DNA of 64,000 bases, taken from positions 962,790 through 1,026,789 of the forward strand of contig JAXHLS010000006.1 of assembly GCA_034522055.1 (NCBI GenBank), given 5' to 3'. The notes beneath the pieces were generated by a model, which was not told where the DNA came from, searched no databases, and saw only the letters and a list, made by a program, of their open reading frames with translations. This DNA comes from Gammaproteobacteria bacterium. GTDB lineage: Bacteria > Pseudomonadota > Gammaproteobacteria > JAABTG01. Shown here piece by piece: positions 1-64,000 of this stretch (positions are counted from its first letter, which is position 1; every line of letters starts with the position of its first letter). Both the position numbers and the translations under genes were made by a program.

Positions 1-233
1 AGGGCCGCCCCCTTGTCCCCGGGCACGGTGCCGAAGCCCTTGCCGATCTGCCAGTCGGCGGTATGGAGGAGCCTCACGCCCATGAAAAGGGCCCCCGGCG
101 CCGGCACGGCCGCGTCATCCCTGCGCCGCCGTTGCCGGGGCCTTGTATAGTGACTTCTACCATGGACTCATACTCGCAGGCTGGGCGCCGTTCATCTAGG
201 CTTAGGGCCATCAACCCGTCGCCGGAACCGCCC

Positions 234-794
234 ATGACCTCGTCCGCCGAGCGCACCGCCAGCTACCAAGACATCATCGCCCTGCCCGAGAACCTGGTGG
301 GCGAGATCCTCCACGGCCAGCTGCACACCCATCCCCGTCCCGCGCCACGACACAGCCGGGCCTACTCGGCATTGGGGTACACCCTCGGCAGCCCATTCGA
401 TGGTGGACACGGAGGCCCGGGGGGCTGGTGGATCCTCGACGAGCCGGAGCTGCACCTGGGCCCAGACGTGGTGGTCCCGGACCTGGCGGGCTGGCGCCGC
501 GCGCGTATGCCGGAACTCCCCACCACCGCCTGGTTCGAACTCGCACCCGACTGGGCCTGCGAGATCCTCTCCCCCTCCACGGCCCGCATCGACCGCGCCG
601 TGAAGATGCCCCTGTATGCCCGCGAGGGCGTACAACACCTGTGGCTGGTGGACCCGGACGCCCGCACCCTGGAGGTCTACCGGCTCCAGCCCGACGGCCA
701 CTGGCTGCTGCATCGCACCCTCACCCAGGACGATGCGGTGAGCGAGCCGCCCTTCGAGGCCATCACCTTCGGGCTCGACGTGCTGTGGGCGTGA
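234..794 (+). CDS. Uma2-family (DUF820) putative restriction-endonuclease-like protein
   Basis: ORF 63..794 carries Uma2 hallmark motifs (ENLVGEIL, PDWACEILSPST, LWLVDP, EVYRL). The start is trimmed to the internal ATG at 234 (~187 aa, typical length); ATG 162 or 63 are alternatives. Confidence 0.65.
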   Translation: MTSSAERTASYQDIIALPENLVGEILHGQLHTHPRPAPRHSRAYSALGYTLGSPFDGGHGGPGGWWILDEPELHLGPDVVVPDLAGWRRARMPELPTTAWFELAPDWACEILSPSTARIDRAVKMPLYAREGVQHLWLVDPDARTLEVYRLQPDGHWLLHRTLTQDDAVSEPPFEAITFGLDVLWA

Positions 795-841
795 TGGCGG
801 CGGGCCCGGCCGATCCCGGCCGGCGCCCGATCATCGGCGCC

Positions 842-2267
842 TCAACCCGCCCCATCCAGGGCCCCGTCGGCCTGCGCCAGGAGTTGTTCGCCGCGGTCCA
901 ACAGCCCCCCGGCCTCTGCCCCTTCGGCCATGCCCCCGGCCTCCCGCAGGCGGGCCACCACGGCAGGGGTATCGGCGGCCAGCAGGCCCGTGGCCACCAG
1001 CGCCGACTCCACGACGGCGAGGCCGGGCGCACCATCGGCGTCGTGACCCTGCCAGTGGAGCAAGGCCCCGAGGGCGCCCTCCACGGCCTCGGCCATGGGC
1101 GCGACGGCCTCGACGGTAAAGCCCCCCTGATGGAGCAGCTGCGCCATCTCCCGTGGTCGCCGGCTGCGGGCCATGCGTTCGCGGGCCTCCCCGAGGCGGC
1201 GTGACGCCACCCTCTCGGGGGCCTCTTCCGGCGCGGCCTGGTAGAGGGGGGTGGCGTCGCCGGTGAGCTGCAGCACCCCCGCCTCCACCAGCCGTTCCAC
1301 CGCCGCCAGGGTATCCCTGTCCAGCACCTGAATCTGGCGGGTGTCATCGGGCAGCTGTTCCTGGAGGCGGCGCTCCAGGGCGGCTTGGAGTTCATGGTCG
1401 CGGTCCCGGGTCACCACCAGCACGGTGCGGCGGCCCGCCTGATCATGGACATCCATGCGCTCCACGCCGTCACCGGCCGCGGCCAGCACCGTCTCCCGCA
1501 GCCGCTCCATGGGATCGGCGCTGGCGAGGGCGGGCGCTCCCCCATCTCCCGCCATCAGGGCATCGAGGCGTTCCAGAAAGGCGGCACGACCCGACGGCAG
1601 CGCCATCTCCCGTTCGCCCCGGCCGTCCACCACGCCGGCGGCGAGGGCGCGCTTCTGTTCCAGCAGGCCGAGCATACGGTGCTCGATGGTATGCTCGGAC
1701 ACCAGGTTGATCACCTGCACCGGGCGCTTCTGATGCTTGCGCCAGGCGCGGGCGATGCGCTGCTCCAGCTTCGCCGGATTCCACGGCAGGTCCAGGTTGA
1801 TGACCACGTCGGCGGCCTGCAGATTGAGTCCCACGGAGCCGGAATCGGTGGACAGGAACAGCCGGCACTCCGGGTCCTCCTTGAAGCGGCGGATCTCGGC
1901 TCGCCGGCGCGGCTGGGGCACCTTGCCCGTATGCCAGGCGTGGCCCAGGCCCCGGGCGGCGGCGTGCTCCCGCACCAGTTCCAGCATGCGCTCCCATTCC
2001 GAGAACACCAGGACCTTGTGATCGCCGTCCGCCATGAGGTCCCCGAGGATGGCCTCGAGTTCCTTCAGCTTAGGGGAGACGCGGGTCTCACGGTCGAGGA
2101 TATAGGGCGTGTCGCACAGCATCCGCATGCACGCCAGGTACCCTTGCAGGCGTTCCATCTCCTCCTTCTTGAGGGGCCGCTTGCGGGCCGCGGCGGACAG
2201 GCGGGCCACCTTGGCCTGGTACTCCTCGTAGGGCCCGGTCTGTTCCTCGTGCATGGGGACGAAGTAG
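842..2267 (-). pseudogene. C-terminal fragment of a SNF2-family helicase (helicase C-terminal domain), separated from its N-terminal half by an IS insertion
   Basis: ORF 842..2287 carries SNF2 helicase-C motifs (LVFSEWERMLELV, LSTDSGSVGLNLQAADVVINLDLPWNPAKLEQRIARAWR). The reading frame continues seamlessly with the fragment at 4174..5614 across the 8-bp duplicated codons (YFVP). Confidence 0.75.
2260..2267. repeat. 8-bp target-site duplication CGAAGTAG (left copy) of the IS element
   Basis: Identical octamer at 2260..2267 and 4174..4181, immediately outside the inverted termini TGCCTGCACGA / TCGTGCAGGCA. Confidence 0.7.
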
Positions 2268-4173
2268 TGCCTGCACGAGAAACTCAAAAGAGTTTATTGA
2301 TCAACGGCATAAGCTAATAATCGCGACGCGAAGAATGCGACGGTTCCGTTTGCTGGATTGCAAGATAAATCTGTAACGCATTGATCTGCATTGATATAAT
2401 GGCGGCGTAACCGGTGAGGGCCGGACGGTACAGGCGCACAAGGCCCTTGAGAGACGCAATCTTCGCCAGGATGAAATTCGTATGCGCAAGGTGATCGAGC
2501 CGCAAATGCAGATCGGCGAGCAGGACATCGGCGCGATTTGGCTCGATCCCAAATCGCGCGATGACATCCCGCAGCTCCTGCGGGGACTGCAGCACATCTA
2601 CACCACGCCCGCGTTGCGCGAGCGGGTTTTCGCGATCCTTGAAGAGGTGCGCCCGGTACGTGATAGCGAGGCAGAAAATGTCCTGGTGGCCCCTAACGCC
2701 GGTCGGCCGGGGATGTCGCAGTGGAAGATCCTGGTGCTTGGCGTACTGCGCCTGGGGCTCAGTGCCGACTACGACAGGGTCCGGGAACTGGCCAACGAGC
2801 ACAACACGATCCGCCAGTTCCTCGGGCACGGCGACTGGACCGACACCTATCTCTACCCGATGCAGACGCTACGGGATAATCTGCGCCTGTTCACCCCGGA
2901 GCTCCTGGACCGGATCAATCAAGAGGTGGTGCGTGCGGGGCACAAGGCGCTAAAAAAAAACCTAGAAGAAGGGCTCGTCGGGCGCTGTGACTCGTTCGTG
3001 GTGGAGACCGATGTGCATTTCCCCACCGACATCAACTTGCTGCTCGACGCCATCCGTAAGGTCATCGATTTGAGCACCGAACTGGCCGAACTCCACGCGC
3101 TGCCCGGTTGGCGTCAGCATGCCCACCATCAGCGCCAGTTTAAGCGCCAGTACCGAATCGTCCAGCGGCTCAAACACTCCACCTCCAAGGACGAAGACAA
3201 GCGTCAAGCCAAACTGCAGGATATCGCCGAGGCCCACGGCACCTACCTGGAACTGGCCGAGGACCACCTGACCCGTGCCGAGCAGATCCGCCAGAAAGTG
3301 CCGGCCTCCTGTGCGCTGAGCGAGGGGCTGCTGCGCGAGCTTGATGAATTCATGACCCACGCCAATCGGCAGATCGATCAGATCCGCCGCCGCGTGCTCC
3401 AGGGCGAGCGCATCCCCCACAATGAGAAGGTCTTCTCGTTGTTCGAGCCCCACACCGAGTGGATCAGCAAGGGCAAGGCCGGGGTGCCGGTGGAGTTGGG
3501 GTTGCGGGTGTGCGTGATGGAGGACAGCGACCGTTTCATCCTGCACCACCAGGTGATGCAGATGTGCACCGATGATCAGGTGGCCGTACCGATGGTTGAG
3601 GAGACGAAGGAGCGATTTGCGCCACTGCGCGCTGTTAGCATGGACAAGGGCTTCCACAGTCCAGCCAACCAGGCGGCCTTGGCTGAGCGTCTGGAGCGGG
3701 TGGTCCTGCCGAAGAAGGGTCGTCTCTCTCAGGCCGACAAGGTGCGCGAGAGTGATGAGGAATTTCTGCGCCTGCGCCATCGCCATTCGGCGGTGGAGTC
3801 GGCCATCAATGCCCTGGAGGTTCATGGTCTGGACAAGTGTCCGGACCACGGCATCGAGGGCTTCAAGCGCTATGTGGCGCTGGCCGTGCTCGCACGCAAC
3901 ATTCACCGCCTTGGCGCGCTGCTGCGTCAGCAAGAACAAGAGCGGGAGCGGCGAAGGCGCGGCCCCTACCGAAAGGCTGCCTGAGCAGCGCTCCGAAGCC
4001 GATACCGCGCCACGCGGACAGGAGAGGAGCGTCTGCACATCACCATCAATGCGAAGCATTCGCATTGGATGACGCCACGCATCTCAAAACAGTCGCCAAG
4101 GTGGAACACCGGCCATCAGTACCTGAGTGTCACGCTGGGAATTTGCCGGGAAATACGGGTTTTCGTGCAGGCA
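2268..4173 (+). mobile_element. Insertion sequence (1906 bp, IS4/IS5-superfamily, possibly IS1182-like) with ~11-15-bp terminal inverted repeats beginning TGCCTGCACGA
   Basis: A single 500-aa DDE transposase ORF is bounded by inverted termini (left TGCCTGCACGAGAAA; right, reverse-complemented, TGCCTGCACGAAAAC) and an 8-bp direct repeat. It interrupts an otherwise continuous helicase ORF. Confidence 0.7.
2482..3984 (+). CDS. DDE transposase, IS4/IS5 superfamily (DDE_Tnp_1-like)
   Basis: 500-aa ORF with DDE-transposase-like motifs (FVVETDVHFPTD, VSMDKGFHS, HSAVESAINALE, KRYVALAVLARNIHRLG); GC content is lower than the flanks. Confidence 0.75.
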   Translation: MRKVIEPQMQIGEQDIGAIWLDPKSRDDIPQLLRGLQHIYTTPALRERVFAILEEVRPVRDSEAENVLVAPNAGRPGMSQWKILVLGVLRLGLSADYDRVRELANEHNTIRQFLGHGDWTDTYLYPMQTLRDNLRLFTPELLDRINQEVVRAGHKALKKNLEEGLVGRCDSFVVETDVHFPTDINLLLDAIRKVIDLSTELAELHALPGWRQHAHHQRQFKRQYRIVQRLKHSTSKDEDKRQAKLQDIAEAHGTYLELAEDHLTRAEQIRQKVPASCALSEGLLRELDEFMTHANRQIDQIRRRVLQGERIPHNEKVFSLFEPHTEWISKGKAGVPVELGLRVCVMEDSDRFILHHQVMQMCTDDQVAVPMVEETKERFAPLRAVSMDKGFHSPANQAALAERLERVVLPKKGRLSQADKVRESDEEFLRLRHRHSAVESAINALEVHGLDKCPDHGIEGFKRYVALAVLARNIHRLGALLRQQEQERERRRRGPYRKAA

Positions 4174-4181
4174 CGAAGTAG
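4174..4181. repeat. 8-bp target-site duplication CGAAGTAG (right copy)
   Basis: See the left copy. Confidence 0.7.
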
Positions 4182-5614
4182 GTGTTGATAGTGCGTCCCG
4201 GCAACTGCCCCTCCACCTCGTCCTTGCGCCGGCGCAGCATGACGGGGCGCAGCCGCTCGTGAAGTTGGTCGAGGTTTTGGTAGCCGATGGCCCGCCCCTT
4301 GTCGTCCAACTGATAGAAGTCGCGGTTGAAGCGGAACAGCGGGCCGAAGATGTGGGGATCGAGAAACTCCGCGATGGAATAGATCTCGTCGATACGGTTC
4401 TCCACCGGGGTGCCGGTGAGGACGAAGGCATAGGGACTCTGCAGGCTCTTCACCGCCGCCGCGGTGCGCGTCTGCCAGTTCTTGATGCGCTGGGCCTCGT
4501 CGAGGATGACCACATCCGGGGCCAGGATGGTGTTGATGGCCGTCACGTCGGGGCGGATCTGCTCGTAGTTGGCGAGGTAGAAGAATGCCGGGGCCGCGTA
4601 CTCGCGCTCCCGCTCGGCCCGCGGCCCGTGGATGATGCGCGAAGGCAGGGTCGTGAACTTGGCGATCTGCTCCTCCCATTCGCCCTTCAGGGAGGCCGGC
4701 GACACCACCAGCACCCGCCGGATCCCGGCGCTGCGGCGCAACAGCTCGCAGGCCGCCACCGCCTGCACCGTCTTGCCCAGACCCATCTCGTCCGCCAGCA
4801 GGGCGCGGCCGGTGAGGGCCAGGTGCAGCATGCCCTCCTGCTGGTAGGGATAGAGGGCATGGTGCACCAGGTTGAGGTCGAGCCTGCCCGCCGCGATCTC
4901 CGCCTCCACGTGTTGGCGGTGGCGGCGCCGCTCCTCGCACCGATCCTGCTCTTCGAGCCAGGCGCGCAGGGCCGGCGAGATGCGGATGCGGCGGCGAGTC
5001 GCCGGATGGGCAGCGTCCACCGCCCGCAGCAGGGCGGGCAGGGTATCGAGGGGGTTGCCGGCGAGGATACCGTCCCCGCCATCGTACCCGGCAAGCAAGG
5101 CGCCGGCCCGGGAGCGGCCCTTGTCATGGGGTGCTTCCAGATGCACCCGTTGGTCCCGCCGGTCGAGGTATACCTCGAACCACGGGCTCCCCGCGGCGGC
5201 GGCCCGGACGAAGGCGCGACGCTGGCGGCTGCCAAGCCACTGCAGCACGGCCTCCACATGCTTGCAGGTACCGAGCCCGTTGACGCGGTGATCGGCGCAG
5301 TCGCAACTGTTGACCAGTGCCCCCAGGGAGCGGATCTCCACCCGATAGGCCTTGGCCCCCGATTGGACCCGGAAGTCCCCAAAGAAGGGATCGGCGCCGT
5401 CCACCGGCTCGATGGCCATGGGCTCCTGCTCGGCCCGCAGGCGCCGCCGCTCCACCTCGTCGGCGTCGGTGGTCAGCCATCCCGTGGGCCGGGGGCGTGC
5501 GCGCGGAGTCTTCGACTTCCTGGTCGTCCTGGGCCTGGTCTTGGGCGTAGTCCTGGGCATGACGTTAGACGTCCTCGTCCTGTGCGATACGGGGCATGGC
5601 CATGGGGTGTCCAC
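4174..5614 (-). pseudogene. N-terminal fragment of the SNF2-family helicase with a SWIM zinc finger and DEXH ATP-binding domain
   Basis: ORF 4130..5614 has a SWIM finger (CDCADHRVNGLGTCKHVEAV), Walker A/DEXH motifs (LADEMGLGKTVQAVA, VVILDEAQRIKN) and a K/R-rich N-terminus. The ORF ends 14 codons into the IS. The start may be the internal ATG at 5560 or 5419. Confidence 0.75.
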
Positions 5615-5751
5615 GATGGCCGGGGCCGAAAAGCGCGGGCAACGCTAGCACGCCCCCCCGACGCGGGCAAATAGCCCGCGCATACCTGCTCAAGTTGCAG
5701 CTCTGCAAGACCCAGACGTACCAGCCCCACGACCGCGAGCAACGTCAGCGC

Positions 5752-5835
5752 GTAGGTTGGGGTGAGGAACGAACCCCAACATGACCATGAATTCGACCAA
5801 AAATCGTTGGGGTTCGCAAGCTCACCCCAACCTAC
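5752..5835. other. 84-bp nested palindromic element with alternative pairings
   Basis: Outer arms GTAGGTTGGGGTGAG and CTCACCCCAACCTAC are a perfect 15-bp pair. Inner arms GAACCCCAAC and GTTGGGGTTC are a perfect 10-bp pair. The outer 5' arm can alternatively pair with the inner arm. Confidence 0.4.
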
Positions 5836-5842
5836 CATGCTC

Positions 5843-6420
5843 CTGGCAGCCGACGGGATCCCGGCGGGTGGCGGGCGGGATGTCGGTTGCCAGGAGCAAC
5901 CGACCTACATCCGTGCCCCGGGAACGGGCGGTGGGCGTACCTACGGGCCGGGATGTCGGGATGAATCCCGACCTACAAAAGCGCACCGAAATACGCGAGT
6001 GACGCGAAAAGGGAAAAGGTCAGGGAGGAGTGGCCGTTCGAAAAGGCGCAGCGGATCCACCGTTTCGGCGTCAGCAGAGCGGACGCACGGGTGGTAATCT
6101 TTTCCCATTTCCCATTTCCCATTTCCCATTTCCCATTTCCCATTCCCCCTGGGGAGAAGGACAGAGGCGTAGGTCGGCTGCTCTTGGCAGCCGACGGAAA
6201 CTCGGCGCTTTGCGGGCGCGGATGTCGGTTGCCAGGAGCAACCGACCTACATTCGTGCCGAAGGAACGGGCGGTGAGCGTATCTACGGGCCAGGATGTCG
6301 GGATGAATCCCGACCTACATTCGTGCCGAAGGAACGGGCGGTGGGCGTATCTACGGGCCGGGATGTCGGGATGAATCCGGACCTACATCCGTGCCAAAGG
6401 AATGGGCAGCGTATGCAGCC
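5843..6420. repeat. REP/BIME cluster (units GATGTCGG[GATGAATC/TTGCCAGGAGCAA]CCGACCTACATCCGTGCC, ~68-bp periodic sub-array)
   Basis: At least seven palindromic units occur between the helicase gene and fliK. Identical units recur at 26845..27058, 46189..46260, 46527..46552, 57201..57326, 60733..60767 and 61003..61028. Confidence 0.8.
5951..6210. repeat. Copy 1 of a ~300-bp MITE-like dispersed repeat (element A) containing a (GGGAAAT)5 microsatellite
   Basis: About 90% nucleotide identity, in reverse orientation, to 46189..46552 and 60733..61033. Contains TCCCATTTCCCATTTCCCATTTCCCATTTCCCATT. Bounded by REP palindromes. Confidence 0.8.
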
Positions 6421-6424
6421 TCGC

Positions 6425-7582
6425 TCATACGTAGGCATCCACCAGCCCCCGTGACGGGCCGGCGGTGGGCGGGGAGAGGCCGGGACCCTCATCGGCGCCG
6501 CCCGCCCCATGCCGGCCTCCGGTCCCTGCCCCACCGCCACCGCGTTCCTGATTCGCCGCAGCGTCACCGCCCGGATCGTCCCGCCCACCCGACACCGTGG
6601 CTTCGGCCAGTTGAATGCCATTCGCACCGAGCATGTCACGCAACCGGGGCATGGCCTGCTCCAGGGCCTCCCGCGTCGAGGCATGATTGGCATTGAAGAA
6701 GACACTCACCTCCTCGTTGCGCACCACCACCTTGACCTCCAGGGGACCGAGCTGGGGCGGGTTGAGTCTGATCTCGGCGTGCTGGGTACCCTGACCTGCA
6801 GTCATCCACAGCACCCGCTGACCCAGCTCATTGCCCCATTCGGGGCGGCCGACGGGGGTCTGGATGGTGGCTGCCGGCAGGTTCTGAAGCGGGGGTTCCG
6901 CGGCCCGCGTCACCGGCAACCCGGCCTGCTCGGGCCCCTTGGTAGCGCTTTGGCCCTGGGACGCGGCGGACTCCAGGGCGGCGAGGATATCTCCTCCCCC
7001 ACTCGCCAATCTGAGGCCTTCACCACCGGCGGCCGGCTGGAGGGACGTGATGGCAGACTTGTCGGGGCCACCCGCCGCCGGCAACGCAGTTTCCCTGCCT
7101 CCATCTGCCACCGTGTCCCCACCGCCCCGAGCAAACAATGCCGCCGGAACCATCTCCGCCTGGTCTTGCCCAACAGGCGGTGGTCCCTGTCCCGGGACAC
7201 CTGCTACCTTTCCCTCCGGTGCGCCGGGCGAGGGGGATGGCAGGGACGGCTGGGCACCGAGGAAAGCCAGGATGGCCTCCAGATCCGCCGCGGGGTCGCC
7301 ACCGGGCGACCCGCTGCCGTCCTGCAGCGGCAACGTCTGTGGCGGTAATGTCTCCAGCGGCAACGTATTGCCATCGCCGCCGGCAAGGAGTGGCAGCAAT
7401 ACTTGGGGCACATCTGCGTTGCGCAGGTCCTCCAGGGTCAGATCCCCGCCGGCCAGCAGCTGGGACAGCAGGTCCTGGAAACCGTGATTTTCCGCCGCCT
7501 CGCCCGTGACCTGCCTGGCGGGCAACAAGCCCCCAAGCAGGGCCATCAGGCCCTGGGGTACCGGCAAAGCCCCGTTGTCCAT
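6425..7582 (-). CDS. fliK: Flagellar hook-length control protein FliK
   Basis: Pro/Gly/Ala-rich N-terminus and a FliK C-terminal domain (WGNELGQRVLWM, AEIRLNPPQLGPLEVKV); downstream of fliJ. Confidence 0.75.
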   Translation of the reverse strand: MDNGALPVPQGLMALLGGLLPARQVTGEAAENHGFQDLLSQLLAGGDLTLEDLRNADVPQVLLPLLAGGDGNTLPLETLPPQTLPLQDGSGSPGGDPAADLEAILAFLGAQPSLPSPSPGAPEGKVAGVPGQGPPPVGQDQAEMVPAALFARGGGDTVADGGRETALPAAGGPDKSAITSLQPAAGGEGLRLASGGGDILAALESAASQGQSATKGPEQAGLPVTRAAEPPLQNLPAATIQTPVGRPEWGNELGQRVLWMTAGQGTQHAEIRLNPPQLGPLEVKVVVRNEEVSVFFNANHASTREALEQAMPRLRDMLGANGIQLAEATVSGGRDDPGGDAAANQERGGGGAGTGGRHGAGGADEGPGLSPPTAGPSRGLVDAYV

Positions 7583-7686
7583 GCCCGCTGCCTCTCAGAT
7601 GAAATGGTGACACCATCGGGAATGCAAATTGCGCGCCAACCACACCACCGTAGGACGCCCGTCATCCCTCGAGGGCGCCCCGCCGG

Positions 7687-8115
7687 CTACTTCTTGCGCA
7701 GATTGCGCTCGTCGGTCTCCCGATCCTCCCGCAGCAGCTGGTCCAGGTCTTCGGCCCGGCGCAGGCCGTCGATGGCGCCGTCCAGGGCCTTGGTGCGGGC
7801 GCGTTTGGCCAGCCACAGGGTGCGGTCGCGCTCCATCTGCCTGTGCTCGCCCGCCACCAGGCCTTCCAACTGCCCGATGGTCTCGTCCAACTTCGCCACG
7901 AAGTCCTGAAAGCGTTTGATCTCGTCGCCGCGCAGCCCCTGGCGGCCGCGTTCGCCGAAGCCGTCGAGGTACTCGGCCCGGTAGCGCCGCATCTCGTCCA
8001 GCTTGGCCTGATAGAGGCCGAGGCGCTCCCTGCTCTGCTCGAAACGCCCCGCGGCATCCTGTTGCCGGTGCTCGGCGATGCGGGCCAGGGGCTCCAGGCG
8101 TTTGGAGCGGGCCAC
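7687..8115 (-). CDS. fliJ: Flagellar export protein FliJ
   Basis: 142-aa charged coiled-coil protein (YQAKLDEMRRYRAEY) between fliI and fliK. Confidence 0.7.
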   Translation of the reverse strand: MARSKRLEPLARIAEHRQQDAAGRFEQSRERLGLYQAKLDEMRRYRAEYLDGFGERGRQGLRGDEIKRFQDFVAKLDETIGQLEGLVAGEHRQMERDRTLWLAKRARTKALDGAIDGLRRAEDLDQLLREDRETDERNLRKK

Positions 8116-8234
8116 CTAGCACCCCGTCCCGGCATCGCGGCCGGCCGGGCCCGGCGGTGGCGAATGACCGCCGCGCGCCGTGCCCATCCCGCCCTGCGGC
8201 ATGGTGGCAGTCATGGCCCGGTGGCTCCTCATCG

Positions 8235-9623
8235 TCATGCGTGCTGTGCCGTGGACTGCCGGTCCTGGCCGAGCCCCGTGGAGGTCCGCTCCAGCACCGT
8301 GTCCAGGTCGTGCAGGCTGTCCTTCAGGGACACCCGCTGATCCATATCCTGGGCCAGGAAGGACATGAAGGCGGGGTAGGCGGCGATGGCATGGTCCACT
8401 CGGGGCTCGGTGCCGGGGCTATAGGCCCCCACGTTGATGAGGTCTTCGTTGCGCCGGTACAGGGAATAGACCTGCTTGAAGCGCCGTGCCTTCTCCAGGT
8501 GGTCCTTGGCGGTGATGGCGGTCATGGCACGGCTGATGGACGACTCGATGTCGATGGCCGGGTAGTGGCCGGCATCGGCCAGATCCCGGGACATCCGGAT
8601 ATGGCCGTCGAGAATGGCCCGCGCCGCATCGGCGATGGGGTCCGCCTGCTCGTCCACCTCCGTCAGCACGGTGTAGAACGCGGTGATGGAACCACCCCCC
8701 TGCTCGCCGTTGCCGGCCCGCTCCACCAGTTGGGGCACGCGGGCGAAGACCGAAGGCGGGTAACCGCGGGTGGCGGGCGGTTCGCCGATGGCGAGGGCGA
8801 TCTCGCGCTGGGCCTGGGCGAACCGGGTGAGGGAATCCATCAGCAACAGTACCTGGTGACCCTGGTCACGGAAATACTCGGCGATGGTAGTGGCCAGCAC
8901 GGCCCCGTGGACCCGCATCAGCGGCGGGTCGTCGGCGGGGGACGCCACCACCACGGCACGGGCCATGCCCTGGGCCCCCAGGATCTGCTCGATGAACTCC
9001 TTCACCTCGCGGCCGCGCTCACCGATGAGCCCCACCACCACCACGTCCGCGGTGGTGAAGCGGGTCATCATACCCAGCAGCACGCTCTTGCCCACGCCGC
9101 TGCCCGCGAACAGCCCCATGCGCTGGCCCCGCCCCACGGTGACCAGGGCATTGATGGAGCGCACCCCGACGTCCAGGGGCTGATGGATGGGATGGCGGGC
9201 CAGGGGATTGATGACCCGCCCCCTCAGAGACACCTTGTGGCCCGACTTGACCACGCCCTTGCCGTCGAGGGGGCGCCCGGTGCCGCCCAGCACCCGGCCC
9301 AGCAGTTCATCGCCCACGAACACCTCGCCGCCCCGGCCTACTGGAACCACCCGGGCATTGGGCTCCATGCCGCGAATGTCGCCAATGGGCATGAGGTAGA
9401 GCCGATCACCCGCGAAGCCCACCACCTCGGCCTCCACCTCGCCGGTGGGCCCGGCGATGCGACAGCGGTCGCCGATGGCGGCTTTGCACCCCTCCGCCTC
9501 CAGGGTGAGGCCCACCATGCGTGTCAGGCGCCCCGCCACCGTCAGGGGCGGCGGCGTGGTCGCCCGTTCCACGAAGGGCTGCAGCCGCTCCAGCACCTGG
9601 TCGCTACGCTTCGATTCCGCCAC
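8235..9623 (-). CDS. fliI: Flagellum-specific ATP synthase FliI
   Basis: Walker A ([11 protein letters not shown]), Walker B ([12 protein letters not shown]) and an F1-ATPase-like fold. The start is set to the GTG at 9623, overlapping the fliH stop by ~20 nt. The ORF is open up to 9731, so the start is uncertain. Confidence 0.8.
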
Positions 9624-10287
9624 CCTGCCGTCCCCGTTCTTCGCCCATGATGTGGGCCACCGCCTCGGCCACCCGGCGCTCGATGGTGGCATCCACCTGG
9701 GAGGACTCGCTGGCGACCCGGCATCCGCCACGGGTGATCATGGGTTTCTCCACCACGGTCCATGCCGACTCCCCGTCGCCCACGCCCACGGTCTCGCGCA
9801 CCAGCGCGGCATCCTCCGGATGGAGGTGGATCTCCACCCGGGGCGTCACCTCGGGCAGGGCGGCCACCGCCTCCCGCACCACGGCGATCACCTGCTCGGG
9901 GTCGGTGCGCAGTTCCCGCCGAATGATGTGACGAGCCACGCTCACGGCCAGTTCCACCAGGGTCTCCACCACACGCTCGTCCAATTCGGCGTAGGGCTGG
10001 GACATGCCGTCGAGGAGGGCCTTCAAACGTTTGGTCACATCGGCGTTGCGTTGCTCGGCACGGCGCAGGCCCTCCTGGCGTCCCTGGGCCTCGCCCTCGG
10101 CATGGCCCTGGCGGAAGGCCTCCTCGCGCACCTGCTTTTCGAGTTGCTCGATGTCCCCCGCGGTTGGGGGACGCGGGCGATTGCCCCCGCCGCCCGCCTT
10201 CGCCTTGCCGGCCCCGCCCACCTCGGGCAGCTCCCAGGACCGAAAGCGACCCGCGCCGTCGGATATGACACGTCCGCCGCTCGCCAT
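9604..10287 (-). CDS. fliH: Flagellar assembly protein FliH
   Basis: 227 aa with a FliH-like charged central region ([26 protein letters not shown]); position between fliG and fliI. Confidence 0.75.
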
Positions 10288-10296
10288 GGGCCGTCT

Positions 10297-11316
10297 CTAG
10301 ACGAATTCGTCGCCGCCGGCACCGCCGAGGGCGATGGTGCCCTCGTCGGCCATGCGGCGGGCGATGCCCAGGATTTCCTTCTGGGCCGCCTCGACCTCGC
10401 TGAGGCGCACCGGGCCCTTGGCTTCGAGGTCGTCCCGCAGCATCTCCGATGCACGCTTGGACATGTTCTTGAAGAACTTCTCGCGCAGTGACTCGTCCGT
10501 GCCCTTGAGGGCGATGAGCAGGGTGTCCGAGGAGATCTCCCGCAACAGGGCCTGGACGCCGGTATCGTCCACATCCATCAGGTTCTCGAACACGAACATC
10601 AGGTCCTCGATCTGCTGGCTGAGGTCCGCATCAACCTCCTTGACGTGTTCCATGATCTCCTGTTCCGAGGCGGTCTCCACGAAGTTGAGGATCTCGGCTG
10701 CGGCACGCGCACCGCCCACCGAGGAGGCCTTGACGTTGGAACCCGAGACCTGGGCCTCAAGGATCTGGTTGAGTTCATTGAGGGCCTGGGGCTGCACCGT
10801 ATCCAGGGTGGCGACGCGCAGCATCAGATCCGGACGGGTGCGTTCGGGCAGGTACGACATCACCTCCGCCGACTGGTCGGCGTCGAGGAAGGCGAGCACG
10901 ATGGCAATGATCTGGGGATGCTCGTTGCGGACCATGTCCGCGATGCCCCGCGGGTCCATCCATTTCAGGGTATCGAGACCGTTGGCCGAACCGCCGACGA
11001 GGATCCGATCCATGAGGCCGCTGGCCTTCTCGTCGCCCACCGCCCGCACCAGCATGTTGCGGATATAGCTCTCCTGGTCGACGCCGAGGGAGGTATGGGT
11101 GCCCAGGGCATCCACGAACTCCTGCATCACCCGCTTCACCTGGGCCTGGGTGATGCCCGCCACCTCCGACATGGCGGAACCCACCTTCTGCACGTCCTTC
11201 GGGCCCAGATGCCGCAGCACCTCGGCGGCCCCTTCCTCGCCGATGCTGAGCAGCAGCACGGCAGCCTGCTGGGGGCCGGTGAGGCCCTTTTCCGTGATAT
11301 TATTGTTCTCAGCCAT
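10297..11316 (-). CDS. fliG: Flagellar motor switch protein FliG
   Basis: FliG motifs (AAVLLLSIGEEGAAEVLRHLGPKDVQKV, MFVFENLMDVDDTGVQALLRE); start at MAENNNITEKG. Confidence 0.85.
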   Translation of the reverse strand: MAENNNITEKGLTGPQQAAVLLLSIGEEGAAEVLRHLGPKDVQKVGSAMSEVAGITQAQVKRVMQEFVDALGTHTSLGVDQESYIRNMLVRAVGDEKASGLMDRILVGGSANGLDTLKWMDPRGIADMVRNEHPQIIAIVLAFLDADQSAEVMSYLPERTRPDLMLRVATLDTVQPQALNELNQILEAQVSGSNVKASSVGGARAAAEILNFVETASEQEIMEHVKEVDADLSQQIEDLMFVFENLMDVDDTGVQALLREISSDTLLIALKGTDESLREKFFKNMSKRASEMLRDDLEAKGPVRLSEVEAAQKEILGIARRMADEGTIALGGAGGDEFV

Positions 11317-12985
11317 CGGCATTCACCCAATCTCTGACCACCTGCGCCACCCGTTTCGGATCGTCCTGGACCAGCTTCCTCACCACCTCCAGACGGCGCT
11401 CGTGGGTGGCCGTATCCGGTAACTGTAGCACCTCGTCGTCGCCCTCCACCTGTCGTACGACGCCATCGTCATCCTGGCGCTGCCCGTGACCCCGCTGCGT
11501 CATGGTGGCCTCCAGCTTGGCTTGCATGTCACGCAGCTCCGCATCCGCGCCCGTGAGACGGCGCATGGCCGGACGCAGCACCCCGAGGATCAGGAACAAC
11601 ACCAGCAGCACACCCAGTACCTGCTTGGACAAGGTGAGGACCCAGGATTGTTCCCACAGCGGCTGTGCCTCCACGGGTGGGGCGGGCAGGGGCTCGGTGA
11701 AGGAGACGTTGGTCACCTGCACCCTATCGCCCCGTGCCTGGGTGAAACCGATGGCCTCCTTCACCAGGGTCTCGATGCGGGCCGTCTCCTCGGGCGTCAG
11801 GGCCTGCCGCTGCACGGTGCCGTCGGCGGCCGCCGTGCGATGGTCATCCACCACCACCGCCACCGACAGCCGCCGCAGCACGGCGCTCGGCATCACCGTG
11901 TGACGGATGGTCTTGTCGAGTTCGAAGTTCCGCGTGGAGCGGCGCCGCGACGACTCGCCGGCGCCCCCCGCGGCACCCTCGACGCCCGCCGCCTGCTCGG
12001 GGGCCGCGCCGGCGCCGGGCGGCTGATTGGCGAGAGCCCCCGGGATCCCGGCCGCCCCCGCCGCGCCCTGCTCCTCCAGCACCTGCTCGCTGCGCAGGGC
12101 CGGCAGATCCGGATTGTAGATCTCGCGCGTCTGCTCGGTGCGGGTGAAATCGACATCCGCCGACACCTGGGCCTCGAGGCCGTCCAGCCCCACCACGGGC
12201 CTGAGGATATCCTGGATGCGACGCACGTAGCCCTGCTCGAGCTTGTTGACGTAGTCCAGCTGATCGGAACTCATGGCGAGGGCGGAATCCGCCTCGGGCC
12301 GGGTCAGCAGGCGACCCCGCTGGTCCACCACCTTGACGTTGCCGGGTTCCATCCGCGGCACCGCCGCCGCCACCATGTGGGCGACGGCACTCACCTGCCC
12401 CTCCCCCAGTTTGCCCATGCCGGTCAGGGTCAGGAGCACGGAGGCCGTAGGCGGCCTGCGCTCCCGCACGAAGGCGGACTCGCGGGGCTGGGCCAGGTGG
12501 ACCCGGGCGCTGCGCACCCCGTTGACGGTGCTGATGGAACGCCCCAGTTCCACCTCCAGGGCGCGCTGGAAGCGCGCCCGCTCCACGAACTGGCTGGTGC
12601 CGAAGCTCTGCTCCTCTTGAAGGATCTCGAAGCCCATGTCCCCGCCGCCGGGCAGATTCTGGGCCGCCAGGCGGAAGCGCACGTCGTAGACCTTGTCGGC
12701 CGGCACCATGATGGAGTTATTGCGCTCATCCAGACGGTAGGGCACGCCGGTGGCATCCAGGGCCTCCAGCACCTCGCTGGCCGCCCCCGGTGACAAGCCC
12801 CCGTAGAGCAGGGCGTAATCGGCCTTGGCGGTCCACAGGGCGATGGAGACCCCGAGGGCGATGGTGGCCGCCAGGGCCACCAACAGGCCCATCTGACGCA
12901 GCGCCGAGAGCCCCAGCAGACCCCGCCAGGCATTGGGGTTGCCCACCGGCGACGGCAATGCCTGGGTACCTTGAACCTCCGCCAT
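11309..12985 (-). CDS. fliF: Flagellar MS-ring protein FliF
   Basis: 558 aa with an N-terminal TM segment, a YscJ/FliF domain (VPADKVYDVRFRLAAQNLP) and a C-terminal TM segment; overlaps the fliG start. Confidence 0.85.
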   Translation of the reverse strand: MAEVQGTQALPSPVGNPNAWRGLLGLSALRQMGLLVALAATIALGVSIALWTAKADYALLYGGLSPGAASEVLEALDATGVPYRLDERNNSIMVPADKVYDVRFRLAAQNLPGGGDMGFEILQEEQSFGTSQFVERARFQRALEVELGRSISTVNGVRSARVHLAQPRESAFVRERRPPTASVLLTLTGMGKLGEGQVSAVAHMVAAAVPRMEPGNVKVVDQRGRLLTRPEADSALAMSSDQLDYVNKLEQGYVRRIQDILRPVVGLDGLEAQVSADVDFTRTEQTREIYNPDLPALRSEQVLEEQGAAGAAGIPGALANQPPGAGAAPEQAAGVEGAAGGAGESSRRRSTRNFELDKTIRHTVMPSAVLRRLSVAVVVDDHRTAAADGTVQRQALTPEETARIETLVKEAIGFTQARGDRVQVTNVSFTEPLPAPPVEAQPLWEQSWVLTLSKQVLGVLLVLFLILGVLRPAMRRLTGADAELRDMQAKLEATMTQRGHGQRQDDDGVVRQVEGDDEVLQLPDTATHERRLEVVRKLVQDDPKRVAQVVRDWVNADG

Positions 12986-13021
12986 ATCAATGTCTCCGGC
13001 GATGTCGCGCGTTCATGGTCA

Positions 13022-13351
13022 TCAGATGCGCATGTTGCTGATGTCCTGGTAGGCCTGCACCAGGCGGTTTCTCACCTGGAGCAGGCCCTGGAAGGAGATG
13101 CTGGACTTCTGCACGGCGATCATGACCTCCGCCAGCTCGACGTTGGGATCCCCCTGCTCGAACGCGGCGGTCAACGCCTTGGCCTCCTGGGCCCGCCCGT
13201 TGACGCTGTCGAGCGACTGCTTGAGCAGCGCATTGAAATCCGCGCCTCCGGCCTTGTCGCCAGACTCGCCGGCGGCGGGCGCCTGGGCCTGCGCGGCCAT
13301 CGCCCGCATCTGGGCCAGCACGTTGTCGATCCCGCTGGTATCCACTTTCAT
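13022..13351 (-). CDS. fliE: Flagellar hook-basal body protein FliE
   Basis: 109 aa with FliE C-terminal signature (EVMIAVQKSSISFQGLLQVRNRLVQAYQDI). Confidence 0.8.
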   Translation of the reverse strand: MKVDTSGIDNVLAQMRAMAAQAQAPAAGESGDKAGGADFNALLKQSLDSVNGRAQEAKALTAAFEQGDPNVELAEVMIAVQKSSISFQGLLQVRNRLVQAYQDISNMRI

Positions 13352-13379
13352 GTCCCATACCTCTTCATCGTTTCAAAGG

Positions 13380-13580
13380 TGGGTCCGCTGCGCTCGACCC
13401 ACCCTACGTAAGCTGAGCGCTGGCGCGAAACCCCGCGTAGGGTGGAACAAGCGCAGCGGTTCCACCGCTCCGGGCCCCGGGCATCGCCCCGGCGGCCGCG
13501 ATGGGTCCGCTGCGCTTGATCCGCCCTACGTAACCCGGACTGCGGCGCGCGACCCAGCGTCGGGTGAAACGAGCGCCTCG
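13380..13580. repeat. Tandem duplication of a ~95-bp unit in the fleR-fliE intergenic region
   Basis: Unit 1 (GGGTCCGCTGCGCTCGACCCACCCTACGTAAGCTGAGCGCTGGCGCGAAACC...TGGAACAAGCGCAGCGGTTCCACCG) and unit 2 (GGGTCCGCTGCGCTTGATCCGCCCTACGTAACCCGGACTGCGGCGCGCGACC...TGAAACGAGCGCCTCGCTTCCACCG) are ~75% identical. Confidence 0.7.
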
Positions 13581-13590
13581 CTTCCACCGG

Positions 13591-14943
13591 CTACTCCGCC
13601 ACCGCCATGCCGGCCTCACGGAGCTTCTGCAGCTTGTAGCGCAGAGTCCTGGGGCTGATGCCGAGCAGCTTCGCGGCATTCTTCTTGCTGCCGTTACCGC
13701 GCTGCAAAGCGTCCATGATCAACTCCCGCTCCTTGTCCCGCAGATCCATCCCCAGGGGGGTCTCGGCGTCCTGCTCCATGGCCGGCGCCAGGGCTGCCGG
13801 GTGCTGCGGCCGGGGCGCCTGAAAATGCAGATCATGGAGGTCGATATCGCCACTGCCGTTGAGGATCAGGGCGCGTTGGATGACGTTGGCCAGCTCCCGC
13901 ACGTTACCCGGCCAGTGATAGGCCACCAGGGCATCCCGGGCCGCCTCGCCGAGGCGAGGCGTCTCGCCCGTCCCGCCATGGAGCCGCAGCAGATGCGCAG
14001 CGAGGGCGACGATATCCCCCGGGCGCTCGCGCAGGGGCGGGATGTGCAGGGGAAAGACATTGAGGCGATAGTAGAGGTCCTCGCGGAACGTACCCTCGCG
14101 CACCAGCTCCGCCATATCACGATTGGAGGTAGCCAGCACCCGCACGTCCAGGGGGATCATGCGCTGGCTGCCCAGGCGCTCCACCTCCCGTTCCTGAAGC
14201 ACCCGCAGCAGCTTGGCCTGCAGGCCCAGCGGCATCTCAGAGACCTCGTCCAGCAACAACGTACCGCCGTGGGCCTGCTCGAACTTGCCGGGCGCCGCCT
14301 TGTAGGCCCCGGTGAAGGCCCCTTTCTCGTAGCCGAACAGCACCGCCTCCAGCATGTTCTCGGGGATGGCCGCGCAGTTGATGGCCACGAAGGGGCCGCC
14401 GGCTCGGGGCGAGTGGGCATGGAGGTAACGGGCATAGACCTCCTTGCCGGTACCGCTCTCGCCGCTGATCATCACCGTCGCCTCGCTGCCCCCCACGCGG
14501 GCGGCGAGAGCCAGGAGATCGCGGGACACGGGGTCCTCCGCCACGGGGTCGCCGGTGGCCGCGGTCTCCGCCGGCAGGTGGCTCACCACCTTGCTCACCA
14601 GCACCTCGCCCTCGAAGGGCTTCACCAGATAATCCACCGCGCCCATCTTCATGGCCTCCACCGCCTGCTGGACCGTGGCATAGGCCGTCATCAGCAGTAC
14701 TGGGGTATCGGGGGCGGCGGCGCGCACCGCCTTCAGAAAGGCCATGCCGTCCATGGGACGCATCTGGATGTCGCTCACCACCAGGCGCGGGCGCTCCTCC
14801 CTCAGCACCGCCAGGGCCTCCTCCCCGTCGCCCGCGGTGACCACGTCCAGTCCGGCCAGCCCCAGGGTCTCGGCGAGGGCGTCGCGCAGGGGTACGTCGT
14901 CCTCCACGATGAGCACGTGGGCCTCCACCTTAGCCTCCCCCAC
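13591..14943 (-). CDS. fleR: Sigma54-dependent flagellar response regulator (FleR/FlrC)
   Basis: REC domain (LIVEDD, SDIQMRPMDG), AAA+ sigma54-activator motifs ([29 protein letters not shown]-like), and a C-terminal Fis-type HTH. Confidence 0.85.
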   Translation of the reverse strand: MGEAKVEAHVLIVEDDVPLRDALAETLGLAGLDVVTAGDGEEALAVLREERPRLVVSDIQMRPMDGMAFLKAVRAAAPDTPVLLMTAYATVQQAVEAMKMGAVDYLVKPFEGEVLVSKVVSHLPAETAATGDPVAEDPVSRDLLALAARVGGSEATVMISGESGTGKEVYARYLHAHSPRAGGPFVAINCAAIPENMLEAVLFGYEKGAFTGAYKAAPGKFEQAHGGTLLLDEVSEMPLGLQAKLLRVLQEREVERLGSQRMIPLDVRVLATSNRDMAELVREGTFREDLYYRLNVFPLHIPPLRERPGDIVALAAHLLRLHGGTGETPRLGEAARDALVAYHWPGNVRELANVIQRALILNGSGDIDLHDLHFQAPRPQHPAALAPAMEQDAETPLGMDLRDKERELIMDALQRGNGSKKNAAKLLGISPRTLRYKLQKLREAGMAVAE

Positions 14944-16111
14944 CGGCGGCCGCGGGCGGTGCCTCGCGGCGGCTCACCGGCAGCGCGAGGGTGAAGCGCG
15001 CGCCCTGACCGGGCGCGGTGGCGAGGTCGATGCGCCCGCCATGGGCCTGAACCACCGCGTGGGCCACCGCCAGCCCCAGACCGGTGCCGCCGGAACGCGC
15101 GCTCACGAAGGGCTCGAAGACCCGCCGCGCCTGCTCCTCATCCATGCCCGGACCGTCATCCCCGACTTCGATGAGCAACTCGTCGCCCTCGCCCCGCAGC
15201 CGCAGCTGGATCCCGACCTCCGGACCGCCGGCCTCGACGGCGTTGTTCACCAGGTTCTGAACCACCGTGCAAAGGGCATCGGTATTGCCCTGCACGTACA
15301 GCCCGGGGGCCTCGCACCGGCAGCCGAAGCGGCCGCCCCGCTGGGCGCAGATGGCGGCGCCGGCATGCTCCAGGGCCGCGCACAGGGTCTCCGGCTCCAG
15401 TTCCACCACCTCGAACGCGCCGGTGTGGGCGAAGTCGAGCATGTCCTTGACCAGGCGCTCCATGTAACGAAGCACATCCCGCAACCTGCCGCCCAGCTGC
15501 TCGCGGCGCTCCCCGCTGACGCCGCCGCCGCTGAGGTTGCCGGCATGGAGCAGCGCGGTGGCGATGGGGGTGCGGATCTGATGAGCCAGGGATGCGGCCA
15601 TGCGGCCGATGTCCGACAACCGCCGCAAGTGGGCGATCCGGGTCTGCAACTCGCGGGTCTCGGTGACATCGTTGAACAGCAGGATCTGACCGGGTTCGCT
15701 GCCCAGGGAACAGGTGGAGATGCTGACGCGCCGGCCGTTGGCCAGGCTCACGTCATGGCCGTCGTCGGGCTGAGGCCGGAAGCCCCGCTGTACCACCTCC
15801 AGCCAGGACTGCCCGGTGAGGGCCTCCCCGAACAACGCCCGTGCCGCCGGGTTGCACTCCGCCACCCGCCCGTCGCGGTCCACCACCACCACGCCGGCGG
15901 GCAGGGACTCGATGAGCAGGGTGAGGCGGTGTGCCAGCCGTTCCTTCTCGTCCAGGTCACGGGCCCGGGCATCCCGGGCCCGAGCGAGTTCGTCGCTAAG
16001 GCTACGAACCTGGGCCTGCAAGGCCTCGTAGGCCTCCACCAGAGTACTGGAGTTCTCGTTGAACTCCTCGAAGGCCTTTGCCAGATCCACGGGTGAGGTA
16101 CCGGAGGTCAT
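14930..16111 (-). CDS. fleS: Flagellar sensor histidine kinase (FleS/FlrB) with a PAS domain
   Basis: PAS domain, HisKA (H-box ASLAHQIRTP) and HATPase_c (GLGLAVAH, DDGPGMDEE). The start is trimmed to ATG 16111 (MTSGTSPVDL); the ORF is open to 16306. Confidence 0.8.
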   Translation of the reverse strand: MTSGTSPVDLAKAFEEFNENSSTLVEAYEALQAQVRSLSDELARARDARARDLDEKERLAHRLTLLIESLPAGVVVVDRDGRVAECNPAARALFGEALTGQSWLEVVQRGFRPQPDDGHDVSLANGRRVSISTCSLGSEPGQILLFNDVTETRELQTRIAHLRRLSDIGRMAASLAHQIRTPIATALLHAGNLSGGGVSGERREQLGGRLRDVLRYMERLVKDMLDFAHTGAFEVVELEPETLCAALEHAGAAICAQRGGRFGCRCEAPGLYVQGNTDALCTVVQNLVNNAVEAGGPEVGIQLRLRGEGDELLIEVGDDGPGMDEEQARRVFEPFVSARSGGTGLGLAVAHAVVQAHGGRIDLATAPGQGARFTLALPVSRREAPPAAAGGGG

Positions 16112-16274
16112 CACCGACCCGTCACCCGTGGCGGCACGCGTGCTGGGCGCGTGCCGCGGCCCCGGTCTCGCGCCCCCGACTGATCCGCCGCTTCGACTCC
16201 ACTGACATGCCCCCCCCGGGTCCAGGAAATACCGGTCTGTTATGGCGCGGCCTCGAGCCGCACTACAGGGAGCG

Positions 16275-16293
16275 AATGCAATACCCATGCCCG
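16275..16293 (-). promoter_or_regulatory. Candidate sigma54 (-24/-12) promoter for fleSR
   Basis: The minus strand reads CGGGCATGGGTATTGCATT, with GG and GC separated by the canonical 10 nt and a TTGCA -12 box. It lies ~165 nt upstream of the fleS start. Confidence 0.4.
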
Positions 16294-16356
16294 AGCCTAG
16301 GGACATTTAAATTCATAGACTTATGGAAGACCCGGTGGTGCCCCGGGGATAAGGCG

Positions 16357-17766
16357 TCAGAAGTCCGTCACGTCTTCCGGGCGCCTGATGCCGTGCTTGC
16401 GCATCTTTTCCACCAGGGTGGTGCGCCCCAGGCCGAGACGTTTGGCCGCCCGCGCCACCACGCCATCCACCTCGTCCAGGGCCTGCTTGATGAGGGTATA
16501 TTCCAGCTGATTGATGTATTCCTTGAGGTCCAGGCCATCCGCCGGCAGGTGATGTCCAACGCCTGCCGCCACCCCCATCGCCGCCGTGCCGGCCTCGGAC
16601 TCCGGCAGATCCGGGATGTCCTCTCCGAGGTGGGCCCGGAAGCGCTCGGGAAGCTCCGGCACATCCACCACACCGTAGGGATGGAGGATGGCCAGCCGCT
16701 CGATGAGGTTGGCCAGTTCGCGCACGTTGCCCGGCCAGCCGTAGCCCATCAGCGCCCGCACCGCGCGCTCGTGCAGGCGCACCGAGCCGCGCCCCTCGGC
16801 CTCGATACGTTCCGCGAGGGTGGTGATGAGGTGGGGCAGGTCCTCGGTGCGTTCCCGCAGCGGCGGCATGTTCATGGGAAACACATTGAGCCGGTAATAA
16901 AGATCCTCGCGGAAACGGCCCGCCGCGATGCCCTGCTCCAGGTCGTTGTGGGTGGCGGCGATGATGCGCACGTCTGCCCGCAGACTCTTGTTGCTGCCCA
17001 CCCGCTCGTAACTGCGTTCCTGTAACACCCGCAACAGCTTGACCTGCATCGCCAGAGGCATATCGCCGATCTCATCCAGAAACAGGGTGCCCCCTTCGGC
17101 GATCTCGAAGCGCCCCCGCCGGGCACTGATGGCCCCGGTGAACGCCCCCTTCTCATGGCCGAAGAGTTCGCTTTCCAGCAGTTCGGCGGGAATGGCGCCG
17201 CAGTTGACCGGCACGAAGGGCCGGTGGCGGCGCGGCGACAGGGCATGGATGGTGCGCGCCGCCACCTCCTTGCCCGTACCCGACTCCCCCAGCACCAGCA
17301 CCGTGGCCTCGGACCCCGCCACCTGCTCGATCATGCGGCGGACCCCCATCATGCTGCGGCCTTCCCCCACCAGCCCGCCGCCGTCGCGGGCCTGGCCCCC
17401 TGCGGCCCGTGGCGCCTCCCGCTGGCCGCCAAGGGCCTCCTTGAGGTGTTCGAGCTTGAGGGGGAACGGCACCACCGCCACATCCGGCGAGCCCGCCGGG
17501 GCTTCCTCGACTCCGGTCACGATCACCCTGGCATCCGGAAACAAGGCCGCCAACTCCGCGAGCCCGCCTTCCCCACCCGCCACCAGGGCCCCGGGCCCGA
17601 CAAGCACCACCCCCGGCGCGGCGTCGCCCTCCACCACGACGCGCACCTCGTCGGCGCCGGGGCGCGCGCAGACCAGTACCCGGTAATCCATGAACCCGAA
17701 CACCGCTTCGATGCGCGCGCGGCACTCATCGTCCGGCTCGATCACGAGAACTGTGGGCATATGCAC
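16357..17766 (-). CDS. fleQ: Sigma54-dependent flagellar master regulator (FleQ/FlrA)
   Basis: Strong similarity to FleQ over the AAA+ domain ([14 protein letters not shown]-like [60 protein letters not shown]) and a C-terminal HTH. Confidence 0.85.
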
Positions 17767-17906
17767 CCTGTTTTATGGCTTTATGGTCGGAACACCCCAT
17801 CCCGGGATACGAGGGCCGCCGCATCACAGCAACGGAACGAAGAGCTTAGACCACATGCCACCAAGAGGGAACACGCAACGTCAAGAATCTGGCGCGCCGC
17901 ACCCCC

Positions 17907-17985
17907 GCCCTACGGGCCACCAGCGAAAAGCGTAACCACGAAAGACGCGAAAAGGGAAAGGGGAAAAGGCCGGGGGGGTCGATTA
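17907..17985. repeat. Partial copy of dispersed repeat A (the GCGAAAAGCGTAACCACGAAAGACGCGAAAAGGGAAAGGGG end)
   Basis: Matches the terminal ~70 bp of element A. Confidence 0.6.
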
Positions 17986-18149
17986 CCCGCAGGAGCGACG
18001 CCCCCGTCGTGATTTTCCGGCTGCGCCGGTCCCCCTCACCCTGGCACGCAAGAAACCATCGAAGTAGGGGCCGTTCCCATCAAGCAGCCCATTGGGGGAG
18101 GCGACCAAGGGTAAAAGACAGCCCCACCCCCGTCATGCCGAGGGCAAGA

Positions 18150-18190
18150 GACACCCCACCTCGTCATGCCGGGCTTGACCCGGTATCCAG
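18150..18190. repeat. Second small REP-like palindrome family (CGTCATGCCGGGCTTGACCCGGTATCCAGGGC)
   Basis: Near-identical copy at 37045..37085 (GTCATACCGGGCCCGACCCGGTATCCAGGGGC). Confidence 0.55.
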
Positions 18191-18295
18191 GGCGGCGAGT
18201 GCCGTGGCCGGGGTGGTGCCTCTGACCCACGCGGCTGTGGCGGCCCTGGATTACGCCTTACGTCTCTGCGCTGACCCGGATCTGGAAAGGATCGG

Positions 18296-18690
18296 CTAAT
18301 CGTCCCACGGGTTGATCACGTCCATCGGCAGCGAGTAGAAATCCCGGAAGTTGCGCGTGGCCAGGCGCCCCCTGTTCACGATAGTGATGGCCGCGATCCT
18401 CCCGTCGGGCACGGCGAGGGCGGTTCCGCTTCGCGATGCCTCCCCCATGAGCTCACCGTAGACCAGTGCTGCCTGCTCGGTGAAGGCGAAGATTCGGTCC
18501 GAGAAGCGCCCACGCCAGGCGTCGAGGCCTTGCCGCAGCAACTCGGAGCGCTGGTCGGAGTGGATCTTGGCGATGCCAAACACGATTTCGCAATCGTGAC
18601 AGTGAACATGGCCAGTTCCTGGTCATGGGCGGCCAGCCAGCTGAGCACCCGCCGGCTCGGCTCTTTGCGCAGACTTTCGGAGATGACGTT
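18296..18690 (-). pseudogene. VapC-type PIN-domain toxin gene with internal frameshift
   Basis: The N-terminal PIN signature (LIFLDTNVISESLRKEPSRRVLSWLAAHDQELAMFTVTIA) and the C-terminal part (FGIAKIHSDQRSELLRQGL...NFRDFYSLPMDVINPW) are in different frames. The shift is at GCGAAATCG (~18585). There is no ATG start and no adjacent vapB. Confidence 0.5.
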
Positions 18691-18798
18691 GGTATCGAGG
18701 AAGATCAGACGAGAAGTCCCATCAAAAGGAATAAACGAGGAGGTTTGCGGGTCTCTAGGCCCATCATGCGTTCAATCAATCCCACGAGAGGCACATCC

Positions 18799-19299
18799 AT
18801 GACCCACCGTATCCACGGGAGTCTGCTGTTCGTACTGCTGTTCTTCGGCGTCGCCGTCCACGGCCAGCCGGCCGGGGTGGACCTCGAAGGCAATCCGGCG
18901 GATCTGTCCCGACACACGGGCCAGGGCAAGTGGCTGCTGGTGAAGTTCTGGGCCTCGGACTGTCACGTGTGCGCCCAGGAGGCGCCATCGGTCACTGCAT
19001 TTCACGAGCGCCACCGCGAAGACGACGCCGAGGTGCCGGCCGAGGTATTGGGCATCGCCCTGGACGGGCCGGACAATATGGCCGCGGTGCAGGCCTTCCG
19101 TGAACGTCACGGGGCCCGCTTCCCCAGCCTGGTCATGGAACCGGAGGCCGGCTGGCGACTGTTCCAGCAGCTCACCGGCCAGCCCTGGCTCGGCACCCCC
19201 TCCTACCTCATCTACGGGCCGGATGGGCAACTGCTGGCCCAGCAGGTGGGCGCGGTACCGATGGCGATGGTGGAAGACTTCATCAGTCGCAAGCCCTGA
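18799..19299 (+). CDS. TlpA/ResA-like periplasmic thiol-disulfide oxidoreductase (thioredoxin fold)
   Basis: Signal peptide (MTHRIHGSLLFVLLFFGVAVHG) and a WASDCHVCAQEAP CxxC motif. The start is chosen at ATG 18799, which has a GAGAGG RBS. Confidence 0.7.
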   Translation: MTHRIHGSLLFVLLFFGVAVHGQPAGVDLEGNPADLSRHTGQGKWLLVKFWASDCHVCAQEAPSVTAFHERHREDDAEVPAEVLGIALDGPDNMAAVQAFRERHGARFPSLVMEPEAGWRLFQQLTGQPWLGTPSYLIYGPDGQLLAQQVGAVPMAMVEDFISRKP

Positions 19300-19313
19300 C
19301 AGCAGCCACGCCA

Positions 19314-19841
19314 TCAGTCGGCGGTCGCTACCGCCACGATGGCGTAGCCGTCGCGCCGGTACTGCGCCAGCGCCCCCACCGCCTCCGCCACGGGGGTCAC
19401 TAGGGGAGTGAAACGGCGGCTGTCGTAACCGGACATCACCGCGTAACCGCCACACACCTGGATCACGACATCGTCACGATGCAGGGCCTCGACGATGGAG
19501 CGTAACTGGGGACGCCGGTTCAGATGGCCCTGCATGAAGCCGAACTGTTCCTCGCCATGGGACATCACCACCACCGGCAGGTTGGGACGCCGGGCGCGCA
19601 CCCGTGCCACCAGGGCCTCGATGCGCGGCATCACCGCCTGAAGCTGGTCGATATCCCATTCCACCACCTCGAATACGATGCCCCGGGGCTCAGGGCCCGC
19701 CAACAATTCATCCACCCGCGCCTCCGGCGACGCGGCCATGGCGGTCGCCACCCACAGCAGGGTGACGGACAACAGTGCCCATACCATGGGGAACCGCCAC
19801 GCGCCGGCCCCATGTTTCGCCGCATCACCGGCGGGCATCAC
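19314..19841 (-). CDS. Secreted DsrE/DsrF/TusD-like (YchN-fold) protein
   Basis: Signal peptide, then VVVMSHGEE...VIQVCGGYAVMSG...YRRDGYAIVAV. It is paralogous to the periplasmic domain of the anti-sigma factor at 23334..24083. An ATGA overlap with the upstream gene implies co-transcription. Confidence 0.55.
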   Translation of the reverse strand: MMPAGDAAKHGAGAWRFPMVWALLSVTLLWVATAMAASPEARVDELLAGPEPRGIVFEVVEWDIDQLQAVMPRIEALVARVRARRPNLPVVVMSHGEEQFGFMQGHLNRRPQLRSIVEALHRDDVVIQVCGGYAVMSGYDSRRFTPLVTPVAEAVGALAQYRRDGYAIVAVATAD

Positions 19842-21244
19842 TCTACCCTCAGGGCCAGTGACTTCAGCAGGGCCATGGCCGCGCCGCCGCTGGGGGGCTC
19901 GTCAACCCATGCGAGGCGACTGCTGGAGGAGTCGGGGGTGGTATCCACCAGGCGCTGGCTGTCCATGTGGTAGGCCTTCACCACGCTGGCCTGCCCGCCA
20001 TTGGCCGACAACACCAGCACCTGAAAGCGCTGGCGCGCCCGGCCGCCGTCGAAGAGACTAAAGGCCCAGCGCGGGCCGCCGCCGGCTTCGTCCCGCTCCA
20101 GGCGCCCCGCCTCGCCGTCGTAACGGGCATCGATCCAGCCGGTGCGCAGCATGTGCTGCCCCGGGTCCTGGCGCTCCACCGGGATCCCCTGGCGCTGCAG
20201 GGCCTGCAACAGGGCATCCCAGGTGGCTGCCGGCGGGGCGTAAACCAGGAGGCCGTCGGTGGACAGGGACGCTGTGGTTGCAGGCGGTGCCAGGCGGGGT
20301 TCCCGTAGCGGCGCGGGCGCCGAGCGCCCGGCGAAAGGTAGCGGCGTCGCGTTGGGAGCATTGGCGGCCACCCGCGGGGCGTCCTGGACCTGTGGACGAG
20401 GCCGCCGTGGGACCGGGGCCGAAACAGGCGTCTGGCCGTCGCCCACGGTGCGTGAAGCCTGTGGCGCCGGCCGTGGAGACTCGGCCCGCAGAGACTCGCG
20501 TCGAGCGGCAGCGACCGGCGCCGCGGCCGGTGCCGGGGCATCCAGGGTCACCCCCGGCGTCTCTGCGTCCATCACCACCGCCTCCCGGGTAGTCCCGGCG
20601 CCGGGATCCACCACTACCAGGCGGGAGGACATGGCCGCCTCCAGGGTGCCCTGGATGCGGCGCAGGAAGGCCTCCAGGGTGGCGCGGTCGGTGGGTGCCG
20701 GCGCCCACTCGAACCACGAAGTGGTGCTGTCAGGCGCCATCTCCCGTTCCACCTGGCGCTGGCGATCGGCAATGCGAATCAGGGAGGTCCCGGGGCCCTG
20801 CCCCGGCATCACCTCGAAGGCGAAGCGATGGCGCTCCCGCAGGAGATTACCGAACAGGCCGGTCTTCTGCAGCGAGGCACTGAGGCCCCGCCCCTCCCCG
20901 GCGTCCAGGCGCCACAGCACCCAATCCGTGACCAGGGTGTTGCCTTCTCCGGCAGAAGCTTTGGTCGCAATGGCCAGGCGGTCCAGGGTATCCATCAGCA
21001 GGTCCCGGGCCGCCGCCGGGGCCAGGGGCACTGCCAGGGCGGGAGCGCCATCATGGCTGACGATGCGGGTACGCGTCGTCCCGGATACCTGGTACTGGCC
21101 CTGGTCCGGCAACACCGCCATGGTTTCCCGAGCCTCGCCCCCAGCCGGCAGGGTCCCGCCGGCGGCCAGCAGCAGGAGGGCAGTCAACCATGGGCCGCTT
21201 GATCTGCGGGCCGTGTCCTTGTCTTTGTCCGTGTCTCTGGGCAT
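19838..21244 (-). CDS. Hypothetical secreted protein with a Pro/Ala-rich linker
   Basis: 468-aa ORF with an N-terminal hydrophobic segment and two globular regions separated by a low-complexity PAPA-rich stretch. No confident family assignment. Confidence 0.45.
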   Translation of the reverse strand: MPRDTDKDKDTARRSSGPWLTALLLLAAGGTLPAGGEARETMAVLPDQGQYQVSGTTRTRIVSHDGAPALAVPLAPAAARDLLMDTLDRLAIATKASAGEGNTLVTDWVLWRLDAGEGRGLSASLQKTGLFGNLLRERHRFAFEVMPGQGPGTSLIRIADRQRQVEREMAPDSTTSWFEWAPAPTDRATLEAFLRRIQGTLEAAMSSRLVVVDPGAGTTREAVVMDAETPGVTLDAPAPAAAPVAAARRESLRAESPRPAPQASRTVGDGQTPVSAPVPRRPRPQVQDAPRVAANAPNATPLPFAGRSAPAPLREPRLAPPATTASLSTDGLLVYAPPAATWDALLQALQRQGIPVERQDPGQHMLRTGWIDARYDGEAGRLERDEAGGGPRWAFSLFDGGRARQRFQVLVLSANGGQASVVKAYHMDSQRLVDTTPDSSSSRLAWVDEPPSGGAAMALLKSLALRVE

Positions 21245-21478
21245 GTCTGGGTCCCATCGCTAAAGGCGCGTCGGCGGCCTCCAGGCCGTGCCGGCACACC
21301 GGTTTTGAATTCGTCGGGTTCGCCCCCCCAGGCCAAAAACACCAAGGGCAAAAAGCCAGGGCAAAAAAACCGCCGCCCCGGCCTTGGAGGATGCCGGGAC
21401 GGCGGTGTCGGAGGTTACCCCGAAGGAACAGCGGCGGGCCACCAAGGCACGTCACGCCCGCCATGGTTCACGTCCCTG

Positions 21479-22649
21479 TCAGCGCAGGAGCACATTCTTG
21501 AATATGAAGGTCACCTGGACACCGATGCGATGGTCGATGCCATCGAGGATCTCATTGCCCACCGCCCTGGGTCCGGCTATATCGCGGTCGTTGGCATCGA
21601 AATCCCGCGCCTGGTAGGTGAAGGCCAGACGTGCCTTTTTATGGAAGAAGTACTCGCCGGTGAGGGACAGGGTATCGAACTGCACGGCGCGGGCCGGGTC
21701 GTCCTTGTTGCGGCGCAGGCGATCATAGCGGGCGTTGATAGTGGTGCGGTTCTTGAGTCCCAAGTGCTGGTGGATGTCATAGCCGAGGTCCACATACCAG
21801 CCATCGCTCTCGCCGTCCACGTTGTAGCGCACGCCATCGAGCCGCCTGAACCGGGTGGCCGAGGGAGAGATTGACGTCATCGTTGAACTCGCGATCGCCA
21901 TTCTGGTAGAAGCCATAAATCATGGCATCGTGGCGCCGCGCCCCGCGGGTGCTGTCGAAGAGCTTGGCGAAAGACAGCCAGGCATAGGTGCGCAGGTTGT
22001 CGTCACGGTTCTGGCCGCCGATGGTGTCGCCGTTGCCCAGAGCAGCCGAGTAGGTGAACTCGTAAGGGGCCGCCGGATCACCCCACTCCACCCAGTCGAA
22101 GACCTCGATGCCGATGTCCCGGGCCCCGTTCACCGAGACATCACCGGGGAAGTTGTCGTTGGCGTTGTCGAAGGTGGGCCGGTTCAAGGCGAAGGCCAGG
22201 GTGGCCTCGGGCATGAAGATATGTACCCGGCGCCCCGGCGTGGAGTGGGACAGGGCCTCGGAGGTCTGGGAGAACAGGAACTGGCCTACCCGCAAGCGCG
22301 CCCCCAGGTTGGCCAGGCCATCGTCGTCCACCCCGCGGGAGAGCTGGTTGAAGGTCACCGAGGCATCCAGCAGATGGGCGGCGCCGCCACCGCGGGTGAT
22401 GCCATTCTCGCCCCATTCCGTGAGGAAGAAGTAGTCGATGTCGTTGCTGATGGGAATCATGGTGCCGCGGATACCGAAGCGGGCACGCCGCATGAAGAAG
22501 CTCTCGTCCGAGCCGCGATCCGGCGGGATGGTCCCCGGTGTTATGTCTTCGCCGTTGAGGCCCTGCAACGGCGGCGGCCCCACACCCACGGGGATGTCGA
22601 TGGTATCCGAAAAATCCTTGGCATAGGTGGGCTGCAGGAAGCCCCACAT
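21479..22649 (-). pseudogene. Outer-membrane porin-like beta-barrel gene with an apparent internal frameshift
   Basis: Two overlapping ORFs (21777..22649 and 21479..21916) together give ~390 aa of beta-strand-rich, aromatic-rich sequence (GNGDTIGG, YNVDGESDGWYVDLGYD, VQVTFIFKNV). The frames switch near 21850-21880. No signal peptide was found on the first ORF. Confidence 0.45.
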
Positions 22650-22758
22650 CTGCAGGGTGTGAGCGATCCCGCGCCATCCCGTCTAGATAAAAGACATATC
22701 GATAAAAGGCCCGCCGGCAACGTACCGGCAGGGACCATCACGGGAGGAGAATCAATCG

Positions 22759-23337
22759 ATGAGTGGACTGCTGAAGTTCGGCCGCCGCGCGGCCCTGGAG
22801 AAGGCGGTGGAGGAGATCCGGCAACCCCTGTACGTGACGGCCTACTCCTGGTGCCAGGACGCAGCCCTGGCGGACGACATCACCCACGAGACGGTGTTGA
22901 AGGCTCTGGAGCGCCTGAACAAGCTCAAGAATCCAGACGCCTTCCGGCCGTGGATTTATAAGATTCTGCTAAACTGTTTCCGAGACCACTGGCGCAGCAC
23001 GCGCCCGTCGGTGGAATACGACGAGAACCTGGGCCGGGACCCGGGCGAGTCGGTGGAAGACAACCGCTATCGGGCGGAACTGCGCCGCAAGCTCAACCGG
23101 GGCCTCGCCAGGTTGCCCCTCGGCCAGCGCCAGGTGCTCATCCTGGTGGATCTCCAGGGGCTGTCCTATGCCGAGACCGGCGAGGTGCTGGAGATACCCA
23201 TCGGCACCGTCATGAGCCGGCTCTCAAGGGCCCGCCATACCATGAAGGGTCATCTGGCCGGCGATATGGTGGCGGGCGAAACGGTCAATGGACGAATGAA
23301 GGACGCGAGCCCGGGGAATGTCAGGAGATTTAAGTGA
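22759..23337 (+). CDS. ECF (sigma-70 family, RpoE-like) RNA polymerase sigma factor
   Basis: Sigma-2 region (ITHETVLKALERLNKL, FRPWIYKILLNCFRDHWR) and sigma-4 region (LPLGQRQVLILVDLQGLSYAETGEVLEIPIGTVMSRLSRAR). Confidence 0.85.
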   Translation: MSGLLKFGRRAALEKAVEEIRQPLYVTAYSWCQDAALADDITHETVLKALERLNKLKNPDAFRPWIYKILLNCFRDHWRSTRPSVEYDENLGRDPGESVEDNRYRAELRRKLNRGLARLPLGQRQVLILVDLQGLSYAETGEVLEIPIGTVMSRLSRARHTMKGHLAGDMVAGETVNGRMKDASPGNVRRFK

Positions 23338-24083
23338 CTGCCAGCGACGACAAAGAGAAGATCTTCTGCGACATGGAAGCGAGTCTGACGGGCGACCTCG
23401 CCCCGGAAGACCAAGTGCGTCTGCTGGAGATCCTCAGTCGCGACCCGGAGCTGGCGCGGGAGTATTGTGCCCAACGCTATGCCCGCGAGGCCCTCAAGCT
23501 GGTGTACGGCACCCCGCCGTCCCCACCCTTCGATCACCATAACGGCAAGCACGGGCAACAGAAGGCGCGCTCCCGAGGCGCCTTGTTTTCCCTGGCCACC
23601 GCCGCCGGCCTGACGCTCCTGGTGGCGGGCGGCTTCATGGGGGCATGGCTGGAATCCGCGCGCACCGGCTTCTCACCCGCCTCCTTCGAGACCGCGATGG
23701 ACGAGGCCCAGCCGCGGCTGATGAACACCGTCCTCAATATCTCCACTGACGACGAGGCGGAAGTGCATGAGTTGTTGCTACGGGTGGACGATCTCATGGG
23801 TCGCTCCACGGAGGCCGGGGTGCCGGTGAAGGTGGAGATCGTATTCCACGGCAGCGGCCTGAATCTGGTGCGAAAGGATCATCCCGACCAGGCCCGGCCC
23901 CTGCTCGCCATGATGCGCAACCATCCCAACCTGAAGCTCTACGCCTGCAACCGCACCCGCGCCCGCATGGAGCGAAACCAGGGCAGCATCGAACTCATAT
24001 CACCGGTGCAGGTGGTGAGCCCGGGGGCCCTGGAGTTCGTCATGAAACGGGTCCAGGCCGGCTGGCAGCACTTCAGCACCTGA
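23334..24083 (+). CDS. Membrane anti-sigma factor with a periplasmic DsrE/TusD-like sensor domain
   Basis: ATGA overlap with the sigma gene. N-terminal anti-sigma helix region, one TM segment (LFSLATAAGLTLLVAGGFMGAWL), and a C-terminal domain (VEIVFHGSGLNL...KLYACNRTRARMERNQ...ISPVQVVSPGALEF) aligned to the DsrE-like protein at 19314..19841, with a conserved Cys. Confidence 0.6.
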   Translation: MTASDDKEKIFCDMEASLTGDLAPEDQVRLLEILSRDPELAREYCAQRYAREALKLVYGTPPSPPFDHHNGKHGQQKARSRGALFSLATAAGLTLLVAGGFMGAWLESARTGFSPASFETAMDEAQPRLMNTVLNISTDDEAEVHELLLRVDDLMGRSTEAGVPVKVEIVFHGSGLNLVRKDHPDQARPLLAMMRNHPNLKLYACNRTRARMERNQGSIELISPVQVVSPGALEFVMKRVQAGWQHFST

Positions 24084-24122
24084 AGCGTACAGCCCTTCAG
24101 ACCTTAGAAAAAGGAGAAAAAG

Positions 24123-24146
24123 GGACGGAGGAATTAACCTCCGTTC
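24123..24146. terminator. Hairpin between convergent genes (ACGGAGG-AATTAA-CCTCCGT)
   Basis: 7-bp perfect stem with a 6-nt loop in an AT-rich stretch between the anti-sigma gene and the cytochrome gene. There is no clear U-tract. Confidence 0.3.
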
Positions 24147-24273
24147 GGCTAGCCCCCGGGGCCACGGAGTATTGAACAGGCCACCTATACAACGAAAAAC
24201 AATAAGCTGAAGCTTTCTTGGCGTTCTTCGAGAGAGCCTGTTGTTCGTCGCGGCAAAACCAAACCGCAAAGTA

Positions 24274-24912
24274 TCAGGGACGAAGGCCGAGGTCACGCTT
24301 CAGTTGTATCTCCACCGTTTCCCAGATGAGGGAGCGGCCGTGGCAGGCACGGCAGATCTCCAGGGTGGGTTCCCTGGCCATGAAGGACGTGCCCGCCGCA
24401 GGTTTCTGATCGTGGACCACGTGGCATTCGGTGCAGCCGATCACCCGGTCCATCACTTGCATCTCACCATGCCCCCACGATGAGTGAAAGGACTGGAACG
24501 GCGCCTTTTTGGCCACATCGGCGTGGCAGCGGTTGCAGAAATGATCGGGAATGGGCACCCGCATCTCGTCCGGTTCGCGGAAGTCGCCGAAAAAGTACTG
24601 GAAGGTATTGCGGGCGGCGTGGCTCATGATGATCAACCGTTCCCGCCAATCGGCACCATGGTGGCAATCCGGGCAGCGCAGCCGCTCCTCCTCCGGCTGG
24701 TGATAATGAAGCCCAGCCAGGCTCTGGGGCGGCTCGGCCACCGTGGTGGCCATCTTGGGTCCGTGCAAGGGCCCGCCGTCGGGCAGGTGACAGGAATGAC
24801 AGAAGCCCTCGCCATGGATGCGGTGGTCGAGGGCCCAACCACCACCGAGGGTCCCGACAACCGCCACCATCAGGATCAGGGCCACGAGTCCCGTTCCCCT
24901 GCTCATCAGCAA
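24274..24912 (-). CDS. Membrane-anchored multiheme cytochrome c, NapC/NirT/NrfH family (five CxxCH)
   Basis: N-terminal TM helix, then heme motifs CHSCH, CPDCH, CNRCH, CTECH and CRACH. Confidence 0.75.
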   Translation of the reverse strand: MLMSRGTGLVALILMVAVVGTLGGGWALDHRIHGEGFCHSCHLPDGGPLHGPKMATTVAEPPQSLAGLHYHQPEEERLRCPDCHHGADWRERLIIMSHAARNTFQYFFGDFREPDEMRVPIPDHFCNRCHADVAKKAPFQSFHSSWGHGEMQVMDRVIGCTECHVVHDQKPAAGTSFMAREPTLEICRACHGRSLIWETVEIQLKRDLGLRP

Positions 24913-24940
24913 CTCGGTACTGGACGGTCAGAGCGTATCA

Positions 24941-26146
24941 TTACACCAGTCCACGGGTCCTCCTCAGCAACAGCGGCATGGTCGGCGCCTGCACGAACAG
25001 GGTGAACAGCACCACGCCGTAGGCTATGGCCTGGACGGTGTACCACCACGGGTGCTCCAGGGGAATGGACAGGGCCAGGGCAATGGTGATCGCGCCGCGC
25101 AACCCACCCCAGTAGAGGATGGGCCGGAAGGCGGCGGGCACCGGCTCCACACCGGGCAGCAGGTTCGCCAGCGGGATCCCGGCGAACACCACCGCGCCAC
25201 GGGCCACCAGGGCGGCGCCGATGCCCATGAGCATGGCCAGCCAGCGGTCGCTGAACATGGCCACCGTGATGGTGGCCCCCATGAGCAGGAACACGGCGCC
25301 GTTGGCCAGGTACGCCATGACCTCCCAGCTCTGATGGGCCAGCCGCGACACCTCGCGCCGGGCGTTCAGACCCACCGCGGCGCAGAGCCCCGCGGCCAGC
25401 ACCGCCATCACCCCCGACAAATGCAACACTCCCTCCGCCAGGGCGAAGGCCAGGAATGCCCCGGAGACCGTTAGCCCGACCCGTGCCGGCGGCTCCTCCG
25501 TGACCCTGAACAACACCACCAGCAGCCCCCCCACCAGCGCCCCCACCGCCAGTCCGCCTGCGAACACCCGCAGGAATTCCAGGGTCGCAGCCGCCACCGA
25601 CACCGGGGCCCCAGCGCCGGCCGCGATCCCAAGCAACAGGGCCGCCAGCACGATGGCCGTGGCGTCATTGAACAGGCTCTCGCCATCCATCAGTACGGCG
25701 AGCCGCGGCGACACCCCCATCTTGCGAAACAGGGCGAGCACCGCCACCGGATCGGTGGCGGACAGGATGGCGCCGGCAAACAGGGCCGCCATCCAGGGAA
25801 AGCCGGGACCGATGGCGCTCCGCAACAGCAGGGCGATGACGGCGGTGGAGACCAGCAACAGCGGCACCGCCAGCACCAGGATCATGGGCAGATGGCGTTT
25901 CAGCTGCCCGACATCGAGGTTGAGTGCGGCCTCGAACACCAGGACCGGCAGGAGCACGAAGAACACGATGTCATGAACCGCATCCCAGCGCAGGCCGATG
26001 TCTCCGCCCAGGCCCGTAACCACTTCCGAGGCCACGAAGCCCACCACCACCAGACCCGCGCTCCAGGGGATGCGCAGGCGCGCGAACACGCCCTCCAGGG
26101 CGATGCCCATGACCAGGGTCGCCGTGATGAAGAGCAGCAGATTCAT
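24941..26146 (-). CDS. Na+/H+ (cation:proton) antiporter, CPA1/NhaP type
   Basis: 401 aa with ~11 TM segments and the conserved ATDPVAVLALF motif. Confidence 0.75.
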   Translation of the reverse strand: MNLLLFITATLVMGIALEGVFARLRIPWSAGLVVVGFVASEVVTGLGGDIGLRWDAVHDIVFFVLLPVLVFEAALNLDVGQLKRHLPMILVLAVPLLLVSTAVIALLLRSAIGPGFPWMAALFAGAILSATDPVAVLALFRKMGVSPRLAVLMDGESLFNDATAIVLAALLLGIAAGAGAPVSVAAATLEFLRVFAGGLAVGALVGGLLVVLFRVTEEPPARVGLTVSGAFLAFALAEGVLHLSGVMAVLAAGLCAAVGLNARREVSRLAHQSWEVMAYLANGAVFLLMGATITVAMFSDRWLAMLMGIGAALVARGAVVFAGIPLANLLPGVEPVPAAFRPILYWGGLRGAITIALALSIPLEHPWWYTVQAIAYGVVLFTLFVQAPTMPLLLRRTRGLV

Positions 26147-26162
26147 TGGCGAATCGGACCCG

Positions 26163-26816
26163 TCAGTAAGGCACGACCGCGGTCAGGTCCGCGAGCCGGT
26201 CCCGGGCCACCGCCCGCCGTCGCTCGTACTCCAGGGTCTCGGCCTCGAGTTCGCCGAGCTGACGTTGGAGATCTTTGATCTCCTCCAGCAGCGTCCGCCG
26301 GTCGTCCTTGGAGGTCCCGTCCCCCACCAGTCGCCGCTCCCGGCTGGAAACCTCTTCATGGACGCGCTCCATCCGGCGCTCGTTGGCACGAATGGCGGAG
26401 CCGAGACGGCTGACCTCACGCTGGTGCTCGTGGACCCGCCGGCCGAGGTCATAGCCATCCAGAAAGGCCCCCTCCAGCCGCGGGGGACAGACCCCTTCGT
26501 AGTCCCTGCCGCGGCGGCCCACCTCGTAACCCCTGGCGGGCGTACAGAACTGGGCCAGCCCCTCCCGGTGTCCCCGGCGATAGGCGGCCAGATCGGGGGT
26601 GATACCGAACTCCGCGCAGGCGGAGCGATGGCTGCCCACCTGGGATGGCGGTTCGCCCGCGGCGCCGTCCTCAAGGCCGATGATATGCCAGTCCGCGAAG
26701 CGGCATTCGGATTCGTCGAGGGTGGCACAGCCGGCCAGGACAACGACGGCCAGCAGGGCCCACAACCTGAGCGCGGGCGGGCGGGGAAAAATCGGATCGG
26801 GGCGCGGCGTGGTCAT
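26163..26816 (-). CDS. Lipoprotein with a C-terminal coiled-coil (DUF2799-like)
   Basis: Lipobox LAGC after the signal peptide (start trimmed to ATG 26816, MTTPRPDPIF). Cys-rich globular part, then a charged coiled-coil. The ORF's upstream extension runs into the REP cluster. Confidence 0.55.
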   Translation of the reverse strand: MTTPRPDPIFPRPPALRLWALLAVVVLAGCATLDESECRFADWHIIGLEDGAAGEPPSQVGSHRSACAEFGITPDLAAYRRGHREGLAQFCTPARGYEVGRRGRDYEGVCPPRLEGAFLDGYDLGRRVHEHQREVSRLGSAIRANERRMERVHEEVSSRERRLVGDGTSKDDRRTLLEEIKDLQRQLGELEAETLEYERRRAVARDRLADLTAVVPY

Positions 26817-27022
26817 GGGGGGAAGGATAATGCATATGGGGCGGGTTGTCGGACTGAAGTCCGACCTACAGTCCGACCTACAGCCCGACCTACAGAGACA
26901 CCACCACCGTCTGTTCCTGCGGCACCCGTGTAGGTCGGGATTCATCCCGACATCAAACCCCACCGCATGCACCACGGGCCGGATCGGAACCCCTATCCTT
27001 AGGTGTCGGGATAAATCCCGAC

Positions 27023-28159
<1,137 letters not shown>

Positions 28160-28162
28160 GGC

Positions 28163-28642
28163 TCAGGGGCGGGTGCCGCGAGGCTCGTGGTAGGAGAACT
28201 CCCGCACCACCCCATGCTTGTCGAAGGACAGCACTTGGTAGGCCTCGGGGTTCGGCCCCTCCATGCCGGGCGAACCGATGGGCATGCCCGGCACGGCGAG
28301 GCCCCTGACGTCGGGCCGTTCCTCGAGCAGCCGCATCACGTCGGCGGCGGGGACGTGGCCCTCGATGAGATAGCCATCCACCACGGCGGTGTGGCAGGCC
28401 TCCAGTTGTCGGGGGATGTTGAAGCGATCGAATCCGTGTTCCATGTCCAGCACCTTCTCCGCCTGCACCTCGAAGCCGTTGGCCTTGAGGTGCCGCATCC
28501 ACAGGGAACAGCAGCCGCAGCTGGGGTGGCGGTAAACGGTGATGGGCGGCAGGGCCTCCGCCGACTGCAGGTCGCTGCAGCCGGGGGTGGCGATGACGGC
28601 CAGGACCAGAAGCAGGAGGGGAGTCAGGAATCGTGGGAGCAT
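28163..28642 (-). CDS. DUF411 (CopG-like) periplasmic metal-binding protein
   Basis: Signal peptide, then YRHPSCGCCSLW and AVPGMPIGSPGME, which are characteristic of DUF411. Confidence 0.65.
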   Translation of the reverse strand: MLPRFLTPLLLLVLAVIATPGCSDLQSAEALPPITVYRHPSCGCCSLWMRHLKANGFEVQAEKVLDMEHGFDRFNIPRQLEACHTAVVDGYLIEGHVPAADVMRLLEERPDVRGLAVPGMPIGSPGMEGPNPEAYQVLSFDKHGVVREFSYHEPRGTRP

Positions 28643-28683
28643 CGATGGAGACCTCGGTGGCGCGGTGGAGATGGATGATGAGC

Positions 28684-28850
28684 ATAGAGTGAATAGTGAA
28701 TAGTGAATGGTGAATAGTCGAGCCTCGCTCAGTGGTTGCTTTTACCATTCACTATTCACTATTCACTATTCACTGAATTGCACTATTCACTGCATTTCAC
28801 CATTCACTGAATTGCACCATTCACTAACGCCCCCTACTCCCCCCCCTTTC
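28684..28850. repeat. Heptamer array forming a large palindrome: (AGTGAAT)x4 - 30-bp centre - (ATTCACT)x4, followed by GAATTGCAC-(C/T)ATTCACT repeats
   Basis: Read directly: GTGAATAGTGAATAGTGAATGGTGAATAG...CATTCACTATTCACTATTCACTATTCACTGAATTGCACTATTCACTGCATTTCACCATTCACTGAATTGCACCATTCACT. It lies immediately upstream of the DUF411 gene start. Confidence 0.75.
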
Positions 28851-29322
28851 CATACCCCAATCGCCGGGCCGCGGCCTCTATGCCGCCCAGTTCGCCATCC
28901 AGGTCCGTGTCGTCGCAGGCGCAGTCCGGGCCGAGGGGGATGCCGGGCTCGGGGGCCATGTCCAGCTTCTCCTCCACGGGCATGAGGTCGAACATGAACT
29001 CGTTGGGATCGATGAAGCCGCAGGCTCGCAGGTCGCCGAGGGTGCGGGCGTGGCGCAGGGAATCGAGGAACAGGGCCCGATCGGCAGCGGCTGCGTGGCG
29101 GCCGTAGGCGGCGAACCGGGTCCAGCTGAACCACAGCAGCCCCGCGCCCGCCAGTCCGGCGGCCAGCACCGGAACCAGGCCGCCGGCGCCAGCCGCGAAC
29201 GCCATGCCGCCGCCGCCCACCAACAGGCCGCCCGCCGCCAGGCCGGCAACCGCCTGCCATCGCGCCTGCCGCACGGCCGCCGCGCGGCGCCCATGCTCGG
29301 GCGAGCGGCGGATATCCGCCAT
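28834..29322 (-). CDS. Hypothetical membrane protein (Gly/Ala-rich TM segment, Cys/Asp-rich C-terminus)
   Basis: Start trimmed to ATG 29322 (MADIRRSPEHG). The upstream part of the ORF is repeat B sequence, not coding. Confidence 0.45.
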   Translation of the reverse strand: MADIRRSPEHGRRAAAVRQARWQAVAGLAAGGLLVGGGGMAFAAGAGGLVPVLAAGLAGAGLLWFSWTRFAAYGRHAAAADRALFLDSLRHARTLGDLRACGFIDPNEFMFDLMPVEEKLDMAPEPGIPLGPDCACDDTDLDGELGGIEAAARRLGYGKGGE

Positions 29323-29344
29323 CACTGCATCGAAATCCCGCACA

Positions 29345-29560
29345 TCAACCCCCTCTGAACCAGTAACGTGAAAGTTGCGAAGCACGATCTGCCCCTCTCC
29401 CTCTGGGACAAATCCGTCGGGAACGGATTTGAACGCGCCCTGGCGCGGCCTGCAAGGCGAAGGGCAGGATGCCCGGAGTACAGGGATGGGGTGAGGGAAC
29501 GAACATGGCGATACGCATTCCTCTTTCATCATTTCGGGCGGCGCGTATCGCCATGAGAGT
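29345..29560. repeat. Copy 1 of the ~200-bp dispersed repeat B (two stem-loops)
   Basis: ~88% identical, in inverted orientation, to 40800..41010. Contains CATGGCGATACGC(n24)GCGTATCGCCATG and AAATCCGT-TCCCGA-CGGATTT. Confidence 0.75.
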
Positions 29561-29567
29561 TAATTCC

Positions 29568-29822
29568 TCATGTTTGCACCAGTATCCGCCAGGCCACCAG
29601 CCCCAGGGCCACCATCACCAGCACCACCACCAGGGGCAGCCACAGCCGCCATACCAGGCGCCGCTTTGCCCGCTCGTCCCGTTCGTGCTCCTCCACCAGT
29701 TCGCCGAGTTCCCGCAGGGCGCGACGCCCCACCGCCTTGCGGATGCCGCGTCGCTTGATGGCCTCCACCTCGGCCGCGCTCTGGGGCCGGTCCGGGGAGG
29801 CCTGGGAATGCCCGCCGTTCAT
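29568..29822 (-). CDS. Small hypothetical membrane protein
   Basis: 84 aa with a charged N-terminal half and a single C-terminal TM helix (LWLPLVVVLVMVALGLVAW); divergent from mtaD. Confidence 0.35.
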   Translation of the reverse strand: MNGGHSQASPDRPQSAAEVEAIKRRGIRKAVGRRALRELGELVEEHERDERAKRRLVWRLWLPLVVVLVMVALGLVAWRILVQT

Positions 29823-29872
29823 GGTTTCTTATGACACTTCCACCGCCGTTTTGCTTCATCCATACTGCATCG

Positions 29873-31216
29873 ATGCCCGAAATGACCGCCGATACCGCCA
29901 TCCTGGCACCCTGGATCATCCCGGTGGAGCCGGACGACCGCGTGCTGGAGGACCATGCCCTGCTGATCCGCGACGGCCGTATCGTCGACCTGGTGGCACG
30001 CTCCCGCCTCGACGGCTATACGGTACACGAGCGCGTGGAGCTTGCCGACCATGCCCTCATCCCCGGGCTGGTGAACGCCCACGGCCACGCCGCCATGACC
30101 CTGTTCCGCGGCCTCGCCGACGACCTGCCCATGATGCACTGGCTCACGGAGCACATCTGGCCCGCCGAGGGGCGCTGGATAGACGAGGCCTTCGTGCGTG
30201 ACGGCACCCGGCTGGCCGTAGCCGAGATGTTGCGGGGCGGCACCACCTGCTTCAACGACATGTACTTCTTCCCCGATGCCACCGCCGCGGTAGCGGCGGA
30301 GGCGGGCATGCGGGCGGTGGTGGGGCTCATCATGGTGGATATGCCCACCGCCTGGGCGCGCGACGCCGACGAGTACCTGTCCAAGGGCACCGCGCTGCAC
30401 GACCGGCTGCGGGACGAGCCCTTGGTGCATACCGCCTTCTCCCCCCACGCCCCGTACTCCGTCTCCGACGGTCCCCTGGAGCGCATCCGCGTCCTCGCCG
30501 AGGAACTGGACATCCCCATCCACATGCATGTCCACGAGTCCCCCGAGGAACTGGCCCACAGCCTCAAACACTACGGCTGCCGCCCCCTGGAGCGCCTGGA
30601 ACGCCTGGGACTGCTCACGCCGCGCCTGATGGCGGTACACATGACCCACCTGGAGCCCGACGAGATCGCCCGCGTCGCCAACTGCGGGGCCAGCGTGGTG
30701 CACTGCCCCGAGTCCAACCTCAAGCTGGCCAGCGGCTTCTGCCCGGTGCACGCCCTGGCCGCGGCCGGGGTGAACCTGGCGCTCGGCACCGACGGCGCCG
30801 CCAGCAACAACGATCTGGACATGTTCGCCGAGATGCGCACCGCCGCCCTGCTGGCCAAGGGCGTGGCCGGGGATCCCACCGCCCTGCCCGCCCATGCCGC
30901 CCTGCGCATGGCCACCCTGGCGGGCGCCCGGGCCCTCGGCCTGGAGGACATCACCGGCTCCCTCATAGCGGGCAAGGCGGCGGACGTGACGGCGGTCCAC
31001 CTCGGCGCCGTGGAGACCCAACCGGTCTACTCTCCCGTATCCCAACTGGTCTACGCCGCGGGCCGCCACCAGGTCAGCGACGTGTGGGTGGCGGGAAGAC
31101 GGGTGTTGAAGGACCGCCTCCTCACCACCCTCGACACCCGGGACGCCATCGTGAAGGCCGCAGCCTGGCGCGATAAGATCCACACATTCGATGCCAAGGA
31201 GCCTCAGTCAGCCTGA
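29873..31216 (+). CDS. mtaD: 5-methylthioadenosine/S-adenosylhomocysteine deaminase (amidohydrolase, MtaD-like)
   Basis: Metal-dependent amidohydrolase motifs ([43 protein letters not shown]). The mtaD-ubiG-gph synteny is conserved in gammaproteobacteria. Confidence 0.8.
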
Positions 31217-31221
31217 CCGCC

Positions 31222-31929
31222 ATGAACGACTATCACCACAACGCCGATCCCGTCGAGTTGGAGAAGTTCTCCGCCCTCGCCTCCCGCTGGTGGGACCCCA
31301 CCAGCGAGTTCAAGACCCTCCATGACATCAACCCGTTGCGCCTCGGCTACGTGGAGCGCTTCGCCCCCCTGGCGGGCAGCACCGTGGTGGACGTGGGCTG
31401 CGGCGGCGGCGTGCTGGCGGAGGCCATGGCCCGAGTCGGGGCCACCGTCACCGGCATCGACCTGGCCGCCCCCAGCCTCGACGTGGCCCGGCTGCACGCC
31501 ATGGAGTCGGACCTGGAACTGGAATACCTGCACACCTCCGCCGAGGCCCTGGCCGACGAGCGGCCCGGCACCTTCGACGTGGTCACCTGCATGGAGATGC
31601 TGGAGCACGTACCGGACCCCGCCAGCACCGTGGCCGCGTGCGCGCGGCTGGTGAAACTCGGGGGCCATGTGATCCTGTCCACCCTCAACCGCAACCCCAA
31701 GAGCTACCTGTTCGCGGTGGTGGGCGCCGAGTACCTGCTGCAGATGCTGCCCCGGGGCACCCATGACTACGCCCGCTTTATCCGGCCCTCGGAGCTGGAG
31801 GCCTGGACGCGGGCCGCCGGCCTCACCCTGGACGACCTCACCGGCCTCAGCTACAACCCCCTGACGAAGCAGTACCGGCTGGGGCGGGACATCTCGGTAA
31901 ACTACCTGGCCCACGCCCGGCGTGACTGA
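31222..31929 (+). CDS. ubiG: Ubiquinone biosynthesis O-methyltransferase
   Basis: UbiG N-terminus ([33 protein letters not shown]) and SAM motif ([13 protein letters not shown]). Confidence 0.85.
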
Positions 31930-32578
31930 ACCCGTGGGCACGGTGCTGTTCGATCTGGACGGCACCCTGCTCGACACCGCCCCGGACCTCGGCGCCGCCC
32001 TGAACCGCCTGCTGGCGGACATGGGCCGGGCGCCCCTGCCCCTGGAGCAGATCCGGCCCCACGTCTCCCATGGCGCCAGGGCCCTGCTGCGCCTCGGCCT
32101 GGGGCTGGAGCCGGGTGACCCCGGCTATGATGACCACCGGGCCCGGCTCCTGGACCATTACGTCAACGATATCGCCACCCACAGCCGCCTGTTTCCCGGC
32201 ATGGAGCAGGTGCTGGAGCACATGGCCGCCCACGGCATAACCTGGGGGGTGGTGACCAACAAGCCGGGCTGGCTCACCGGGCCCCTGATGGACGCCCTGG
32301 ACCTCACGCGCCACGCCGCCTGCATCGTCAGCGGCGACACCACGGCACACCCCAAGCCCCATCCCGCCCCCCTGCTCCACGCCTGCCGGACGGCCGGCAC
32401 GCCCCCCGCACGCTGCCTGTTCGTGGGGGACGCCGAGCGCGACCTGGTGGCCGGGCGGGCCGCCGGCATCCCCACCCTGGTAGCCCTGTTCGGCTACATA
32501 GACGCCGGGGAATCCCCCCATACCTGGGGCGCCGACGGCTACCTGGAAGGCCCCCTGGACCTGCTGCGGTGGCTGTAG
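31922..32578 (+). CDS. gph: Phosphoglycolate phosphatase (HAD superfamily)
   Basis: HAD motifs ([27 protein letters not shown]). Confidence 0.8.
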
Positions 32579-33471
32579 GGGGACCCGCGGGCGACGCGGA
32601 AGGCGACCTGCGCCACTGCGAGGCCATGGCCCGCAGCCACTACGAGAACTTCCCCGTGGCCTCCCTGGCCCTGCCGCGGCGCATCCGCCGCCCGGTGGCG
32701 GTGATCTACGCCTACTCCCGCACCGTGGACGACCTCGCCGACGAGGGTGACCTCGGGGACACCGAGCGCCTCGACCGCCTGGCGGCCACGGCGGACGACC
32801 TGGAGCGCGCCCTGGCCGGGGAGCCGGTAACCAGCCCCGTGCTGCGGGCCACGGCCCGGGTGATCCGGGATTTCCACCTGCCCACCCGTCCCTTTCATCA
32901 CCTCGTCAGCGCCTTCACCCAGGACGTGGTGAAGAAACGCTACGAGGACTTCCCCGAACTCATGGACTACTGCCGACGCTCCGCCAATCCCGTGGGCCGC
33001 CTGTTGCTCCATCTCACGGCCAACGACAGCCTTCGCAATCTGATCGACTCGGACCACATCTGCAGTGCCCTGCAGCTCATCAACTTCCTCCAGGACCTGG
33101 AGCAGGACCTCCACGAGCTCGGGCGCATCTACCTGCCACGGGACGAGATGGAGTCCTTCGGGGTCACGGAGGGCCACCTGTGGAACCGTATCAGCGACGA
33201 GGCCATGGTGGACCTCTACCGCTTCCAGGTGCGCCGCGCGCGGGACCTGCTGCTGGAAGGCGCACCCCTGGGCGCGCGCCTCGGCGGCATGTTCGGGGTG
33301 GAGATTAGGACCATCGTGACCGGCGGCCTCGCCGTGCTGGACCGCATGGAGACCCTGGAAAACGACGTCTTCGCGCGGCCCCGCCTGAGCCGCGGCGACC
33401 GCCTGCGCATCCTGTGGCGCGGAATCAGCGGCACCCGCGGCCGCGGCCGCGCCACCATGCCCGGGACGTGA
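32569..33471 (+). CDS. hpnC: Squalene synthase HpnC (squalene/phytoene synthase family)
   Basis: HYENFPVAS, YAYSRTVDDLADEG and QLINFLQDLEQD motifs; overlaps the gph stop. Confidence 0.75.
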   Translation: MAVGGPAGDAEGDLRHCEAMARSHYENFPVASLALPRRIRRPVAVIYAYSRTVDDLADEGDLGDTERLDRLAATADDLERALAGEPVTSPVLRATARVIRDFHLPTRPFHHLVSAFTQDVVKKRYEDFPELMDYCRRSANPVGRLLLHLTANDSLRNLIDSDHICSALQLINFLQDLEQDLHELGRIYLPRDEMESFGVTEGHLWNRISDEAMVDLYRFQVRRARDLLLEGAPLGARLGGMFGVEIRTIVTGGLAVLDRMETLENDVFARPRLSRGDRLRILWRGISGTRGRGRATMPGT

Positions 33472-33524
33472 CGCCGGCGGCATTCTGGTAACCTGGGGCC
33501 CTACCCCGCCACCGTGGTCCCGCC

Positions 33525-33908
33525 ATGTCCCGCCTCGCCGCCTACCTCGCCCTCTGGCCCGTGCTCGCCGTCATCGGCGTCGCCAACGGCATCCTGCGCG
33601 AGGCCACCTTCGGGCCGCACCTCACGGAGATCCATGCCCACCAGCTCTCCACCCTGCTGCTGATGGCCCTGTGCGCCATCGCGGTGTGGCTGTTCGCGCG
33701 CCGGGAGGCCCCGCTATCGTTCGAGGAGGCCCTGACCGTCGGCCTCGCCTGGCTGGTCCTCACCGTGGCCTTCGAGTTCACCTTCGGGCGCCTGGTGGCC
33801 GGCCATTCCTGGCACCACCTGTTGCAGAACTACGACCTCGCCAACGGCCGCCTATGGCCCCTGTTCCTGGGGTGGCTGGCCCTCCTGCCCTGGCTGATGG
33901 GCCGCTGA
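33525..33908 (+). CDS. Small integral membrane protein (4 predicted TM helices)
   Basis: 127-aa hydrophobic ORF between hpnC and hpnD. Confidence 0.45.
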   Translation: MSRLAAYLALWPVLAVIGVANGILREATFGPHLTEIHAHQLSTLLLMALCAIAVWLFARREAPLSFEEALTVGLAWLVLTVAFEFTFGRLVAGHSWHHLLQNYDLANGRLWPLFLGWLALLPWLMGR

Positions 33909-33969
33909 TGGCCGGCGCCTGTCCATCGCGGGCGGCATCCGGCATCATAGGCGCAGCCCCCGCCACCCC

Positions 33970-34860
33970 TTGCCCATGACCCCCGACCAGTACTGCCAGC
34001 AGAAGGCCGCCCGCAGCGGCTCCAGCTTCTACTACAGCTTCCTGTTCCTACCGCCCGAGCGCCGGCGCGCCATCATCGCCCTCTACGCCTTCTGCCGCGA
34101 AGTGGACGACGTGGTGGACGAGTGCAGCGACGCCGCCCTGGCCCGCACCAAGCTGGCCTGGTGGCGGCAGGAGGTAGAACGGATCTTCGCAGGCGGGGCC
34201 CAGCACCCCGTGGCCGTGGCCCTGGCCCATACCGTGGAGCACTTCGACATCACCGCCGGCCAGCTCCACGAGGTCATCGACGGCATGGAGATGGACCTGG
34301 AACAGTCCCACTACGAGACCTTCGGCGAACTCGCCCTCTACTGTCACCGGGTGGCCGGCGTGGTCGGCCTGATGTCGGCGGAGCTGTTCGGCTACCGCAA
34401 TCACCAGACCCAGAAGTACGCCCACAACCTGGGCCTCGCCTTTCAGCTCACCAATATCCTGCGGGACGTGCGGGAGGACGCCATGCGGGGCCGGGTCTAC
34501 CTGCCGGCCGAGGAGCTGGCCCGCTTCGACGTGAACCCCGACGGCCTGCGCCGCGGCCAGGCCGGCCCCGGGGCCATCGAACTCTTCCGCTTCCAGGCGG
34601 ACCGCGCCGAAAGCTACTACACAAGGGCCCTGGAGCTGTTGCCGGAGGAGGACCGTTACGCCCAGCGCAGCGGCATCATCATGGCGGCCATCTACCGTGC
34701 CACCCTGGAGGAGATCCGCCGCGACGGCTTCGCCCTCCTGGACCATCGGGTCTCCCTCACCCCCCTGCGCAAGCTGTGGATCGCCTGGCGTACCGCCAAC
34801 GCCGAGAGGCGCCGCCAGCGCCGCTACCTGCGGGGCCGGCCCCAGGTGGAGTCCCGCTGA
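33970..34860 (+). CDS. hpnD: Presqualene diphosphate synthase HpnD (phytoene/squalene synthase family)
   Basis: SSFYYSFLFLP, YAFCREVDDVVDE and LTNILRDVRED motifs. Confidence 0.75.
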   Translation: MPMTPDQYCQQKAARSGSSFYYSFLFLPPERRRAIIALYAFCREVDDVVDECSDAALARTKLAWWRQEVERIFAGGAQHPVAVALAHTVEHFDITAGQLHEVIDGMEMDLEQSHYETFGELALYCHRVAGVVGLMSAELFGYRNHQTQKYAHNLGLAFQLTNILRDVREDAMRGRVYLPAEELARFDVNPDGLRRGQAGPGAIELFRFQADRAESYYTRALELLPEEDRYAQRSGIIMAAIYRATLEEIRRDGFALLDHRVSLTPLRKLWIAWRTANAERRRQRRYLRGRPQVESR

Positions 34861-34904
34861 CCCAGGAAGCGCGAGATGGACTGCCGGCCCGCGGCAACGG
34901 ACTG

Positions 34905-36215
34905 ATGCCGCTGCTAGTGGTGGGTGCCGGCTGGGCCGGGCTGTCCTGTGCCGTGGAACTCGCGCGCATTGGCCACGAGGTGACGGTGCTGGAGGCCGCC
35001 GCCGAGGTGGGCGGCCGGGCGCGCCGGCTGGAGGTCAATGGCATGCCCCTGGACAACGGCCAGCACCTGCTGCTGGGGGCCTACGCCCATACCCTGGCCA
35101 TGATGGAGACCGTGGGCGTCGACCCGGCCGAGGCCTTCCTGCGCCTGCCCCTGGGGTTGCGGGTGCTGGAGCGCGACGGCCCCGTCGTGGCCCTGCGCGC
35201 GGGCCCCCTGCCGGCCCCCCTCCACCTCGCCTGGGGCCTGGCCACCTGTGAAGGTCTGTCCATCAAGGAGCGGCTCGGTGCCCTGGGCCTGGCGGTGCGC
35301 GGCTTCTCGAGGCCGCCGACCGCCGCCCGCGACTGTACCGTGGCCCAGTGGCTCGACGGCCAGCCGCCGCGGGTGCGCCGCACCCTGTGGGAGCCTATGT
35401 GCCTGGCCGCCCTCAACACCCCGGTGGAGCAGGCCTCCGCGGCGGTGTTCCTGCGGGTCCTGGCAGACGCCTTCCACCACCGGCGGCGGGATGCGGACCT
35501 GCTCATCCCCCGCGGGGATCTTGGCGGCCTGCTGCCACGACCGGCCCGGGCCTTCATCGACGCCCACGGCGGCCAGGTTCTCACGGGCCGCCGGGTCACG
35601 GGGCTGGTGCAGGAGGCGGGCCGTATCGCCGGCGTCGCCACCAGCGCGGGCGTGCTGCGCGCCCGCCACGTGGTGGTGGCCACCGCCCACCATGGCGCGG
35701 CGCGGCTGCTGGCACCCCTGCCCGGCGGCGCCGCGCTGGCGGCGGACCTGCGGCGCCTGGGCCACCAGCCCATCTGCACCGTCTACCTCCAGTACCACCC
35801 CGCCACCCGCCTGGGCTTCCCCATGGTGGGCCTGGCCGGGGGCATCGCCCAGTGGGTGTTCGACCGCGCCGCCGACGGGCGCCGGGGGCTGATGGCGGTG
35901 GTGGTCTCCGCCGCGGGCCCCCACATGGCCCTGGATCGGGACACCCTGGCGGCGCGGGTCCAGGCCGAGCTGGCCCACCATTTCCCGGCCTGGCCGCCCC
36001 CCCTCTGGAGCCGGGTGATCCGGGAACGCCGCGCCACCTTCGCCTGCCGCGCGGGGGAACAGGACCTGCGCCCGCCGCACCGCGGCCCCCTGCCGGGGCT
36101 GTGGCTGGCGGGGGACTATACCCGCACGCCCTATCCCGCCACCCTCGAAGGGGCGGTGATGAGCGGGCTACAATGCGCGCGGGAAATCCATCACCACACC
36201 GAGGCCCCCCCTTGA
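34905..36215 (+). CDS. hpnE: Hydroxysqualene dehydroxylase HpnE (FAD-dependent amine-oxidase family)
   Basis: Begins with an FAD dinucleotide-binding fold (LLVVGAGWAGLSCAVELARIGHEVTVLEAAAEVGGRA). The longer 34122..36215 ORF is an upstream read-through in the same frame. Confidence 0.75.
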   Translation: MPLLVVGAGWAGLSCAVELARIGHEVTVLEAAAEVGGRARRLEVNGMPLDNGQHLLLGAYAHTLAMMETVGVDPAEAFLRLPLGLRVLERDGPVVALRAGPLPAPLHLAWGLATCEGLSIKERLGALGLAVRGFSRPPTAARDCTVAQWLDGQPPRVRRTLWEPMCLAALNTPVEQASAAVFLRVLADAFHHRRRDADLLIPRGDLGGLLPRPARAFIDAHGGQVLTGRRVTGLVQEAGRIAGVATSAGVLRARHVVVATAHHGAARLLAPLPGGAALAADLRRLGHQPICTVYLQYHPATRLGFPMVGLAGGIAQWVFDRAADGRRGLMAVVVSAAGPHMALDRDTLAARVQAELAHHFPAWPPPLWSRVIRERRATFACRAGEQDLRPPHRGPLPGLWLAGDYTRTPYPATLEGAVMSGLQCAREIHHHTEAPP

Positions 36216-36970
36216 ACAACCAAGACCCACGGCGCTACCAGGCGCCGCCGCACCTGCTGGCGGATCGTGTCATCCTGGTCACCGGTGCCGGTGGCGGCAT
36301 CGGCCGGGAGGCCGCCCTCGCCTACGCCCGCCACGGCGCCAGCGTGGTCCTGCTGGACCGCTCCGTGCCCGGGCTGGAAGGGGCCTACGACGACATCGAG
36401 GCCGCCGGCGGACCCCAACCGGCCATCTACCCCATGGATCTCCTGGGGGCCACGCCCGACGACTACGCCGACCTGGCCGCCAATCTGACGTCCAACTTCG
36501 GTCGCCTCGACGGCCTGTTGTCCAACGCCGCCGTCCTCGGCGACCTCACCCCCATCGACCACTATCCCCCCGAGACCTGGGCCCAGGTGCTCCATATCAA
36601 CCTCAATGCCCCCTTCCTGCTCATTCAAGCCCTGCTGCCCCTGCTGCGCCGGGCCCCGGACGCCGCCATCCTCCTCACCACCGCCGCAGTGGGCGCCCGG
36701 GGCCGCGCCTACTGGGGTGCCTACGCGGCGGCCAACGCCGGGCTCGAGAACCTGGGCCAGGTGCTCGCCCATGAGTTGGAGGACACCACCGTGCGGGTCA
36801 ACGCCATCGACCCCGGCCCCGTACGCACGGCCCTGCGCAAGCGCGCCTACCCGGGCGAGAACCCGGCCCACCTGGCCCTGCCCGCGGACATCATGCCCGC
36901 ATACCTGTTCCTCATGGGGGCGGATAGCATGGGCATCACAGGACTACGCCACCTCGCCCAGGACGCCTGA
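36173..36970 (+). CDS. SDR-family oxidoreductase (YciK-like)
   Basis: Rossmann motif (ILVTGAGGGIGREAAL) and the SDR catalytic region. The start is ambiguous: ATG 36173 overlaps hpnE; TTG 36212 is an alternative. Confidence 0.7.
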   Translation: MRAGNPSPHRGPPLNNQDPRRYQAPPHLLADRVILVTGAGGGIGREAALAYARHGASVVLLDRSVPGLEGAYDDIEAAGGPQPAIYPMDLLGATPDDYADLAANLTSNFGRLDGLLSNAAVLGDLTPIDHYPPETWAQVLHINLNAPFLLIQALLPLLRRAPDAAILLTTAAVGARGRAYWGAYAAANAGLENLGQVLAHELEDTTVRVNAIDPGPVRTALRKRAYPGENPAHLALPADIMPAYLFLMGADSMGITGLRHLAQDA

Positions 36971-37044
36971 ATGGCGTACCTCCCCGAGGGTCGATGAGCG
37001 GGACCACCACTCCTACCGACCGCCGCCCCCGCGAGTCGGGGCCA

Positions 37045-37085
37045 ACCACCCGTCATACCGGGCCCGACCCGGTATCCAGGGGCCG
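37045..37085. repeat. REP-like palindrome, family 2 (second copy)
   Basis: See 18150..18190. Confidence 0.55.
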
Positions 37086-37272
37086 GTGGCAGCACGAACG
37101 ACCCCGCCCCCCAAAGCGCACCGCGTCACCACCCGCCGCAGGAACGGTGGCGGCAGTTTGCTGCCGCCCGGCGGCAATCGAGGAACGTCAAAACTTTGAC
37201 CATCGCGCCCCGCGCAACGAAGAACAGAGTTTAACTTATTGTAAATAAAGGATTATCACCATCCTCTTTGGT

Positions 37273-37289
37273 TGGCACGCTATTCGCTA
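37273..37289 (+). promoter_or_regulatory. Candidate sigma54 promoter TGGCACGCTATTCGCT upstream of the GGDEF gene
   Basis: TGGCACG-N4-TCGC with exact -24 GG / -12 GC spacing. It is preceded by an AT-rich tract (possible IHF site) and followed by a hairpin (GAGGCTT-GCAG-AAGCCTC) plus TTTTCT at 37299..37330. Confidence 0.4.
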
Positions 37290-37415
37290 GGAGTACCGCG
37301 AGGCTTGCAGAAGCCTCCGACTTTTCTCCATTGCCTTCTGACCATGGACGTCCTTTTTTTTCGCGCGGTCACGCGCCGGCAATAGCGTGCTCACGAGCCA
37401 GCAAGAGGCGGTATC

Positions 37416-38336
37416 ATGCAACTGAACGCGATATGGGATGTGATGGATGATGGCGGCGCCATGACAAACGATGTCCCCGAGGTGCCGGAGTCGCCCCGGC
37501 GGGCCGTGGTGGGCAACGACGACCTGCTGCGCCTGACCCAAACCCTGCAGACCACGCTCAATGTTCAGCGGCTGCTGGAGCTCTTCACCCAGGAATGCGC
37601 GAAGGTGATCCCCTTCGATGGCCTCGGCTTCGTCAACGAGGCCGACGGCATGCAACTCCTCATCGGCACCACTGCACGCCACTCCTGCGGCTACCGCCTG
37701 TCCCTGGAGACGGAATGCCTGGGCGAGATCACCTTCAGCCGCGCCATCCCCTTCACCACACGGGAGACCATGGCTCTCGACTTCCTCGGCAGCCACCTGC
37801 TCTACCCCCTGCGCAACGCCCAACTGTATCAGCGGGCGCTGCTGGTGGCGGCCAAGGATCCCCTCACGGGGGCCTTCAACCGCGCCACCCTGGAGCAGAG
37901 TCTGCACCGTGATACCAGCCTGGCGAAACGCCACGGCACCCCCTTCTCCGTGATCATGCTGGACCTGGACCACTTCAAGGATATCAACGACCGCCATGGC
38001 CACATGACCGGCGATTGCGTGCTGAAGTCGGCGGCCCGCCTGTTCCAGGAATGCGTGCGCGATAGCGACACCCTGTTCCGCTTCGGCGGCGAGGAGTTCA
38101 CCATCCTCCTCAGCAACAGCGACCGCGAGGGGGCCCGCCAACTGGCGGAGCGCATACGGGGCTTGCTGGCCGGGCGCACCATCCACTGCGACGGCCATGA
38201 CATCCAGATCACGGTGAGCGCCGGGGTGGCCCAATGGTCCGGCGACGAATCCCCGGACCGGGTGCTGCTGCGGGCCGACCAGGCCCTGTACGCAGCCAAA
38301 GACCAGAGCCGCAACCGGGTGGCCCTGGCGCCCTGA
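37416..38336 (+). CDS. Diguanylate cyclase (N-terminal GAF-like sensor + GGDEF domain, active-site GGEEF)
   Basis: LTGAFNRATLEQ, DHFKDINDRHGHMTGD and LFRFGGEEF motifs. Confidence 0.8.
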   Translation: MQLNAIWDVMDDGGAMTNDVPEVPESPRRAVVGNDDLLRLTQTLQTTLNVQRLLELFTQECAKVIPFDGLGFVNEADGMQLLIGTTARHSCGYRLSLETECLGEITFSRAIPFTTRETMALDFLGSHLLYPLRNAQLYQRALLVAAKDPLTGAFNRATLEQSLHRDTSLAKRHGTPFSVIMLDLDHFKDINDRHGHMTGDCVLKSAARLFQECVRDSDTLFRFGGEEFTILLSNSDREGARQLAERIRGLLAGRTIHCDGHDIQITVSAGVAQWSGDESPDRVLLRADQALYAAKDQSRNRVALAP

Positions 38337-38377
38337 ATGCGTCCCGGGGCGCCAATGGACCGCGGTGGCCCCGGTCC

Positions 38378-38517
38378 TACATCAGCAGGACCATCAGCCC
38401 CACCACCACCAGGATCACCACGATAACCACCCCCTTGGCGATGATGAGGTTGCGCAGGAAGGCCTTGTCCGCCGGCCCCGGGTCGGTATTTCGCGTCTCT
38501 TCATGCTCGTTTTCCAT
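38378..38517 (-). CDS. Small (46-aa) single-TM protein not in the ORF track
   Basis: GGAGATATGGAAAAC start context with a perfect SD. Sequence MENEHEETRNTDPGPADKAFLRNLIIAKGVVIVVILVVVGLMVLLM. Downstream of ligA on the same strand. Confidence 0.35.
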
Positions 38518-38544
38518 ATCTCCGCACCTCAGGTCCGCGTTGCA

Positions 38545-40991
<2,447 letters not shown>

Positions 40992-41010
<19 letters not shown>

Positions 41011-41711
41011 TCCACCGTGGACACCACCCGCACCTTCTTGATGTGGGGGTTGTTGCGGTCCCGCGGGCTGATGGAGAACTGGCCCTGGGAGGCGCGGCGG
41101 ATCTTGCCCAGCCGGCTCGCGGAGTCGGCGGCGAACTTCTCCGCCACCTCGCGGGCCTTGGTGGTGGCCTCCTCGATCATCTCGGGCTTGACCTCGTTCA
41201 GGCGCGTGAACAAATATTCGGGCTGGGTGTCGTAGTTGCCGCCCGAGAACACGATGCCCTGGCGGCCGAGATCGGACAGGCCCTTCATCATATCGCGCAC
41301 CTCCCTCACCCTGCCGGAGTACACGGTGACGCTCTGCTGGGCGCTGTAACGGAACTCCGCCCGCGGCCCGCCGCCATACTGCTGGGCCGACTTGTCGTTG
41401 ATCACCGGCGGCGTGACCGACACCTCGCTGTCCTCCAGGCCGCGGGCCGCCAGGAAGGCGCGGATCTTGCTCGAACTCTCGTCCAGGGAGGTATACAGGG
41501 CCTGCAGGTCGTTGCCGGCGTCGGTGTACTGGATGGGCCAGATGACGACGTCGGCCGGATACTCCCGTTCCGACAGGCCCTTGACGGTGACGCTGCGCTC
41601 CAACAGCTTGACGTCGACGGCCGCGCGGCCGGCCTGCCAGCCCAGCACGGCCAGGCCCAGGAACAGGAAGGCCCCGAGGACGAAGGCGCTACCGACGTTT
41701 CGCTTTTCCAC
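40992..41711 (-). CDS. SIMPL-domain periplasmic protein (YggE/DUF541-like)
   Basis: Start at GTG 41711 (GGGAGA RBS), signal/TM segment VGSAFVLGAFLFLGLAVLGW, then a SIMPL-like domain. The N-terminal 158 codons of the track ORF are repeat and intergenic sequence. Confidence 0.6.
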
Positions 41712-41850
41712 CTTAGAATCTCCCGGCCACTGCGGCCAACGGTTAATGTACCCCACGCCCGACGCCCGGGGACAGGCGGGCCCGACGGATCCTAAACGGG
41801 GTCGGGATGGAGCGCCACGCGCCGGCCCCCACCACTCAGGGAACACGACC

Positions 41851-42039
41851 ATGGACACCACGAAGATAGTCATCGGCGGCTCGAACAGCGGCCAGGTGAT
41901 GCTGGCCATCTCCGAGTTCGGTGTGGGCGAGGCCATCGCCAAGTTCGTGGCCCGCGGCGTCGGCTCGAGTATCGGCCGCCAGATCGGCGCCCGGCTGGTG
42001 CGCGGGCTCCTCGGCTCCCTCCTGGGCGGGCGGCGCTGA
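41851..42039 (+). CDS. Small Gly-rich membrane protein (YeaQ/YmgE-like?)
   Basis: 62 aa: MDTTKIVIGGSNSGQVMLAISEFGVGEAIAKFVARGVGSSIGRQIGARLVRGLLG. AGGGA RBS 8 nt upstream of ATG 41851. Confidence 0.35.
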   Translation: MDTTKIVIGGSNSGQVMLAISEFGVGEAIAKFVARGVGSSIGRQIGARLVRGLLGSLLGGRR

Positions 42040-42101
42040 GGACAGCATGGTGGAGCCATGCCCCGCCCCCGCCGGCCCCAGAAACCCCGCCTGCCCCTGA
42101 C

Positions 42102-43571
42102 ATGACCGGCCTCGAACTCCTGCCCGTCTTCCTCGCGGCCCTCAACGTCGCCATGGTGTTGATAGGCGTCTACAACGTCCTGTACCACCCGCGGGAGCCG
42201 CGGGCCATGCTGGCGTGGATACTGCTGTTCCTGCTGCTACCCGTGGTCGGCGTGGTGCTGTTCTTCCTCATGAGCGACCCCAAGCGCCGGCGCAACCGCC
42301 GCCGCCTGGCGCGCCATCGCCAGCGCCTCAACCCCACCCTGTGGCGGGTGCTCCACGAGGCCCAGCGGGACTTCTCTCCCCAGGCCGGCCCCCATGAGCT
42401 GCCTTCGGCCCTCATCAAGTTCGTGCGCCTCGCCACCCGCATCAACGACCGCGAGCCCCCCACCATCGGCAACGCGGTGGAGATCTATCACGACCGTGCC
42501 GCCGACTCCTGGCGTGCCCTCCTGAACGCCGTAGCCGGGGCCCGCCACCACGTCCACGTGGAATATTTCATCTTTCGCGCCGACACCACGGGCCGGAAGC
42601 TGGCGGCGCTGCTCCTGGAGAAGGCCCGGGAGGGCGTGAAATGCCGGCTGCTGCTCGACTTCATGGGCTCCTGGCGTTTTCCCGCCGGCCTAGCCCGGGA
42701 GCTGCGCGCCGGCGGCGTGGAGGTGGTGTACTACATGCCGCCCCTGCCGTGGCTGGGCAAGCGCTGGCGGCTGCGGGTCAACCTGCGCAATCATCGCAAG
42801 ATCGCCGTCATCGACGGCCGCGTCGCCTTCACGGGCAGCCAGAACATCGGCGACGAGTACCTCGATGCCAGCCACCCCCTGGGGACCCGCATCGACACCC
42901 AGCTGCGCATCACCGGCCCGGCAGTCTACAAGTTCCAGGAGGTGTTCATCGAGGACTGGCATCTGTCCACCGGCGAGGACCTGTTCGCCGAGGCCTACTT
43001 CCCGCCACCCGCCACCGCCGATGGGCCGGGGGAGATCGTGCAGGTGATCCCCTCGGGCCCCGATTACGACACCCGCATCATGCATCATCTGCTCATCGCC
43101 GCCATCGCCGCCGCCGAGGACTCGGTGTGCATCGCCACCCCCTATTTCGTGCCCGACACCACCATGGTCCTGACCCTCGAGGCCGCCGCCTTCCGCGGCG
43201 TCAGGATCCGCATCCTGGTACCGGCACATTCCGACCATGTCATCGCCCTGTGGGCGGGCCGCAGCTACTACGAGGAGATGGTGAATGCCGGAGTCGGGAT
43301 CTACGAGCACGTCGGCAGCTTTCTCCACTCCAAGGTGGCGATCATCGACGAGCACTGGGCCATGGTGGGCTCCGCCAACATGGACGAGCGCAGCTTCCGC
43401 CTCAATTTCGAGATCACCACCGTGCTCTACTCCACCGGCGCCGTGACCGAACTGCAGCAGGCCTTCGAGGGTCTGTTCGCTACTGCCAGCCCGCTGCAAA
43501 ACCCGGCGCCAAGAACCCGTCTCGAGCGCCTCAGGCTCGGCCTCGCCCGGCTGTTCGGGCCCATCTATTGA
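42102..43571 (+). CDS. cls: Cardiolipin synthase
   Basis: Two N-terminal TM helices and two HKD motifs (NHRKIAVIDGRVAFTGSQNIGDE; LHSKVAIIDEHWAMVGSANMDERS). Confidence 0.85.
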   Translation: MTGLELLPVFLAALNVAMVLIGVYNVLYHPREPRAMLAWILLFLLLPVVGVVLFFLMSDPKRRRNRRRLARHRQRLNPTLWRVLHEAQRDFSPQAGPHELPSALIKFVRLATRINDREPPTIGNAVEIYHDRAADSWRALLNAVAGARHHVHVEYFIFRADTTGRKLAALLLEKAREGVKCRLLLDFMGSWRFPAGLARELRAGGVEVVYYMPPLPWLGKRWRLRVNLRNHRKIAVIDGRVAFTGSQNIGDEYLDASHPLGTRIDTQLRITGPAVYKFQEVFIEDWHLSTGEDLFAEAYFPPPATADGPGEIVQVIPSGPDYDTRIMHHLLIAAIAAAEDSVCIATPYFVPDTTMVLTLEAAAFRGVRIRILVPAHSDHVIALWAGRSYYEEMVNAGVGIYEHVGSFLHSKVAIIDEHWAMVGSANMDERSFRLNFEITTVLYSTGAVTELQQAFEGLFATASPLQNPAPRTRLERLRLGLARLFGPIY

Positions 43572-43659
43572 TGGTCGGCGCCCGCCGGGACGTTGCACCG
43601 GCCCGGCCCCCATGTTCTACCCTGAAGGTGAGGACCAACGGACAACGAGGAGGCCCACC

Positions 43660-44136
43660 ATGACCCTCACCCTGCACTCCCCGGCCTTCGGCCACGAAGA
43701 CGAAATCCCGCGCCGTTACACCTGCGAAGGCGAGGACATCTCCCCGGCCCTGGAGTGGACGGGCGTGCCCGGCGGGGCCCGTAGCCTCGCCCTCATCGTG
43801 GACGACCCGGACGCCCCGGACCCCGCGGCGCCGCGCATGACCTTCGTCCACTGGGTGCTCTACAACCTGCCCCCCGACAGCCAGAGCCTGCCCGAGGCCT
43901 GTACCGCCGCCCTGCTGCCACCCGGCACGGGAGATGGCCTGAACGACTGGCAGCGCAGCGGCTACGGCGGCCCCTGCCCACCTATCGGGCGGCACCGCTA
44001 TTTCTTCAAGCTCTACGCCCTGGATCGGCGCCTGGAAGGCCTCGAAGCGCCCACCAAGGAGGAGTTGCTGCGGGCCATGGAGGGCGCGGTGCTCGCCCGG
44101 GGCGAACTCATGGCCACCTACGAAAAGGGAGATTAA
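43660..44136 (+). CDS. YbhB/YbcL-family PEBP (Raf kinase inhibitor-like) protein
   Basis: LIVDDPDAP, HWVLYNL and GPCPPIGRHRYFFKLYALD motifs. Start trimmed to MTLTLHSPAF. Confidence 0.75.
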   Translation: MTLTLHSPAFGHEDEIPRRYTCEGEDISPALEWTGVPGGARSLALIVDDPDAPDPAAPRMTFVHWVLYNLPPDSQSLPEACTAALLPPGTGDGLNDWQRSGYGGPCPPIGRHRYFFKLYALDRRLEGLEAPTKEELLRAMEGAVLARGELMATYEKGD

Positions 44137-44163
44137 GGCCCGGTAAAATCCGGGGCCGCGCCC

Positions 44164-46116
44164 TCAGGCGTCGAGGAGTTCCCGCACCCGCCGCGCCAGG
44201 TCCGCCATCATGTAGCGCTTGTTCAAGATCTCGTCGCCGTCGGGGTGCAAACCGGCGGAGTGGGACAGGGCGTCGAAGGAGTATCCCGAGGTATACAGGA
44301 CCCGCATCCCGGGCTTGAGGGCCCGGGCCTCGCGGCCGACGTCGAAGCCGGTCATCCCCCCCGGCATGATGACGTCGGTGAACACCAGGTTCACGGGGGA
44401 GCGGGCCAGGACCCGCAGGGCCGAGGCGCCATCCACGGCCTCGAGTATTTCATACCCCAGGTCCCGCAGATAGCAGGCCACGGTGTCCCGCAGGTTGTCG
44501 TCGTCCTCCACCACCAGGATGGTCTCGCCACCACCGCTGACGGCACCCTCGGCGGGAGCGGTCTCCCGGGCCTCCGTCTCGCCCCTGAAGCGCGGAAAGT
44601 AGAGCTTGAGGGTGGTGCCGAGGCCGACCTCGCTGTAGATATTGACGCCCCCGCCGGACTGCTTGACGAAGCCGTAGACCTGGCTGAGACCGAGGCCCGT
44701 ACCCTTGCCCGTGTCCTTGGTGGTGAAGAAGGGTTCGAAGGCCCGGGCCTGCTCCGTCTCGGTCATGCCCTTGCCGTCGTCGCTCACCGTGACCGCCACG
44801 TAGTCCCCCGGCTCCATGCCCTCGTAGGAGCGGGTGTAATTGTCATCGAGATGTACGTTGGCCGTCTCGATGACCAGGGAACCACCATCGGCCATGGCGT
44901 CGCTGGCATTGACCGCCAGATTGATGAGGGCATTCTCGGCCTGGCCAGGGTCGATGGAGACGGGCCACAGGTCCTCCGCGGGCTCGAGCCGGAGGTCGAT
45001 GGACTCGCTCAGGGTGCGTTTAAGAAGCTCCCAGGTACCCGTCACCAGCGCGTTGAAATCCGTAACCTCCGGCTCCAGGTGCTGGCGGCTGGCGACGGCC
45101 AGCAGCCGGCGGGTCAGCTCGGAGCCCCGCCGCACGGCGTCGATGGCGACCCGCAGGCGGGAGAGCACCTGCTCCTGCAGCGGCGATTTGTCGCGCTCCA
45201 GATAGCGCTCCGCCAGTTGCAGATTGCCCAGCATCACGCTCAACAGGTTGTTGAAATCGTGGGCCACCCCTCCCGTGAGCTGGCCCAGAGCCTGGATGCG
45301 TTCCACCTGGCGCTTCCGATCCTCCACGGCCTTGAGCTCCGTGACCTCCCGCAATACGCCGGTGACGGCCATGGGTCTGGCCTCGCGATCCACGCTGAGG
45401 GCAATGCGCACGTCGAACCACCGGTAATCCGCCTCCCCCCGGGGCCGCAGCCGGCCCTCCACCCATGCGGGACCGCCGTGGTCGATGGCCTGCCGGAAGG
45501 TCGCCAGGATCCCTTCCAGGTCCTCCGGGTGGACCAGGGACTGCCACAGGGCCGGGTCGTTCACCAGCTCGTCCGGCCCGTAGTGCAGGATGGGTTCCAC
45601 TACCGGGCTGACGTAGGTGATGGCGAAGGTCGCCGGGTCCAGGCTGAAGAGCACGTCGGGGATGGCCGCCACCAGGCCCTGGAGGGTGGCCTCCTGGGCC
45701 TCCAGGCGGCGCTGGCTCTCCGCCACCTCGAGATACTTCTTGTAGAGCTTGTCGGACAGCCGCGCGCCGGTGCGGCGGTCCAGATCGTCCTCGTCCAGGC
45801 CGCCGCCGGGCACGTGGGCCGGGGCCGGGCCCTCGGCCAGGACCTCGTCCAGGGCCTCCAGCAACTCGTCCGGCGGCATGGGCTTCAGCAGGAAACGGGA
45901 GGCCCCCAGGTCCATGGCCAGCCTGGCGTCCTCGCCATCCACGAAGGTCCCGGTGTAGAAGACGAAGGGGATGTCCCGCAGCCGCGGGTCCCGGTTCAGG
46001 GCGCGCCGCAGGCCGAAGCCGTCCATGTTGGGCATGAGGATGTCGGAGATGATGAGGTCGGGCAGCCAGTCGCCGGCCTTCCCGAGGGCCTCGACCCCGT
46101 CCCTGACCACGGCCAC
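44164..46116 (-). CDS. Hybrid sensor histidine kinase/response regulator (REC-PAS-HisKA-HATPase-REC) with a disrupted 5' end
   Basis: HisKA (GGVAHDFNNLL), HATPase (GLGLSQVYGFV) and a C-terminal REC (ILVVEDDDNLRD...FTDVIMPGGMTGFD). The N-terminal REC domain extends in frame upstream to 46188 (ILCADDDESSRLIVEAAL), but an ATG-TAG pair at 46189..46194 precedes it. 46116 is the track's GTG start. Confidence 0.7.
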   Translation of the reverse strand: MAVVRDGVEALGKAGDWLPDLIISDILMPNMDGFGLRRALNRDPRLRDIPFVFYTGTFVDGEDARLAMDLGASRFLLKPMPPDELLEALDEVLAEGPAPAHVPGGGLDEDDLDRRTGARLSDKLYKKYLEVAESQRRLEAQEATLQGLVAAIPDVLFSLDPATFAITYVSPVVEPILHYGPDELVNDPALWQSLVHPEDLEGILATFRQAIDHGGPAWVEGRLRPRGEADYRWFDVRIALSVDREARPMAVTGVLREVTELKAVEDRKRQVERIQALGQLTGGVAHDFNNLLSVMLGNLQLAERYLERDKSPLQEQVLSRLRVAIDAVRRGSELTRRLLAVASRQHLEPEVTDFNALVTGTWELLKRTLSESIDLRLEPAEDLWPVSIDPGQAENALINLAVNASDAMADGGSLVIETANVHLDDNYTRSYEGMEPGDYVAVTVSDDGKGMTETEQARAFEPFFTTKDTGKGTGLGLSQVYGFVKQSGGGVNIYSEVGLGTTLKLYFPRFRGETEARETAPAEGAVSGGGETILVVEDDDNLRDTVACYLRDLGYEILEAVDGASALRVLARSPVNLVFTDVIMPGGMTGFDVGREARALKPGMRVLYTSGYSFDALSHSAGLHPDGDEILNKRYMMADLARRVRELLDA

Positions 46117-46188
46117 ATCGTGGCCGCGGGCGGTCAGGGCCGCCTCGACTATCAGCCGGGAACTCTCGTCGTCGTCGGCACAGAGTAT

Positions 46189-46552
46189 CTACATCCGTGC
46201 CGTAGGAACGGGCGGAGGGATGTCTCTGTAGGTCGGGATTCATCCCGACATTACCGCTCCGATTCTGTCGGCTGCCAAGAGCAGCCGACCTACGCCTCTG
46301 TCCTTCTCCCCAGGGAAAATGGGAAAGGGGAACGGGGAAAAGATTACCACCCGTGCGTCCGCTCTGCTGACGCCGAAACGGTGGATTAGCTGCGCCTTTT
46401 CGAACTGCCACTCCTCCCTGACCTTCTTCCTTTTCGCGCCTTTCGCGACTTTCGTAGTTACCGCTTTTGTTTTTTTAATAACCCTGACCTTCTCCCTTTT
46501 CGCGTCTTTCGCGGTTACGCTTTTAGTAGGTCGGGATTCATCCCGACATCCC
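46189..46552. repeat. Copy 2 of dispersed repeat A (MITE-like), with only 2-3 GGGAAA(T) units
   Basis: About 90% identical to 60733..61033, in the same orientation. Carries an extra internal duplication (CCTGACCTTCTTCCTTTTCGCGCC...CCTGACCTTCTCCCTTTTCGCG). Confidence 0.8.
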
Positions 46553-46566
46553 AAGCCCAGCCGGGA

Positions 46567-47235
46567 TCACCAATCCAGTTTCATCTGCACGCCCACGGCC
46601 GGAGCGGGCTCCAGGGAGCCATCGTCATCGAAGAGGGCGTCGCCTTTGCCTCCATGGCGCCATCCCCGGCCACGCCCCAACTCGCTGGGTCGGCCATAGT
46701 GCATGCGCCAGGACATCCCCTCGCCCGTCACAAGCTCTGAATGCAGATGTTCGGTGATGCCCCGCAGTGGGCTGCCAAGGAATTGCAGCAGCGGATCCGG
46801 GCCGTCAGCGGCGCTCGCATCCGGGTCCGTCAGAAGCTGCGGATCCGTGGCCACGGCGGCATCGGACTCGAATACCACCGGGGCCAGGGTCCGATACCAG
46901 GGGCCGCTACCAGCCCCAGGGGTCACATCCGACCCTTTGATGGCCTCGGCCAGCAACCGCGACAGGCTGGCGAGGGCGGGGCGCGGATCCCACGGCGCCG
47001 GGGCTGCGTGCGCTTCGGCCACTCCCCCGGGGGCCTTGAGTTCCGCTCGCGTGCCGGCCTCGGCGTTGGCCACCCTCACGCCACCATCCAGACCCAGGAA
47101 CAAGCCGTCCTCCACCCCGTGGTCGGGGTCGCCGTCAGCCGCGACCGCCCCTGGGGATACGGCCACCACCAACAGCATCAGAGTCCACGCCAAGCCGAGG
47201 GACAGGCGCCAGTTGAGCGATCGGAAGGGCAACAT
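46567..47235 (-). CDS. Hypothetical secreted protein
   Basis: Signal peptide (MLPFRSLNWRLSLGLAWTLMLLVVAVSPGAVAA) and an Asp/Gly-rich mature part ending VQMKLDW. No family assignment. Confidence 0.45.
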   Translation of the reverse strand: MLPFRSLNWRLSLGLAWTLMLLVVAVSPGAVAADGDPDHGVEDGLFLGLDGGVRVANAEAGTRAELKAPGGVAEAHAAPAPWDPRPALASLSRLLAEAIKGSDVTPGAGSGPWYRTLAPVVFESDAAVATDPQLLTDPDASAADGPDPLLQFLGSPLRGITEHLHSELVTGEGMSWRMHYGRPSELGRGRGWRHGGKGDALFDDDGSLEPAPAVGVQMKLDW

Positions 47236-47419
47236 GGCCGTAAGAATAGCACCGGATCTCGGAAATGCCGCCCCTGTCACACTCCAAGCACAGGCCGTTC
47301 TGGACCTTCGCGGCGGCAAGGGCTATCCGCCCCGGAGTGCTCCCGCCACGGGCAGGAACACGACCGGGGCATATACCCTCGTTTCCCTGCCCCCGGCCCT
47401 CGTCTCCCTGACCCCGGCG

Positions 47420-49681
47420 TCAGGAGGCGCGCACCGCGGCTAGGGCGGTCATGTTCAGCAGGCCGCGCACGGTAATGGACGACGTGACGATATGGGCGGA
47501 TCGCGCAGTGCCGAGGAGCAGCGGCCCGATGGCAATGCCCTCCCCTACCTGCTTCAACAGGTTGAAGGCAATGTTGGCGGCGTCCTGGTTGGGCATCACC
47601 AGCAGGTTGGCGCGGCCCGTGAGGCGCGAGCCCGGGAAGCGCGCCAGGCGCATGGCCTCGGACAGGGCCAGATCGCCGTGCATTTCCCCCTCCACCTCCA
47701 ACTCCGGCTGCTCCGCCCGTACCATGGCCAGGGCTTCGCGCATCTTGCGGGCGCTGGCCGAATCATGGCTACCGAAATTGGAGTGGGACAGCAACGCCAC
47801 CTTGGGTTCCAGACCGAACCAGCGTACGCCCTCGGCGGCCAGCCGGGTGATGGCGGCCACCTCCCGGGCATCGGGTTCCTCCAACACCCGGGTATCGGCG
47901 ATGAAGATGACGCCGGAGGGCATCACCAGGGCATTCATGGCAGCCAGACAGGGGGCCTCCGCGGCCCGCCCGATAACCTCCCGAATGGCCTCCAGATGCT
48001 GCAGATACCGGCTCACGGGCCCGCACACCAGGGCATCGGCGTCGCCCTCGGCCACCATCATGGCGGCCAGGGTGGTGGGGCTGTCCCGCAACTGGTCCCG
48101 GGCCTCGCCAGGGGAATAACCGCGGCGGGCCACGCGTTCATAATAGGCATCGCCGTAGACCGCGTGGTCAGCCAACAGGTGGGGCTCGGCGACCTCCACG
48201 TCGTCGTCGAGACGAATCGACAGGCCGATATCGGCGATGCGTTCCTCGATCACCCCGCGCCGCCCCACCAGCACCGGCCGTGCGATGCCCTGGTCCACCG
48301 CCTGCTGGGCCGCTTCCAGCACGCGCTGATCCTCGCCTTCCGAGTACACCACCCGCCGTACCTGGGCCTGAGCGCGCTCGAACACCGGCCGCATGGTGAG
48401 ACCGGTGACAAACACCTTGTCCTGCAGGCTGTTGCGGTAGGCCTCCAGATTGGCCAGGGGGCGGCTCGCCACCCCCGAGTCCATAGCCGCCCGGGCCACC
48501 GCCAGGGGCACGTATTCCATGAGGCGCGGGTCGAAGGGCGTCGGCAGCAGGAAGTCCGGTCCGAAACGTGGCGTCCGGCCGCCGTAGGCGCGACGCACCA
48601 CGTCCGAGGGCTCGGCGCGGGCCAGGGCGGCGATGGCCTCCACACAGGCCAGCTTCATGGCCATGTTGATGTCCGTCGCCCCCACGTCCAGGGCACCCCG
48701 GAACAGGAAGGGGAAGCACAGGACGTTGTTCACCTGGTTCGGGAAGTCCGAGCGCCCGGTGGCCAGCAGGGCATCGGGGCGCACCGCCCGTGCCAGGTCG
48801 GGCATGATCTCGGGCACCGGGTTGGCCAAGGCCAGGATGATGGGGTGTTCCGCCATGGTCTCCAGCCAGAGGGACTGAAGGACTCCGCCCGCGGACAGGC
48901 CGAGGAAGATATCGGCCCCTTCCAGGGCCTCCGCCAGGGTACGGCACGCGGTGGCCCGGGCGTAGCGGGCCTTGTAGGGGTCCATCTGCTCGCTACGGCC
49001 CTCGTGGACCACCCCGGCGATATCCGTTACCAGGATATTGCCCGGATTGAGGCCCAGGGCCACCAGCAGGTCCAGGCAGGCCAGGGCGGCGGCACCCGCC
49101 CCCGCGGTCACCAGGCGCACCTCGCCGATGTCCTTGCCCACCACCGTCAGGGCGTTCCTCACCGCCGCCGCCACCACGATGGCGGTACCGTGCTGGTCGT
49201 CGTGGAACACCGGGATCCCCATGCGTTCCCGCAGGCCCTGCTCGATGATGAAGCACTCGGGGGCCTTGATGTCCTCCAGGTTGATGCCGCCGAAGGTGGG
49301 CTCCAGGCGGGCCACCGTGTCGATGAAGGCTTCCGGGTCGGTCTCGTCCACCTCGATGTCGAAGACGTCGATGCCGGCGAACTGCTTGAACAGTACCGCC
49401 TTGCCCTCCATCACCGGCTTGGCCGCGAGGCCGCCGATGGCCCCCAGGCCGAGTACTGCCGTGCCGTTGGAGACGACCGCCACCAGGTTGCCGCGGGCCG
49501 TATAGTCGGCGGCGCTGGTGGGCTCGGCCTGGATGGCTTCGCAGGCCGCCGCCACCCCCGGCGAATAGGCCAGTGCCAAGTCACGCTGGGTGGCCAGCGG
49601 CTTGGTGGCGCGGATCTCCAGCTTGCCCGGTCGCGGTTGGCGATGGTAGTCCAGCGCCGCCTGGCGCAGATCTTCTGCCAT
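47420..49681 (-). CDS. maeB: NADP-dependent malic enzyme (malic enzyme + phosphotransacetylase-like domain)
   Basis: [25 protein letters not shown] and C-terminal PTA-like domain motifs. Start trimmed to [13 protein letters not shown]. Confidence 0.85.
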
Positions 49682-49727
49682 AGGATCGGTGCTCCCGTGG
49701 GTTGTGATGACGGCCGTGACCCGGGGC

Positions 49728-50864
49728 TCAGCCGGCGATGGCGGTGGGAATCCAAGGGGTCTGCTCGCTGAAATCCCCCAGGAAGGCGTTCTCCAGTTCC
49801 TCGTCCGGGCAATAACCGAGACCGGCCACCGCCCCGATATGCATATGTCCCGCCCGGGCATCCAGAGCCTCGCCCACGTCCCCCGCCAGCCAGTTGTCCG
49901 TCACCAGGCCGTGGACGCCCGCACCGGGCAGGGCGGCCGCCAGATGCAGGGCGCCACGGGTTCCCACGACGCTCTCGATGGCGGAGGTGATCACCGCCTC
50001 CTTACCCTCGCCGTAGGCCTTACGGGCGAGGGCCAGACAGCGCCGGGGCCCGCCGTGGGCGATGGGTTTCAAGACCAGCCGGCGCACCGGGCAGCGCTCC
50101 AACAGGTCCTCGGCGTTGCGCCCCGACAGGGATTCGTCGAGGGCGATGGGAAAATCCACCAGGCCCTGGAGGCGGCTCAGCATCTCCGGGCTGCAGGCAT
50201 CGAGGGGCTCCTCCAGGGACTCCACCGCCAGCTTGTTCAGCGCCGTGAGCACCCGGACCGCGGTCTCGCCGTCCCACATGCCGTTGGCATCCAGGCGCAA
50301 ACGGATACCGGGCTCGAGATGGGCCGTCAGGTCCTCGAGACGTTCGATGGCATCCCCCGGCGGCACGGTGATCTTGATCTTGAGCACCGTGAAGCCCTGG
50401 CGGGTCGCGGCCAGGGCGCGGGACTCCAGGCCTTCGTCCATGGGTCCGAGACGGGCGCTCACCGCCACCGATGGGGCGGCGTCAGGATCCAGCAGCCGAG
50501 CCAGCGGCACGCCGGCCCGCTTGGCCGTCAGGTCCAGCACCGCCGTCTCCACGGCGTTGCGGGCCGCCGGCGTCTCCCGCCATTGAGCGCCCAGGTGATC
50601 GACCAGGGCCAGAAGATCCGCCGCCTGACGGCCGGCACAGCCGAGGATGAACTGCTCGAGCTGGCGGCGCGCCACCATGGCGGTCTCGGTGCCGAACTCC
50701 GGCCATGGGGCACAATCGCCGTAACCCGTCACACCCGCCGCATCCTCGAGGCGCAACAGTAGGCCGCAACGTCCCACCCAGCGTCCCCGCGAGGTCACCC
50801 AGGGCGCCAACAGGGGCAGCCGGTAGGGCAGGAGTCGGGCACAGCGCAATGGCGGTTCGGCCAT
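49728..50864 (-). CDS. Enolase-superfamily enzyme, o-succinylbenzoate synthase (MenC)-like
   Basis: KIKI, LRLDANGMW and LEEP motifs of the MR/MLE family. Start trimmed to MAEPPLRCARLL. Confidence 0.6.
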   Translation of the reverse strand: MAEPPLRCARLLPYRLPLLAPWVTSRGRWVGRCGLLLRLEDAAGVTGYGDCAPWPEFGTETAMVARRQLEQFILGCAGRQAADLLALVDHLGAQWRETPAARNAVETAVLDLTAKRAGVPLARLLDPDAAPSVAVSARLGPMDEGLESRALAATRQGFTVLKIKITVPPGDAIERLEDLTAHLEPGIRLRLDANGMWDGETAVRVLTALNKLAVESLEEPLDACSPEMLSRLQGLVDFPIALDESLSGRNAEDLLERCPVRRLVLKPIAHGGPRRCLALARKAYGEGKEAVITSAIESVVGTRGALHLAAALPGAGVHGLVTDNWLAGDVGEALDARAGHMHIGAVAGLGYCPDEELENAFLGDFSEQTPWIPTAIAG

Positions 50865-51141
50865 GGTCGATAGTCTGGTTACGGTTGCGGGCGGTCCATG
50901 TGCCACATCAATGGAACAATCGAGGGATATACTGCCAGGGAGAAGATAAATGTCTGCGTTTGTCCGCCCTGTGTCAACGACCGCACCCCGACTGCCCGGA
51001 TTTGAGCTATGCTGTGGCCGCGCCGCCAGCATAGCTGGTGCGGACGCTGAAATGTCCATGATGGGCCCTTCCGGAATGTTAGTCGACAGGTCACGATAGA
51101 TGTATCGCGAGTCCCTCATCACCCCTTCACCAGAGCAGTCC

Positions 51142-51600
51142 ATGTACAGACAGTCCCGACTCCCCAGGCGATTGCGCCGTGTCACCGGTTTCACCCTCAT
51201 CGAGGTGATGGTGGTGGTGGTCATCCTGGGCGTGCTGGCCGCCATCGTGGTGCCCAAGATCATGGACCGGCCCGATGCCGCCCGCATCACCAAGGCCCAG
51301 CACGACATCCGTGCCCTGGGCAGCGCGTTGAACCTCTACAAACTGGACAACTTCCATTACCCCAGCACGGACCAGGGCCTCGAGGCCCTGGTGACCCAAC
51401 CCGGTGGCTCGCCGGAGGCCCGCAACTGGAAATCCGGCGGCTACATGGACAACGTGCCCAAGGACCCCTGGGGCAATGAGTACCTGTACCTGAGCCCGGG
51501 CGAGCACGGGGACTTCGACCTCTACACCCTGGGGGCGGACAACCGCCCCGGGGGCGAGGGCGTAAATGCCGACATCGGCAACTGGAACATCGGCGGCTGA
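51142..51600 (+). CDS. gspG: Type II secretion major pseudopilin
   Basis: Prepilin motif [23 protein letters not shown] and the GspG signature DPWGNEYLY. Confidence 0.85.
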
Positions 51601-51610
51601 GATCCCGCCA

Positions 51611-53164
51611 ATGTCGGCCAACCCCGAGCTCACCCTCGTCGGCGACACACCGCCCGCAGTGGCGCCGGTGCCCGACGACGGCCCGCCTGCCGGCACCTTC
51701 CGGCGTCCGAGCTTTTCCTTCGCCAAGCGTCACGGCGTACTGGTGACGGCATTGCGCGACGGCCGCGCCCACGTCATATACCGGCCGGGCCTCAGGCTCG
51801 CCATCGTCTCGGAGCTGCGCCGTTTCATGGACTGTCCCCTGACCCTGGAAGCGGTGAGTGAGGAACATTTTCAGCGCCTCCTCACCGAGGCCTACGAGCA
51901 GGGCTCCGACGAGGCCATGCACTCCATGGAGGGCCTGGACGAGGAATTGGACCTGTCCACGGTGGCCCAGCAACTCGCCGAGCCCGAGGACCTGCTGGAC
52001 GCCCAGGACGACGCGCCCATCATCCGCCTCATCAATGCCATCCTGTCGGAGGCCATCAAGCAGGGGGCATCGGATGTCCACATCGAGCCCCAGGAGGGGC
52101 GCCTCATGGTGCGTTTCCGCATCGACGGCGTGCTGCGGGAAGTGCTGGACCCCGCCAGCGGCCTGGCTCCCCTGGTGGCCTCCCGCATCAAGGTGATGGC
52201 CAAGCTCGACATCGCCGAGAAGCGCCTGCCCCAGGACGGGCGCATCTCCCTGCGCCTCGCGGGTCGGGCGGTGGATGTGCGGGTGTCCAGCCTGCCCTCG
52301 GCCCACGGCGAGCGCATCGTGCTGCGGCTGCTGGACAAGAACGCCGGGCGCCTGGACCTCGAGCACCTGGGGATGCCGCCGGACACCCTGGCCCATGTCA
52401 ACACCCTGATCCACCGTCCCCACGGCATCGTGCTGGTGACCGGCCCCACGGGCTCCGGCAAGACCACCACCCTGTACGCCGCCCTGGAACGCATCAACGA
52501 CAAGCGCCGCAACATCATGACGGTGGAGGACCCCATCGAGTACTACCTCCCCAACATCGGCCAGACCCAGGTCAACACGCGGGTGGACATGACCTTCGCC
52601 CGCGGCCTGCGGGCCATCCTGCGCCAGGATCCGGACGTGGTGATGGTGGGGGAGATCCGCGACCTGGACACGGTGCAGATCGCCGTCCAGGCCAGCCTCA
52701 CCGGCCATATGGTGCTCTCCACCCTGCATACCAATACCGCCGTGGGGGCCATCACCCGGCTGCGGGACATGGGCGTGGAGCCCTTCCTGCTCTCATCCAG
52801 CCTCATGGGGGTGCTGGCCCAGCGCCTGGTGCGCATGCTGTGCCCCCACTGCAAGACCCCCTATCAGCCCAACGAGACGGACCGCACAAAGCTCGGCGTG
52901 GCCCCTGATGCCGTCACCACCCTCTACCACCCGGCGGGCTGCACGCGCTGCCGTAACACCGGGTATCAGGGCCGCAAGGGAATCTACGAACTGGTGCTGG
53001 TGGACGAGACCATGCGCACCCTCATCCACGATGGCGCCGGCGAGGGCGAGCTGTTCCGCCATGCCCGCACCCTCACACCGGGGATCTGGAGCCACGGCAA
53101 GGCGCGGGTGCTGGCCGGCGAGACCTCCCTGGAAGAGGTGCTGCGGGTCAGTGAGGCGGATTAG
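51611..53164 (+). CDS. gspE: Type II secretion ATPase
   Basis: Walker A ([13 protein letters not shown]), a tetracysteine motif (CPHCK...CTRCRNTGY) and a GspE N-terminal domain. The start is ambiguous between 51566 and 51611. Confidence 0.85.
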
Positions 53165-53216
53165 CCCGATGCTTCGGGCCGCGATCCCTGCGGGCGCTGG
53201 CGGCGAGACCTGAACC

Positions 53217-54431
53217 GTGGGTGCCTACGAATACTCCGCCCTCGACCCCCGCGGGCGCACCCGCAAGGGCGTGATGGAGGGCCAGACGGCCCGCCAGGTG
53301 CGGGCCCGGCTGCGCGAGAGCGACCTCCATCCCCTGGATGTCGTCGAGGTGGAGCGCCACAGCACCCGCAAACCTCGCAGCGGCCTGATCCTGGGCGGCC
53401 TGGGGGCCAACGAACTCGCGCTCGTCACCCGCCAGCTCGCCACCCTCACCCGCGCCGCCCTGCCCCTGGAGGAATCCCTGCGGGTAGTGGCGGAACAATC
53501 GGAGAAGGCCCGCACCCGCAAGATCATGCTGGCGGTACGGGCTCAGGTGCTGGAGGGGCATACCCTGGCCAGCGGCCTCGACGAGTTCCCCGCCAGCTTC
53601 TCGGAGCTGTTCCGCGCCACGGTGGCGGCCGGCGAGCAGTCGGGACGCCTCGATATCGTTCTCGAACGCCTGGCGGACTACACCGAGCAGCGCCAGCAGA
53701 TGACCCAGAAGGTGCGCCTCGCCCTCTTCTATCCGGCCCTGCTGACCCTCATGGCGGTGCTGGTGACGGGCGGCCTGATGGGCTTCGTGGTGCCCGAGGT
53801 GGTGAAGGTGTTCGACACCATGGGCCAGCAGTTGCCGGCTCTCACGGTGGGGCTCATCGCCGTGAGCGACTTCCTGCGCGACTACGGCCTGGTACTGGTG
53901 GGGGCCGTGGCTCTGGCGGCCATCGCCCTGCGCTACCTGCTGCGCCTGCCCGGCCCGCGCTTCGCCTTCCACCGCCTGCTGCTGCGCCTGCCCCTGATCG
54001 CCAGGCTGGTGCGCGGCATCAATGCGGGGCGCTTCGCCCGCACCCTCAGCATCCTCACCGCCAGCGGCGTGGATGTATTGAGTGCCCTGCGCATCTCCGG
54101 CCAGGTGCTCACCAACCAGCCCATGCGGCGCACCGTGGAACAGGCATCCCGGCGGGTGCGCGAGGGCACCAGCCTCAGCGTGGCCCTCAAGGCAGGCAAC
54201 CTGTTCCCACCCATGATGGTCCAGCTCATCGCCAGCGGCGAGGCCACGGGGGAGCTGGAGGCCATGCTGGGGCGGGCCGCGGACCATCAGGACCGCGAAG
54301 TGGAGGGTCTCATCGCCACCTTCCTGGGGCTGTTCGAGCCCCTGCTGATCCTGGTGATGGGTGCGGTGGTGCTGGTGATCGTCCTGGCCATCCTGCTGCC
54401 CATCTTCGACCTGAACCAGCTGGTGAAATAG
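53217..54431 (+). CDS. gspF: Type II secretion inner-membrane platform protein
   Basis: Two GspF repeats (ELFRATVAAGEQSGRLD; MMVQLIASGEATGELEAML) and three TM segments. Confidence 0.85.
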   Translation: MGAYEYSALDPRGRTRKGVMEGQTARQVRARLRESDLHPLDVVEVERHSTRKPRSGLILGGLGANELALVTRQLATLTRAALPLEESLRVVAEQSEKARTRKIMLAVRAQVLEGHTLASGLDEFPASFSELFRATVAAGEQSGRLDIVLERLADYTEQRQQMTQKVRLALFYPALLTLMAVLVTGGLMGFVVPEVVKVFDTMGQQLPALTVGLIAVSDFLRDYGLVLVGAVALAAIALRYLLRLPGPRFAFHRLLLRLPLIARLVRGINAGRFARTLSILTASGVDVLSALRISGQVLTNQPMRRTVEQASRRVREGTSLSVALKAGNLFPPMMVQLIASGEATGELEAMLGRAADHQDREVEGLIATFLGLFEPLLILVMGAVVLVIVLAILLPIFDLNQLVK

Positions 54432-54446
54432 CCCGGCATTCGGGAA

Positions 54447-54507
54447 GAGCGAAAAGCGTAACCGCGAAAGACTCGAAATTACGCGAAATGGGACAAGGTC
54501 GGGGGCG
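54447..54507. repeat. Partial copy of repeat A terminus
   Basis: GAGCGAAAAGCGTAACCGCGAAAGACTCGAAATTACGCGAAATGGGACAAGGTCGGGGG. Confidence 0.55.
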
Positions 54508-54513
54508 GTTACA

Positions 54514-54573
54514 GTGAAAACGGTGTCAGGAACCGTTTCCACGCTCGGAAACGGTTCCTGACACCGTTTTCAC
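54514..54573. terminator. Perfect 26-27-bp hairpin downstream of gspF
   Basis: GTGAAAACGGTGTCAGGAACCGTTTCC-ACGCTCG-GAAACGGTTCCTGACACCGTTTTCAC. There is no downstream U-tract. It sits between convergent genes. Confidence 0.45.
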
Positions 54574-54683
54574 GCTACAGGGGGCATTCCCGGACGCCGA
54601 TAGGGAGCGCGCTTGCGCGCGAACCCGGGGCCCGGCACAGGCCACGGTGGGTCGTTCGCGCCCAAGGGCGCTCCTGCAGGGGA

Positions 54684-57074
54684 TTATTCCCCGGCGCCGG
54701 CCAGATCTGCCAGGGTCTGCTCGGCCAGGGCCTTTTCGCGGAACTGTACCTCCTGGGCCAGGGCCTTCTCCAGATGCTGCCGGGCGCCGGCCTGGTCGCC
54801 GGTCTCCAGCAACGCCATGGCGAGGTGAAAGTTCATCTCCGCCGAATCGGGGGCCTTGTCCACCGCCGCGCGTAGATGCTCCAGGGCGGCTTCGTGGTCC
54901 CCCTGCTTGTGGCGCACCCAGCCCAGGGTGTCCAGATAGGCCGCCTCGCTGGCCCCCTCCAGCACCGACACCAGCTCGCCGGCCCGCGCCAGGCCTTCGT
55001 CATCCGCCTGGTAGGTCACCAGCAGCATGGCCAGATTGTTGGCCGCGGCCCTGGAATCCGGGCTGTTTTCGACGGCCCTCTCGTAGACCGCGATGGCCTC
55101 GTCGGTGCGCCCCATCCCCTCGTAGAGACCTGCCAACCCCACCTGCAGCAACGCCGAGTCCGTGCCCTCGATGCCTGCCTTGAAGGCCTCCACCGCGCCC
55201 TCCCGATCCCCCTGGGCGAAACGCGCCAAGGCCAGGTTGCGGTGGGCGGACACCATGTCCGGCTTGCGCTCCAGGGCGCCGGCGAAGGCCTCCGCCGCGG
55301 CGCCATATTGCTGCTGCAGCAACAGCACCTCGCCCTTCAGATTACGGGGCGTGGCATTGTCGGGGTCCTCATCGATGGCGGTGTCGAGGCGTGCCAGAGC
55401 CTCGTCGTATTGCTGCTGCACGATGTAGGCCTTGATCACCGCCGCCAGGGGCTGGGAGGCAGTGGGCCCGCGCTCCAGGGACGCCTCGAAGGAGGCGATG
55501 CCCGCGTCCATGTCGCCCTGGGCCTGTTGGATCAGGCCCAGGAAGTAGTGGCCCTGGGGGCGGTCCGGATAGGCCTGAAGATAGCGATCCGCATACTGGC
55601 GGGCCCGGTCCAGCTCGTTGCGGGACATGTGGAGCTTGACCAGGCCCTCCAGGGCCCGGGCATCGGTGGGCGCGGTAGCCAACACCTTCTCCAGCTGCTC
55701 CCGGGCACCGTCCACGTCGCCCTGGCGCAACAGGGTCTCGGCGTAGGAGAAGCGCGTCTGCACGTCGTCAGGCGCGGCGGCCACCGCCTTGGCCATGGCC
55801 TCCTCCGCCAGGTCGTCTTCGCCGTTCATGCGATGGGCGGAGGCCAGGGCCCGCAACACCTTGGCGTTGTCAGGCGCGCTACGCAGCACCGCGCGATAGT
55901 CGGCGATGGCCGATGATGCGTCACCCTGGAGCATGGCCAGATCGCCCCGCAGGGCCAGGGCGTCCGCGTCCTTGGGATTCTCCTCTAGCACCTCCTCCGC
56001 CAGGCGGGCCGCCTGCTCCAGGTCCTTTTCACCCAGGGCCAGGCGCGCCAGTTGGTTGCGGGCCTTGAGACCGGACACCCCCAGGCCGTCGGCCGCGATG
56101 ATCTTGCGATAGGCGGCCTTGGCGTCGTCATGGCGATCGACGCGGGTGTAGAGCTGGCCCAGGGTGAGCCGCAGCTCATGGTTGTCCGGGGACGCCGCCA
56201 CGAAGTCCTCCATCACGCCGATACCCGCCGGCGTCCCTTCCGTCTTGGCCACCAGTTCCACCACGGCCAGCTTGGGTGTCATTTCGTCGGGATGCTCCGC
56301 CACCGCCCGATCCAGGATTTCCCGGGCCTTGGCGGTGTCGCCGGTCGTGGCGAAGAAGGACGCCAGCCTCACCTTGGCTCCCAGATCCTCCGGCTGCAGG
56401 GCCACCATCTCCTCCAGTACCCGGCCGGCCTCTTCCACGCGACCGCTATTGGCGTAGACATTGGCCAGGGTGAGGCGCAGGGCGGTGTTTTCGGGATGGG
56501 CCCCGATGCCCCGCTGCAGCAGGGCCTCGGCCTCGCCGGCAGCGCCGTCCCGCAGATGCAGGGAGGCCATGAGGGAGATGGCCTGGGCATGGTTCGGATC
56601 CGTGGCCAGGGCGGCCTCCGTGCTCTGCCGGGCCCCCGCCATGTCCCCTTCCTTGGCCAGCACGCCTGCCTTGATCACATGGGCATCGGCATTGGCCGGG
56701 TCGCCGGCCAGCACCTCTTCCACCAGTTCCAAGGCCTGGTCCGGCGCGTTGCCCACCAAATAGAGCTTGGCCAGGGCGTTACGCGCCTCCAGGTGCGCCG
56801 GGTCCTGCTCCACCACGGCCTTGTAATGCCCCACCGCGCCCCGCCACTGCTGCAGCTTCTCCAGGGTCTGGGCCAGTCCGAAGCGTCCCTCGATGTCTTT
56901 CGGGTCGATCTGCAGGACGTTCTTGAATTCGAGACGCGCCTTCTCGTAGTTCTCCGCCGCGAACAGGGTGCGCCCCTTCTCCAGATACTCCGCCTTGCGG
57001 TCCTCGGAACCGCCGCAGGCCGCCAGGGTTACCGCCATGGCCAGGGTGGCTATCAACTTCGTTGCGTATTTCAT
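54684..57074 (-). CDS. TPR-repeat lipoprotein (PrsT-like, PEP-CTERM-system-associated family)
   Basis: Lipobox LAAC after MKYATKLIATLAMAVT, then ~20 TPR units over 796 aa. Confidence 0.7.
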   Translation of the reverse strand: MKYATKLIATLAMAVTLAACGGSEDRKAEYLEKGRTLFAAENYEKARLEFKNVLQIDPKDIEGRFGLAQTLEKLQQWRGAVGHYKAVVEQDPAHLEARNALAKLYLVGNAPDQALELVEEVLAGDPANADAHVIKAGVLAKEGDMAGARQSTEAALATDPNHAQAISLMASLHLRDGAAGEAEALLQRGIGAHPENTALRLTLANVYANSGRVEEAGRVLEEMVALQPEDLGAKVRLASFFATTGDTAKAREILDRAVAEHPDEMTPKLAVVELVAKTEGTPAGIGVMEDFVAASPDNHELRLTLGQLYTRVDRHDDAKAAYRKIIAADGLGVSGLKARNQLARLALGEKDLEQAARLAEEVLEENPKDADALALRGDLAMLQGDASSAIADYRAVLRSAPDNAKVLRALASAHRMNGEDDLAEEAMAKAVAAAPDDVQTRFSYAETLLRQGDVDGAREQLEKVLATAPTDARALEGLVKLHMSRNELDRARQYADRYLQAYPDRPQGHYFLGLIQQAQGDMDAGIASFEASLERGPTASQPLAAVIKAYIVQQQYDEALARLDTAIDEDPDNATPRNLKGEVLLLQQQYGAAAEAFAGALERKPDMVSAHRNLALARFAQGDREGAVEAFKAGIEGTDSALLQVGLAGLYEGMGRTDEAIAVYERAVENSPDSRAAANNLAMLLVTYQADDEGLARAGELVSVLEGASEAAYLDTLGWVRHKQGDHEAALEHLRAAVDKAPDSAEMNFHLAMALLETGDQAGARQHLEKALAQEVQFREKALAEQTLADLAGAGE

Positions 57075-57200
57075 TGAAATTCCGGTCGTTATCCAGGGTT
57101 GAACGTGCGGGGATTATAACCCCTTTGGGCCGGCGGGCACGGCCATGCTGGCGACCATCTCGCGGGCCGCATCACAACCCGCCACCAGGCTTCCGTTCCC

Positions 57201-57326
57201 GTGGCACGGATGTCGGGAGTCATCCCGACATTCAACCCGGCCGCACACACCATGAGTCGGGCAGGAAATCCCGCCGGCGGGCTGTCGGGCTGTCGGGCTG
57301 AAGCCCGACCTACAGCCGACCTACAG
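57201..57326. repeat. REP cluster (GTCGGGAGTCATCCCGAC, GTCGGGCTGAAGCCCGACCTACAG, CCGACCTACAG)
   Basis: Same family as the other REP clusters. The last unit is the insertion target of the TniAB element. Confidence 0.8.
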
Positions 57327-57507
57327 TGTTGTATCTCAAATTATTCCACCAGTAATTTCCCGGTTTATTCCGAGCGAGTAGGCTGCAGTTTTCTCGGTTT
57401 GAGCGCTCCGGTGGAAGAGCGCGGGCAGGATAGGATGAGAAGAAGCTGGAGGTCTGGCGAGATGGGCGCCGCTTGTGGCGGCGGTTGCGGTTGGGAAAGA
57501 CTGGGAT

Positions 57508-57693
57508 TCAGTCCCAGAGGTCGGGCTGTCTGGGATTGGTGTTCTGGTAGTAGCGCGTGATCTCGGCGAAGTAGCGGTTTTCGAGGGTCTGGGCGATGGC
57601 GTAGAGGAGGTCAACCATCTGAGCGGCGGCCTCGTCGGAGAGGTGGTCGGGCAGGGTCTGATCGTCGTCGTTCATGGTGGTGTGGTGTCTCAC
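57508..57693 (-). CDS. Small element-borne hypothetical protein (61 aa)
   Basis: Overlaps the tniB-like stop (ATGA) at the distal end of the element. No family assignment. Confidence 0.35.
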   Translation of the reverse strand: MRHHTTMNDDDQTLPDHLSDEAAAQMVDLLYAIAQTLENRYFAEITRYYQNTNPRQPDLWD

Positions 57694-58490
57694 GGTTGCA
57701 GCTCGTCGAGCGCTGTCTGGAGGTGGGTCTCGGTGACGTGGTGTTGGTTGTCCAGCGCGGCGGCAGTGAGGGCGTAGTGGGCGATGCGGTTGACCTTGCG
57801 CGGAAGCCCGCGCGAGGCCTGGAACAGGGCCTCGGTTGCGGGTGGGGTGAAGATGGGGGCCTCGGCGCCGGCGAGGCGCAGGCGGTGAATGAGATAGTCA
57901 TCGAGTTCGTCGCGCGAGAGGCCGGGGAGGTGGTGGCGCACCACCAGTCGCTGGCTCAACGACTCGTGCACGGCCATGGCGAGGCGTCGGCGCAGCTCGG
58001 TGAGCCCGACCAGCAGCAGGCACAGGCGGTTGTCGGCATCCATGGCGTAGCTGGTCAAGAGGCGCAGATCCTCGAGCACGTCATTGCGTAGGTGCTGCGC
58101 CTCGTCGACGATCAACACGGGCAGCTGCTTGGCCTCCTGCACCAGGCGGGTGATCTCGACGCGGATGGCGCGGTAGGCGGTAGCGCGGGACCGCTCCGTG
58201 GGCAGGCCGAGTTCCCAGGCGATGGACTTGTACATATCGAGCACGTTGCCGGTGGACAGGGAGACGTAATAGACGCGGTACAGGCCGGGATGGAGTCCGG
58301 CGGTGACGTGCCGGCAGACGGTGGTTTTGCCGGAGCCGACCTCGCCGGTCAGCAGGCCGATGCCGCGCAGATCGATGAGGTGCGTGAGCCGGGCCTCGGC
58401 CTCGCGGCGGGCGGTGGAGGCATAGAGTTCATCGGCCTCGAGGGTATTCTCGAAGGGGAAGCGAGTGAACGCGAAGTGGCGCAGATACAT
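57690..58490 (-). CDS. TniB/ExeA-like AAA+ ATPase (transposition helper)
   Basis: Walker A (LLTGEVGSGKTT) and Walker B (VLIVDEAQHL). Its start overlaps the transposase stop. Confidence 0.75.
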   Translation of the reverse strand: MYLRHFAFTRFPFENTLEADELYASTARREAEARLTHLIDLRGIGLLTGEVGSGKTTVCRHVTAGLHPGLYRVYYVSLSTGNVLDMYKSIAWELGLPTERSRATAYRAIRVEITRLVQEAKQLPVLIVDEAQHLRNDVLEDLRLLTSYAMDADNRLCLLLVGLTELRRRLAMAVHESLSQRLVVRHHLPGLSRDELDDYLIHRLRLAGAEAPIFTPPATEALFQASRGLPRKVNRIAHYALTAAALDNQHHVTETHLQTALDELQP

Positions 58491-59836
58491 TAGTCGTTCT
58501 CCTCATTGTGCGGGTTGTCGAAGGCCCCGAGGGTGAGACGCGACGGGGGCGGTTCGGAGGCTGGGGTATCGGTGTCGAGGCGCCAGGAGGGCCGGTCGCG
58601 GCGCACGGTGGTGTTGGCATAGGCATCGAGCGGCGTGGCCTGTCCTGCCGGCTGGCCTTTATGGACCACGGTCAGGGGCCGGGTGGGCGGCACGGCGGGG
58701 TCGTACTGTAAGGTCACGGTCTCGCCGACGAGCACGGCGTCGACCTCATAGACGTGGCCGTTCAGGCTCACGGTGCGGTCGTTCATGACCCGGCGCTTGG
58801 TCTCGCAGAGGAACAGCGCATCGAGGCCGGGATCGGGGAAGCGGATCTGATCGCCGACCAGGGCCCACTGTTCGAGGGGCGTTTTGCCGTCGAGGCCGCG
58901 GTGCGGGGTGTGGTGATACTCGCCCTCGATGAAGGCCCACAGGCGTCGGTTGAGGGCCTCGAGGCTCACCGTATCCTCAGCGGTGAGCTGGGTGAGCAGC
59001 TGTGCTCGGACGGTGCGGAACCAGCGTTCGATTTTGCCCTTCCCCTGAGGTTGATGGGGTCGGGCGTGGATCAGCGCCGTGCCGAGCCTGGCGCAGACGA
59101 GGGCGAGTTGGCGGGAGCGGTAGTTGGCGCCGTTGTCGACGTAAAGGCGCTGGGGGATCCCGCGGCGGATGAGAGCCTGCTTGAACACCGGCAGGAAGGC
59201 GCCGGTGTTTTCGGCGAAGGCGAAGGCCGCATAGGGGATGACGCGGGTGGCGTCATCGATGAAGGCGATGAGATAGGTCTTTCTGCGCCGGCCCCGCCCA
59301 TCAGCGGCGGTGATGCCATGCATCACATCGCTCATCCACAGCTCGTCGGCGTACTGGAAGGCGAAGCGCCGCCGATCGGTGCCGATGGGTGCATCGGTCT
59401 TCTTGACCATGAGCCCTTCGCGGGTGAACAGACGGTGCACGGTGGAGGCGGGCAACGGCTGCTCGGCCGGGACCAGGCCCTGCTCGCGTGCGTGTTTGAT
59501 CACTGCGCGCACTGACAGCTTCGGATGCCCCTCTTTGATGGCGCACAGCGCTTCGGCCACGGAGTCGGGCAGTCGCCGGGGCTGCCCCCGATCGGCCCGT
59601 GGCTTGGGCAACAGCGCGTCGAAGCCGCCGCGCCGATAGTGCTTGAGCCAGTCGCGGATCGTCTCGGCGGCCACGCGGGAGCGACGGCTGCCGGGGATCA
59701 CATAGTCCTTGTCTGCCTTGGCGCGCAGCCGCTCGGTGATGCCGGCACTGCCCGGGGGCCAGTGTACGAGGTCGGCGATCAGGCCGTAGCGGAACAGGGC
59801 CACCGCCTGGCGGTGGTCATCATCAGGATCAGTCAT
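58490..59836 (-). CDS. Mu-type DDE transposase (retroviral-integrase catalytic core + Mu-transposase C-terminal domain; TniA/TnsB-like)
   Basis: N-terminal HTH, DDE residues (WMSDVMHG, LYVDNGANY, HQPQGKGKIERWFRT) and a C-terminal beta-barrel (DRTVSLNGHVYEVDAVLVGETVTLQYD). Confidence 0.8.
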   Translation of the reverse strand: MTDPDDDHRQAVALFRYGLIADLVHWPPGSAGITERLRAKADKDYVIPGSRRSRVAAETIRDWLKHYRRGGFDALLPKPRADRGQPRRLPDSVAEALCAIKEGHPKLSVRAVIKHAREQGLVPAEQPLPASTVHRLFTREGLMVKKTDAPIGTDRRRFAFQYADELWMSDVMHGITAADGRGRRRKTYLIAFIDDATRVIPYAAFAFAENTGAFLPVFKQALIRRGIPQRLYVDNGANYRSRQLALVCARLGTALIHARPHQPQGKGKIERWFRTVRAQLLTQLTAEDTVSLEALNRRLWAFIEGEYHHTPHRGLDGKTPLEQWALVGDQIRFPDPGLDALFLCETKRRVMNDRTVSLNGHVYEVDAVLVGETVTLQYDPAVPPTRPLTVVHKGQPAGQATPLDAYANTTVRRDRPSWRLDTDTPASEPPPSRLTLGAFDNPHNEEND

Positions 59837-59882
59837 CGGATCTTCTCTCGGTTATGAGCCCTTGGGCCCGGGAGAGGAGACG

Positions 59883-60392
59883 TTACGGCGGAGAACGCGG
59901 CGGATCAGGCCCCAGGGGTTGTTGGGTGGCCAAATTGGGATCACCGTGGGCGGTTGCCCGGGGACAAAACCCCACCGGCGTCGGCAGTTGAGGCAGCTGC
60001 CGGGCCGCCGAAGCACGCAGCGCCATCAGCACGGTCTCATGGCCGAGATGGCCACGAAGGTGAGTGACGGTCGCGAGGCAGCCGGCCAGTTGGTCAGGCA
60101 GAAGAGCGATGACGATGAGCAAGAAACGGTGCACCAAGACAATGCGCCGGCGTATCCAGCGCAGCGCCCCCGGCAGCTCGATATCCAGGCGCAAGGTGCT
60201 TGCCGCCGCTTCCATGCTCGGCGCCTGCTCGGCGACGGCCACCACGTGTTCCAGCTCGTTGAGCGTACCGGGCAGCCGTGCCGCCAGATGGTCCGGCAAC
60301 AGACTGAAGGTGGTGTGACTCTCAGGGCAGTACCAGCGGGCGATTCGTGTCCCCGCCGGCGTCTTGCGCTCGTAGGTGCCGTGGCGGGCCAA
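59883..60392 (-). CDS. Element-borne hypothetical protein (169 aa)
   Basis: First ORF of the four-gene unit, 47 nt upstream of the transposase gene. Contains YCPESHTTFSLLPDHLAARLPGTLNELEH. No family recognised. Confidence 0.4.
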   Translation of the reverse strand: MARHGTYERKTPAGTRIARWYCPESHTTFSLLPDHLAARLPGTLNELEHVVAVAEQAPSMEAAASTLRLDIELPGALRWIRRRIVLVHRFLLIVIALLPDQLAGCLATVTHLRGHLGHETVLMALRASAARQLPQLPTPVGFCPRATAHGDPNLATQQPLGPDPPRSPP

Positions 60393-60732
60393 CGAGCAAC
60401 CACCACGAGGATGGTTTGGGCAGCGAGAGAACTTGCCTCCCGCCAGGCTTGGCGGTTAACGTAATCCTCGCTGGTGTGCCCCGTTTGGAATCGAAGCTGC
60501 ACCGGCCACGGCCCGGCGGCTGTCACCGCGCGGGCCTTTTCCTTTCTTCTCACTTATCGGTAAGTAGAGATTACCGGCTCTGCCCCGATCAGCGAAAGCC
60601 TCAACATCCACCGGCGACACCCCTGCCCGACGACTTCCCGGAATACTCTCTCTGACCAGAGGCTTCACCAGCGGGACAAACCGAGAAGATCCGACTGGTA
60701 TCCAACGCTTTAATCTGCGAAACAACATACAG

Positions 60733-61033
60733 TCTGTAGGTCGGTTGCTCTCGGCAACCGACATCCGCGCCCGCAAAGCGCCGAGTTTCCGTCGGCTGCC
60801 AAGAGCAGCCGACCTACGCCTTTGTCCTTCTCCCCAGGGGAAATGGGAAAGGGGAAACGGGAAATGGGAAAAGATTACCATCCGTGCGTCCGCTCTGCTG
60901 ACGCCGAAACGGTGGATTCGCTGCGCCTTTTCAAACGGCCACTCCTCCCTGACCTTCTCCCTTTTCGCGTCATTTCGCGTCTTTCGCGGTTACGCTTTTA
61001 GCCTGTAGGTCGGGATTCATCCCGACATTCAAC
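60733..61033. repeat. Copy 3 of dispersed repeat A (MITE-like), with (GGGAAA(T/C))~4
   Basis: Bounded by the REP units CTGTAGGTCGGTTGCTCTCGGCAACCGACAT and CTGTAGGTCGGGATTCATCCCGACAT. Immediately adjacent to the TniAB element's TSD. Confidence 0.8.
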
Positions 61034-61106
61034 CCCCGCGCTTCAACAGGATGTTGGCTTTCATTATGATTGCTTCCATCCGACTACGATCACGCGGGAC
61101 GGGGTA

Positions 61107-61460
61107 ATGGACGAGAATGAACCGGGGCAACCCTATGGCCCGGCCGCGGCCGCGGCGGCTCCTCCGCCCGACGCCGCAACCCTGCGTGCCAGGCTCAACC
61201 TGGAGACGGCCGTCATCGCCTGGGAGGAGCTGGCCCGCCACTTCGCGCGGGGCGCCGTCCTCACCGTGGATCGCGAGCTGGACCTCATCGAGGCAGCAGC
61301 CGCCGTCGCCGAGGACGACCGCCAACGAGTGGGGGCCTGGCTGGAGGAGAACAGGCTGCACCCCACCACCATCGCCGAGGCCCGGGAGTGGACCGAAGGC
61401 AGGGCCGACGTATGGTCCGTGGTGGTAGCTCCCTGGGTGCTGGTGCAGGCTATTGCCTGA
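61107..61460 (+). CDS. DUF2288-like small protein
   Basis: 117 aa (LNLETAVIAWEELARHFARGAVLTVDRELDLIEAA...ADVWSVVVAPWVLVQ). Confidence 0.5.
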   Translation: MDENEPGQPYGPAAAAAAPPPDAATLRARLNLETAVIAWEELARHFARGAVLTVDRELDLIEAAAAVAEDDRQRVGAWLEENRLHPTTIAEAREWTEGRADVWSVVVAPWVLVQAIA

Positions 61461-61479
61461 TCACCATCGGGGCCGGGGG

Positions 61480-61800
61480 CTGCCGATCCCATGTCGGTAG
61501 TTTTTACACTTGCGCTTGAGTCCGACTCAGAAATACCCCGTAACGCATTGTTATGAATAGACGTTAGTAATTAGCACGATTATTGCATTAAGTCCCCGAG
61601 GTCGGATAGATTGAGCCGATTCGTGTGGCCGGCTCAATATCCGTTTCATCCCTCCTAAGGATCCGTCGTAAAGGAAAGCGCGTGCCGCCCATCGATTCAA
61701 AGTGCTCCAACGAATCCATGGGAATGGCTCCAATCGCATGGGTCGCCGTGTGCTCGCGAGTCTCCGGGGGCGGGCATCGTTTACGGCGGAGAGCCGCCAC
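61480..61800. promoter_or_regulatory. AT-rich (~45% GC) intergenic region with an imperfect palindrome CGGATAGATTGAGCCG-N11-CGGCTCAATATCCG, upstream of the TPR gene
   Basis: The base-composition drop against the ~65% GC background can be seen directly in the sequence. The palindrome is at 61601..61645. Confidence 0.35.
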
Positions 61801-64000
61801 TCACCTCGTACTGATGGCCCTGCTGGCCGTCGCCGTCGGGTGCAACGACCAGGAGGCCCGTAGCGGGCAGGACCTCATCCAGCACGTGCAGGACCTGCAG
61901 ATCTCCGGTCGATTCGAGGAGAGCATGGATCCCCTCCGCGACCTGCTGTTGGACGAACCGGCCCATATCGACGCCCGCCTCATGCTTGCTCGGGCCTACC
62001 TCGAACTCCAGGATGGCGCCACGGCGGATTCCCATATCAGACGGGCAGTGAAGCTGGGGGCGACTCCCGACTCCGTAAGGGCCATGCGGGTGCATGCCCT
62101 GGTTCTGAAGAAGGCCTATGGCGAGGCCATCGCGCTGTTGAGGCCGGGTGATACCGAGAACGGGGACATCAATCTGCTTTTGCCCGCAGCCCAGGCCCAC
62201 CTGGGGCACCGCCAGCTGGTTCAGGCGCGGGCTCTGTTCCGGATAGTACTGCAGGCCGGCTCCCATGATGCCGCGGCCCACACCGGGCTGTTCGAGATCG
62301 CCATGATCGAGGGTGATTACGAGGCTGCCGAGACCCAACTGGCGGCTCTGGCGAAGAACCTGGATTCCACACGTCATCTCGAGGGCCGAATCGCCCTTGC
62401 CCGCAATCAACCGCAGCGGGCTGCCGAGGCCTACCAACGACTGATTGCCCGCAACCCCGCGGATACCACCGCCTCCGTAGGCCTGGTTCAGGCCAGACTG
62501 GCTCTGGGAGAACAGGCGGCGGCCCGCAGGGTCCTCGAGCAACTGCTCGCGGACGATCCGGAATCTGCCGATGCCCACTATCTGCTGGCCGTTGCCGAAT
62601 ATCTCGACGGCAACACCAAGGCGTCCCTCGACCAGGTGCGGGAAACCCTGAGCCATGCCCCCCACTATGGACCCGCGCTGCGTCTGTTCGGGATGCTCAA
62701 CCTGAGGCTCGGCTACTCCGAACAGGCGGTAGAGGCCCTCAAACGTTATCTGTCCGGCGCGCAGGAGGACCTGGAGACCCGCAAACTGTTGGTGGCGGTG
62801 CTGCTACAGTTGAAACATACCTACGAGGCGGATGACCTGCTTCGCGAGGTCAGCGAACTCAGGGATGACCCCACCCTGGTTACCCTGAGAGGCCTCAGCC
62901 ATCTGCAACATGGCGACTACGTGACCGCCATCGAATTGCTCAAACAGGTCGCCGCCGTCCATGCGGAACCGGACGCGCCAGCGGCGGTGGCCGGCGATCT
63001 GTATGCCGAGGCCGGTATCACCGCCGACCCTTGGAGACCGGACGCGGCCGCGGCATTGATATCGGAACGGACCGGTCTGGAAGGCACGGAGCGCCTGTCG
63101 CAACTCATAACCATCGATAGCGGGCTCACAGGCGATGAAGAAACCGGGTTGGTCCTGCGGCTGGTCGAAGATCACGAGGCGACGAAAGACTATCTGGCCC
63201 TCGCCAAACACGCGGCCGAACAGGGCGATTTGGTAGAGGCCTGCGCCCTCTACGCGCGGATGCTGACCCGCGCCGAACATGACGAGGCACGGCAGCGCTT
63301 CCGTGCCCTCGAATGCGAGGAGAAATACGGCAGCATCGAGACGCAACAGGCCCGGGCACCCGGCGATACCCGCTTTGAACCCTCCTCCGGACCCCTCGCC
63401 CCCCCACCACAGAAGGCACAGATGAGCCGCCTCGTTCATCGATTGCGGGCATCCCTGGATAAAGTGCCCGCTGCAGGGTCCGAGGAAACGCGCCCTCCCG
63501 GCGACACCTCTCCTCCTCGGTCCCGTGCCAACGCGGAACTCCTGGCATCGAGCCTGTCCACCGAACTTCTCGCCCACATGGTCTCCACGCAGATCGCCGT
63601 CGTGGGTCACACCGCGCTATCCGGTGTCCAATCGACCTACCCTTTACATCTCATCCCGCCGGACCTGAAGGAACAACTCAAGGAAATGCGCGACCGCCTG
63701 CCGACCTGGGTCCGTGCCCTCGATGACGGTCCCGAGGGCACTGCCGCCGGTCCTTCGGGTGGCGATCCCGCCGCTGGCGGCGGCTCCCAATTCGTCGCCG
63801 ATACGATCACCACGATCACACCGGAATCAGGAGAGACCACGGGAGGGTTCCGTTGGCTGGTGGCCGTTTTCGATGGCGGCAGCGAACTCATCGGCTGGCT
63901 GGGAGACACCATGCGTAATAACGAGGCCCTACTGTTCATCTTCGCCATCCCCGTGATACTCGCCCTGTTTCTACGCGATGTGCTCGGCAATCGCCGGCGC
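61718..64000 (+). CDS. TPR-repeat lipoprotein (5'-partial in window; continues past 64000), C-terminal TM segment
   Basis: Continuous plus-strand reading frame from the stop at 61607 to the window end; it is not in the ORF track. Lipobox-like LLAVAVGC, helical Ala/Leu-rich TPR-like repeats (AHYLLAVAEYLDGNTKASLDQV, ALRLFGMLNLRLGYSEQAVEAL), and GC3-rich codon usage. The start is ambiguous between ATG 61718, ATG 61724 and ATG 61814. Confidence 0.6.
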   Translation, partial: MGMAPIAWVAVCSRVSGGGHRLRRRAATHLVLMALLAVAVGCNDQEARSGQDLIQHVQDLQISGRFEESMDPLRDLLLDEPAHIDARLMLARAYLELQDGATADSHIRRAVKLGATPDSVRAMRVHALVLKKAYGEAIALLRPGDTENGDINLLLPAAQAHLGHRQLVQARALFRIVLQAGSHDAAAHTGLFEIAMIEGDYEAAETQLAALAKNLDSTRHLEGRIALARNQPQRAAEAYQRLIARNPADTTASVGLVQARLALGEQAAARRVLEQLLADDPESADAHYLLAVAEYLDGNTKASLDQVRETLSHAPHYGPALRLFGMLNLRLGYSEQAVEALKRYLSGAQEDLETRKLLVAVLLQLKHTYEADDLLREVSELRDDPTLVTLRGLSHLQHGDYVTAIELLKQVAAVHAEPDAPAAVAGDLYAEAGITADPWRPDAAAALISERTGLEGTERLSQLITIDSGLTGDEETGLVLRLVEDHEATKDYLALAKHAAEQGDLVEACALYARMLTRAEHDEARQRFRALECEEKYGSIETQQARAPGDTRFEPSSGPLAPPPQKAQMSRLVHRLRASLDKVPAAGSEETRPPGDTSPPRSRANAELLASSLSTELLAHMVSTQIAVVGHTALSGVQSTYPLHLIPPDLKEQLKEMRDRLPTWVRALDDGPEGTAAGPSGGDPAAGGGSQFVADTITTITPESGETTGGFRWLVAVFDGGSELIGWLGDTMRNNEALLFIFAIPVILALFLRDVLGNRRR

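Follow-up and report, generated by a model that had tools for sequence, protein, structure and literature searches.

The 64-kb window analysed here, a single stretch of gammaproteobacterial DNA, holds a sequence, element A, that recurs at several gene boundaries, and the question it raises is what kind of repeat this is and how it came to lie at these sites. A sequence-only reading had proposed a MITE-like dispersed element with three full and two partial copies. BLAST and alignment bear out that count: the full copies lie at 5951–6250 on the minus strand (c1), 46263–46551 on the plus strand (c2) and 60736–61029 on the plus strand (c3), and two further loci carry tail-only fragments. Their identity had been put at ~90%, which does not hold as a uniform value; the actual range is 82–90%. 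In BLAST searches against the window, c3 matched c1 at 88.0% over 308 nt (E 1e-111) and c2 at 90.2% over 214 nt plus 82.9% over 82 nt, and c1 matched c2 at 82.1% over 229 nt. The limits need revision: c1 extends to 6250 once a doublet of REP-B, spacer and REP-C is counted in, and homology in c2 starts at about 46263, not at 46189. Element A is locally poorer in G+C (54–58%) than the window as a whole (67.7%), and its placement at gene boundaries is upheld and refined below.

That the tail also occurs alone at two sites proved correct. The first fragment, at 17922–17978 on the minus strand, was recovered by BLAST and profile search at 80% identity and lies 160–210 nt upstream of a sigma-54 activator gene (16357–17766, minus strand). 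The second, at 54449–54539 on the minus strand, starts shortly past the stop codon of a T2SSF gene (54431). Its tail portion, 54449–54504, matches at 89% by BLAST, and nhmmer lengthens the match from 54504 to 54539, reaching the right part of the core. Here a perfect palindrome with 27-bp arms (54514–54573) takes the place of the usual central hairpin. Neither fragment adjoins a REP, and the tail may therefore have a history independent of the REPs.

The full copies share a fixed module order: a REP-C hairpin, a (GGGAAAT)n heptamer tract, a 50-nt block with a 38-nt hairpin, a pyrimidine-rich linker, a TTTCGCG tail, and an inverted REP-A. Read in the orientation of c3, multiple alignments give REP-B as GTAG-GTCGGTTGCTC..GGCAACCGAC-AT, spacer s2 as CCGCGCCCGCAAAGCGCCGAGTTTCC, the inverted REP-C as GTCGGCTGCCAAGAGCAGCCGAC-CTAC, the left junction as GCCTCTGTCCTTCTCCCCAG and the 50-nt central block as GGGAAAAGATTACCAYCCGYGCGTCCGCTCTGCTGACGCCGAAACGGTGG. 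The right block is pyrimidine-rich with the 3' terminus CCCTGACCTTCTCCC, the tail consists of two or three TTTCGCG heptamers spaced 9–11 nt apart and ends in GGTTACGCTTTT, and REP-A reads GTAG-GTCGGGATTCATCCCGAC-AT. The GTAG heads of REP-C and REP-A point inward, towards a core of about 190–250 nt.

Each copy realizes this plan with its own variations. On the minus strand of c1, the REP-A hairpin at 5951–5977 caps the tail end (stem 5955–5972; head CTAC 5973–5976 on the plus strand), next to a shortened TTTCGCG tail (5978–6010) and the pyrimidine-rich right block (6011–6052). The nearly invariant central block (6057–6106, with its hairpin at 6057–6094) borders a TTTCCCA/GGGAAAT microsatellite at 6101–6148, scored by TRF as 6.9 units with 97% matches. 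The left junction CCTACGCCTCTGTCCTTCTCCCCAG (6149–6173), REP-C (6169–6195), spacer s2 (6196–6221) and REP-B (6220–6250) complete the copy, the last three forming a REPIN-like doublet. In c2, on the plus strand, an additional REP-A (46228–46251) lies directly upstream of REP-C and the left junction (46263–46313; stem 46267–46289, head CTAC 46290–46293). A degenerate heptamer tract (46312–46340; 4.1 units, 77% matches), the central block (46335–46384, hairpin 46347–46384) and the right block (46389–46430) follow. The c2 tail, 46431–46551, runs to a REP-A at 46526–46551 and carries the internal duplication noted earlier, which is real but is a 66-nt tandem in the tail (repeats 46416–46447 and 46482–46513, 94% identical) and not one of ~50 bp. 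The third copy, likewise on the plus strand, opens with its own doublet of REP-B, a 28-nt spacer and REP-C (60736–60817), continues through the left junction (60813–60837), the heptamer tract (60838–60871; 4.9 units, 88% matches), the central block (60866–60915, hairpin 60878–60915) and the right block (60920–60961), and closes with a tail of three TTTCGCG heptamers at 9–11 nt spacing (60962–60999) and REP-A (61005–61029). The unit counts confirm that the heptamer tract differs between copies.

Element A is not limited to this region. The most conserved 21-mer, GCTCTGCTGACGCCGAAACGG, had no match in 185,579 species genomes (one representative each) or in viral contigs, and matched four metagenome contigs (L002 to L005). 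The copy in L002 is full; a sigma-70 family gene lies directly upstream of it, and rdgC is close by. L003 and L005 represent a single locus from two samples; the L005 contig carries rpe, a HAD hydrolase gene, trpE and lpxR, and its copy lies between a CopD-like gene and another gene cut off at the contig end. We rejected L004 as a copy, since its match is a chance one of 37 nt inside an unrelated GntR-like helix-turn-helix (HTH) coding region. A search of a plasmid collection in distant mode returned only chance matches at query positions 51–91, mostly in the heptamer tract. The copies at two further loci with unrelated flanking genes therefore establish that element A is dispersed beyond the window, and it belongs to a narrow lineage.

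Short-read assemblies of the same organism behave as the repeat would predict. Logan contigs from run SRR26473340 match the window at 100% identity and break off at 46296 (3 nt past the c2 REP-C head), at 61008 (the c3 REP-A head) and at 6349 (in the REP-A array); such stops at element and REP borders are expected of repeats in that genome. A strain comparison through exact-protein look-ups returned only identical short Logan contigs from the same run, again stopping at repeats. Element A thus breaks short-read assemblies exactly at its borders.

The proposed bracketing of full copies by REP palindromes is also borne out, in the form of GTAG-GTCGG...CCGAC hairpins. The window contains five REP clusters (5838–6400, 26848–27022, 46232–46547, 57212–57326, and 60736–61029), and element A is present in three of them. 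The first copy sits within a 342-nt tandem duplication of REP modules, beside a 68-nt REP-A/s1 array (both arrays within 5838–6407), and the s1 and s2 motifs are found again elsewhere in REP clusters. In c1 and c3, REP-C is the right arm of an 82-nt REP-B/spacer/REP-C doublet whose arms are 89% complementary; the c3 doublet is predicted to fold into a single hairpin as single-stranded DNA (−26.9 kcal/mol, z −5.75). When the whole element is folded, REP-C and REP-A form separate hairpins and only their CCUAC/GUAGG heads pair. REPs of this type are themselves common: a pattern scan for REP-A found more than 120 loci across many Proteobacteria, including Gallionella, Rhodanobacter and Marinomonas, none of which contains the core. 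The REP-A type is thus widespread and uninformative on taxon.

The same REP-C-to-core junction is common to c1, c2, c3, L002 and the short form in L003, and c1, c3 and L003 all show the order REP-B, s2, REP-C, core, REP-A, followed by s1 and another REP-A. The left boundary varies: c1 and c3 have REP-B there, and c2 has a REP-A whose spacer is different. In L002 unique DNA precedes part of s2, and in L003/L005 the element is truncated within the heptamer tract.

This variability bears directly on the idea of a classic MITE, which would descend by internal deletion from a DDE-type insertion sequence (IS) and be moved in trans by the transposase of that IS. Correia/NEMIS, ERIC, RUP and similar classical bacterial MITEs are framed by defined terminal inverted repeats, in most cases together with target-site duplications (TA for Correia). 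Element A resembles them in being small, non-coding and multi-copy, with dispersed intergenic copies in both orientations and hairpin-forming potential, and the window holds two mobile elements, an ISNCY element (2395–3984) and a Mu/Tn7-like mini-transposon (57327–60727). It differs from them in its termini. Inverted ends are confined to the 9-nt REP heads, the left boundary is unequal between copies, and flanking direct repeats are absent at c1, c2, c3, L002 and L003, although the neighbouring transposon shows a clear 5-bp target duplication. Derivation from either mobile element was rejected, as BLAST found no similarity between element A and the ends of either, and the window contains no related autonomous IS. 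A MITE in the strict sense is thus decidedly unlikely. The suggestion that the element was recently active fares no better: copies differ by 10–18% with no near-identical pair, which leaves recent activity unsupported, and we saw neither an empty site nor a recent insertion.

The transposon beside c3, named a TniAB element in the sequence-only reading, is a 3.4-kb unit with the ends TGTTGTATC... and ...GAAACAACA, flanked by the 5-bp duplication TACAG (57322–57326 and 60728–60732). The unit codes for an rve/Mu-type transposase together with an AAA ATPase. This transposon inserted into a REP cluster, and the REPs at about 57208–57326 earlier adjoined c3 directly. Among the approximately 40 window ORFs scanned, none carries a Y1 transposase domain or represents a RAYT gene.

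The heptamer tract is unstable in length. When at most two mismatches are allowed, the heptamer pattern GGGAAATGGGAAA occurs 18 times where chance would give 0.81. The proposed instability of its repeat number is directly visible at the metagenome locus seen in two samples: L003 (956–1523) and L005 (5947–5352) differ across 568 nt by nothing but one 28-nt gap. This gap corresponds to one GGGAATA unit against five, a difference of four units. Heptamer copy number therefore changes by slippage in natural populations. The perfect arrays use different units, GGGAAAT in c1 and GGGAATA in L005, which points to independent expansions. The same locus accounts for the short forms. Two CCTTCTCCC direct repeats bracket the core, and the second unit of L003/L005 reads REP-C-GCCTCTG|ACCTTCTCCC-tail, exactly the junction expected of a CCTTCTCCC-mediated deletion and hence an explanation for the tail-only forms.

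Could this instability serve as a contingency switch, in which (GGGAAAT)n slippage alters expression of a neighbour by shifting promoter spacing, by way of a G-quadruplex on the G-rich strand, or by changing the reading frame of a small ORF? The polymorphic locus, the separately arisen perfect arrays, a unit of 7 nt that is not a multiple of three, and a G3+N1-7 quadruplex motif in all three window copies speak for such phase variation. Against it, the tract keeps no fixed distance or orientation to any promoter, ORF or gene start, since c1 lies downstream of fliK, c2 upstream of the kinase gene and c3 in a former divergent spacer. Moreover, the element has no conserved ORF or start codon, no promoter-like site spans the tract, and most tracts are degenerate, which suppresses slippage. 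We rejected quadruplex enrichment as a signal, the motif being common at 68% G+C (22 occurrences in 64 kb). A phase-variation role, raised earlier, is therefore very unlikely. By-eye comparison with sigma-28 and sigma-54 promoters, integron attC sites, group II intron domain V and IHF sites gave no convincing match.

Relative to fliK and the helicase gene, c1 has one sense; relative to the kinase operon, c2 has the opposite sense; and c3 lies in the former divergent spacer. As orientation to neighbouring genes is inconsistent, a gene-directed cis function is unlikely.

The central block behaves very differently from its flanks. Across five independent copies only 3 of its 50 columns vary, and just 1 varies among the three window copies, against 18 of 45 columns in the right block and 12 of 36 in the tail. 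These counts come from only five copies, and 21 central columns are fixed by the metagenome search probe; the three window copies were chosen free of that selection. Folded as DNA, the 38-nt hairpin reaches −9.4 kcal/mol on one strand and −10.3 kcal/mol on the other (z about −3.3 to −3.4). The central block is under constraint, and conservation this strong is not explained if selfish DNA simply decays neutrally. The block could serve mobilisation as a recognition structure, or the host as a DNA or RNA hairpin.

One such host use would be as a structured non-coding RNA present in multiple copies, whether an sRNA or a regulatory element acting in cis, with the invariant hairpin and an enclosing stem as its core and the REPs as flanking stabilisers. 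The contrast between an almost invariant 50-nt block and variable flanks would suit an RNA, as would the folding of the plus strand of c1 (the minus strand at c2 and c3), which reaches −99 kcal/mol against −83.4 for shuffles (z −3.2). On that strand a U-rich run, UAAUCUUUUCCC, follows the hairpin. A 10-bp stem pairing GGGAGAAGGU with AUCUUUUCCC encloses the hairpins, and four of its pairs change only between A-U and G-U. The fold statistics for the whole element (z −3.2 and −2.45) include the REP hairpins, however, and consensus folds have a covariation term near zero. There are one or two compensatory pairs, and the observed covariation was reached by 102/500 and by 19–90/500 shuffles (19–102/500 overall), in a test that is low in power given five sequences and an invariant main hairpin. 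Rfam 15 has no match in the window at the gathering score, and permissive E-values return only noise (a plant miRNA model at 26 of 197 bits, ylbH at 14 of 50 bits). No promoter-like or terminator-like site recurs between copies, and c1 and c2 differ in orientation to flanking transcription. The conserved structured RNA offered as a possibility at the outset is thus not supported and, in our judgement, unlikely.

We reach a similar but firmer position on coding capacity. A decayed protein-coding fragment, for example of a helix-turn-helix regulator duplicated passively with REP clusters, might be suspected because one frame reads ...EKAQRIHRFGVSRADARVV... and because the probe 21-mer also matched the GntR-like HTH region in L004; that match, however, spans just 37 nt in an unrelated gene. 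When the six frames were compared across copies, each was broken by stops or by indels of a length not divisible by three, or lacked a common start. L002 in particular carries a stop codon, and ATGs in the heptamer tract run through all frames. No ORF is conserved across copies, and none of 5.8 billion proteins matched in profile searches built on the pseudo-peptides of two frames. A gene-derived origin is extremely unlikely; element A is non-coding, as first proposed, and yields spurious ORFs in several frames.

We consider it somewhat better than even (probability about 0.55) that element A is a mosaic repeat of the REP/BIME kind, non-coding and specific to its lineage. Its building plan is a REP-C hairpin joined head-on to a core of ~190–250 nt, with a second REP, inverted and usually REP-A, as the cap; in c1 and c3, REP-C doubles as the right arm of a REPIN-like doublet that carries ~200 nt of conserved cargo. 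Weighing against this reading are the varying left end, the tail fragments with no REP beside them, the strong conservation of the central block, the lack of a RAYT gene among the window ORFs scanned, the lack of an empty site or recent insertion, and the small set of five independent copies. Copies have arrived at several intergenic sites, in both orientations, and left no target-site duplications. The element probably travels with its REPs. Its carrier would be a REP-associated tyrosine transposase encoded in the genome, with single-stranded hairpin DNA as the substrate; alternatively, REP clusters would recombine with one another. After arrival the copies have changed by point mutation (10–18% divergence between copies), by heptamer slippage (1 versus 5 units at one locus), by the 66-nt tail duplication in c2, and by deletion between the CCTTCTCCC direct repeats, giving tail-only short forms. 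Any effect on the host is probably limited to local hairpin effects on transcripts.

A more ambitious role can be imagined, in which the 38-nt hairpin and the expandable G3N4 tract together would form a functional cis-module tuned by slippage, acting as a strand-specific RNA or as a DNA hairpin with a G-quadruplex. We regard this as a long shot. If true, dispersal on REPs would bring a phase-variable signal, for transcription or for recombination, to many loci. Should the hairpin instead be the recognition site of a REP-associated transposase, it would offer a handle on how these enzymes choose their substrates. The natural length polymorphism of a 7-nt microsatellite inside a REP-associated repeat also has a practical side: element A would suit as a VNTR-type strain marker.

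How, then, does a mosaic repeat of the REP/BIME kind compare with systems already described? The BOX elements of Streptococcus pneumoniae have the structure boxA-(boxB)n-boxC, with a variable unit of 45 bp (PMC3049150, PMC3102655). Like BOX, element A is a modular, non-coding interspersed repeat that is predicted to fold, has no known transposase of its own, and varies in internal subunit number between loci and strains. The two share no sequence similarity, the variable unit is 45 bp in one and 7 bp in the other, and BOX has no REP borders and resides in a Gram-positive host.

REPINs are mobilised by RAYTs (Bertels and Rainey, PMC3116915, PMC3337134), whose cognate gene lies in the same genome, typically with the REPs at its flanks. 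They are defined by like REPs that form one hairpin around a short spacer whose sequence is not conserved (PMC3337134); in SBW25 these spacers measure 34–110 bp and are conserved as a hairpin, not in sequence (PMC3337134). Element A shares with them inverted REP pairs with GTAG heads, an intergenic location and the absence of target-site duplication, and the c1 and c3 doublets of REP-B, 28-nt spacer and REP-C are predicted to fold as one hairpin. Taken as a whole, however, element A has two different REPs at its ends that do not form a single hairpin, and its spacer is ~200 nt long and conserved in sequence (82–90% identical).

BIMEs, in the account of Gilson et al. (1991) as relayed in PMC3337134, consist of extragenic REP hairpins in alternating orientation with conserved non-REP motifs in a fixed order, and element A matches that description; its module combinations vary, and tandem amplification is evident in the 68-nt and 342-nt arrays. 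It departs from BIMEs in the size of the internal motif, ~200 nt here against at most ~40 nt there, and in the motif's content, which includes its own hairpin and two tandem-repeat tracts and is unrelated to the E. coli motifs. Element A is best read as a new family among the small mosaic repeats of BIME/REPIN type, and it provides a clear case of REP hairpins with a long conserved cargo in place of a spacer that is free to vary.

Mobile DNA has entered the window at two sites, one of them directly beside a copy of element A, the non-coding, REP-bounded repeat of about 300 bp. Immediately adjoining full copy c3 (60736-61029), a Mu/Tn7-like mini-transposon of 3.4 kb (57327-60727) is inserted within a REP cluster, flanked by a 5-bp duplication, TACAG, at 57322-57326 and 60728-60732. 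Its termini read TGTTGTATC... at one end and ...GAAACAACA at the other, and it carries, both on the minus strand, a transposase with rve and Mu-transpos_C domains (58490-59836) and an AAA_22 ATPase (57690-58490). At the second site, an ISNCY-family transposase gene (2395-3984; NCBIfam NF033593, E 1e-162) interrupts a minus-strand SWIM/SNF2 helicase gene, splitting it into an SNF2 N-terminal part (4130-5614) and a Helicase_C part (842-2287). Between the malic enzyme gene and full copy c2 lies an ORF of 250 aa (46567-47322, minus strand), a candidate gene with moderate coding statistics and no match in Pfam or NCBIfam.

A perfect palindrome of 60 nt (54514-54573), its 27-bp arms separated by a 6-nt loop, immediately adjoins a tail fragment of element A, at the position where the central hairpin is normally found. 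Folded as DNA, it reaches -34.6 kcal/mol (z -10). The T2SSF and TPR genes converge on the palindrome from either side, and it may serve as a bidirectional terminator or represent a small element in its own right.

Other repeats also occur in the window. Near the tail-only fragment of element A at 17922-17978, the long spacer upstream of a sigma-54 activator gene holds a 31-nt tandem repeat (18108-18171; 2 copies, 84% matches). An 88-nt palindromic repeat, distinct from element A and with CCCTACG...CGTAGGG arms, is present in two copies (13380-13467 and 13502-13589; 78% identical, 122 nt apart) in a spacer adjoining flagellar genes, and looks like a second repeat family. An intergenic AT-rich tandem array (28688-28826), unusual for a genome with 68% G+C, has a 17-nt period (CACTATTCACTGAATTG, 4.6 copies) and contains AGTGAAT/ATTCACT heptamers.

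The REP modules around full copy c1 of element A have themselves been amplified. A 68-nt unit, comprising REP-A (the REP hairpin type that caps the element A tail) and its neighboring spacer s1, is tandemly amplified at 6242-6407 (2.4 copies, 93% matches). At 5838-6319, REP modules form a tandem duplication of higher order (342 nt), and c1 is part of it. Beyond the window, a REP-A pattern scan (loci L006-L125) places the REP motif GTAGGTCGGGANNNATCCCGAC in numerous Proteobacteria that are only distantly related, among them Gallionella, Sideroxydans, Rhodanobacter, Marinomonas, Methylotetracoccus, and Lacimicrobium. Compared with the element A core, REPs of this type are either much more ancient or much more mobile.

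Follow-up and report, generated by a model that had tools for sequence, protein, structure and literature searches.

The window (the whole 64-kb stretch of DNA that was analysed) encodes an ECF sigma factor and a membrane-spanning anti-sigma factor with a DsrE-like periplasmic domain, together with the neighbouring features listed here.

18728 to 18754, plus strand: near-match to the family promoter described below, GGAATAAACGAGGAGGTTTGCGGGTCT, 45 nt upstream of the ATG of the TlpA-like gene
18799 to 19299, plus strand: TlpA/ResA-like periplasmic thiol-disulfide oxidoreductase with a CHVC motif (Pfam AhpC-TSA and Redoxin above cutoffs)
19314 to 19841, minus strand: p175, a secreted 175-aa protein with a single Cys (codon 19452 to 19454)
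19838 to 21244, minus strand: p468, a secreted 468-aa protein whose gene is coupled to that of p175 (its stop overlaps the p175 start)
21479 to 22649, minus strand: divergent porin O/P-family gene, an apparent pseudogene in two frames (21777 to 22649 and 21479 to 21916)
22759 to 23337, plus strand: ECF (group 4) sigma factor, 192 aa (Pfam and TIGR02937 matches)
23334 to 24083, plus strand: single-pass anti-sigma factor, 249 aa (homologues, TM helix, DsrE-like domain)
within it, residues ~1–60: N-terminal anti-sigma-like domain
within it, residues 83–106 (23580 to 23651): TM helix, preceded by KARSR
within it, residues 130–247 (23721 to 24074): periplasmic DsrE-like domain
within it, 23946 to 23948: codon for Cys205, the periplasmic domain's sole Cys, in the motif ACxxT (77-sequence alignment)

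The sigma factor matches Pfam Sigma70_r2 (E 4.8e-11) and Sigma70_r4_2 (E 1e-14), and scores 85.4 bits against TIGR02937, for which the cutoff is 42.9. It has sigma-2 and sigma-4 domains only and is ~190 aa long, as expected of ECF group 4, and it retains 37 of the 48 positions conserved in its family, including the entire region-4.2 helix (PIGTVMSRLxRAR). Its stop overlaps the anti-sigma start by 4 nt, and the two genes are translationally coupled. These matches, the overlap and the helix at residues 83–106 confirm the original prediction of an ECF sigma gene coupled to a single-TM protein whose N-terminal region is anti-sigma-like. Searched alone, the N-terminal region of the window anti-sigma factor matched only NCBIfam PRK13920, 'putative anti-sigmaE' (E 3.7e-4, far under cutoff). 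Across the family, Pfam zf-HC2 matches 24 of 77 members and RseA_N matches 2 of 77, and the family profile aligned with the N-terminal domains of MucA and RseA at E 0.006–0.008. The ZAS zinc motif (H-x3-C-x2-C) was not found, there being no HxxxCxxC in either the window protein or the family consensus; the N-terminal region of the family has one conserved Cys only (C45). In family members, a single TM helix links a predicted cytoplasmic sigma-binding region of the RseA/MucA type to what sequence comparison identifies as a periplasmic MTH1491-type domain.

We compared the periplasmic domain with known DsrE-fold proteins. The expected Pfam DsrE match (PF02635) was found in the window anti-sigma factor, but it is weak (E=8e-4), its 20.0 bits falling below the gathering score of 22.7; the same model matches 21 of 77 family members. 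The window domain alone matched MTH1491 (PDB 1L1S) over its full length (E=5e-4), and the family profile matched 1L1S at E=1.2e-21 and ST0148 (2PD2) at E 2.2e-10. By profile similarity, the domain belongs to the MTH1491 subgroup of the DsrE fold. The Cys205 column is the only invariant one in the 77-sequence alignment, each of the 77 sensor domains has exactly one Cys, and Cys205 aligns with the MTH1491 Cys in FCACSNT. The 1L1S match and the invariance of this Cys among relatives bear out the proposal that the periplasmic domain has a DsrE fold and carries one conserved Cys. Neither the sensor profile nor that of its secreted partners was significantly similar to TusD/DsrE (hhalign, E ~0.5). 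The best local alignment places the invariant Cys on Cys78 of DsrE/TusD, a correspondence that is only suggestive because the profile alignment is non-significant. The sensor domain lies C-terminal to the TM helix, the partners have signal peptides, and the sensor domain does not fit the cytoplasmic hetero-oligomer with DsrF/DsrH (TusC/TusB); no DsrF, DsrH or TusA gene family recurs in the family neighbourhoods.

Searches for full-length anti-sigma homologues returned 535 cluster representatives at E≤1e-3, nearly all of 230–250 aa, and 239 genome loci with the architecture. The hosts of these loci are almost all sulfur-oxidising Gamma- and Betaproteobacteria, among them Acidiferrobacterales, Sulfuricaulis, Sulfurifustaceae, Muproteobacteria, Sedimenticola, Thiodiazotropha, Chromatiaceae, Thioalkalispiraceae and Burkholderiales. 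The locus encodes a member of a large unannotated ECF sigma/anti-sigma family of sulfur-oxidising Proteobacteria, the database names for family proteins being 'hypothetical' or 'DsrE family'. We counted gene neighbours over about 80–82 related loci. The sigma gene lies directly upstream of the anti-sigma gene in 79/82, and a secreted DsrE-like paralogue adjoins in ~76/82, so that the pairing with such a paralogue, proposed for this one locus, is a family-wide rule. A single Cys in a conserved F.VC.NT motif was present in 78/80 secreted partners, and the sensor domains form one clade, separate from the partner clades. Besides the sigma/anti-sigma pair, only porin O/P and the secreted DsrE-like protein recur in related loci. 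Neither the literature searched nor the main text of the paper that reclassified ECF sigma factors yielded a description of a DsrE-sensor anti-sigma architecture. The signalling module is real and widespread, and apparently an undescribed one of sulfur-oxidising bacteria; the suggestion that the architecture is new has held up in the absence of any earlier description found, but with 535 representatives and 239 genome loci it is not singular to this locus.

The sigma operons and paralogue genes of the family share a conserved upstream promoter, GGAATAAA-N13-GCGTCT, which the porin O/P gene also has in a subset of loci. The 150 nt directly upstream of sigma contain GGAATA in 69/72 loci, the next 150 nt in 1/72; GGAAT-N16/17-CGTC lies upstream of sigma in 68/71 loci. 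Loci with a divergent dsrE-like/porin operon all have a second copy directed towards it, and the porin of locus L073 has a copy of its own. An autoregulatory ECF-type promoter (−35 GAA, −10 CGT), which is typical of ECF sigmas and not strictly defining, is therefore a feature of the family (68/71) and not of the window sigma: the exact family promoter is absent upstream of that gene and throughout the 64-kb window. The window's only near-match, at 18728–18754, has a perfect −35 and GGTCT for CGTCT in the −10. It is only suggestive because it carries one mismatch and 0.40 one-mismatch matches are expected by chance per window; the TlpA-like gene behind it is a possible local target of the sigma factor.

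The best explanation as a whole, to which we assign a probability of about 0.5, is a sulfur-sensing ECF/anti-sigma feedback module of which the window copy is an outlier. The free periplasmic sensor Cys would react with periplasmic sulfur species (polysulfide/sulfane sulfur, thiosulfate or tetrathionate), either by itself or together with the secreted paralogue in a hetero-oligomer or sulfur relay. The modified or re-associated sensor domain would render the anti-sigma factor inactive, most likely via regulated proteolysis by analogy with RseA, and the released sigma would boost its own expression along with that of the anion porin and the secreted DsrE-like protein, giving a self-contained feedback loop that handles periplasmic sulfur. 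As a chemical precedent, Cys residues of DsrE3A and TusA are described as forming Cys-S-thiosulfonates with tetrathionate (PMC4175335). A full chain, which we consider somewhat unlikely, would be a periplasmic sulfur relay ending in transcription: the secreted DsrE-like protein would acquire sulfur in sulfane or thiosulfonate form, perhaps from anions that enter through the co-regulated porin, and hand it to the sensor domain at its single Cys, whose persulfidation would lead to sigma release. Such a relay, if true, would be a sulfur-transfer analogue of the phosphorelay and, among chemolithotrophic sulfur oxidisers (lucinid-clam symbionts included), the first extracytoplasmic reduced-sulfur sensor.

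Most of the sulfur-responsive regulators known so far are cytoplasmic repressors or belong to two-component systems. As a candidate envelope-level sensor the module is compact and widespread, and it would bring a new sensor-domain type into the ECF anti-sigma repertoire. The comparison also places the MTH1491/ST0148 branch of the DsrE fold in a functional context for the first time; the crystal structures of that branch, released in 2002 and 2007, still carry the title of hypothetical protein, with no function recorded in the PDB entries. The module is directly testable because the comparative data supply its promoter, a one-Cys sensor domain and a one-Cys secreted paralogue, the last being its main predicted output. 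How sulfur-oxidising bacteria sense inorganic sulfur compounds was described as little understood in a 2023 paper on SoxR (PMC10451225).

Several known systems are comparable in part. RseA/MucA and sigma-E/AlgU share the ECF sigma gene followed by an overlapping anti-sigma gene, the weakly similar N-terminal region, the single TM helix and, as predicted here, autoregulation of the operon from an ECF-type promoter; a co-encoded secreted protein that could modulate the periplasmic domain is reminiscent of RseB/MucB. By contrast, the RseA periplasmic tail is replaced here by a folded DsrE/MTH1491-type domain with an invariant Cys, the secreted partner is paralogous to the sensor domain rather than RseB-like, and the regulon is predicted to be tiny, consisting of the pair, the paralogue and, in some loci, a porin. 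MTH1491 and ST0148 are archaeal stand-alone proteins of ~110 aa with neither anti-sigma region nor TM helix, whereas in this family the domain is periplasmic, either as part of an anti-sigma factor or as a secreted protein with its own signal peptide. DsrEFH/TusBCD and DsrE3A, to which the sensor has no significant sequence similarity (E ~0.5), are cytoplasmic and have no known transcription-factor link, and DsrF/DsrH/TusA genes are not adjacent here. The ECF26 factors RpoE1/RpoE4 of Sinorhizobium meliloti, which respond to sulfite, likewise belong to an ECF/anti-sigma pair tied to inorganic sulfur metabolism, and they are autoregulated, with only very few targets, periplasmic proteins that handle sulfur (sulfite dehydrogenase SorT, a cytochrome c and a pseudoazurin); however, the paper mentions no DsrE-like anti-sigma domain, and the signal inferred is sulfite made inside the cell (PMC3511301).

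Atypical and partly eroded, the window copy stands apart from the family: the canonical promoter, the neighbouring paralogue and an intact porin have all been lost. The divergent porin gene that had been predicted is recognisable by homology but is not intact. Its two pieces align to residues 47–304 and 351–447 of the intact 447-aa Porin_O_P of locus L002 (E 2e-35 and 1e-17); the gene is frameshifted, lacks ~46 N-terminal residues and a signal peptide, and has a stop 13 codons upstream of the first Met. Pfam returned no match to either fragment, PF07396 included, and an independent Logan assembly, identical over 18171–24230, also calls the porin as split. The porin–sigma gap is 110 bp in the window, compared with ~1.1 kb in porin-type loci such as L002, where this stretch holds the dsrE-like gene and two promoters. 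The window anti-sigma factor scores 196 bits against the family profile (typical members 214–298 bits) and lacks three near-invariant residues, D19, H135 and Y246. Since there is no exact promoter in 64 kb, signalling by the window copy may be absent altogether. Rewiring to the TlpA-like gene and to p175, a remote DsrE-fold protein, is one possibility, and decay is another. The second reading, which applies to the window copy alone and does not conflict with the family-level explanation, is plausible but on balance doubtful: a deletion would have taken the divergent dsrE-like gene, the first ~46 porin codons and the shared promoter region, the porin would then have been frameshifted, and the sigma/anti-sigma pair would be drifting without a regulon. 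The damaged porin, the shortened gap, the missing promoter, the low profile score and the three lost residues are all consistent with such a relic. On the other hand, both ORFs are intact with a GC3 of 0.80–0.84, typical of this genome's coding sequence, the invariant Cys and the region-4.2 helix are retained, a near-consensus promoter lies ahead of the TlpA-like gene, and a remote DsrE-fold protein persists 3.5 kb away. That protein, p175, has a DsrE-type alpha/beta fold, although a very divergent form of the DsrE/MTH1491 type, and is a possible non-canonical partner of the sensor. Its proposed whole-length alignment with the sensor domain was not significant in pairwise comparison (BLASTP E=0.11; shuffle z ~1).

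For the family, an unlikely alternative to sulfur sensing is that the sensor responds to a protein partner without sulfur chemistry. The DsrE-like fold would then be an oligomerisation module only, the paralogue would bind the anti-sigma periplasmic domain much as RseB binds RseA, the true signal would be envelope/OMP stress or a ligand of the paralogue, and the Cys would be structural or form an intermolecular link. The paralogue is indeed co-encoded and co-regulated in nearly all loci, DsrE-family hetero-oligomers are represented in the PDB (DsrEFH, 2HY5; TusBCD, 2D1P), and the PDB entries of the MTH1491 subgroup record no function. However, a purely structural role is hard to reconcile with a single, absolutely invariant Cys in both sensor (77/77) and partner (78/80) in an oxidising periplasm, and the hosts are almost exclusively sulfur oxidisers. 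We think it decidedly improbable that the lone Cys instead reports thiol redox state or oxidants, forming a disulfide or sulfenic acid via DsbA, O2, H2O2 or HOCl, with a protective secreted thiol protein as output. Sensor and partner each have one reactive-looking Cys, and in the window a TlpA-like reductase lies nearby behind the only near-consensus promoter, but TlpA homologues were found in 0/80 related loci, and restriction to sulfur oxidisers and co-regulation of an anion porin suit a sulfur anion better than a general oxidant.

The original prediction treated 18799–24912 as one sulfur/redox island under the window sigma, comprising the thioredoxin, p468, the DsrE-like protein, the porin, the sigma/anti-sigma pair and the pentaheme cytochrome; despite the proximity of these genes, the periplasmic redox theme common to their annotations and a p468-p175-TlpA trio that is syntenic in one relative (L012), this is very improbable, with homologues of the thioredoxin, p468, p175 and the cytochrome found in 0/80 related loci and no family promoter found before p468/p175 or the cytochrome gene. 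These four are not conserved companions of the module, even though the individual descriptions (the CHVC thioredoxin motif, the five CxxCH motifs of the cytochrome and the coupling of the 468-aa and 175-aa genes) are each accurate. On the same strand, a Na+/H+ exchanger gene ends 28 nt before the cytochrome gene, which therefore probably belongs to the exchanger operon. p468, which is outside the conserved module, has a weak NlpB/BamC-like match at residues 340–393 (E 4.6e-5, under cutoff).

The sigma and anti-sigma genes overlap on the plus strand of the window, in the following surroundings.

18799-19299, plus strand: TlpA/ResA-like thiol-disulfide oxidoreductase, with CHVC present
19314-19841, minus strand: p175, an ORF of 175 aa
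19838-21244, minus strand: p468, an ORF of 468 aa whose stop overlaps the p175 start
21479-21916 and 21777-22649, minus strand: porin fragments, two overlapping ORFs in different frames
22759-23337, plus strand: ECF sigma factor
23334-24083, plus strand: anti-sigma factor, an ORF of 249 aa with a 4-nt overlap with the sigma stop
24274-24912, minus strand: membrane-anchored c-type cytochrome, 212 aa, five CxxCH motifs
24941-26146, minus strand, shared with the cytochrome: Na+/H+ exchanger gene

The sigma factor has the make-up of a standard ECF protein: Sigma70_r2 and r4_2 domains and a TIGR02937 match over the cutoff. The N-terminal region of the anti-sigma factor gave a weak anti-sigma match (PRK13920, E 3.7e-4) and is followed by a basic stretch and then a single hydrophobic helix (residues 83-106), which by the positive-inside rule would place the C-terminal half in the periplasm. 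The Pfam DsrE search suggested in the original prediction did match this C-terminal domain, but at 20.0 bits, just under the threshold of 22.7. Residues 132-246 cover positions 6-110 of the 113 residues of MTH1491 (PDB 1L1S), a small stand-alone DsrE-fold protein, with an E-value of 5e-4. A single-sequence AF2 model of the anti-sigma factor had a pLDDT of 46, too low to use. A zinc-binding redox anti-sigma (ZAS) mechanism was dropped because the HxxxCxxC motif is absent.

With the window anti-sigma factor as query, a word-seeded search returned only the protein itself (Gammaproteobacteria MAG), so that an exhaustive HMMER search was needed to reveal its family. This search yielded 535 cluster representatives at E<=1e-3, 181 of them at E<=1e-10; almost every one has a length of 230-250 aa and aligned end to end. 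In an alignment of 77 sequences, the sole invariant column was that of window Cys205, within the motif ACxxT, and exactly one Cys is present in each of the 77 sensor domains, in agreement with the conserved single Cys of the original prediction. Pfam detected zf-HC2, an anti-sigma N-terminal family, in 24 of the 77 members and DsrE in 21. Over the full domain, the family profile matched MTH1491 (E 1.2e-21) and a second stand-alone DsrE-fold protein, ST0148 (2PD2; E 2.2e-10), and its N-terminus matched the N-terminal domains of MucA and RseA (E 0.006-0.008). The architecture of an anti-sigma factor with a DsrE-like sensor domain is real. Members carry the public names "hypothetical protein", "DsrE family protein" or "intracellular sulfur oxidation DsrE/DsrF family protein", indicating that their anti-sigma nature is unannotated.

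We scanned one genome per GTDB species (239 relatives) and kept 80 loci, with counts across loci taken from our own ORF calling; precomputed gene calls for five members also place an ECF sigma gene directly upstream, overlapping. The hosts are nearly all MAGs of sulfur oxidisers, namely Acidiferrobacterales, Sulfuricaulis, Sulfurifustaceae, Ca. Muproteobacteria, Sedimenticola, Ca. Thiodiazotropha, Chromatiaceae, Thioalkalispiraceae and Ectothiorhodospiraceae; some Burkholderiales are also included. A sigma gene adjoins the anti-sigma gene in 79/82 loci, and a gene for a stand-alone DsrE-like partner of about 145-160 aa adjoins in 76/82. This partner gene is found 30-60 nt downstream in the same orientation, or else divergent and upstream of the sigma gene. 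The partners have a signal-peptide-like N-terminus and, in 78/80 cases, a single Cys, within a conserved F.VC.NT. Neighbour-joining grouped the sensor domains in one clade (82/83) and split the partners into separate clades that follow gene arrangement. The fusion thus arose once, and the partners are paralogues of old standing, not recent duplicates. A stand-alone DsrE-like protein of Tomitella cavernea (Actinomycetota; locus L092, 8001-8357) matched the sensor profile with an E-value of 5e-19; at only 119 aa it is too short to include an anti-sigma region, and it may be useful as an outgroup to date the fusion. In seven distinct loci a porin O/P gene lies behind the divergent partner; in L073 it is upstream of the partner, on the opposite strand. 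Beyond clade-specific synteny, no gene families other than sigma, partner and porin O/P recurred in the related loci. In 17 loci (L004, at 9362-10653, and 16 others), a second pair, of an ECF sigma factor and a DUF3379 anti-sigma factor, directly follows the operon of sigma, anti-sigma and dsrE-like genes, an arrangement that might reflect a sigma cascade or paired regulation.

The related loci also share a promoter. The 150 nt ahead of the sigma start contain GGAATA in 69/72 loci, against 1/72 for the 150 nt beyond; the full pattern, GGAAT-N16/17-CGTC, is found in 68/71 homologous loci, with the consensus GGAATAAA-N13-GCGTCT. Every locus of the divergent arrangement has a second copy on the opposite strand, before the dsrE-like (and porin) genes; the L073 porin has a separate copy in front, and several loci have an extra copy within the anti-sigma 3' end, pointing to the downstream dsrE-like gene. 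From these copies, the conserved output of the sigma factor is predicted to comprise its own operon and the secreted sensor paralogue, joined in some lineages by an anion porin. In about 25 loci, mostly of Chromatiaceae and Sedimenticolaceae (L039, L041-L047, L049, L050, L062, L063, L072, L077, L084, L086, L089, L090 and others), only about 10 nt lie between the end of the -10 CGTC and the sigma ATG, so that the autoregulated sigma mRNA is predicted to be leaderless or nearly so. Two MAG loci, L042 (14359-14904) and L045 (14373-14919), carry a further exact copy about 6 kb away, preceding a secreted Ala/Lys-rich protein of roughly 100 aa with GNPGYLYN at its C-terminal end; in those two MAGs this protein may belong to the regulon as well.

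Within this family, the window copy is an outlier, whether through erosion or rewiring. The window porin gene proposed in the original prediction is homologous to the intact 447-aa porin of the related locus L002, but it is truncated and split between two frames. Its fragments align to residues 47-304 and 351-447, the first ~46 residues are gone, signal peptide included, and the first Met is preceded, 13 codons upstream, by a stop. Over 18171-24230, the sequence was identical in a Logan assembly of run SRR26473340. The gap between the truncated porin and the sigma gene is only 110 bp, whereas the corresponding interval of L002 and other porin-type loci carries both promoters as well as the dsrE-like gene. 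No trace of a dsrE-like partner gene was detected in the porin-sigma interval by a six-frame HMM search, which matched only the sensor domain and p175 (E 0.003). The layout could reflect one deletion that took the promoter region together with the partner gene and the 5' end of the porin gene. The exact family promoter pattern was not found within the 64-kb window; a single one-mismatch copy, GGAATAAACGAGGAGGTTTGCGGGTCT, which occupies 18728-18754 and precedes the TlpA-like ATG by 45 nt, is no more than suggestive, with 0.40 such matches expected by chance. The window anti-sigma factor has kept the Cys and lost D19, H135 and Y246, each conserved in 72-76 of the 76 other members. The window sigma factor retains 37/48 conserved positions, among them the whole region-4.2 helix, and has DDITHET where the family has DDLVQET. 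That the window copy, and this copy only, is a decaying relic is a real possibility, to which we give somewhat less than even odds. The main interest lies at the level of the family rather than in the window copy.

The architecture, the family, its host range, the single invariant Cys of sensor and partner and the shared promoter are direct observations, and the mechanism that we propose from them is as follows. The sensor Cys would detect a periplasmic sulfur species, for which Cys-S-thiosulfonate formation on DsrE3A and TusA is a precedent (PMC4175335). The secreted paralogue could be a sulfur donor or acceptor, a co-sensor or merely output, and sigma release would proceed via regulated proteolysis, by analogy with RseA. 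A sensor that responds purely to a protein partner, with no sulfur chemistry, we regard as unlikely, and a thiol-redox sensor as more improbable still. The module would work like RseA/MucA-type ECF switches, for which the sensor domain is new. By sequence, this domain belongs to the MTH1491 branch of the DsrE superfamily and not to the DsrEFH/TusBCD sulfur-relay complexes; the sensor/partner Cys falls on TusD/DsrE Cys78 in the best local hhalign profile alignment, which is non-significant (E about 0.5). The closest functional precedent is ECF26 RpoE1/RpoE4 of S. meliloti, an ECF sigma tied to inorganic sulfur, with SorT and associated electron carriers as targets; that paper mentions no DsrE-like anti-sigma domain (PMC3511301). 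The original prediction held the architecture to be undescribed, and we found no publication on a DsrE-like anti-sigma sensor, although literature coverage was incomplete and this is not proof. Searches on MTH1491, COG1416 and ECF with sulfane sulfur gave nothing relevant, and DsrE is unmentioned in the main text of the ECF reclassification paper.

The original prediction also placed the sigma/anti-sigma pair in a wider sulfur and redox island. Homologues of p175, p468, the TlpA-like protein and the cytochrome were found in 0/80 related loci; these four were dropped as module members for the family, and the proposed island is mostly a coincidental neighbourhood. The proposed likeness of p175 to DsrE held for its fold but not as pairwise similarity to the sensor domain, which was non-significant. 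With hhalign, p175 and its one homologue aligned to the sensor-domain profile over 120 columns (P=1.8e-4), with the Cys aligned. With these two sequences as its sole input, hence with no bias from DsrE sequences, AF2 gave a model with a pLDDT of 72.7 and a pTM of 0.70. Thus p175 is a secreted protein of the DsrE fold whose single Cys follows the central strand; in the tree it was placed far from the sensor and canonical partner clades. A word-seeded search with p175 returned itself and the one homologue (79% identity), which is again flanked by a p468 C-terminus and a TlpA-like gene. The secreted p468, translationally coupled to p175, consists of two globular parts with a long Pro/Ala-rich linker between them; residues 340-393 gave only a weak NlpB/BamC-like match, and the sole relative detected is a partial upstream ORF on a 1.4-kb contig (L012).

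Immediately upstream of the studied region lies a minus-strand flagellar cluster (8235-17766) with FliI, FliG, FliF and FliE, a histidine kinase and two regulators of the sigma-54 activator type. A 95-aa ORF (18296-18583, minus strand), for which a Pfam scan gave no match, separates the flagellar regulators from the TlpA-like gene; it looks like the C-terminal portion of a PIN/VapC toxin, and may be a gene remnant at a rearrangement point. Downstream neighbours are the Na+/H+ exchanger, a DUF2799 protein and a DUF411 protein, and one downstream ORF we take to be MtnA. For the NapC/NirT-like cytochrome, only Cytochrome_C7 clears its curated cutoff, other family matches falling below. The cytochrome gene starts 28 nt past the Na+/H+ exchanger gene, and a pentaheme cytochrome and a Na+/H+ exchanger on one strand are an unusual pairing.

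Follow-up and report, generated by a model that had tools for sequence, protein, structure and literature searches.

A convergent inverted pair of heptanucleotide repeat arrays between two gammaproteobacterial genes belongs to a widespread, poorly understood class of intergenic repeats

Between two minus-strand genes of a gammaproteobacterium, a 191-nt spacer holds a 7-base motif repeated in tandem and then repeated again in inverted orientation. What does such a tract do, and does it serve the gene for a DUF411/CopG-like protein that begins beside it? A first-pass annotation had proposed that it could form a very large hairpin or present 8-10 phased binding sites for a regulator in the promoter region of that gene. 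We examined the tract within the window, the whole 64-kb (64,000-nt) stretch of DNA analysed, in relatives and in unrelated genomes. Because the window comes from a metagenome-assembled genome, the exact unit count of the tract is perhaps unreliable. The features of the spacer and its flanks are the following.

27023-28159, minus strand: mtnA, 3 nt after the DUF411 gene
28163-28642, minus strand: downstream gene, DUF411/CopG-like, 159 aa (PF04214, E 1.5e-27)
28652-28655: Shine-Dalgarno GAGG of the DUF411 gene
28688-28718, read on the plus strand: DUF411-proximal arm, (AGTGAAT)x4.4, running as three AGTGAAT, then GGTGAAT and AGT (sequence and TRF)
28719-28746: centre (loop) of 28 nt with a small GC hairpin, GAGCCTCGCTC (sequence and fold)
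28747-28774, read on the plus strand: inner part of the far arm, (ATTCACT)x4 (sequence and TRF)
28775-28826: three 17-nt higher-order units, GAATTGCAC(T/C)ATTCACT and GCATTTCACCATTCACT (sequence and TRF)
28834-29343, minus strand: upstream gene, 169-aa hypothetical protein, GTG start (GC3 0.88; homologues)

The tract as a whole (28688-28826, plus-strand reading) consists of two inverted 7-base tandem-repeat arrays, and its heptamer anatomy, as well as its site directly upstream of the DUF411 gene, is as first described. TRF reports a period-7 array of 4.4 copies with 91% matches at 28688-28718, a second array at 28747-28826 and, at 28750-28825, a higher-order repeat of period 17 (4.6 copies, 87% matches). 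The 17-nt units come from heptamers through 1-nt insertions and lengthen the gene-sense 5' arm to about 80 nt; the orthologous spacer of the relative L276 lacks them. The inverted arms (28688-28718 and 28744-28774) measure 31 nt each, lie 25 nt apart and are 94% complementary. In gene sense, 28747-28774 reads (AGTGAAT)x4, a G-containing 5' arm whose TGA and TAG stops cover all three frames, and 28688-28718 on the minus strand reads ACT, ATTCACC and three ATTCACT, a C-containing, G-free 3' arm separated from the DUF411 ATG by 45 nt. At the other end, the TAG stop of the 169-aa gene (28834-28836) is 8 nt from the first heptamer unit (28819-28825).

The array far exceeds chance and occurs once in the window, as had been claimed: with up to two mismatches, the 14-mer AGTGAATAGTGAAT has eight matches in the 64 kb (0.02 expected from shuffles) and ATTCACT has ten (2.3 expected), all of them inside the tract, and no second AGTGAAT array is present in the window. 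The reported AT-richness also holds, with a GC content of 0.39-0.49 (about 40%) against ~0.70 in the flanks. The very large hairpin proposed at first pass is possible on thermodynamic grounds, since the predicted RNA fold reaches -45.7 kcal/mol (z -9.6) and the predicted DNA fold -27.4 kcal/mol (z -8.9), with a stem of ~30 bp predicted for either strand. Rfam 15 returned no family at the gathering threshold across the whole window; at a relaxed threshold, miRNA-precursor matches on the tract were generic and far below threshold, and we dismissed them as hairpin look-alikes. Elsewhere in the window lie three TGGGAAA arrays, whose heptamer can also be written GGGAAAT, and classical REP-like hairpins.

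We take the upstream gene to encode 169 rather than 232 residues because the extra N-terminal part of the 232-aa ORF is a dispersed 195-nt intergenic repeat. The 169-aa protein contains a hydrophobic Gly/Ala-rich segment and matched no Pfam family; it matches P0121 at 99% identity and has homologues at 60-85%. No regulator is found among the genes adjoining the tract.

Relatives at 60-85% protein identity (L275-L282) keep inverted arrays at the same spacer, while the unit, the copy number and the centre all differ between them, the 28-nt centre of the window not being kept in the orthologous spacers. The same architecture was recovered independently in two assemblies of one relative (L275 and L276), which read (AGTGAAT)2 GGTGAAT TGTGAAT, a 52-nt centre and (ATTCACT)3, with 11 nt to the DUF411 ATG and with the TGA stop of the upstream gene falling within the first repeat unit. 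Across the relatives the unit is AGTGAAT, AGGGAAT or GGGAAA[A/T], and both arms change together: AGTGAAT stands opposite ATTCACC in L277, AGGGAAT opposite ATTCCC(C/T) in L278 and L279, and GGGAAA(A/T) opposite ATTTCCC in L281 and L282. In L280 the units are GGGAAA(T/A), the contig covering the 5' arm only. L278 and L279, from two samples, encode an identical flanking protein next to arrays of unequal copy number. The unit of L281 contains no stop codon, and its ORF runs 13 codons into the array, lengthening the protein by 13 residues. The array is present in L276, which keeps the synteny, and absent from L121, in which synteny is broken. A MITE was considered and rejected, as neither the orthologous spacers nor the 120 loci share a related centre and no duplication was seen at the flanks.

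In five hand-aligned sequences, which represent one or two evolutionary events, 94% of cells in the inner three units per arm are paired, a U-A to G-C change appears on both sides in every unit, and the covariation score was reached by 1 of 500 shuffles. Template switching between quasi-palindromic arms during replication can change both arms together without selection, and the covariation is therefore no proof of RNA structure. A search of the arms for a strand-specific G-U signature found none; the mismatches in L277 are A-C in gene-sense RNA.

Arrays of the same unit are not confined to this gene pair. Among the matches listed, more than 120 species from many phyla have (AGTGAAT)n stretches of at least three units next to unrelated genes, as do 44 viral contigs. 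Composition-matched control heptamers yielded 6-15 stretches in viral contigs where AGTGAAT yielded 44; AGTGAAT is 3-7 times commoner than such controls. One methanotroph array is operon-internal, between fliI and fliJ of a fliI-fliJ-fliK cluster. The gene-linked array of the first-pass annotation thus gives way on one count, because the tract belongs to a larger dispersed family unrelated to DUF411, while the absence from relatives that would also have spoken against it is only half borne out.

About two thirds of the AGTGAAT arrays elsewhere have no partner arm, and those that do obey a strict polarity. The G-containing arm is 5' in 43:0 pairs (33:0 at genome loci and 10:0 at viral loci), and when pairs are counted with TRF the ratio is 52:0 among AGTGAAT-like ones and 22:4 among those of unrelated heptamers, with stop-free pairs in the TRF survey divided 5:2 between G-first and C-first. 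Scans for viral (TGGGAAA)3 and (AGGGAAT)3, meant to separate "stops face inward" from "G-arm first", returned no inverted pairs; 8 of the 11 viral TGGGAAA matches share one near-identical flank and so probably represent a single phage family. Position is constrained as well. Across a survey of more than 160 unrelated loci, in which ORF calls were crude (longest ORFs of at least 100 aa), paired arrays occurred only where at least one gene runs towards and into them, their spacers being co-directional in 23 cases, convergent in 5 and divergent in none (0/28 against a 17% baseline, p=0.005), and the genes reading into the G-arm mostly stop within ~20 nt of it.

These properties place the tract. 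It is a convergent inverted pair of heptanucleotide SSR arrays and belongs to a known bacterial class of intergenic heptamer repeats that is widespread and poorly understood. Work from 2007 reportedly found that no other long simple repeats are as over-represented in bacterial genomes as heptamers, and we know of no general function assigned to them. The hallmarks of the Xanthomonas type are present here, namely tandem 7-nt units, an intergenic site, opposite-strand arrays with the G-arm first, and a position kept while length and sequence vary; the G-tracts of a G-quadruplex are absent, and since AGTGAAT nowhere has two G in succession, membership is in the architectural class and not in the G4 subclass. 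The locus thus shows a known architecture built from a unit without quadruplex potential. A literature search on the literal repeat strings found no paper.

The closest parallel comes from Xanthomonas, whose genomes each carry 70-75 convergent GGGAATC pairs, typically of four units (Rehm et al. 2015, PMC4692102). Some 83% of these pairs keep their position from species to species, and transcription covers most of them; the study found no functional correlate and proposed a G-quadruplex or i-motif (PMC4692102). Like the present tract, the Xanthomonas repeats and the GGGGA(T/C)T repeats of Nostoc have about four tandem 7-nt units in intergenic, G-arm-first pairs, lie mostly between co-directional ORFs and more often between convergent than divergent ones, and are conserved in position and variable in length (PMC4692102). 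The GGGAAAT/TGGGAAA unit of the window and the AGGGAAT of L278 are close to those units. AGTGAAT, by contrast, cannot form a G-quadruplex or i-motif, its G-arm carries stops in three frames, and it spans many phyla instead of one genus.

Two further heptamers share part of this picture. TAACTGA repeats of marine Beggiatoaceae, Cyanobacteria and Bacteroidetes, for which a post-transcriptional role was proposed (MacGregor 2015, PMC4679880), are likewise single heptamers in short intergenic arrays across distant phyla, a few nucleotides from start codons and with stops (TAA and TGA) in the unit; they form 169 direct sets and one indirect set, whereas the window tract is defined by its inverted pair (PMC4679880). 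In Haemophilus influenzae, the (ATCTTTC)n repeat of hmw1A is transcribed and forms a 5'-UTR hairpin processed by RNase III, and repeat number tunes expression after transcription (PMC12721329). The resemblance lies in a heptamer SSR directly upstream of a gene, a long repeat hairpin, here a predicted one, and a variable repeat number (PMC12721329). In hmw1A, however, the repeats make up a pyrimidine-rich 5' arm whose partner is a G-rich stretch outside the repeat, so that there is one repeat arm and the polarity is opposite; hmw1A is moreover a contingency locus of a host-adapted pathogen.

The REP/BIME elements of enterobacteria are transcribed palindromes of co-directional and convergent spacers, rare in divergent ones, that stabilise upstream mRNA against 3' exonucleases, and REPs are fixed sequences of ~35 nt copied genome-wide and mobilised by RAYT transposases. 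The distribution of paired arrays over spacer types is REP-like, but their stem is made of tandem 7-mers whose sequence drifts. The cyanobacterial STRR heptanucleotide repeats (Mazel 1990) and the "long SSRs" (Mrazek 2007) are reportedly direct arrays. They too are tandem heptanucleotides over-represented between the genes of certain genomes, with slippage as their supposed origin (as cited in PMC4692102 and PMC4679880); the texts consulted report no rules of polarity or arm coevolution.

How might such a tract act? We lean, tentatively, towards a slippage-driven repeat hairpin that is transcribed between cistrons and acts after transcription, a mechanism that we infer from the features above. 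The arrays would grow, shrink and homogenise through replication slippage and template switching between the arms, and the element would be carried on a putative 84aa-169aa-DUF411-mtnA message. By analogy with REPs, a long intercistronic RNA duplex could block 3' exonucleases; alternatively it could be cut by RNase III, as in the Haemophilus hmw1A hairpin. Either way, the upstream gene and DUF411 would be uncoupled in stability and translation, to a degree set by the number of repeats. Placing the G-arm first would leave the C-rich, G-free arm paired as soon as it is made, and arriving ribosomes would meet stops in all three frames of the AGTGAAT units. Any such effect is generic and not metal-specific.

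A broader version of this proposal, which we consider unlikely, holds that inverted heptamer arrays are a selected cross-phylum module for intercistronic and 3'-end sites. Its G-rich arm would come first and a gene would have to read into it; complementarity of the stem would be selected, leaving the unit free to drift. The module might keep Rho away from a rut-like C-rich arm, serve as a tunable RNase III/exonuclease barrier, or do both, and AGTGAAT would be favoured for closing three frames.

The alternative that best withstands these data, and one that we regard as a real if lesser possibility, is that the tract is a functionless, self-perpetuating SSR produced by slippage and template switching, its rules of polarity and position describing only what is tolerated. 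Tolerated arrays would be those that cause no read-through of open arrays into genes, expose no rut-like free C-rich RNA within operons and leave promoters undisrupted. Period 7 dominates the tandem repeats of carrier genomes, with 363 TRF rows where periods 6 and 8 have 45 and 59, and the units involved are many and unrelated; turnover of unit, copy number and centre is fast; control heptamers also form arrays in viral contigs; and the L281 ORF simply continues for 13 codons into its stop-free array. Polymerase slippage has been put forward as the cause of heptamer over-representation (Mrazek 2007, cited in PMC4679880 and PMC4692102). Against a functionless repeat, the inverted architecture outlasts complete turnover of the unit, down to 60% protein identity; some form of selection is required for both a polarity of 43:0 (or 52:0) and the avoidance of divergent spacers; and AGTGAAT exceeds its matched controls severalfold.

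The element could instead operate as DNA, either as a cruciform or hairpin or through nucleoid proteins phased at 7 bp, and serve as a recombination or insertion hot spot or as topological punctuation, which we judge improbable. The predicted DNA hairpin is itself strong, the palindrome is symmetric, making both strands equivalent, and the lack of a G-U signature fits. In SRR28149506, moreover, one contig carries the 169-aa gene and another DUF411, each gene keeping no more than a degenerate remnant of its own arm, which suggests a breakpoint inside the palindrome; a search for mobile-element genes between the two genes gave only a weak, sub-threshold match to a matrixin-type peptidase. Contigs of relatives found through the 169-aa gene end inside or just past a repeat arm in 6 of 10 cases. 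Assembly, however, itself makes contigs end at repeats, L274 and L121 are only presumed to be linked, and an element acting purely as DNA would give paired arrays no reason to avoid divergent spacers or to sit so close to stop and start codons.

Still less probable is a combined terminator and promoter, in which transcripts of the 169-aa gene would end at the hairpin and DUF411 would take its promoter from the AT-rich tract. The array does begin right after a stop codon, co-directional and convergent spacers hold more than their share of the class, the AT-richness of the tract stands out in a GC-rich genome, and TTCACT agrees with TTGACA at four of six positions. The stem is only ~29% GC, though, and is followed by CUCUAUGCUC in place of a U-tract; scans of the window and L276 spacers found no intrinsic terminator (GC-rich short stem with U-tract) and, by consensus, no sigma-70-like promoter. 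The short arm-to-ATG gap of L276 leaves no room for a promoter downstream of its hairpin, and the methanotroph array lies inside an operon, where read-through is expected. With no such promoter found in the spacer, and paired arrays missing from divergent spacers, placement of the tract in a promoter region did not survive.

The phased operator proposed at first pass, with 8-10 TGAAT/ATTCA sites through which a metal-responsive factor would act on DUF411 much as ToxR binds the TTTTGAT heptads of ctxAB, is very improbable: the array does lie upstream of a CopG-like gene, and heptad repeats that recruit regulators exist (bioRxiv 10.1101/2021.05.14.444153), but ATTCACT/AGTGAAT occurs within 300 nt upstream in 0 of 81 DUF411 orthologue loci, TGAAT/ATTCA pentamers are there at background, close relatives have other units in arms that still complement each other, which is unexpected for a sequence-specific protein site, the same array accompanies unrelated genes in many phyla and phage contigs, paired arrays avoid divergent promoter regions, and no regulator gene is adjacent. 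The operator reading is disfavoured, and the tract is not a metal-regulator array specific to DUF411.

The only detailed study of inverted pairs invoked G-quadruplexes (PMC4692102); the same architecture is here built from a non-quadruplex unit, which points towards a hairpin or the 7-nt phasing as the shared feature. For annotation, such tracts should not be taken as operators of the adjoining gene, and arrays can add or remove stop codons, as the TGA in the first unit of L276 and the 13 additional residues of L281 illustrate. Three regularities, namely the G-arm-first polarity, the absence from divergent spacers together with abutment to stop and start codons, and the concerted replacement of units, can be tested in culturable carriers. 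An array lies in the fliI-fliJ spacer of Methylotuvimicrobium buryatense 5G, which is culturable.

An inverted pair of heptamer arrays fills the intercistronic spacer between two minus-strand genes of the window, with array units given as read on the plus strand:

28163–28642, minus strand: DUF411/CopG-like protein, 159 aa (PF04214, E 1.5e-27), downstream of the tract
28688–28718: arm nearest DUF411, AGTGAAT AGTGAAT AGTGAAT GGTGAAT AGT
28719–28746: centre, 28 nt
28747–28774: ATTCACT ×4
28775–28826: three 17-nt units, GAATTGCAC(T/C)ATTCACT and GCATTTCACCATTCACT
28834–29343, minus strand: upstream gene, 169 aa, GC3 0.88

TRF recovers period-7 arrays at 28688–28718 and 28747–28826 with an additional period-17 higher-order repeat, and the 17-nt units are heptamers carrying 1-nt insertions plus a dinucleotide. 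The two 31-nt arms are 94% complementary. Within the 64 kb that represent the host genome here, we counted 8 matches to the 14-mer against 0.02 expected and 10 to the 7-mer against 2.3 expected, every one inside the tract, where GC drops to 0.39–0.49 versus ~0.70 elsewhere. The heptamer array of the first-pass annotation, described as AT-rich and as the only copy in the window, is therefore a correct observation far from chance, and the tract is a real feature.

The upstream ORF, previously read as a 232-aa membrane protein, is really a gene of 169 aa, its GC3 of 0.88 contrasting with 0.59 in the N-terminal extension; in the database, a Gammaproteobacteria MAG encodes a 169-aa protein with 99% identity, and other homologues range from 60 to 85%. 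The extension (29364–29560) is a dispersed repeat of ~195 nt with a second, inverted copy at 40806–41000 (94% over 166 nt), in the intergenic gap between a 398-aa gene and ligA. The first copy separates the 84-aa and 169-aa genes, a gap of only 19–28 nt in relatives. Rfam has no match for this repeat, which may represent a small RNA or else a MITE. In gene sense, the spacer runs from a TAG stop through 8 nt, an ~80-nt G-containing arm (G-arm) built from AGTGAAT-type units, the centre, the C-containing arm (C-arm; 31 nt, ATTCACT-type units) and 45 nt including a GAGG Shine-Dalgarno to the DUF411 ATG; mtnA starts 3 nt after the DUF411 gene.

Using relatives of the 169-aa gene, we obtained contigs carrying the orthologous spacer. 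Two independent assemblies (L276 and L275, 80% identity) keep the synteny of a 167-aa protein, DUF411 and mtnA, and their 110-nt spacer reads AGTGAAT AGTGAAT GGTGAAT TGTGAAT, a 52-nt unrelated centre, ATTCACT ×3, 11 nt and ATG, the first unit including the TGA stop of the upstream gene. L277 (85%) has AGTGAAT-type units, an ~80-nt centre and ATTCACC units. L278 and L279 (83%; two samples, identical protein) pair AGGGAAT with ATTCCC(C/T) units and are polymorphic in 3'-arm copy number despite the identical protein, L280 (80%) carries GGGAAA(T/A) units, and L281 and L282 (60%) pair GGGAAA(A/T) with ATTTCCC units. Because the GGGAAA(A/T) unit lacks a stop codon, the L281/L282 protein enters the array by 13 residues; the L281 orthologue (P0127; 1017–1078) is 182 aa, with 13 residues translated from a stop-free (GGGAAAA)n arm, and exemplifies a repeat array remodelling a C-terminus. 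The two arms change in concert, and they fold against each other in every orthologous spacer that has both. Across L275–L282 the inverted architecture is therefore conserved while unit, copy number and centre turn over, and the tract is tied to its position, the spacer.

For a covariation analysis we built a manual alignment of the inner three units per arm from five spacers, joining the arms with an artificial GAAA linker. Paired cells amounted to 94%, with only 33–48% in slid registers; a U-A to G-C change is present in both arms of every unit, and the covariation score was reached by 1 of 500 shuffles. This covariation traces to a single event or two, propagated by concerted evolution, rather than to many independent changes.

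In sample SRR28149506 the synteny is broken and the two genes lie on different contigs (169-aa gene, L274 1232–1856; DUF411, L121 1199–1623), each retaining a degenerate remnant of its own arm: only GCGAATAGTATTAG..GCGAATGGTG in L274, and CTTCCACT..CTTCACT in L121. The arrangement suggests an insertion or rearrangement breakpoint within the palindrome. We saw no transposase around this putative breakpoint; the neighbouring gene resembles a matrixin-type peptidase only weakly, at a sub-threshold score.

Scanning one genome per species for (AGTGAAT)×3, with loci chosen by exact 21-mer, yielded at least 120 stretches, where our own arithmetic predicts ~0.3 chance matches in 596 Gb. Carriers among the matches listed include Bacteroidota, Acidobacteriota, Campylobacterota, Cyanobacteria, Chloroflexota, Clostridia, Planctomycetota, methanotrophs, Mesorhizobium and others. 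IMG/VR holds 44 such stretches versus 8, 6 and 15 for the three heptamers of identical base composition that formed our control set, and AGTGAAT is therefore favoured but not unique. At carrier loci, among the matches listed, period-7 rows predominate in the TRF output, with 363 versus 45 (period 6) and 59 (period 8); 138 of the 363 are the target unit and the remainder many unrelated units. The heptamer-repeat phenomenon seen here is already on record (Mrazek 2007, via the summaries in PMC4679880 and PMC4692102).

The arrays obey class-wide rules of polarity and spacer type. Orienting loci on the ATTCACT run and requiring within 200 nt a complementary array of three or more units (at least 5/7 matches), we found that array 5' versus 3' of the run in a ratio of 33:0 among the genome loci listed and 10:0 in viral loci. 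TRF-based counts among the matches listed gave 52:0 for AGTGAAT-like pairs; inverted pairs of unrelated heptamers were G-rich-arm-first in 22 cases, C-first in 4 and neutral in 4. Paired arrays, among the matches listed, occupy 23 co-directional, 5 convergent and 0 divergent spacers, against a divergent baseline of 17% in the same survey loci (p=0.005 for 0 observed). By crude ORF calls on the matches listed, the ends of genes that read into the array in the G-containing direction lie no more than ~16 nt from it in 25/39 single-arm cases and mostly within ~20 nt in paired cases, and the C-arm lies 0–53 nt from the next start codon. One array sits inside an operon, in the fliI–fliJ spacer of three methanotrophs (L011 3661–3830, L035 and L101, with 9, 4 and 5 ATTCACT units and differing G-arm units, AGAGGAA and GGTGAAA), where the G-arm supplies the fliI TGA stop and final residues. 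L011 is Methylotuvimicrobium buryatense 5G, a culturable organism and a possible test system.

The closest known parallel in architecture and polarity is the GGGAATC-type array of Xanthomonas, with 186 and 183 examples in two genomes, typically of four units, mostly between co-directional ORFs (16% convergent versus 7–8% divergent), 83% positionally conserved between two species with repeat type preserved, and mostly transcribed (Rehm et al., PMC4692102). Those authors invoke G-quadruplex formation, of which AGTGAAT is incapable. For the direct TAACTGA arrays that closely precede start codons in Beggiatoaceae, Cyanobacteria and Bacteroidetes, a role in translational regulation was proposed (MacGregor, PMC4679880). 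Transcription of the Haemophilus influenzae (ATCTTTC)n repeat has been shown experimentally; it forms a long, RNase III-processed 5'-UTR hairpin, and expression and repeat-number change need both hairpin and transcription (Rapun-Araiz et al., PMC12721329). A literature text search found no paper with literal AGTGAAT or ATTCACT dimer strings. The tract is a newly found member of a known heptamer class.

The very large hairpin raised by the first-pass annotation is strongly predicted: the core (28680–28780) has an RNA folding energy of −45.7 kcal/mol (z −9.6); the entire spacer folds at −85.8 kcal/mol (z −6.6). A scan of the spacer returned no sigma-70-like promoter or intrinsic-terminator-like site, and an Rfam search gave the tract no family match. 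Since spacers of 110–191 nt are wholly filled by the element and lack promoter- or terminator-like sites, we infer that the tract is co-transcribed with its flanking genes. A long RNA duplex would then uncouple the upstream from the downstream cistron by blocking exonucleases or by offering an RNase III site, and its repeat number would be open to adjustment by slippage. We hold this RNA-level model tentatively, at a little short of an even chance. As for polarity, (AGTGAAT)n is closed by TGA or TAG in every one of the three frames and (ATTCACT)n in none, but a stop-codon account that suits AGTGAAT fails for GGGAAA(A/T) units. We speculate that Rho would load on the C-rich, G-free arm when that arm is single-stranded, and that operons tolerate the arm only once its complement has been transcribed, which would fit the G-arm-first rule.

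The leading alternative is a functionless element whose quasi-palindromic arms would stay complementary through template switching, the rules then marking no more than tolerated positions; we consider absence of function a serious if doubtful possibility. DNA-level roles are unlikely; the core does fold as DNA (−27.4 kcal/mol, z −8.9), and paired arrays keep to co-directional and convergent spacers. A terminator plus promoter, for which the hairpin but neither scanned signal is present, is improbable.

Phased regulator sites serving the metal-homeostasis-type DUF411 gene, as first proposed from the array's location, are very improbable: across 80 metagenome orthologue loci (45–60% identity) and L121, the nearest relative (90% amino-acid, 86% nucleotide identity), 0/81 had ATTCACT or AGTGAAT within 300 nt upstream, and TGAAT/ATTCA pentamers were at background level. 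In L121 homology to the window ends precisely at the DUF411 start and another gene stands upstream. The array is thus missing from this close relative, as the proposal had allowed might refute it, and present in the L275/L276 spacer; the tract is not tied to DUF411 and is not a regulatory array specific to it. In L147 an unrelated (GGAACAT)×5 array precedes the DUF411 gene, which shows that heptamer arrays land beside this family by chance.

Other repeats occur in the window. A dispersed ~260-bp element has three copies at 90–96% identity (5987–6251, inverted; 46263–46454; 60735–60972), each with an internal (TGGGAAA)n array of unequal length: 6.9 units at 6101–6148, ~4 degenerate units near 46310 and 4.9 units at 60838–60871. 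The same unit builds arms at the orthologous spacer in L280–L282. REP-like hairpins, GTAGGTCGGGATTCATCCCGAC(AT) and variants, lie at 5878–6410, 26847–27074, 57211–57260 and 61008–61057, arranged partly as 68-nt tandem units and partly as inverted pairs (families D1, D2 and I6). An 88-nt direct repeat pair (13380–13467 and 13502–13589) is 78% identical, and a 44–56-nt GCGAAAAGCGTAACCGCGAAAGAC... element occupies four sites (17919–17962, 46488–46531, 54449–54504 and 60947–61002).

Follow-up and report, generated by a model that had tools for sequence, protein, structure and literature searches.

Probable decapitation of a hybrid histidine kinase gene by a rearrangement within a GTAG-type REP cluster

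A hybrid histidine kinase gene in the 64-kb window (the whole stretch of DNA analysed here) was probably decapitated when the genome rearranged at a junction inside a REP/BIME-like cluster of the GTAG type. Before this event, the gene would have been the last cistron of an operon, behind a large hybrid kinase, a 477-aa kinase and a 123-aa receiver, and would have started with TTG-AAG behind a GGAGG Shine-Dalgarno (SD) site, translationally coupled to the receiver gene through a TTGA overlap. REP-cluster sequence would then have replaced everything 5' of the second base of codon 2, by chance putting an ATG at the former TTG and converting AAG to TAG, with the SD site, start codon, translational coupling and operon promoter lost and a 674-codon body left behind. 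We infer the direction of this rearrangement and its mechanism, which may have been illegitimate or REP-associated recombination. We likewise infer a loss of expression, such that the kinase gene is most likely recently inactivated or, at best, very weakly expressed.

Sequence of the junction and the REP cluster

Direct reading of the minus strand revealed ...GGCACGG ATG(46194-46192) TAG(46191-46189) ATA CTC TGT GCC GAC GAC GAC GAG..., which bears out both the positions and the sequence of the ATG and the adjoining TAG in the original prediction. The frame behind the TAG translates to ILCADDDESSRLIVEAALTARGHDV and continues from the ATA for 674 codons plus a stop (44164..46188, minus strand) with zero internal stops and a GC3 of 0.91. 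Pfam profiles were found for all of the kinase domains, ordered REC-PAS-HisKA-HATPase_c-REC, and residues 1-113 of the post-TAG ORF matched positions 1-110 of the 111 in the Response_reg profile (PF00072), such that the whole receiver domain is complete and starts right behind the TAG. A receiver continuing 5' of the GTG at 46116 had been anticipated, and the Pfam match indeed carries beta1 and the DDD acidic pocket in that segment. The catalytic residues are visible as well, with the DDD pocket, the phospho-acceptor Asp (ISDILMP), a Thr (FYTGT) and a Lys (LLKP) all kept.

The ATG-TAG hexamer (46189..46194, minus strand) closes a 23-nt REP-cluster spacer motif, CCGTTCCTACGGCACGGATGTAG (46189..46211, minus strand), that ends in GTAG and is truncated there. 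A search of the window with the query motif CCGTTCCNNNGGCACGGATGTAG gave 7 copies where 0.01 would be expected, the one at 46189-46211 agreeing with it at every specified position (0 mismatches). Normally the GTAG of this spacer motif opens the next REP hairpin: five of the six other copies run on as GTAG-GTC[CG]G...CCGAC, while the sixth (57193) has a degenerate GTCG. At the kinase junction the REP hairpin is missing and gene sequence follows instead, in that the GTAG at 46189-46192 leads into ATACTCTGTGCC, a stretch homologous to codons 3-6 of the orthologs. The earlier assignment of the hexamer to a REP consensus, GACCTACATCCGTGCC, was therefore right in that ATG-TAG is REP-cluster sequence and too generous in extent, as only the CTACATCCGTGCC part, also found at 5905 and 6383, is present. 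The T at 46191 must be REP-derived, and the AG is common to the REP GTAG and the ancestral AAG (a 2-nt microhomology). By blastn, homology to the two orthologs starts at 46190 and 46187. It sets in at the AG of codon 2, and the join reads ...GGCACGGATGT(AG)|ATACTC. We rejected a point mutation from AAG to TAG in a native start region because the 20 nt upstream are REP motif and not the orthologs' GGAGGCGACAGA.

Beyond the junction, the cluster contains two identical REP units of sequence GTAGGTCGGGATTCATCCCGAC, each a GTAG followed by a 7-bp stem with a 4-nt loop, at 46228..46249 and, on the distal edge of the cluster, at 46526..46547 (both plus strand). Both units are thus short palindromes tagged by GTAG at one end, as in GTAG-type REPs. 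The pattern GTAG+GTCGGGA-TTCA-TCCCGAC has 11 matches at <=3 mismatches in the window where 0 are expected. REP clusters occur at five sites of the window (~5.9-6.4, 26.85-27.08, 46.19-46.55, 57.2-57.3 and 60.7-61.0 kb) and are REP/BIME-like in being multi-copy, mainly intergenic and present in both orientations with conserved spacers. Between the two units lies a copy of an element of ~190-270 nt that we call repeat A (46263..46454, plus strand), which opens with a variant REP, GTCGGCTGCCAAGAGCAGCCGACCTAC (46267-46293), holds a GGGAAAT-like tract and has a duplicated tail, seen as two 32-nt direct repeats of 94% identity (46416-46447 and 46482-46513, plus strand). Its other copies, at 5987-6251 (reverse complement) and 60735-60972, are 90-96% identical, and an Rfam search of repeat A gave no match.

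Ortholog operon and synteny break

The window kinase is 81-82% identical to two 675-aa orthologs (P0002 and P0003). Their start is encoded as ctGGAGGcgacaga TTG AAG GTA CTC TAC GCC and translated as MK[VI]LYADDD, with the TTG lying exactly at the position of the window ATG, behind a GGAGG site, and overlapping the TGA stop of the upstream 123-aa receiver gene, REC123 (TTGA); in the window, TAG stands in place of the AAG (Lys2). The N-terminus expected for orthologs, M-K-[I/V]-L-Y-A-D-D-D, was accordingly found, and none of them starts at the equivalent of GTG 46116. The same domain order, REC-PAS-HisKA-HATPase-REC, along with a length of ~675-690 aa and an N-terminus of the form M-x-[IV]L-x-x-D-D, is shared with N-terminal-REC hybrid histidine kinases annotated as CckA-like (P0015, P0090 and P0092). 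Unlike these homologs, the window copy has neither an initiator codon nor an SD site nor the upstream cognate operon genes.

In the orthologs the operon comprises four genes, namely a 761+ aa kinase, a 477-aa kinase (HK477), REC123 and the 675-aa kinase (HK675). The first three are present at L001, L002 and a third locus of the same arrangement, L084, which was the one extra locus recovered in our scans of genome and metagenome contigs (99.8% identical to L001); those scans gave no copy from the species of the window. All three upstream genes are absent from the 64-kb window by tblastn and blastn, and neither the operon nor the TTGA coupling occurs there, though these genes could survive elsewhere in the same genome. 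A search for the HK477 of the window organism returned only P0121, from sample SRR28089850, which shares 85% nucleotide identity with both orthologs and whose contig stops 35 nt past the gene. Downstream of the kinase, the PBP and PLD/cls genes are kept in the window at 82-88% amino acid identity.

On the far side of the REP cluster, we found a hypothetical signal-peptide-like ORF (46567..47319, minus strand; stop codon intact, no Pfam match) and then a maeB-like NADP-malic enzyme gene (47423..49681, minus strand; Pfam malic, Malic_M and PTA_PTB). The malic enzyme matches NCBI MDZ7754524.1, from a 1.30-Mb MAG contig, at 100% identity and the protein of a relative at L165 at 91%, and the 3' part of the hypothetical ORF (46570-46992) is homologous to a 216-aa hypothetical (hyp216) that follows maeB in that relative. 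There the gene row is maeB, a cytochrome-like gene, hyp216, DUF2799 and a Na/H exchanger. Next to each other in L165, hyp216 (46570-46992) and DUF2799 (26166-26816) are separated by 19.7 kb in the window, and REP clusters sit at both ends of this ~19.7-kb stretch, the far one being placed at 26847..27084 by motif matches and comparison with L165. Judged by this gene order, maeB and the hypothetical gene belong to a foreign neighbourhood, with linkage across the REP cluster taken as it stands in the MAG assembly.

These observations bear on the earlier proposal that a REP element had inserted before an otherwise intact gene. Because the window lacks the upstream operon genes and another neighbourhood lies beyond the cluster, that proposal, including the mere insertion of a REP between REC123 and the kinase gene, was set aside in favour of a start region removed by rearrangement, with the junction inside a REP unit.

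Constraint on the gene body and possible starts

The kinase body has accumulated 0 stops or frameshifts in 674 codons, compared with ~5 nonsense mutations expected under a wholly neutral branch (dS 0.106). Branch dN/dS is 0.41 for the window and 0.30 and 0.35 for the orthologs, and lineage-specific nonsynonymous/synonymous changes number 28/31 in the window versus 80/92 in the orthologs (Fisher p = 1.0). The first receiver segment (REC1), with pairwise dN/dS of 0.23-0.28, is under equally strong purifying selection, a constraint that mostly predates the rearrangement. Neither a dN/dS near 1 nor the piled-up stops and frameshifts of an old pseudogene is seen, so the kinase gene, if a pseudogene at all, has become one recently. 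With the body intact and constraint unrelaxed, either the rearrangement happened recently or weak use of the gene continues, and the absence of relaxed constraint fits a very recent event and continued function equally well.

Signals for expression are sparse at the 5' end. No canonical start with a ribosome-binding site precedes the first domain of the protein, and the SD duplex energies at the ATG (46194), the ATA (46188) and the GTG (46116) are -1.7, -3.3 and -1.7 kcal/mol as compared to -9.3 kcal/mol in the orthologs. An 11-bp RNA hairpin is predicted over the junction (46176..46202, minus strand; CGGCACGGAuGU / ACUCUGUGCCG), appears in both the MFE and centroid structures of 46120-46300(-), and holds the ATG, TAG and ATA in its upper stem and loop; its 3' arm draws on codon 3, changed from TAC to TGT (Tyr to Cys) by a double substitution specific to the window. 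Scans revealed no sigma-70-like promoter across 45900-47500, and Rfam and terminator scans of the region and window were negative. Together, the loss of the SD site and operon and the predicted hairpin over the start region favour inactivation or very weak expression. The sequence by itself is compatible with inactivation, with an N-terminally truncated product and with readthrough or reinitiation, the three outcomes named in the original prediction. One gene has in this way acquired three "starts", namely the ATA of NCBI, the GTG of a Prodigal-type call and the ATG-TAG of the original prediction, and comparison with the orthologs indicates that none is native.

It is unlikely, though still worth weighing, that full-length kinase continues to be made at a low level from ATA 46188 by read-through transcription from maeB and the hypothetical gene, its expression having been rewired. 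The ATG at 46194 had been taken as the sole possible start, and it is the only canonical one before the receiver; however, NCBI protein MDZ7754522.1 (674 aa, MLCADDD...) is the same ORF with the near-cognate ATA, directly behind the TAG, read as M. The intact ORF without relaxed constraint, the complete set of receiver catalytic residues and the co-orientation of the upstream genes, which makes read-through transcription possible, all agree with such use. AUA initiation reaches ~1-2% (0.02-3%) of AUG in E. coli reporters (Hecht et al., bioRxiv 10.1101/063800), and the likeness to near-cognate and start-stop initiation lies in an annotated ATA start directly behind ATG-TAG. Those measurements used a strong ribosome-binding site, whereas the window kinase has no SD site and its ATA lies within the loop and stem of the predicted hairpin. 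Moreover, the NCBI start appears to have been chosen by homology, which is not proof of use, and the window lacks the genes for the signalling partners that relatives encode upstream.

We consider a 650-aa product from GTG 46116 (46116..46118 as a codon; ORF 44164..46116, minus strand) improbable. Such a protein would be truncated, with a non-functional first receiver and an active PAS-kinase-REC core. This GTG is the first canonical in-frame start past the TAG and was chosen by the Prodigal-type gene call on the Logan contig (P0001) and by the first-stage track, but it has no SD site, and no ortholog or homolog inspected starts there, all of them opening with M-x-(x)-[IV]L-x-x-D-D. A start at this codon would also remove beta1-alpha1 and the acidic DDD from the receiver, and a CheY fold deprived of beta1, its central strand, would probably not fold properly. 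The equally strong purifying selection on REC1 argues against this start too, albeit as a constraint for the most part older than the event.

Three further readings fare worse. There is very little to recommend the idea of the REP-derived junction as a functional 5' leader, whereby the ATG-TAG, the ATA and the predicted hairpin, its 3' arm completed by the Tyr to Cys double substitution at codon 3, would tightly limit kinase translation, perhaps in a condition-dependent manner. The kinase, cut off from its original operon, would then depend on read-through transcription from the maeB region. If true, this would amount to REP-mediated regulatory rewiring of a two-component sensor, and expression of the kinase would provide a modest case of a 5' leader derived from a repeat.

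It is also highly improbable that sequencing or assembly created the TAG or the junction artificially, with the real genome carrying AAG after the ATG or REC123 upstream. The window is MAG sequence, REP clusters are classic sites of assembly error and a single base separates TAG from the ancestral AAG. However, run SRR26473340, assembled independently in Logan, gave a contig that agrees with the window at 100% identity over 2455 nt, ATGTAG included, and reaches 108 nt into the REP cluster without REC123 sequence; the TAG thus recurs in a second assembly. In addition, the 23 nt that include the T of the TAG fit the REP motif fully, so that the base is what the repeat predicts, and the unique join of REP and gene is beyond what repeat collapse can produce. 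With the second assembly in agreement and the base predicted by the motif, we judged a sequencing error at the TAG unlikely.

Equally hard to credit is a regulated full-length kinase behind a functional start-stop mini-ORF or TAG readthrough: an ATG and a stop followed by an in-frame receiver do formally make a start-stop element and the gene body is constrained, but the ATG has no SD at a functional spacing, the element is absent from the orthologs, the hexamer is repeat sequence found at 6 other sites without such context, a tRNA scan found no genes and hence no suppressor tRNA in the window, and nothing supports programmed readthrough of the TAG.

Relation to known REP systems

The favoured reading, a rearrangement with its junction in the REP cluster, involves repeats of a familiar kind. 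Like the GTAG REPs and BIME-REPIN clusters described previously (Di Nocera et al. 2013, PMC3733652; Nunvar et al. 2010, PMC2817692), those of the window have a 22-nt unit in which GTAG precedes a perfect 7-bp palindrome with a 4-nt loop, and they are multi-copy, lie between genes and cluster in alternating orientations with conserved spacers. Unlike the described elements, the GTAG at the kinase yields a TAG at codon 2, at the 5' end of a gene, and the unit breaks off after GTAG and runs straight into coding sequence at a synteny break.

A conceivable route to REP-ended junctions is processing by TnpA-REP (RAYT), which cleaves and rejoins single-stranded REP DNA, with the tetranucleotide GTAG on the 5' side of the hairpin serving as a guide (Corneloup et al. 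2021, PMC8266576). The cleavage mapped in that study falls to the 5' or 3' side of the whole REP, at CT or CA dinucleotides, whereas the window junction lies between GTAG and hairpin; RAYT cleavage as the source of the junction is therefore not supported, the published sites being outside the GTAG-hairpin unit. The 2-nt AG microhomology suits illegitimate recombination at least as well as TnpA-REP. By Pfam, none of the ten ORFs near the REP clusters of the window encodes a RAYT/TnpA-REP (Y1 transposase).

No new mechanism emerges from this gene, an ordinary one with recent damage, and the case is mainly an example for annotation and genome evolution. It is a clean one, with a REP cluster exactly at a synteny breakpoint and an operon apparently cut between translationally coupled cistrons, and may be useful for studying the effects of REP/BIME elements on gene order in this gammaproteobacterial MAG lineage. 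REP termini as a source of TAG, and REPs that run over gene ends, are already documented (PMC3733652, PMC2817692), and an mtnA-like ORF with its stop at 27023-27025 is an instance of that behaviour within the window.

Reading frame and native start of the kinase gene

On the minus strand, the 5' end of the hybrid histidine kinase gene (44164..46188, 674 codons) reads CCGTTCCTACGGCACGG, then ATG TAG ATA CTC TGT GCC GAC GAC GAC GAG AGT, with the ATG at 46194-46192 and the TAG at 46191-46189. Translation after the TAG begins ILCADDDESSRLIVEAALTARGHDVAVV..., is free of stops down to 44164 and carries the Pfam domains Response_reg, PAS, HisKA, HATPase_c and a second Response_reg. Because residues 1-113 cover positions 1-110 of the 111 in the Response_reg profile of the first receiver domain (REC), that entire domain, with beta1 and the acidic DDD, lies downstream of the TAG. 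The first canonical in-frame start, GTG 46116, opens a 650-aa ORF, and a start there would delete beta1-alpha1 of the first REC. The coordinates and reading of the original prediction, an ATG-TAG pair with REC sequence including beta1 and DDD encoded before GTG 46116, were correct. The public NCBI record is a 674-aa 'response regulator' starting MLCADDD, with ATA 46188 taken as Met, and a Logan/Prodigal-type gene call starts at GTG 46116; neither is the native start.

Two 675-aa orthologs, 82% and 81% identical to the kinase, have the N-termini MKVLYADDDESS and MKILYADDDENS, and their alignment agrees with the native N-terminus that had been predicted. Their start DNA reads ctGGAGGcgacaga-TTG-AAG-GTA-CTC-TAC-GCC and ctGGAGGcgacacg-TTG-AAG-ATC-CTC-TAC-GCC, so that the native start is a TTG at the position of the window's ATG, with codon 2 being AAG in the orthologs versus TAG in the window. 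A GGAGG site sits 7 nt upstream of this TTG, and the TTG shares bases with the TGA that ends a 123-aa single-domain receiver gene. Both genes belong to a four-gene operon (a >761-aa kinase, a 477-aa PAS kinase, the 123-aa receiver and the 675-aa kinase); a JGI metagenome contig has the identical arrangement. A fourth lineage of the 477-aa kinase, with ~85% nucleotide identity to both ortholog lineages, is found on a contig from Logan SRR28089850 (L164) that ends 35 nt into the 123-aa receiver gene, and the source of this contig may be an organism closely related to that of the window in which the operon is still present.

REP copies and other repeats

The GTAG-type REP GTAGGTCGGGATTCATCCCGAC has 11 window matches at ≤3 mismatches against 0 expected, its copies being grouped at five sites, where REPs of both orientations are set apart by conserved spacers. 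The window has 7 copies of the spacer-plus-GTAG motif CCGTTCCNNNGGCACGGATGTAG (0.01 expected), and 46189-46211 matches it with 0 mismatches, which bears out the claim that the ATG-TAG is REP-derived. In 5 of the 6 other copies the GTAG is followed by the REP hairpin (GTC[CG]G...CCGAC), the remaining copy, at 57193, being degenerate (GTCG); at the kinase junction, gene sequence (ATACTCTGTGCC) stands in place of the hairpin.

The kinase-side REP cluster (46189-46566) comprises two identical REP units, a variant REP, a copy of repeat A and a duplicated 32-nt tail. Repeat A (~190-270 nt; 5987-6251 in reverse complement, 46263-46454 and 60735-60972) has copies 90-96% identical, with REP variants at its bounds, a CGCGAAA-rich tail and a GGGAAAT-like tract that differs in length among the three copies. 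Repeat A matched no Rfam family; a MITE-like composite and an sRNA gene are both candidate identities for it. No REPs of the GTAG family were found in ~30 kb of relatives' contigs, which is weak evidence, because contigs assembled from short reads often end at repeats of this kind. Adjacent 88-nt palindromic repeats at 13380-13467 and 13502-13589, 78% identical and containing CCCTACG...CGTAGGG, may be a second REP-like family.

Synteny break at the kinase 5' end

Downstream of the kinase, PBP-family and PLD/cardiolipin-synthase-like genes retain 82-88% amino acid identity between the window and an operon-bearing locus (L001), and this conserved synteny makes the window kinase a positional ortholog. 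The three upstream operon genes are absent anywhere in the 64-kb window, and nucleotide homology to the two orthologs starts at 46190 and 46187, at the AG of codon 2. The T of the TAG can come only from the repeat, and the AG is a 2-nt microhomology shared by the REP GTAG and the ancestral AAG.

Upstream of the REP cluster lie a hypothetical ORF (46567-47319) and, beyond it, the NADP-malic enzyme. A relative's malic-enzyme locus (L165, GCA_011389995.1), whose MaeB is 91% identical to the window's, has the order T2SS-E, T2SS-G, MenC-like, MaeB, cytochrome-like, a 216-aa hypothetical protein (hyp216), DUF2799 and Na/H exchanger. The window's hyp216 keeps an intact stop and ends at 46567, and DUF2799 (26166-26816) and the Na/H exchanger (24953-26146) are far removed, the hyp216-DUF2799 spacing being ~19.7 kb (26850-46566) versus 260 bp in the relative (7346-7577); either an insertion in the window or a loss from the relative could account for the difference. 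Both junctions of this stretch, which contains mtnA ... SIMPL, PLD/cls, PBP and the kinase, are REP clusters (46189-46566 and 26847-27084), and the truncated 5' end of the kinase is one of its ends; it is the MAG assembly (1.30-Mb contig) that links the kinase to hyp216 through the REP cluster.

The original prediction therefore holds for the REP origin of the ATG-TAG and for the N-terminus, whereas its proposed cause, a REP insertion overlapping an intact start, gives way to a synteny break with loss of the upstream operon genes from the window. The cause is a REP-bounded rearrangement that took away the SD, TTG start and upstream operon of the kinase, a further example of an already known kind of event. 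In enterobacteria, REPs have been described where rearranged chromosome segments join. Illegitimate recombination at the 2-nt microhomology may have made the junction, and is at least as likely as TnpA-REP, whose cleavage sites, CT or CA, lie beyond the GTAG-hairpin unit (PMC8266576); the kinase junction, in contrast, falls between GTAG and hairpin and so is not a TnpA-REP signature.

The termini of GTAG-tagged REPs often give a TAG stop to flanking ORFs, and REPs overlapping ORF ends have been reported (Di Nocera et al., PMC3733652). The window has such a case as well: an mtnA-like ORF (27023-28159, minus strand) at the opposite end of the ~19.7-kb stretch runs into REP cluster 26847-27084 and stops at the TAG of GGATGTAG, the same motif as at the kinase junction, so that ~19 C-terminal residues are REP-encoded; its Pfam IF-2B domain extends to residue 344 of the 378. 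Within the stretch, a 166-nt inverted repeat pair (29364-29529 and 40829-40994, 94% complementary, 11.3 kb apart) is mostly intergenic, with one arm overlapping the end of ORF 28834-29532, and belongs to a repeat family different from the REPs, with no Rfam match. The relative has a cytochrome-C7-like gene (5755-6384) between maeB and hyp216, where the window has no gene; the best window match to it (24280-24837, minus strand, 55% amino acid identity) adjoins the Na/H exchanger, which suggests a further local rearrangement or a paralog. The mechanical malic-enzyme ORF (47420-49861, minus strand) gives 813 aa from ATG 49861, and because the NCBI malic enzyme and all homologs have ~753 aa, with a start near 49681, the extra 60 N-terminal codons are probably untranslated.

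Constraint and expression of the truncated gene

By Nei-Gojobori three-taxon decomposition, dN/dS is 0.41 (dS 0.106) on the window branch versus 0.30 and 0.35 for the orthologs, and lineage-specific nonsynonymous/synonymous codon changes number 28/31 versus 80/92 (Fisher p = 1.0). In the ORF, 146 possible single-base changes would create a stop codon, and 0 nonsense mutations were seen versus ~5 expected if the whole branch were neutral; hence the decapitation is recent relative to the ~13% nucleotide divergence from relatives, or the kinase still contributes to fitness. SD:anti-SD pairing reaches -9.3 kcal/mol in the orthologs versus -1.7 (ATG 46194), -3.3 (ATA 46188) and -1.7 kcal/mol (GTG 46116) in the window, and a scan of 45900-47500 turned up neither a sigma-70-like promoter nor a terminator. 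We consider it probable that this is a recently decapitated kinase gene, silent or nearly silent.

Weak full-length expression from the ATA is rather unlikely; E. coli reporters that carry a good RBS showed AUA initiation at ~1-2% (0.02-3%) of the AUG level (bioRxiv 10.1101/063800). A truncated protein from the GTG, which would lack beta1-alpha1, is more doubtful still. The predicted fold of 46120-46300 (minus strand) has REP hairpins and an 11-bp hairpin at 46176-46202, whose upper stem and loop hold ATG, TAG and ATA, the z-score of -3.2 applying to the entire 181-nt fold. The 3' arm uses TGT (Cys) at kinase codon 3 (46182-46180), which is TAC (Tyr) in both orthologs; this change, among window-specific double substitutions at 6 of 674 codons, completes the hairpin with the REP spacer GGCACGG and may be a coincidence, a by-product of the junction event or a selected change. 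Start-stop or readthrough regulation of the kinase seems very improbable. An artefactual TAG or junction is just as improbable, because the same ATGTAG is carried by a contig of Logan run SRR26473340 that matches window 46296-43842 at 100% identity and reaches 108 nt upstream into the REP cluster without sequence of the 123-aa receiver gene, and the T of the TAG is the base predicted by the repeat consensus.
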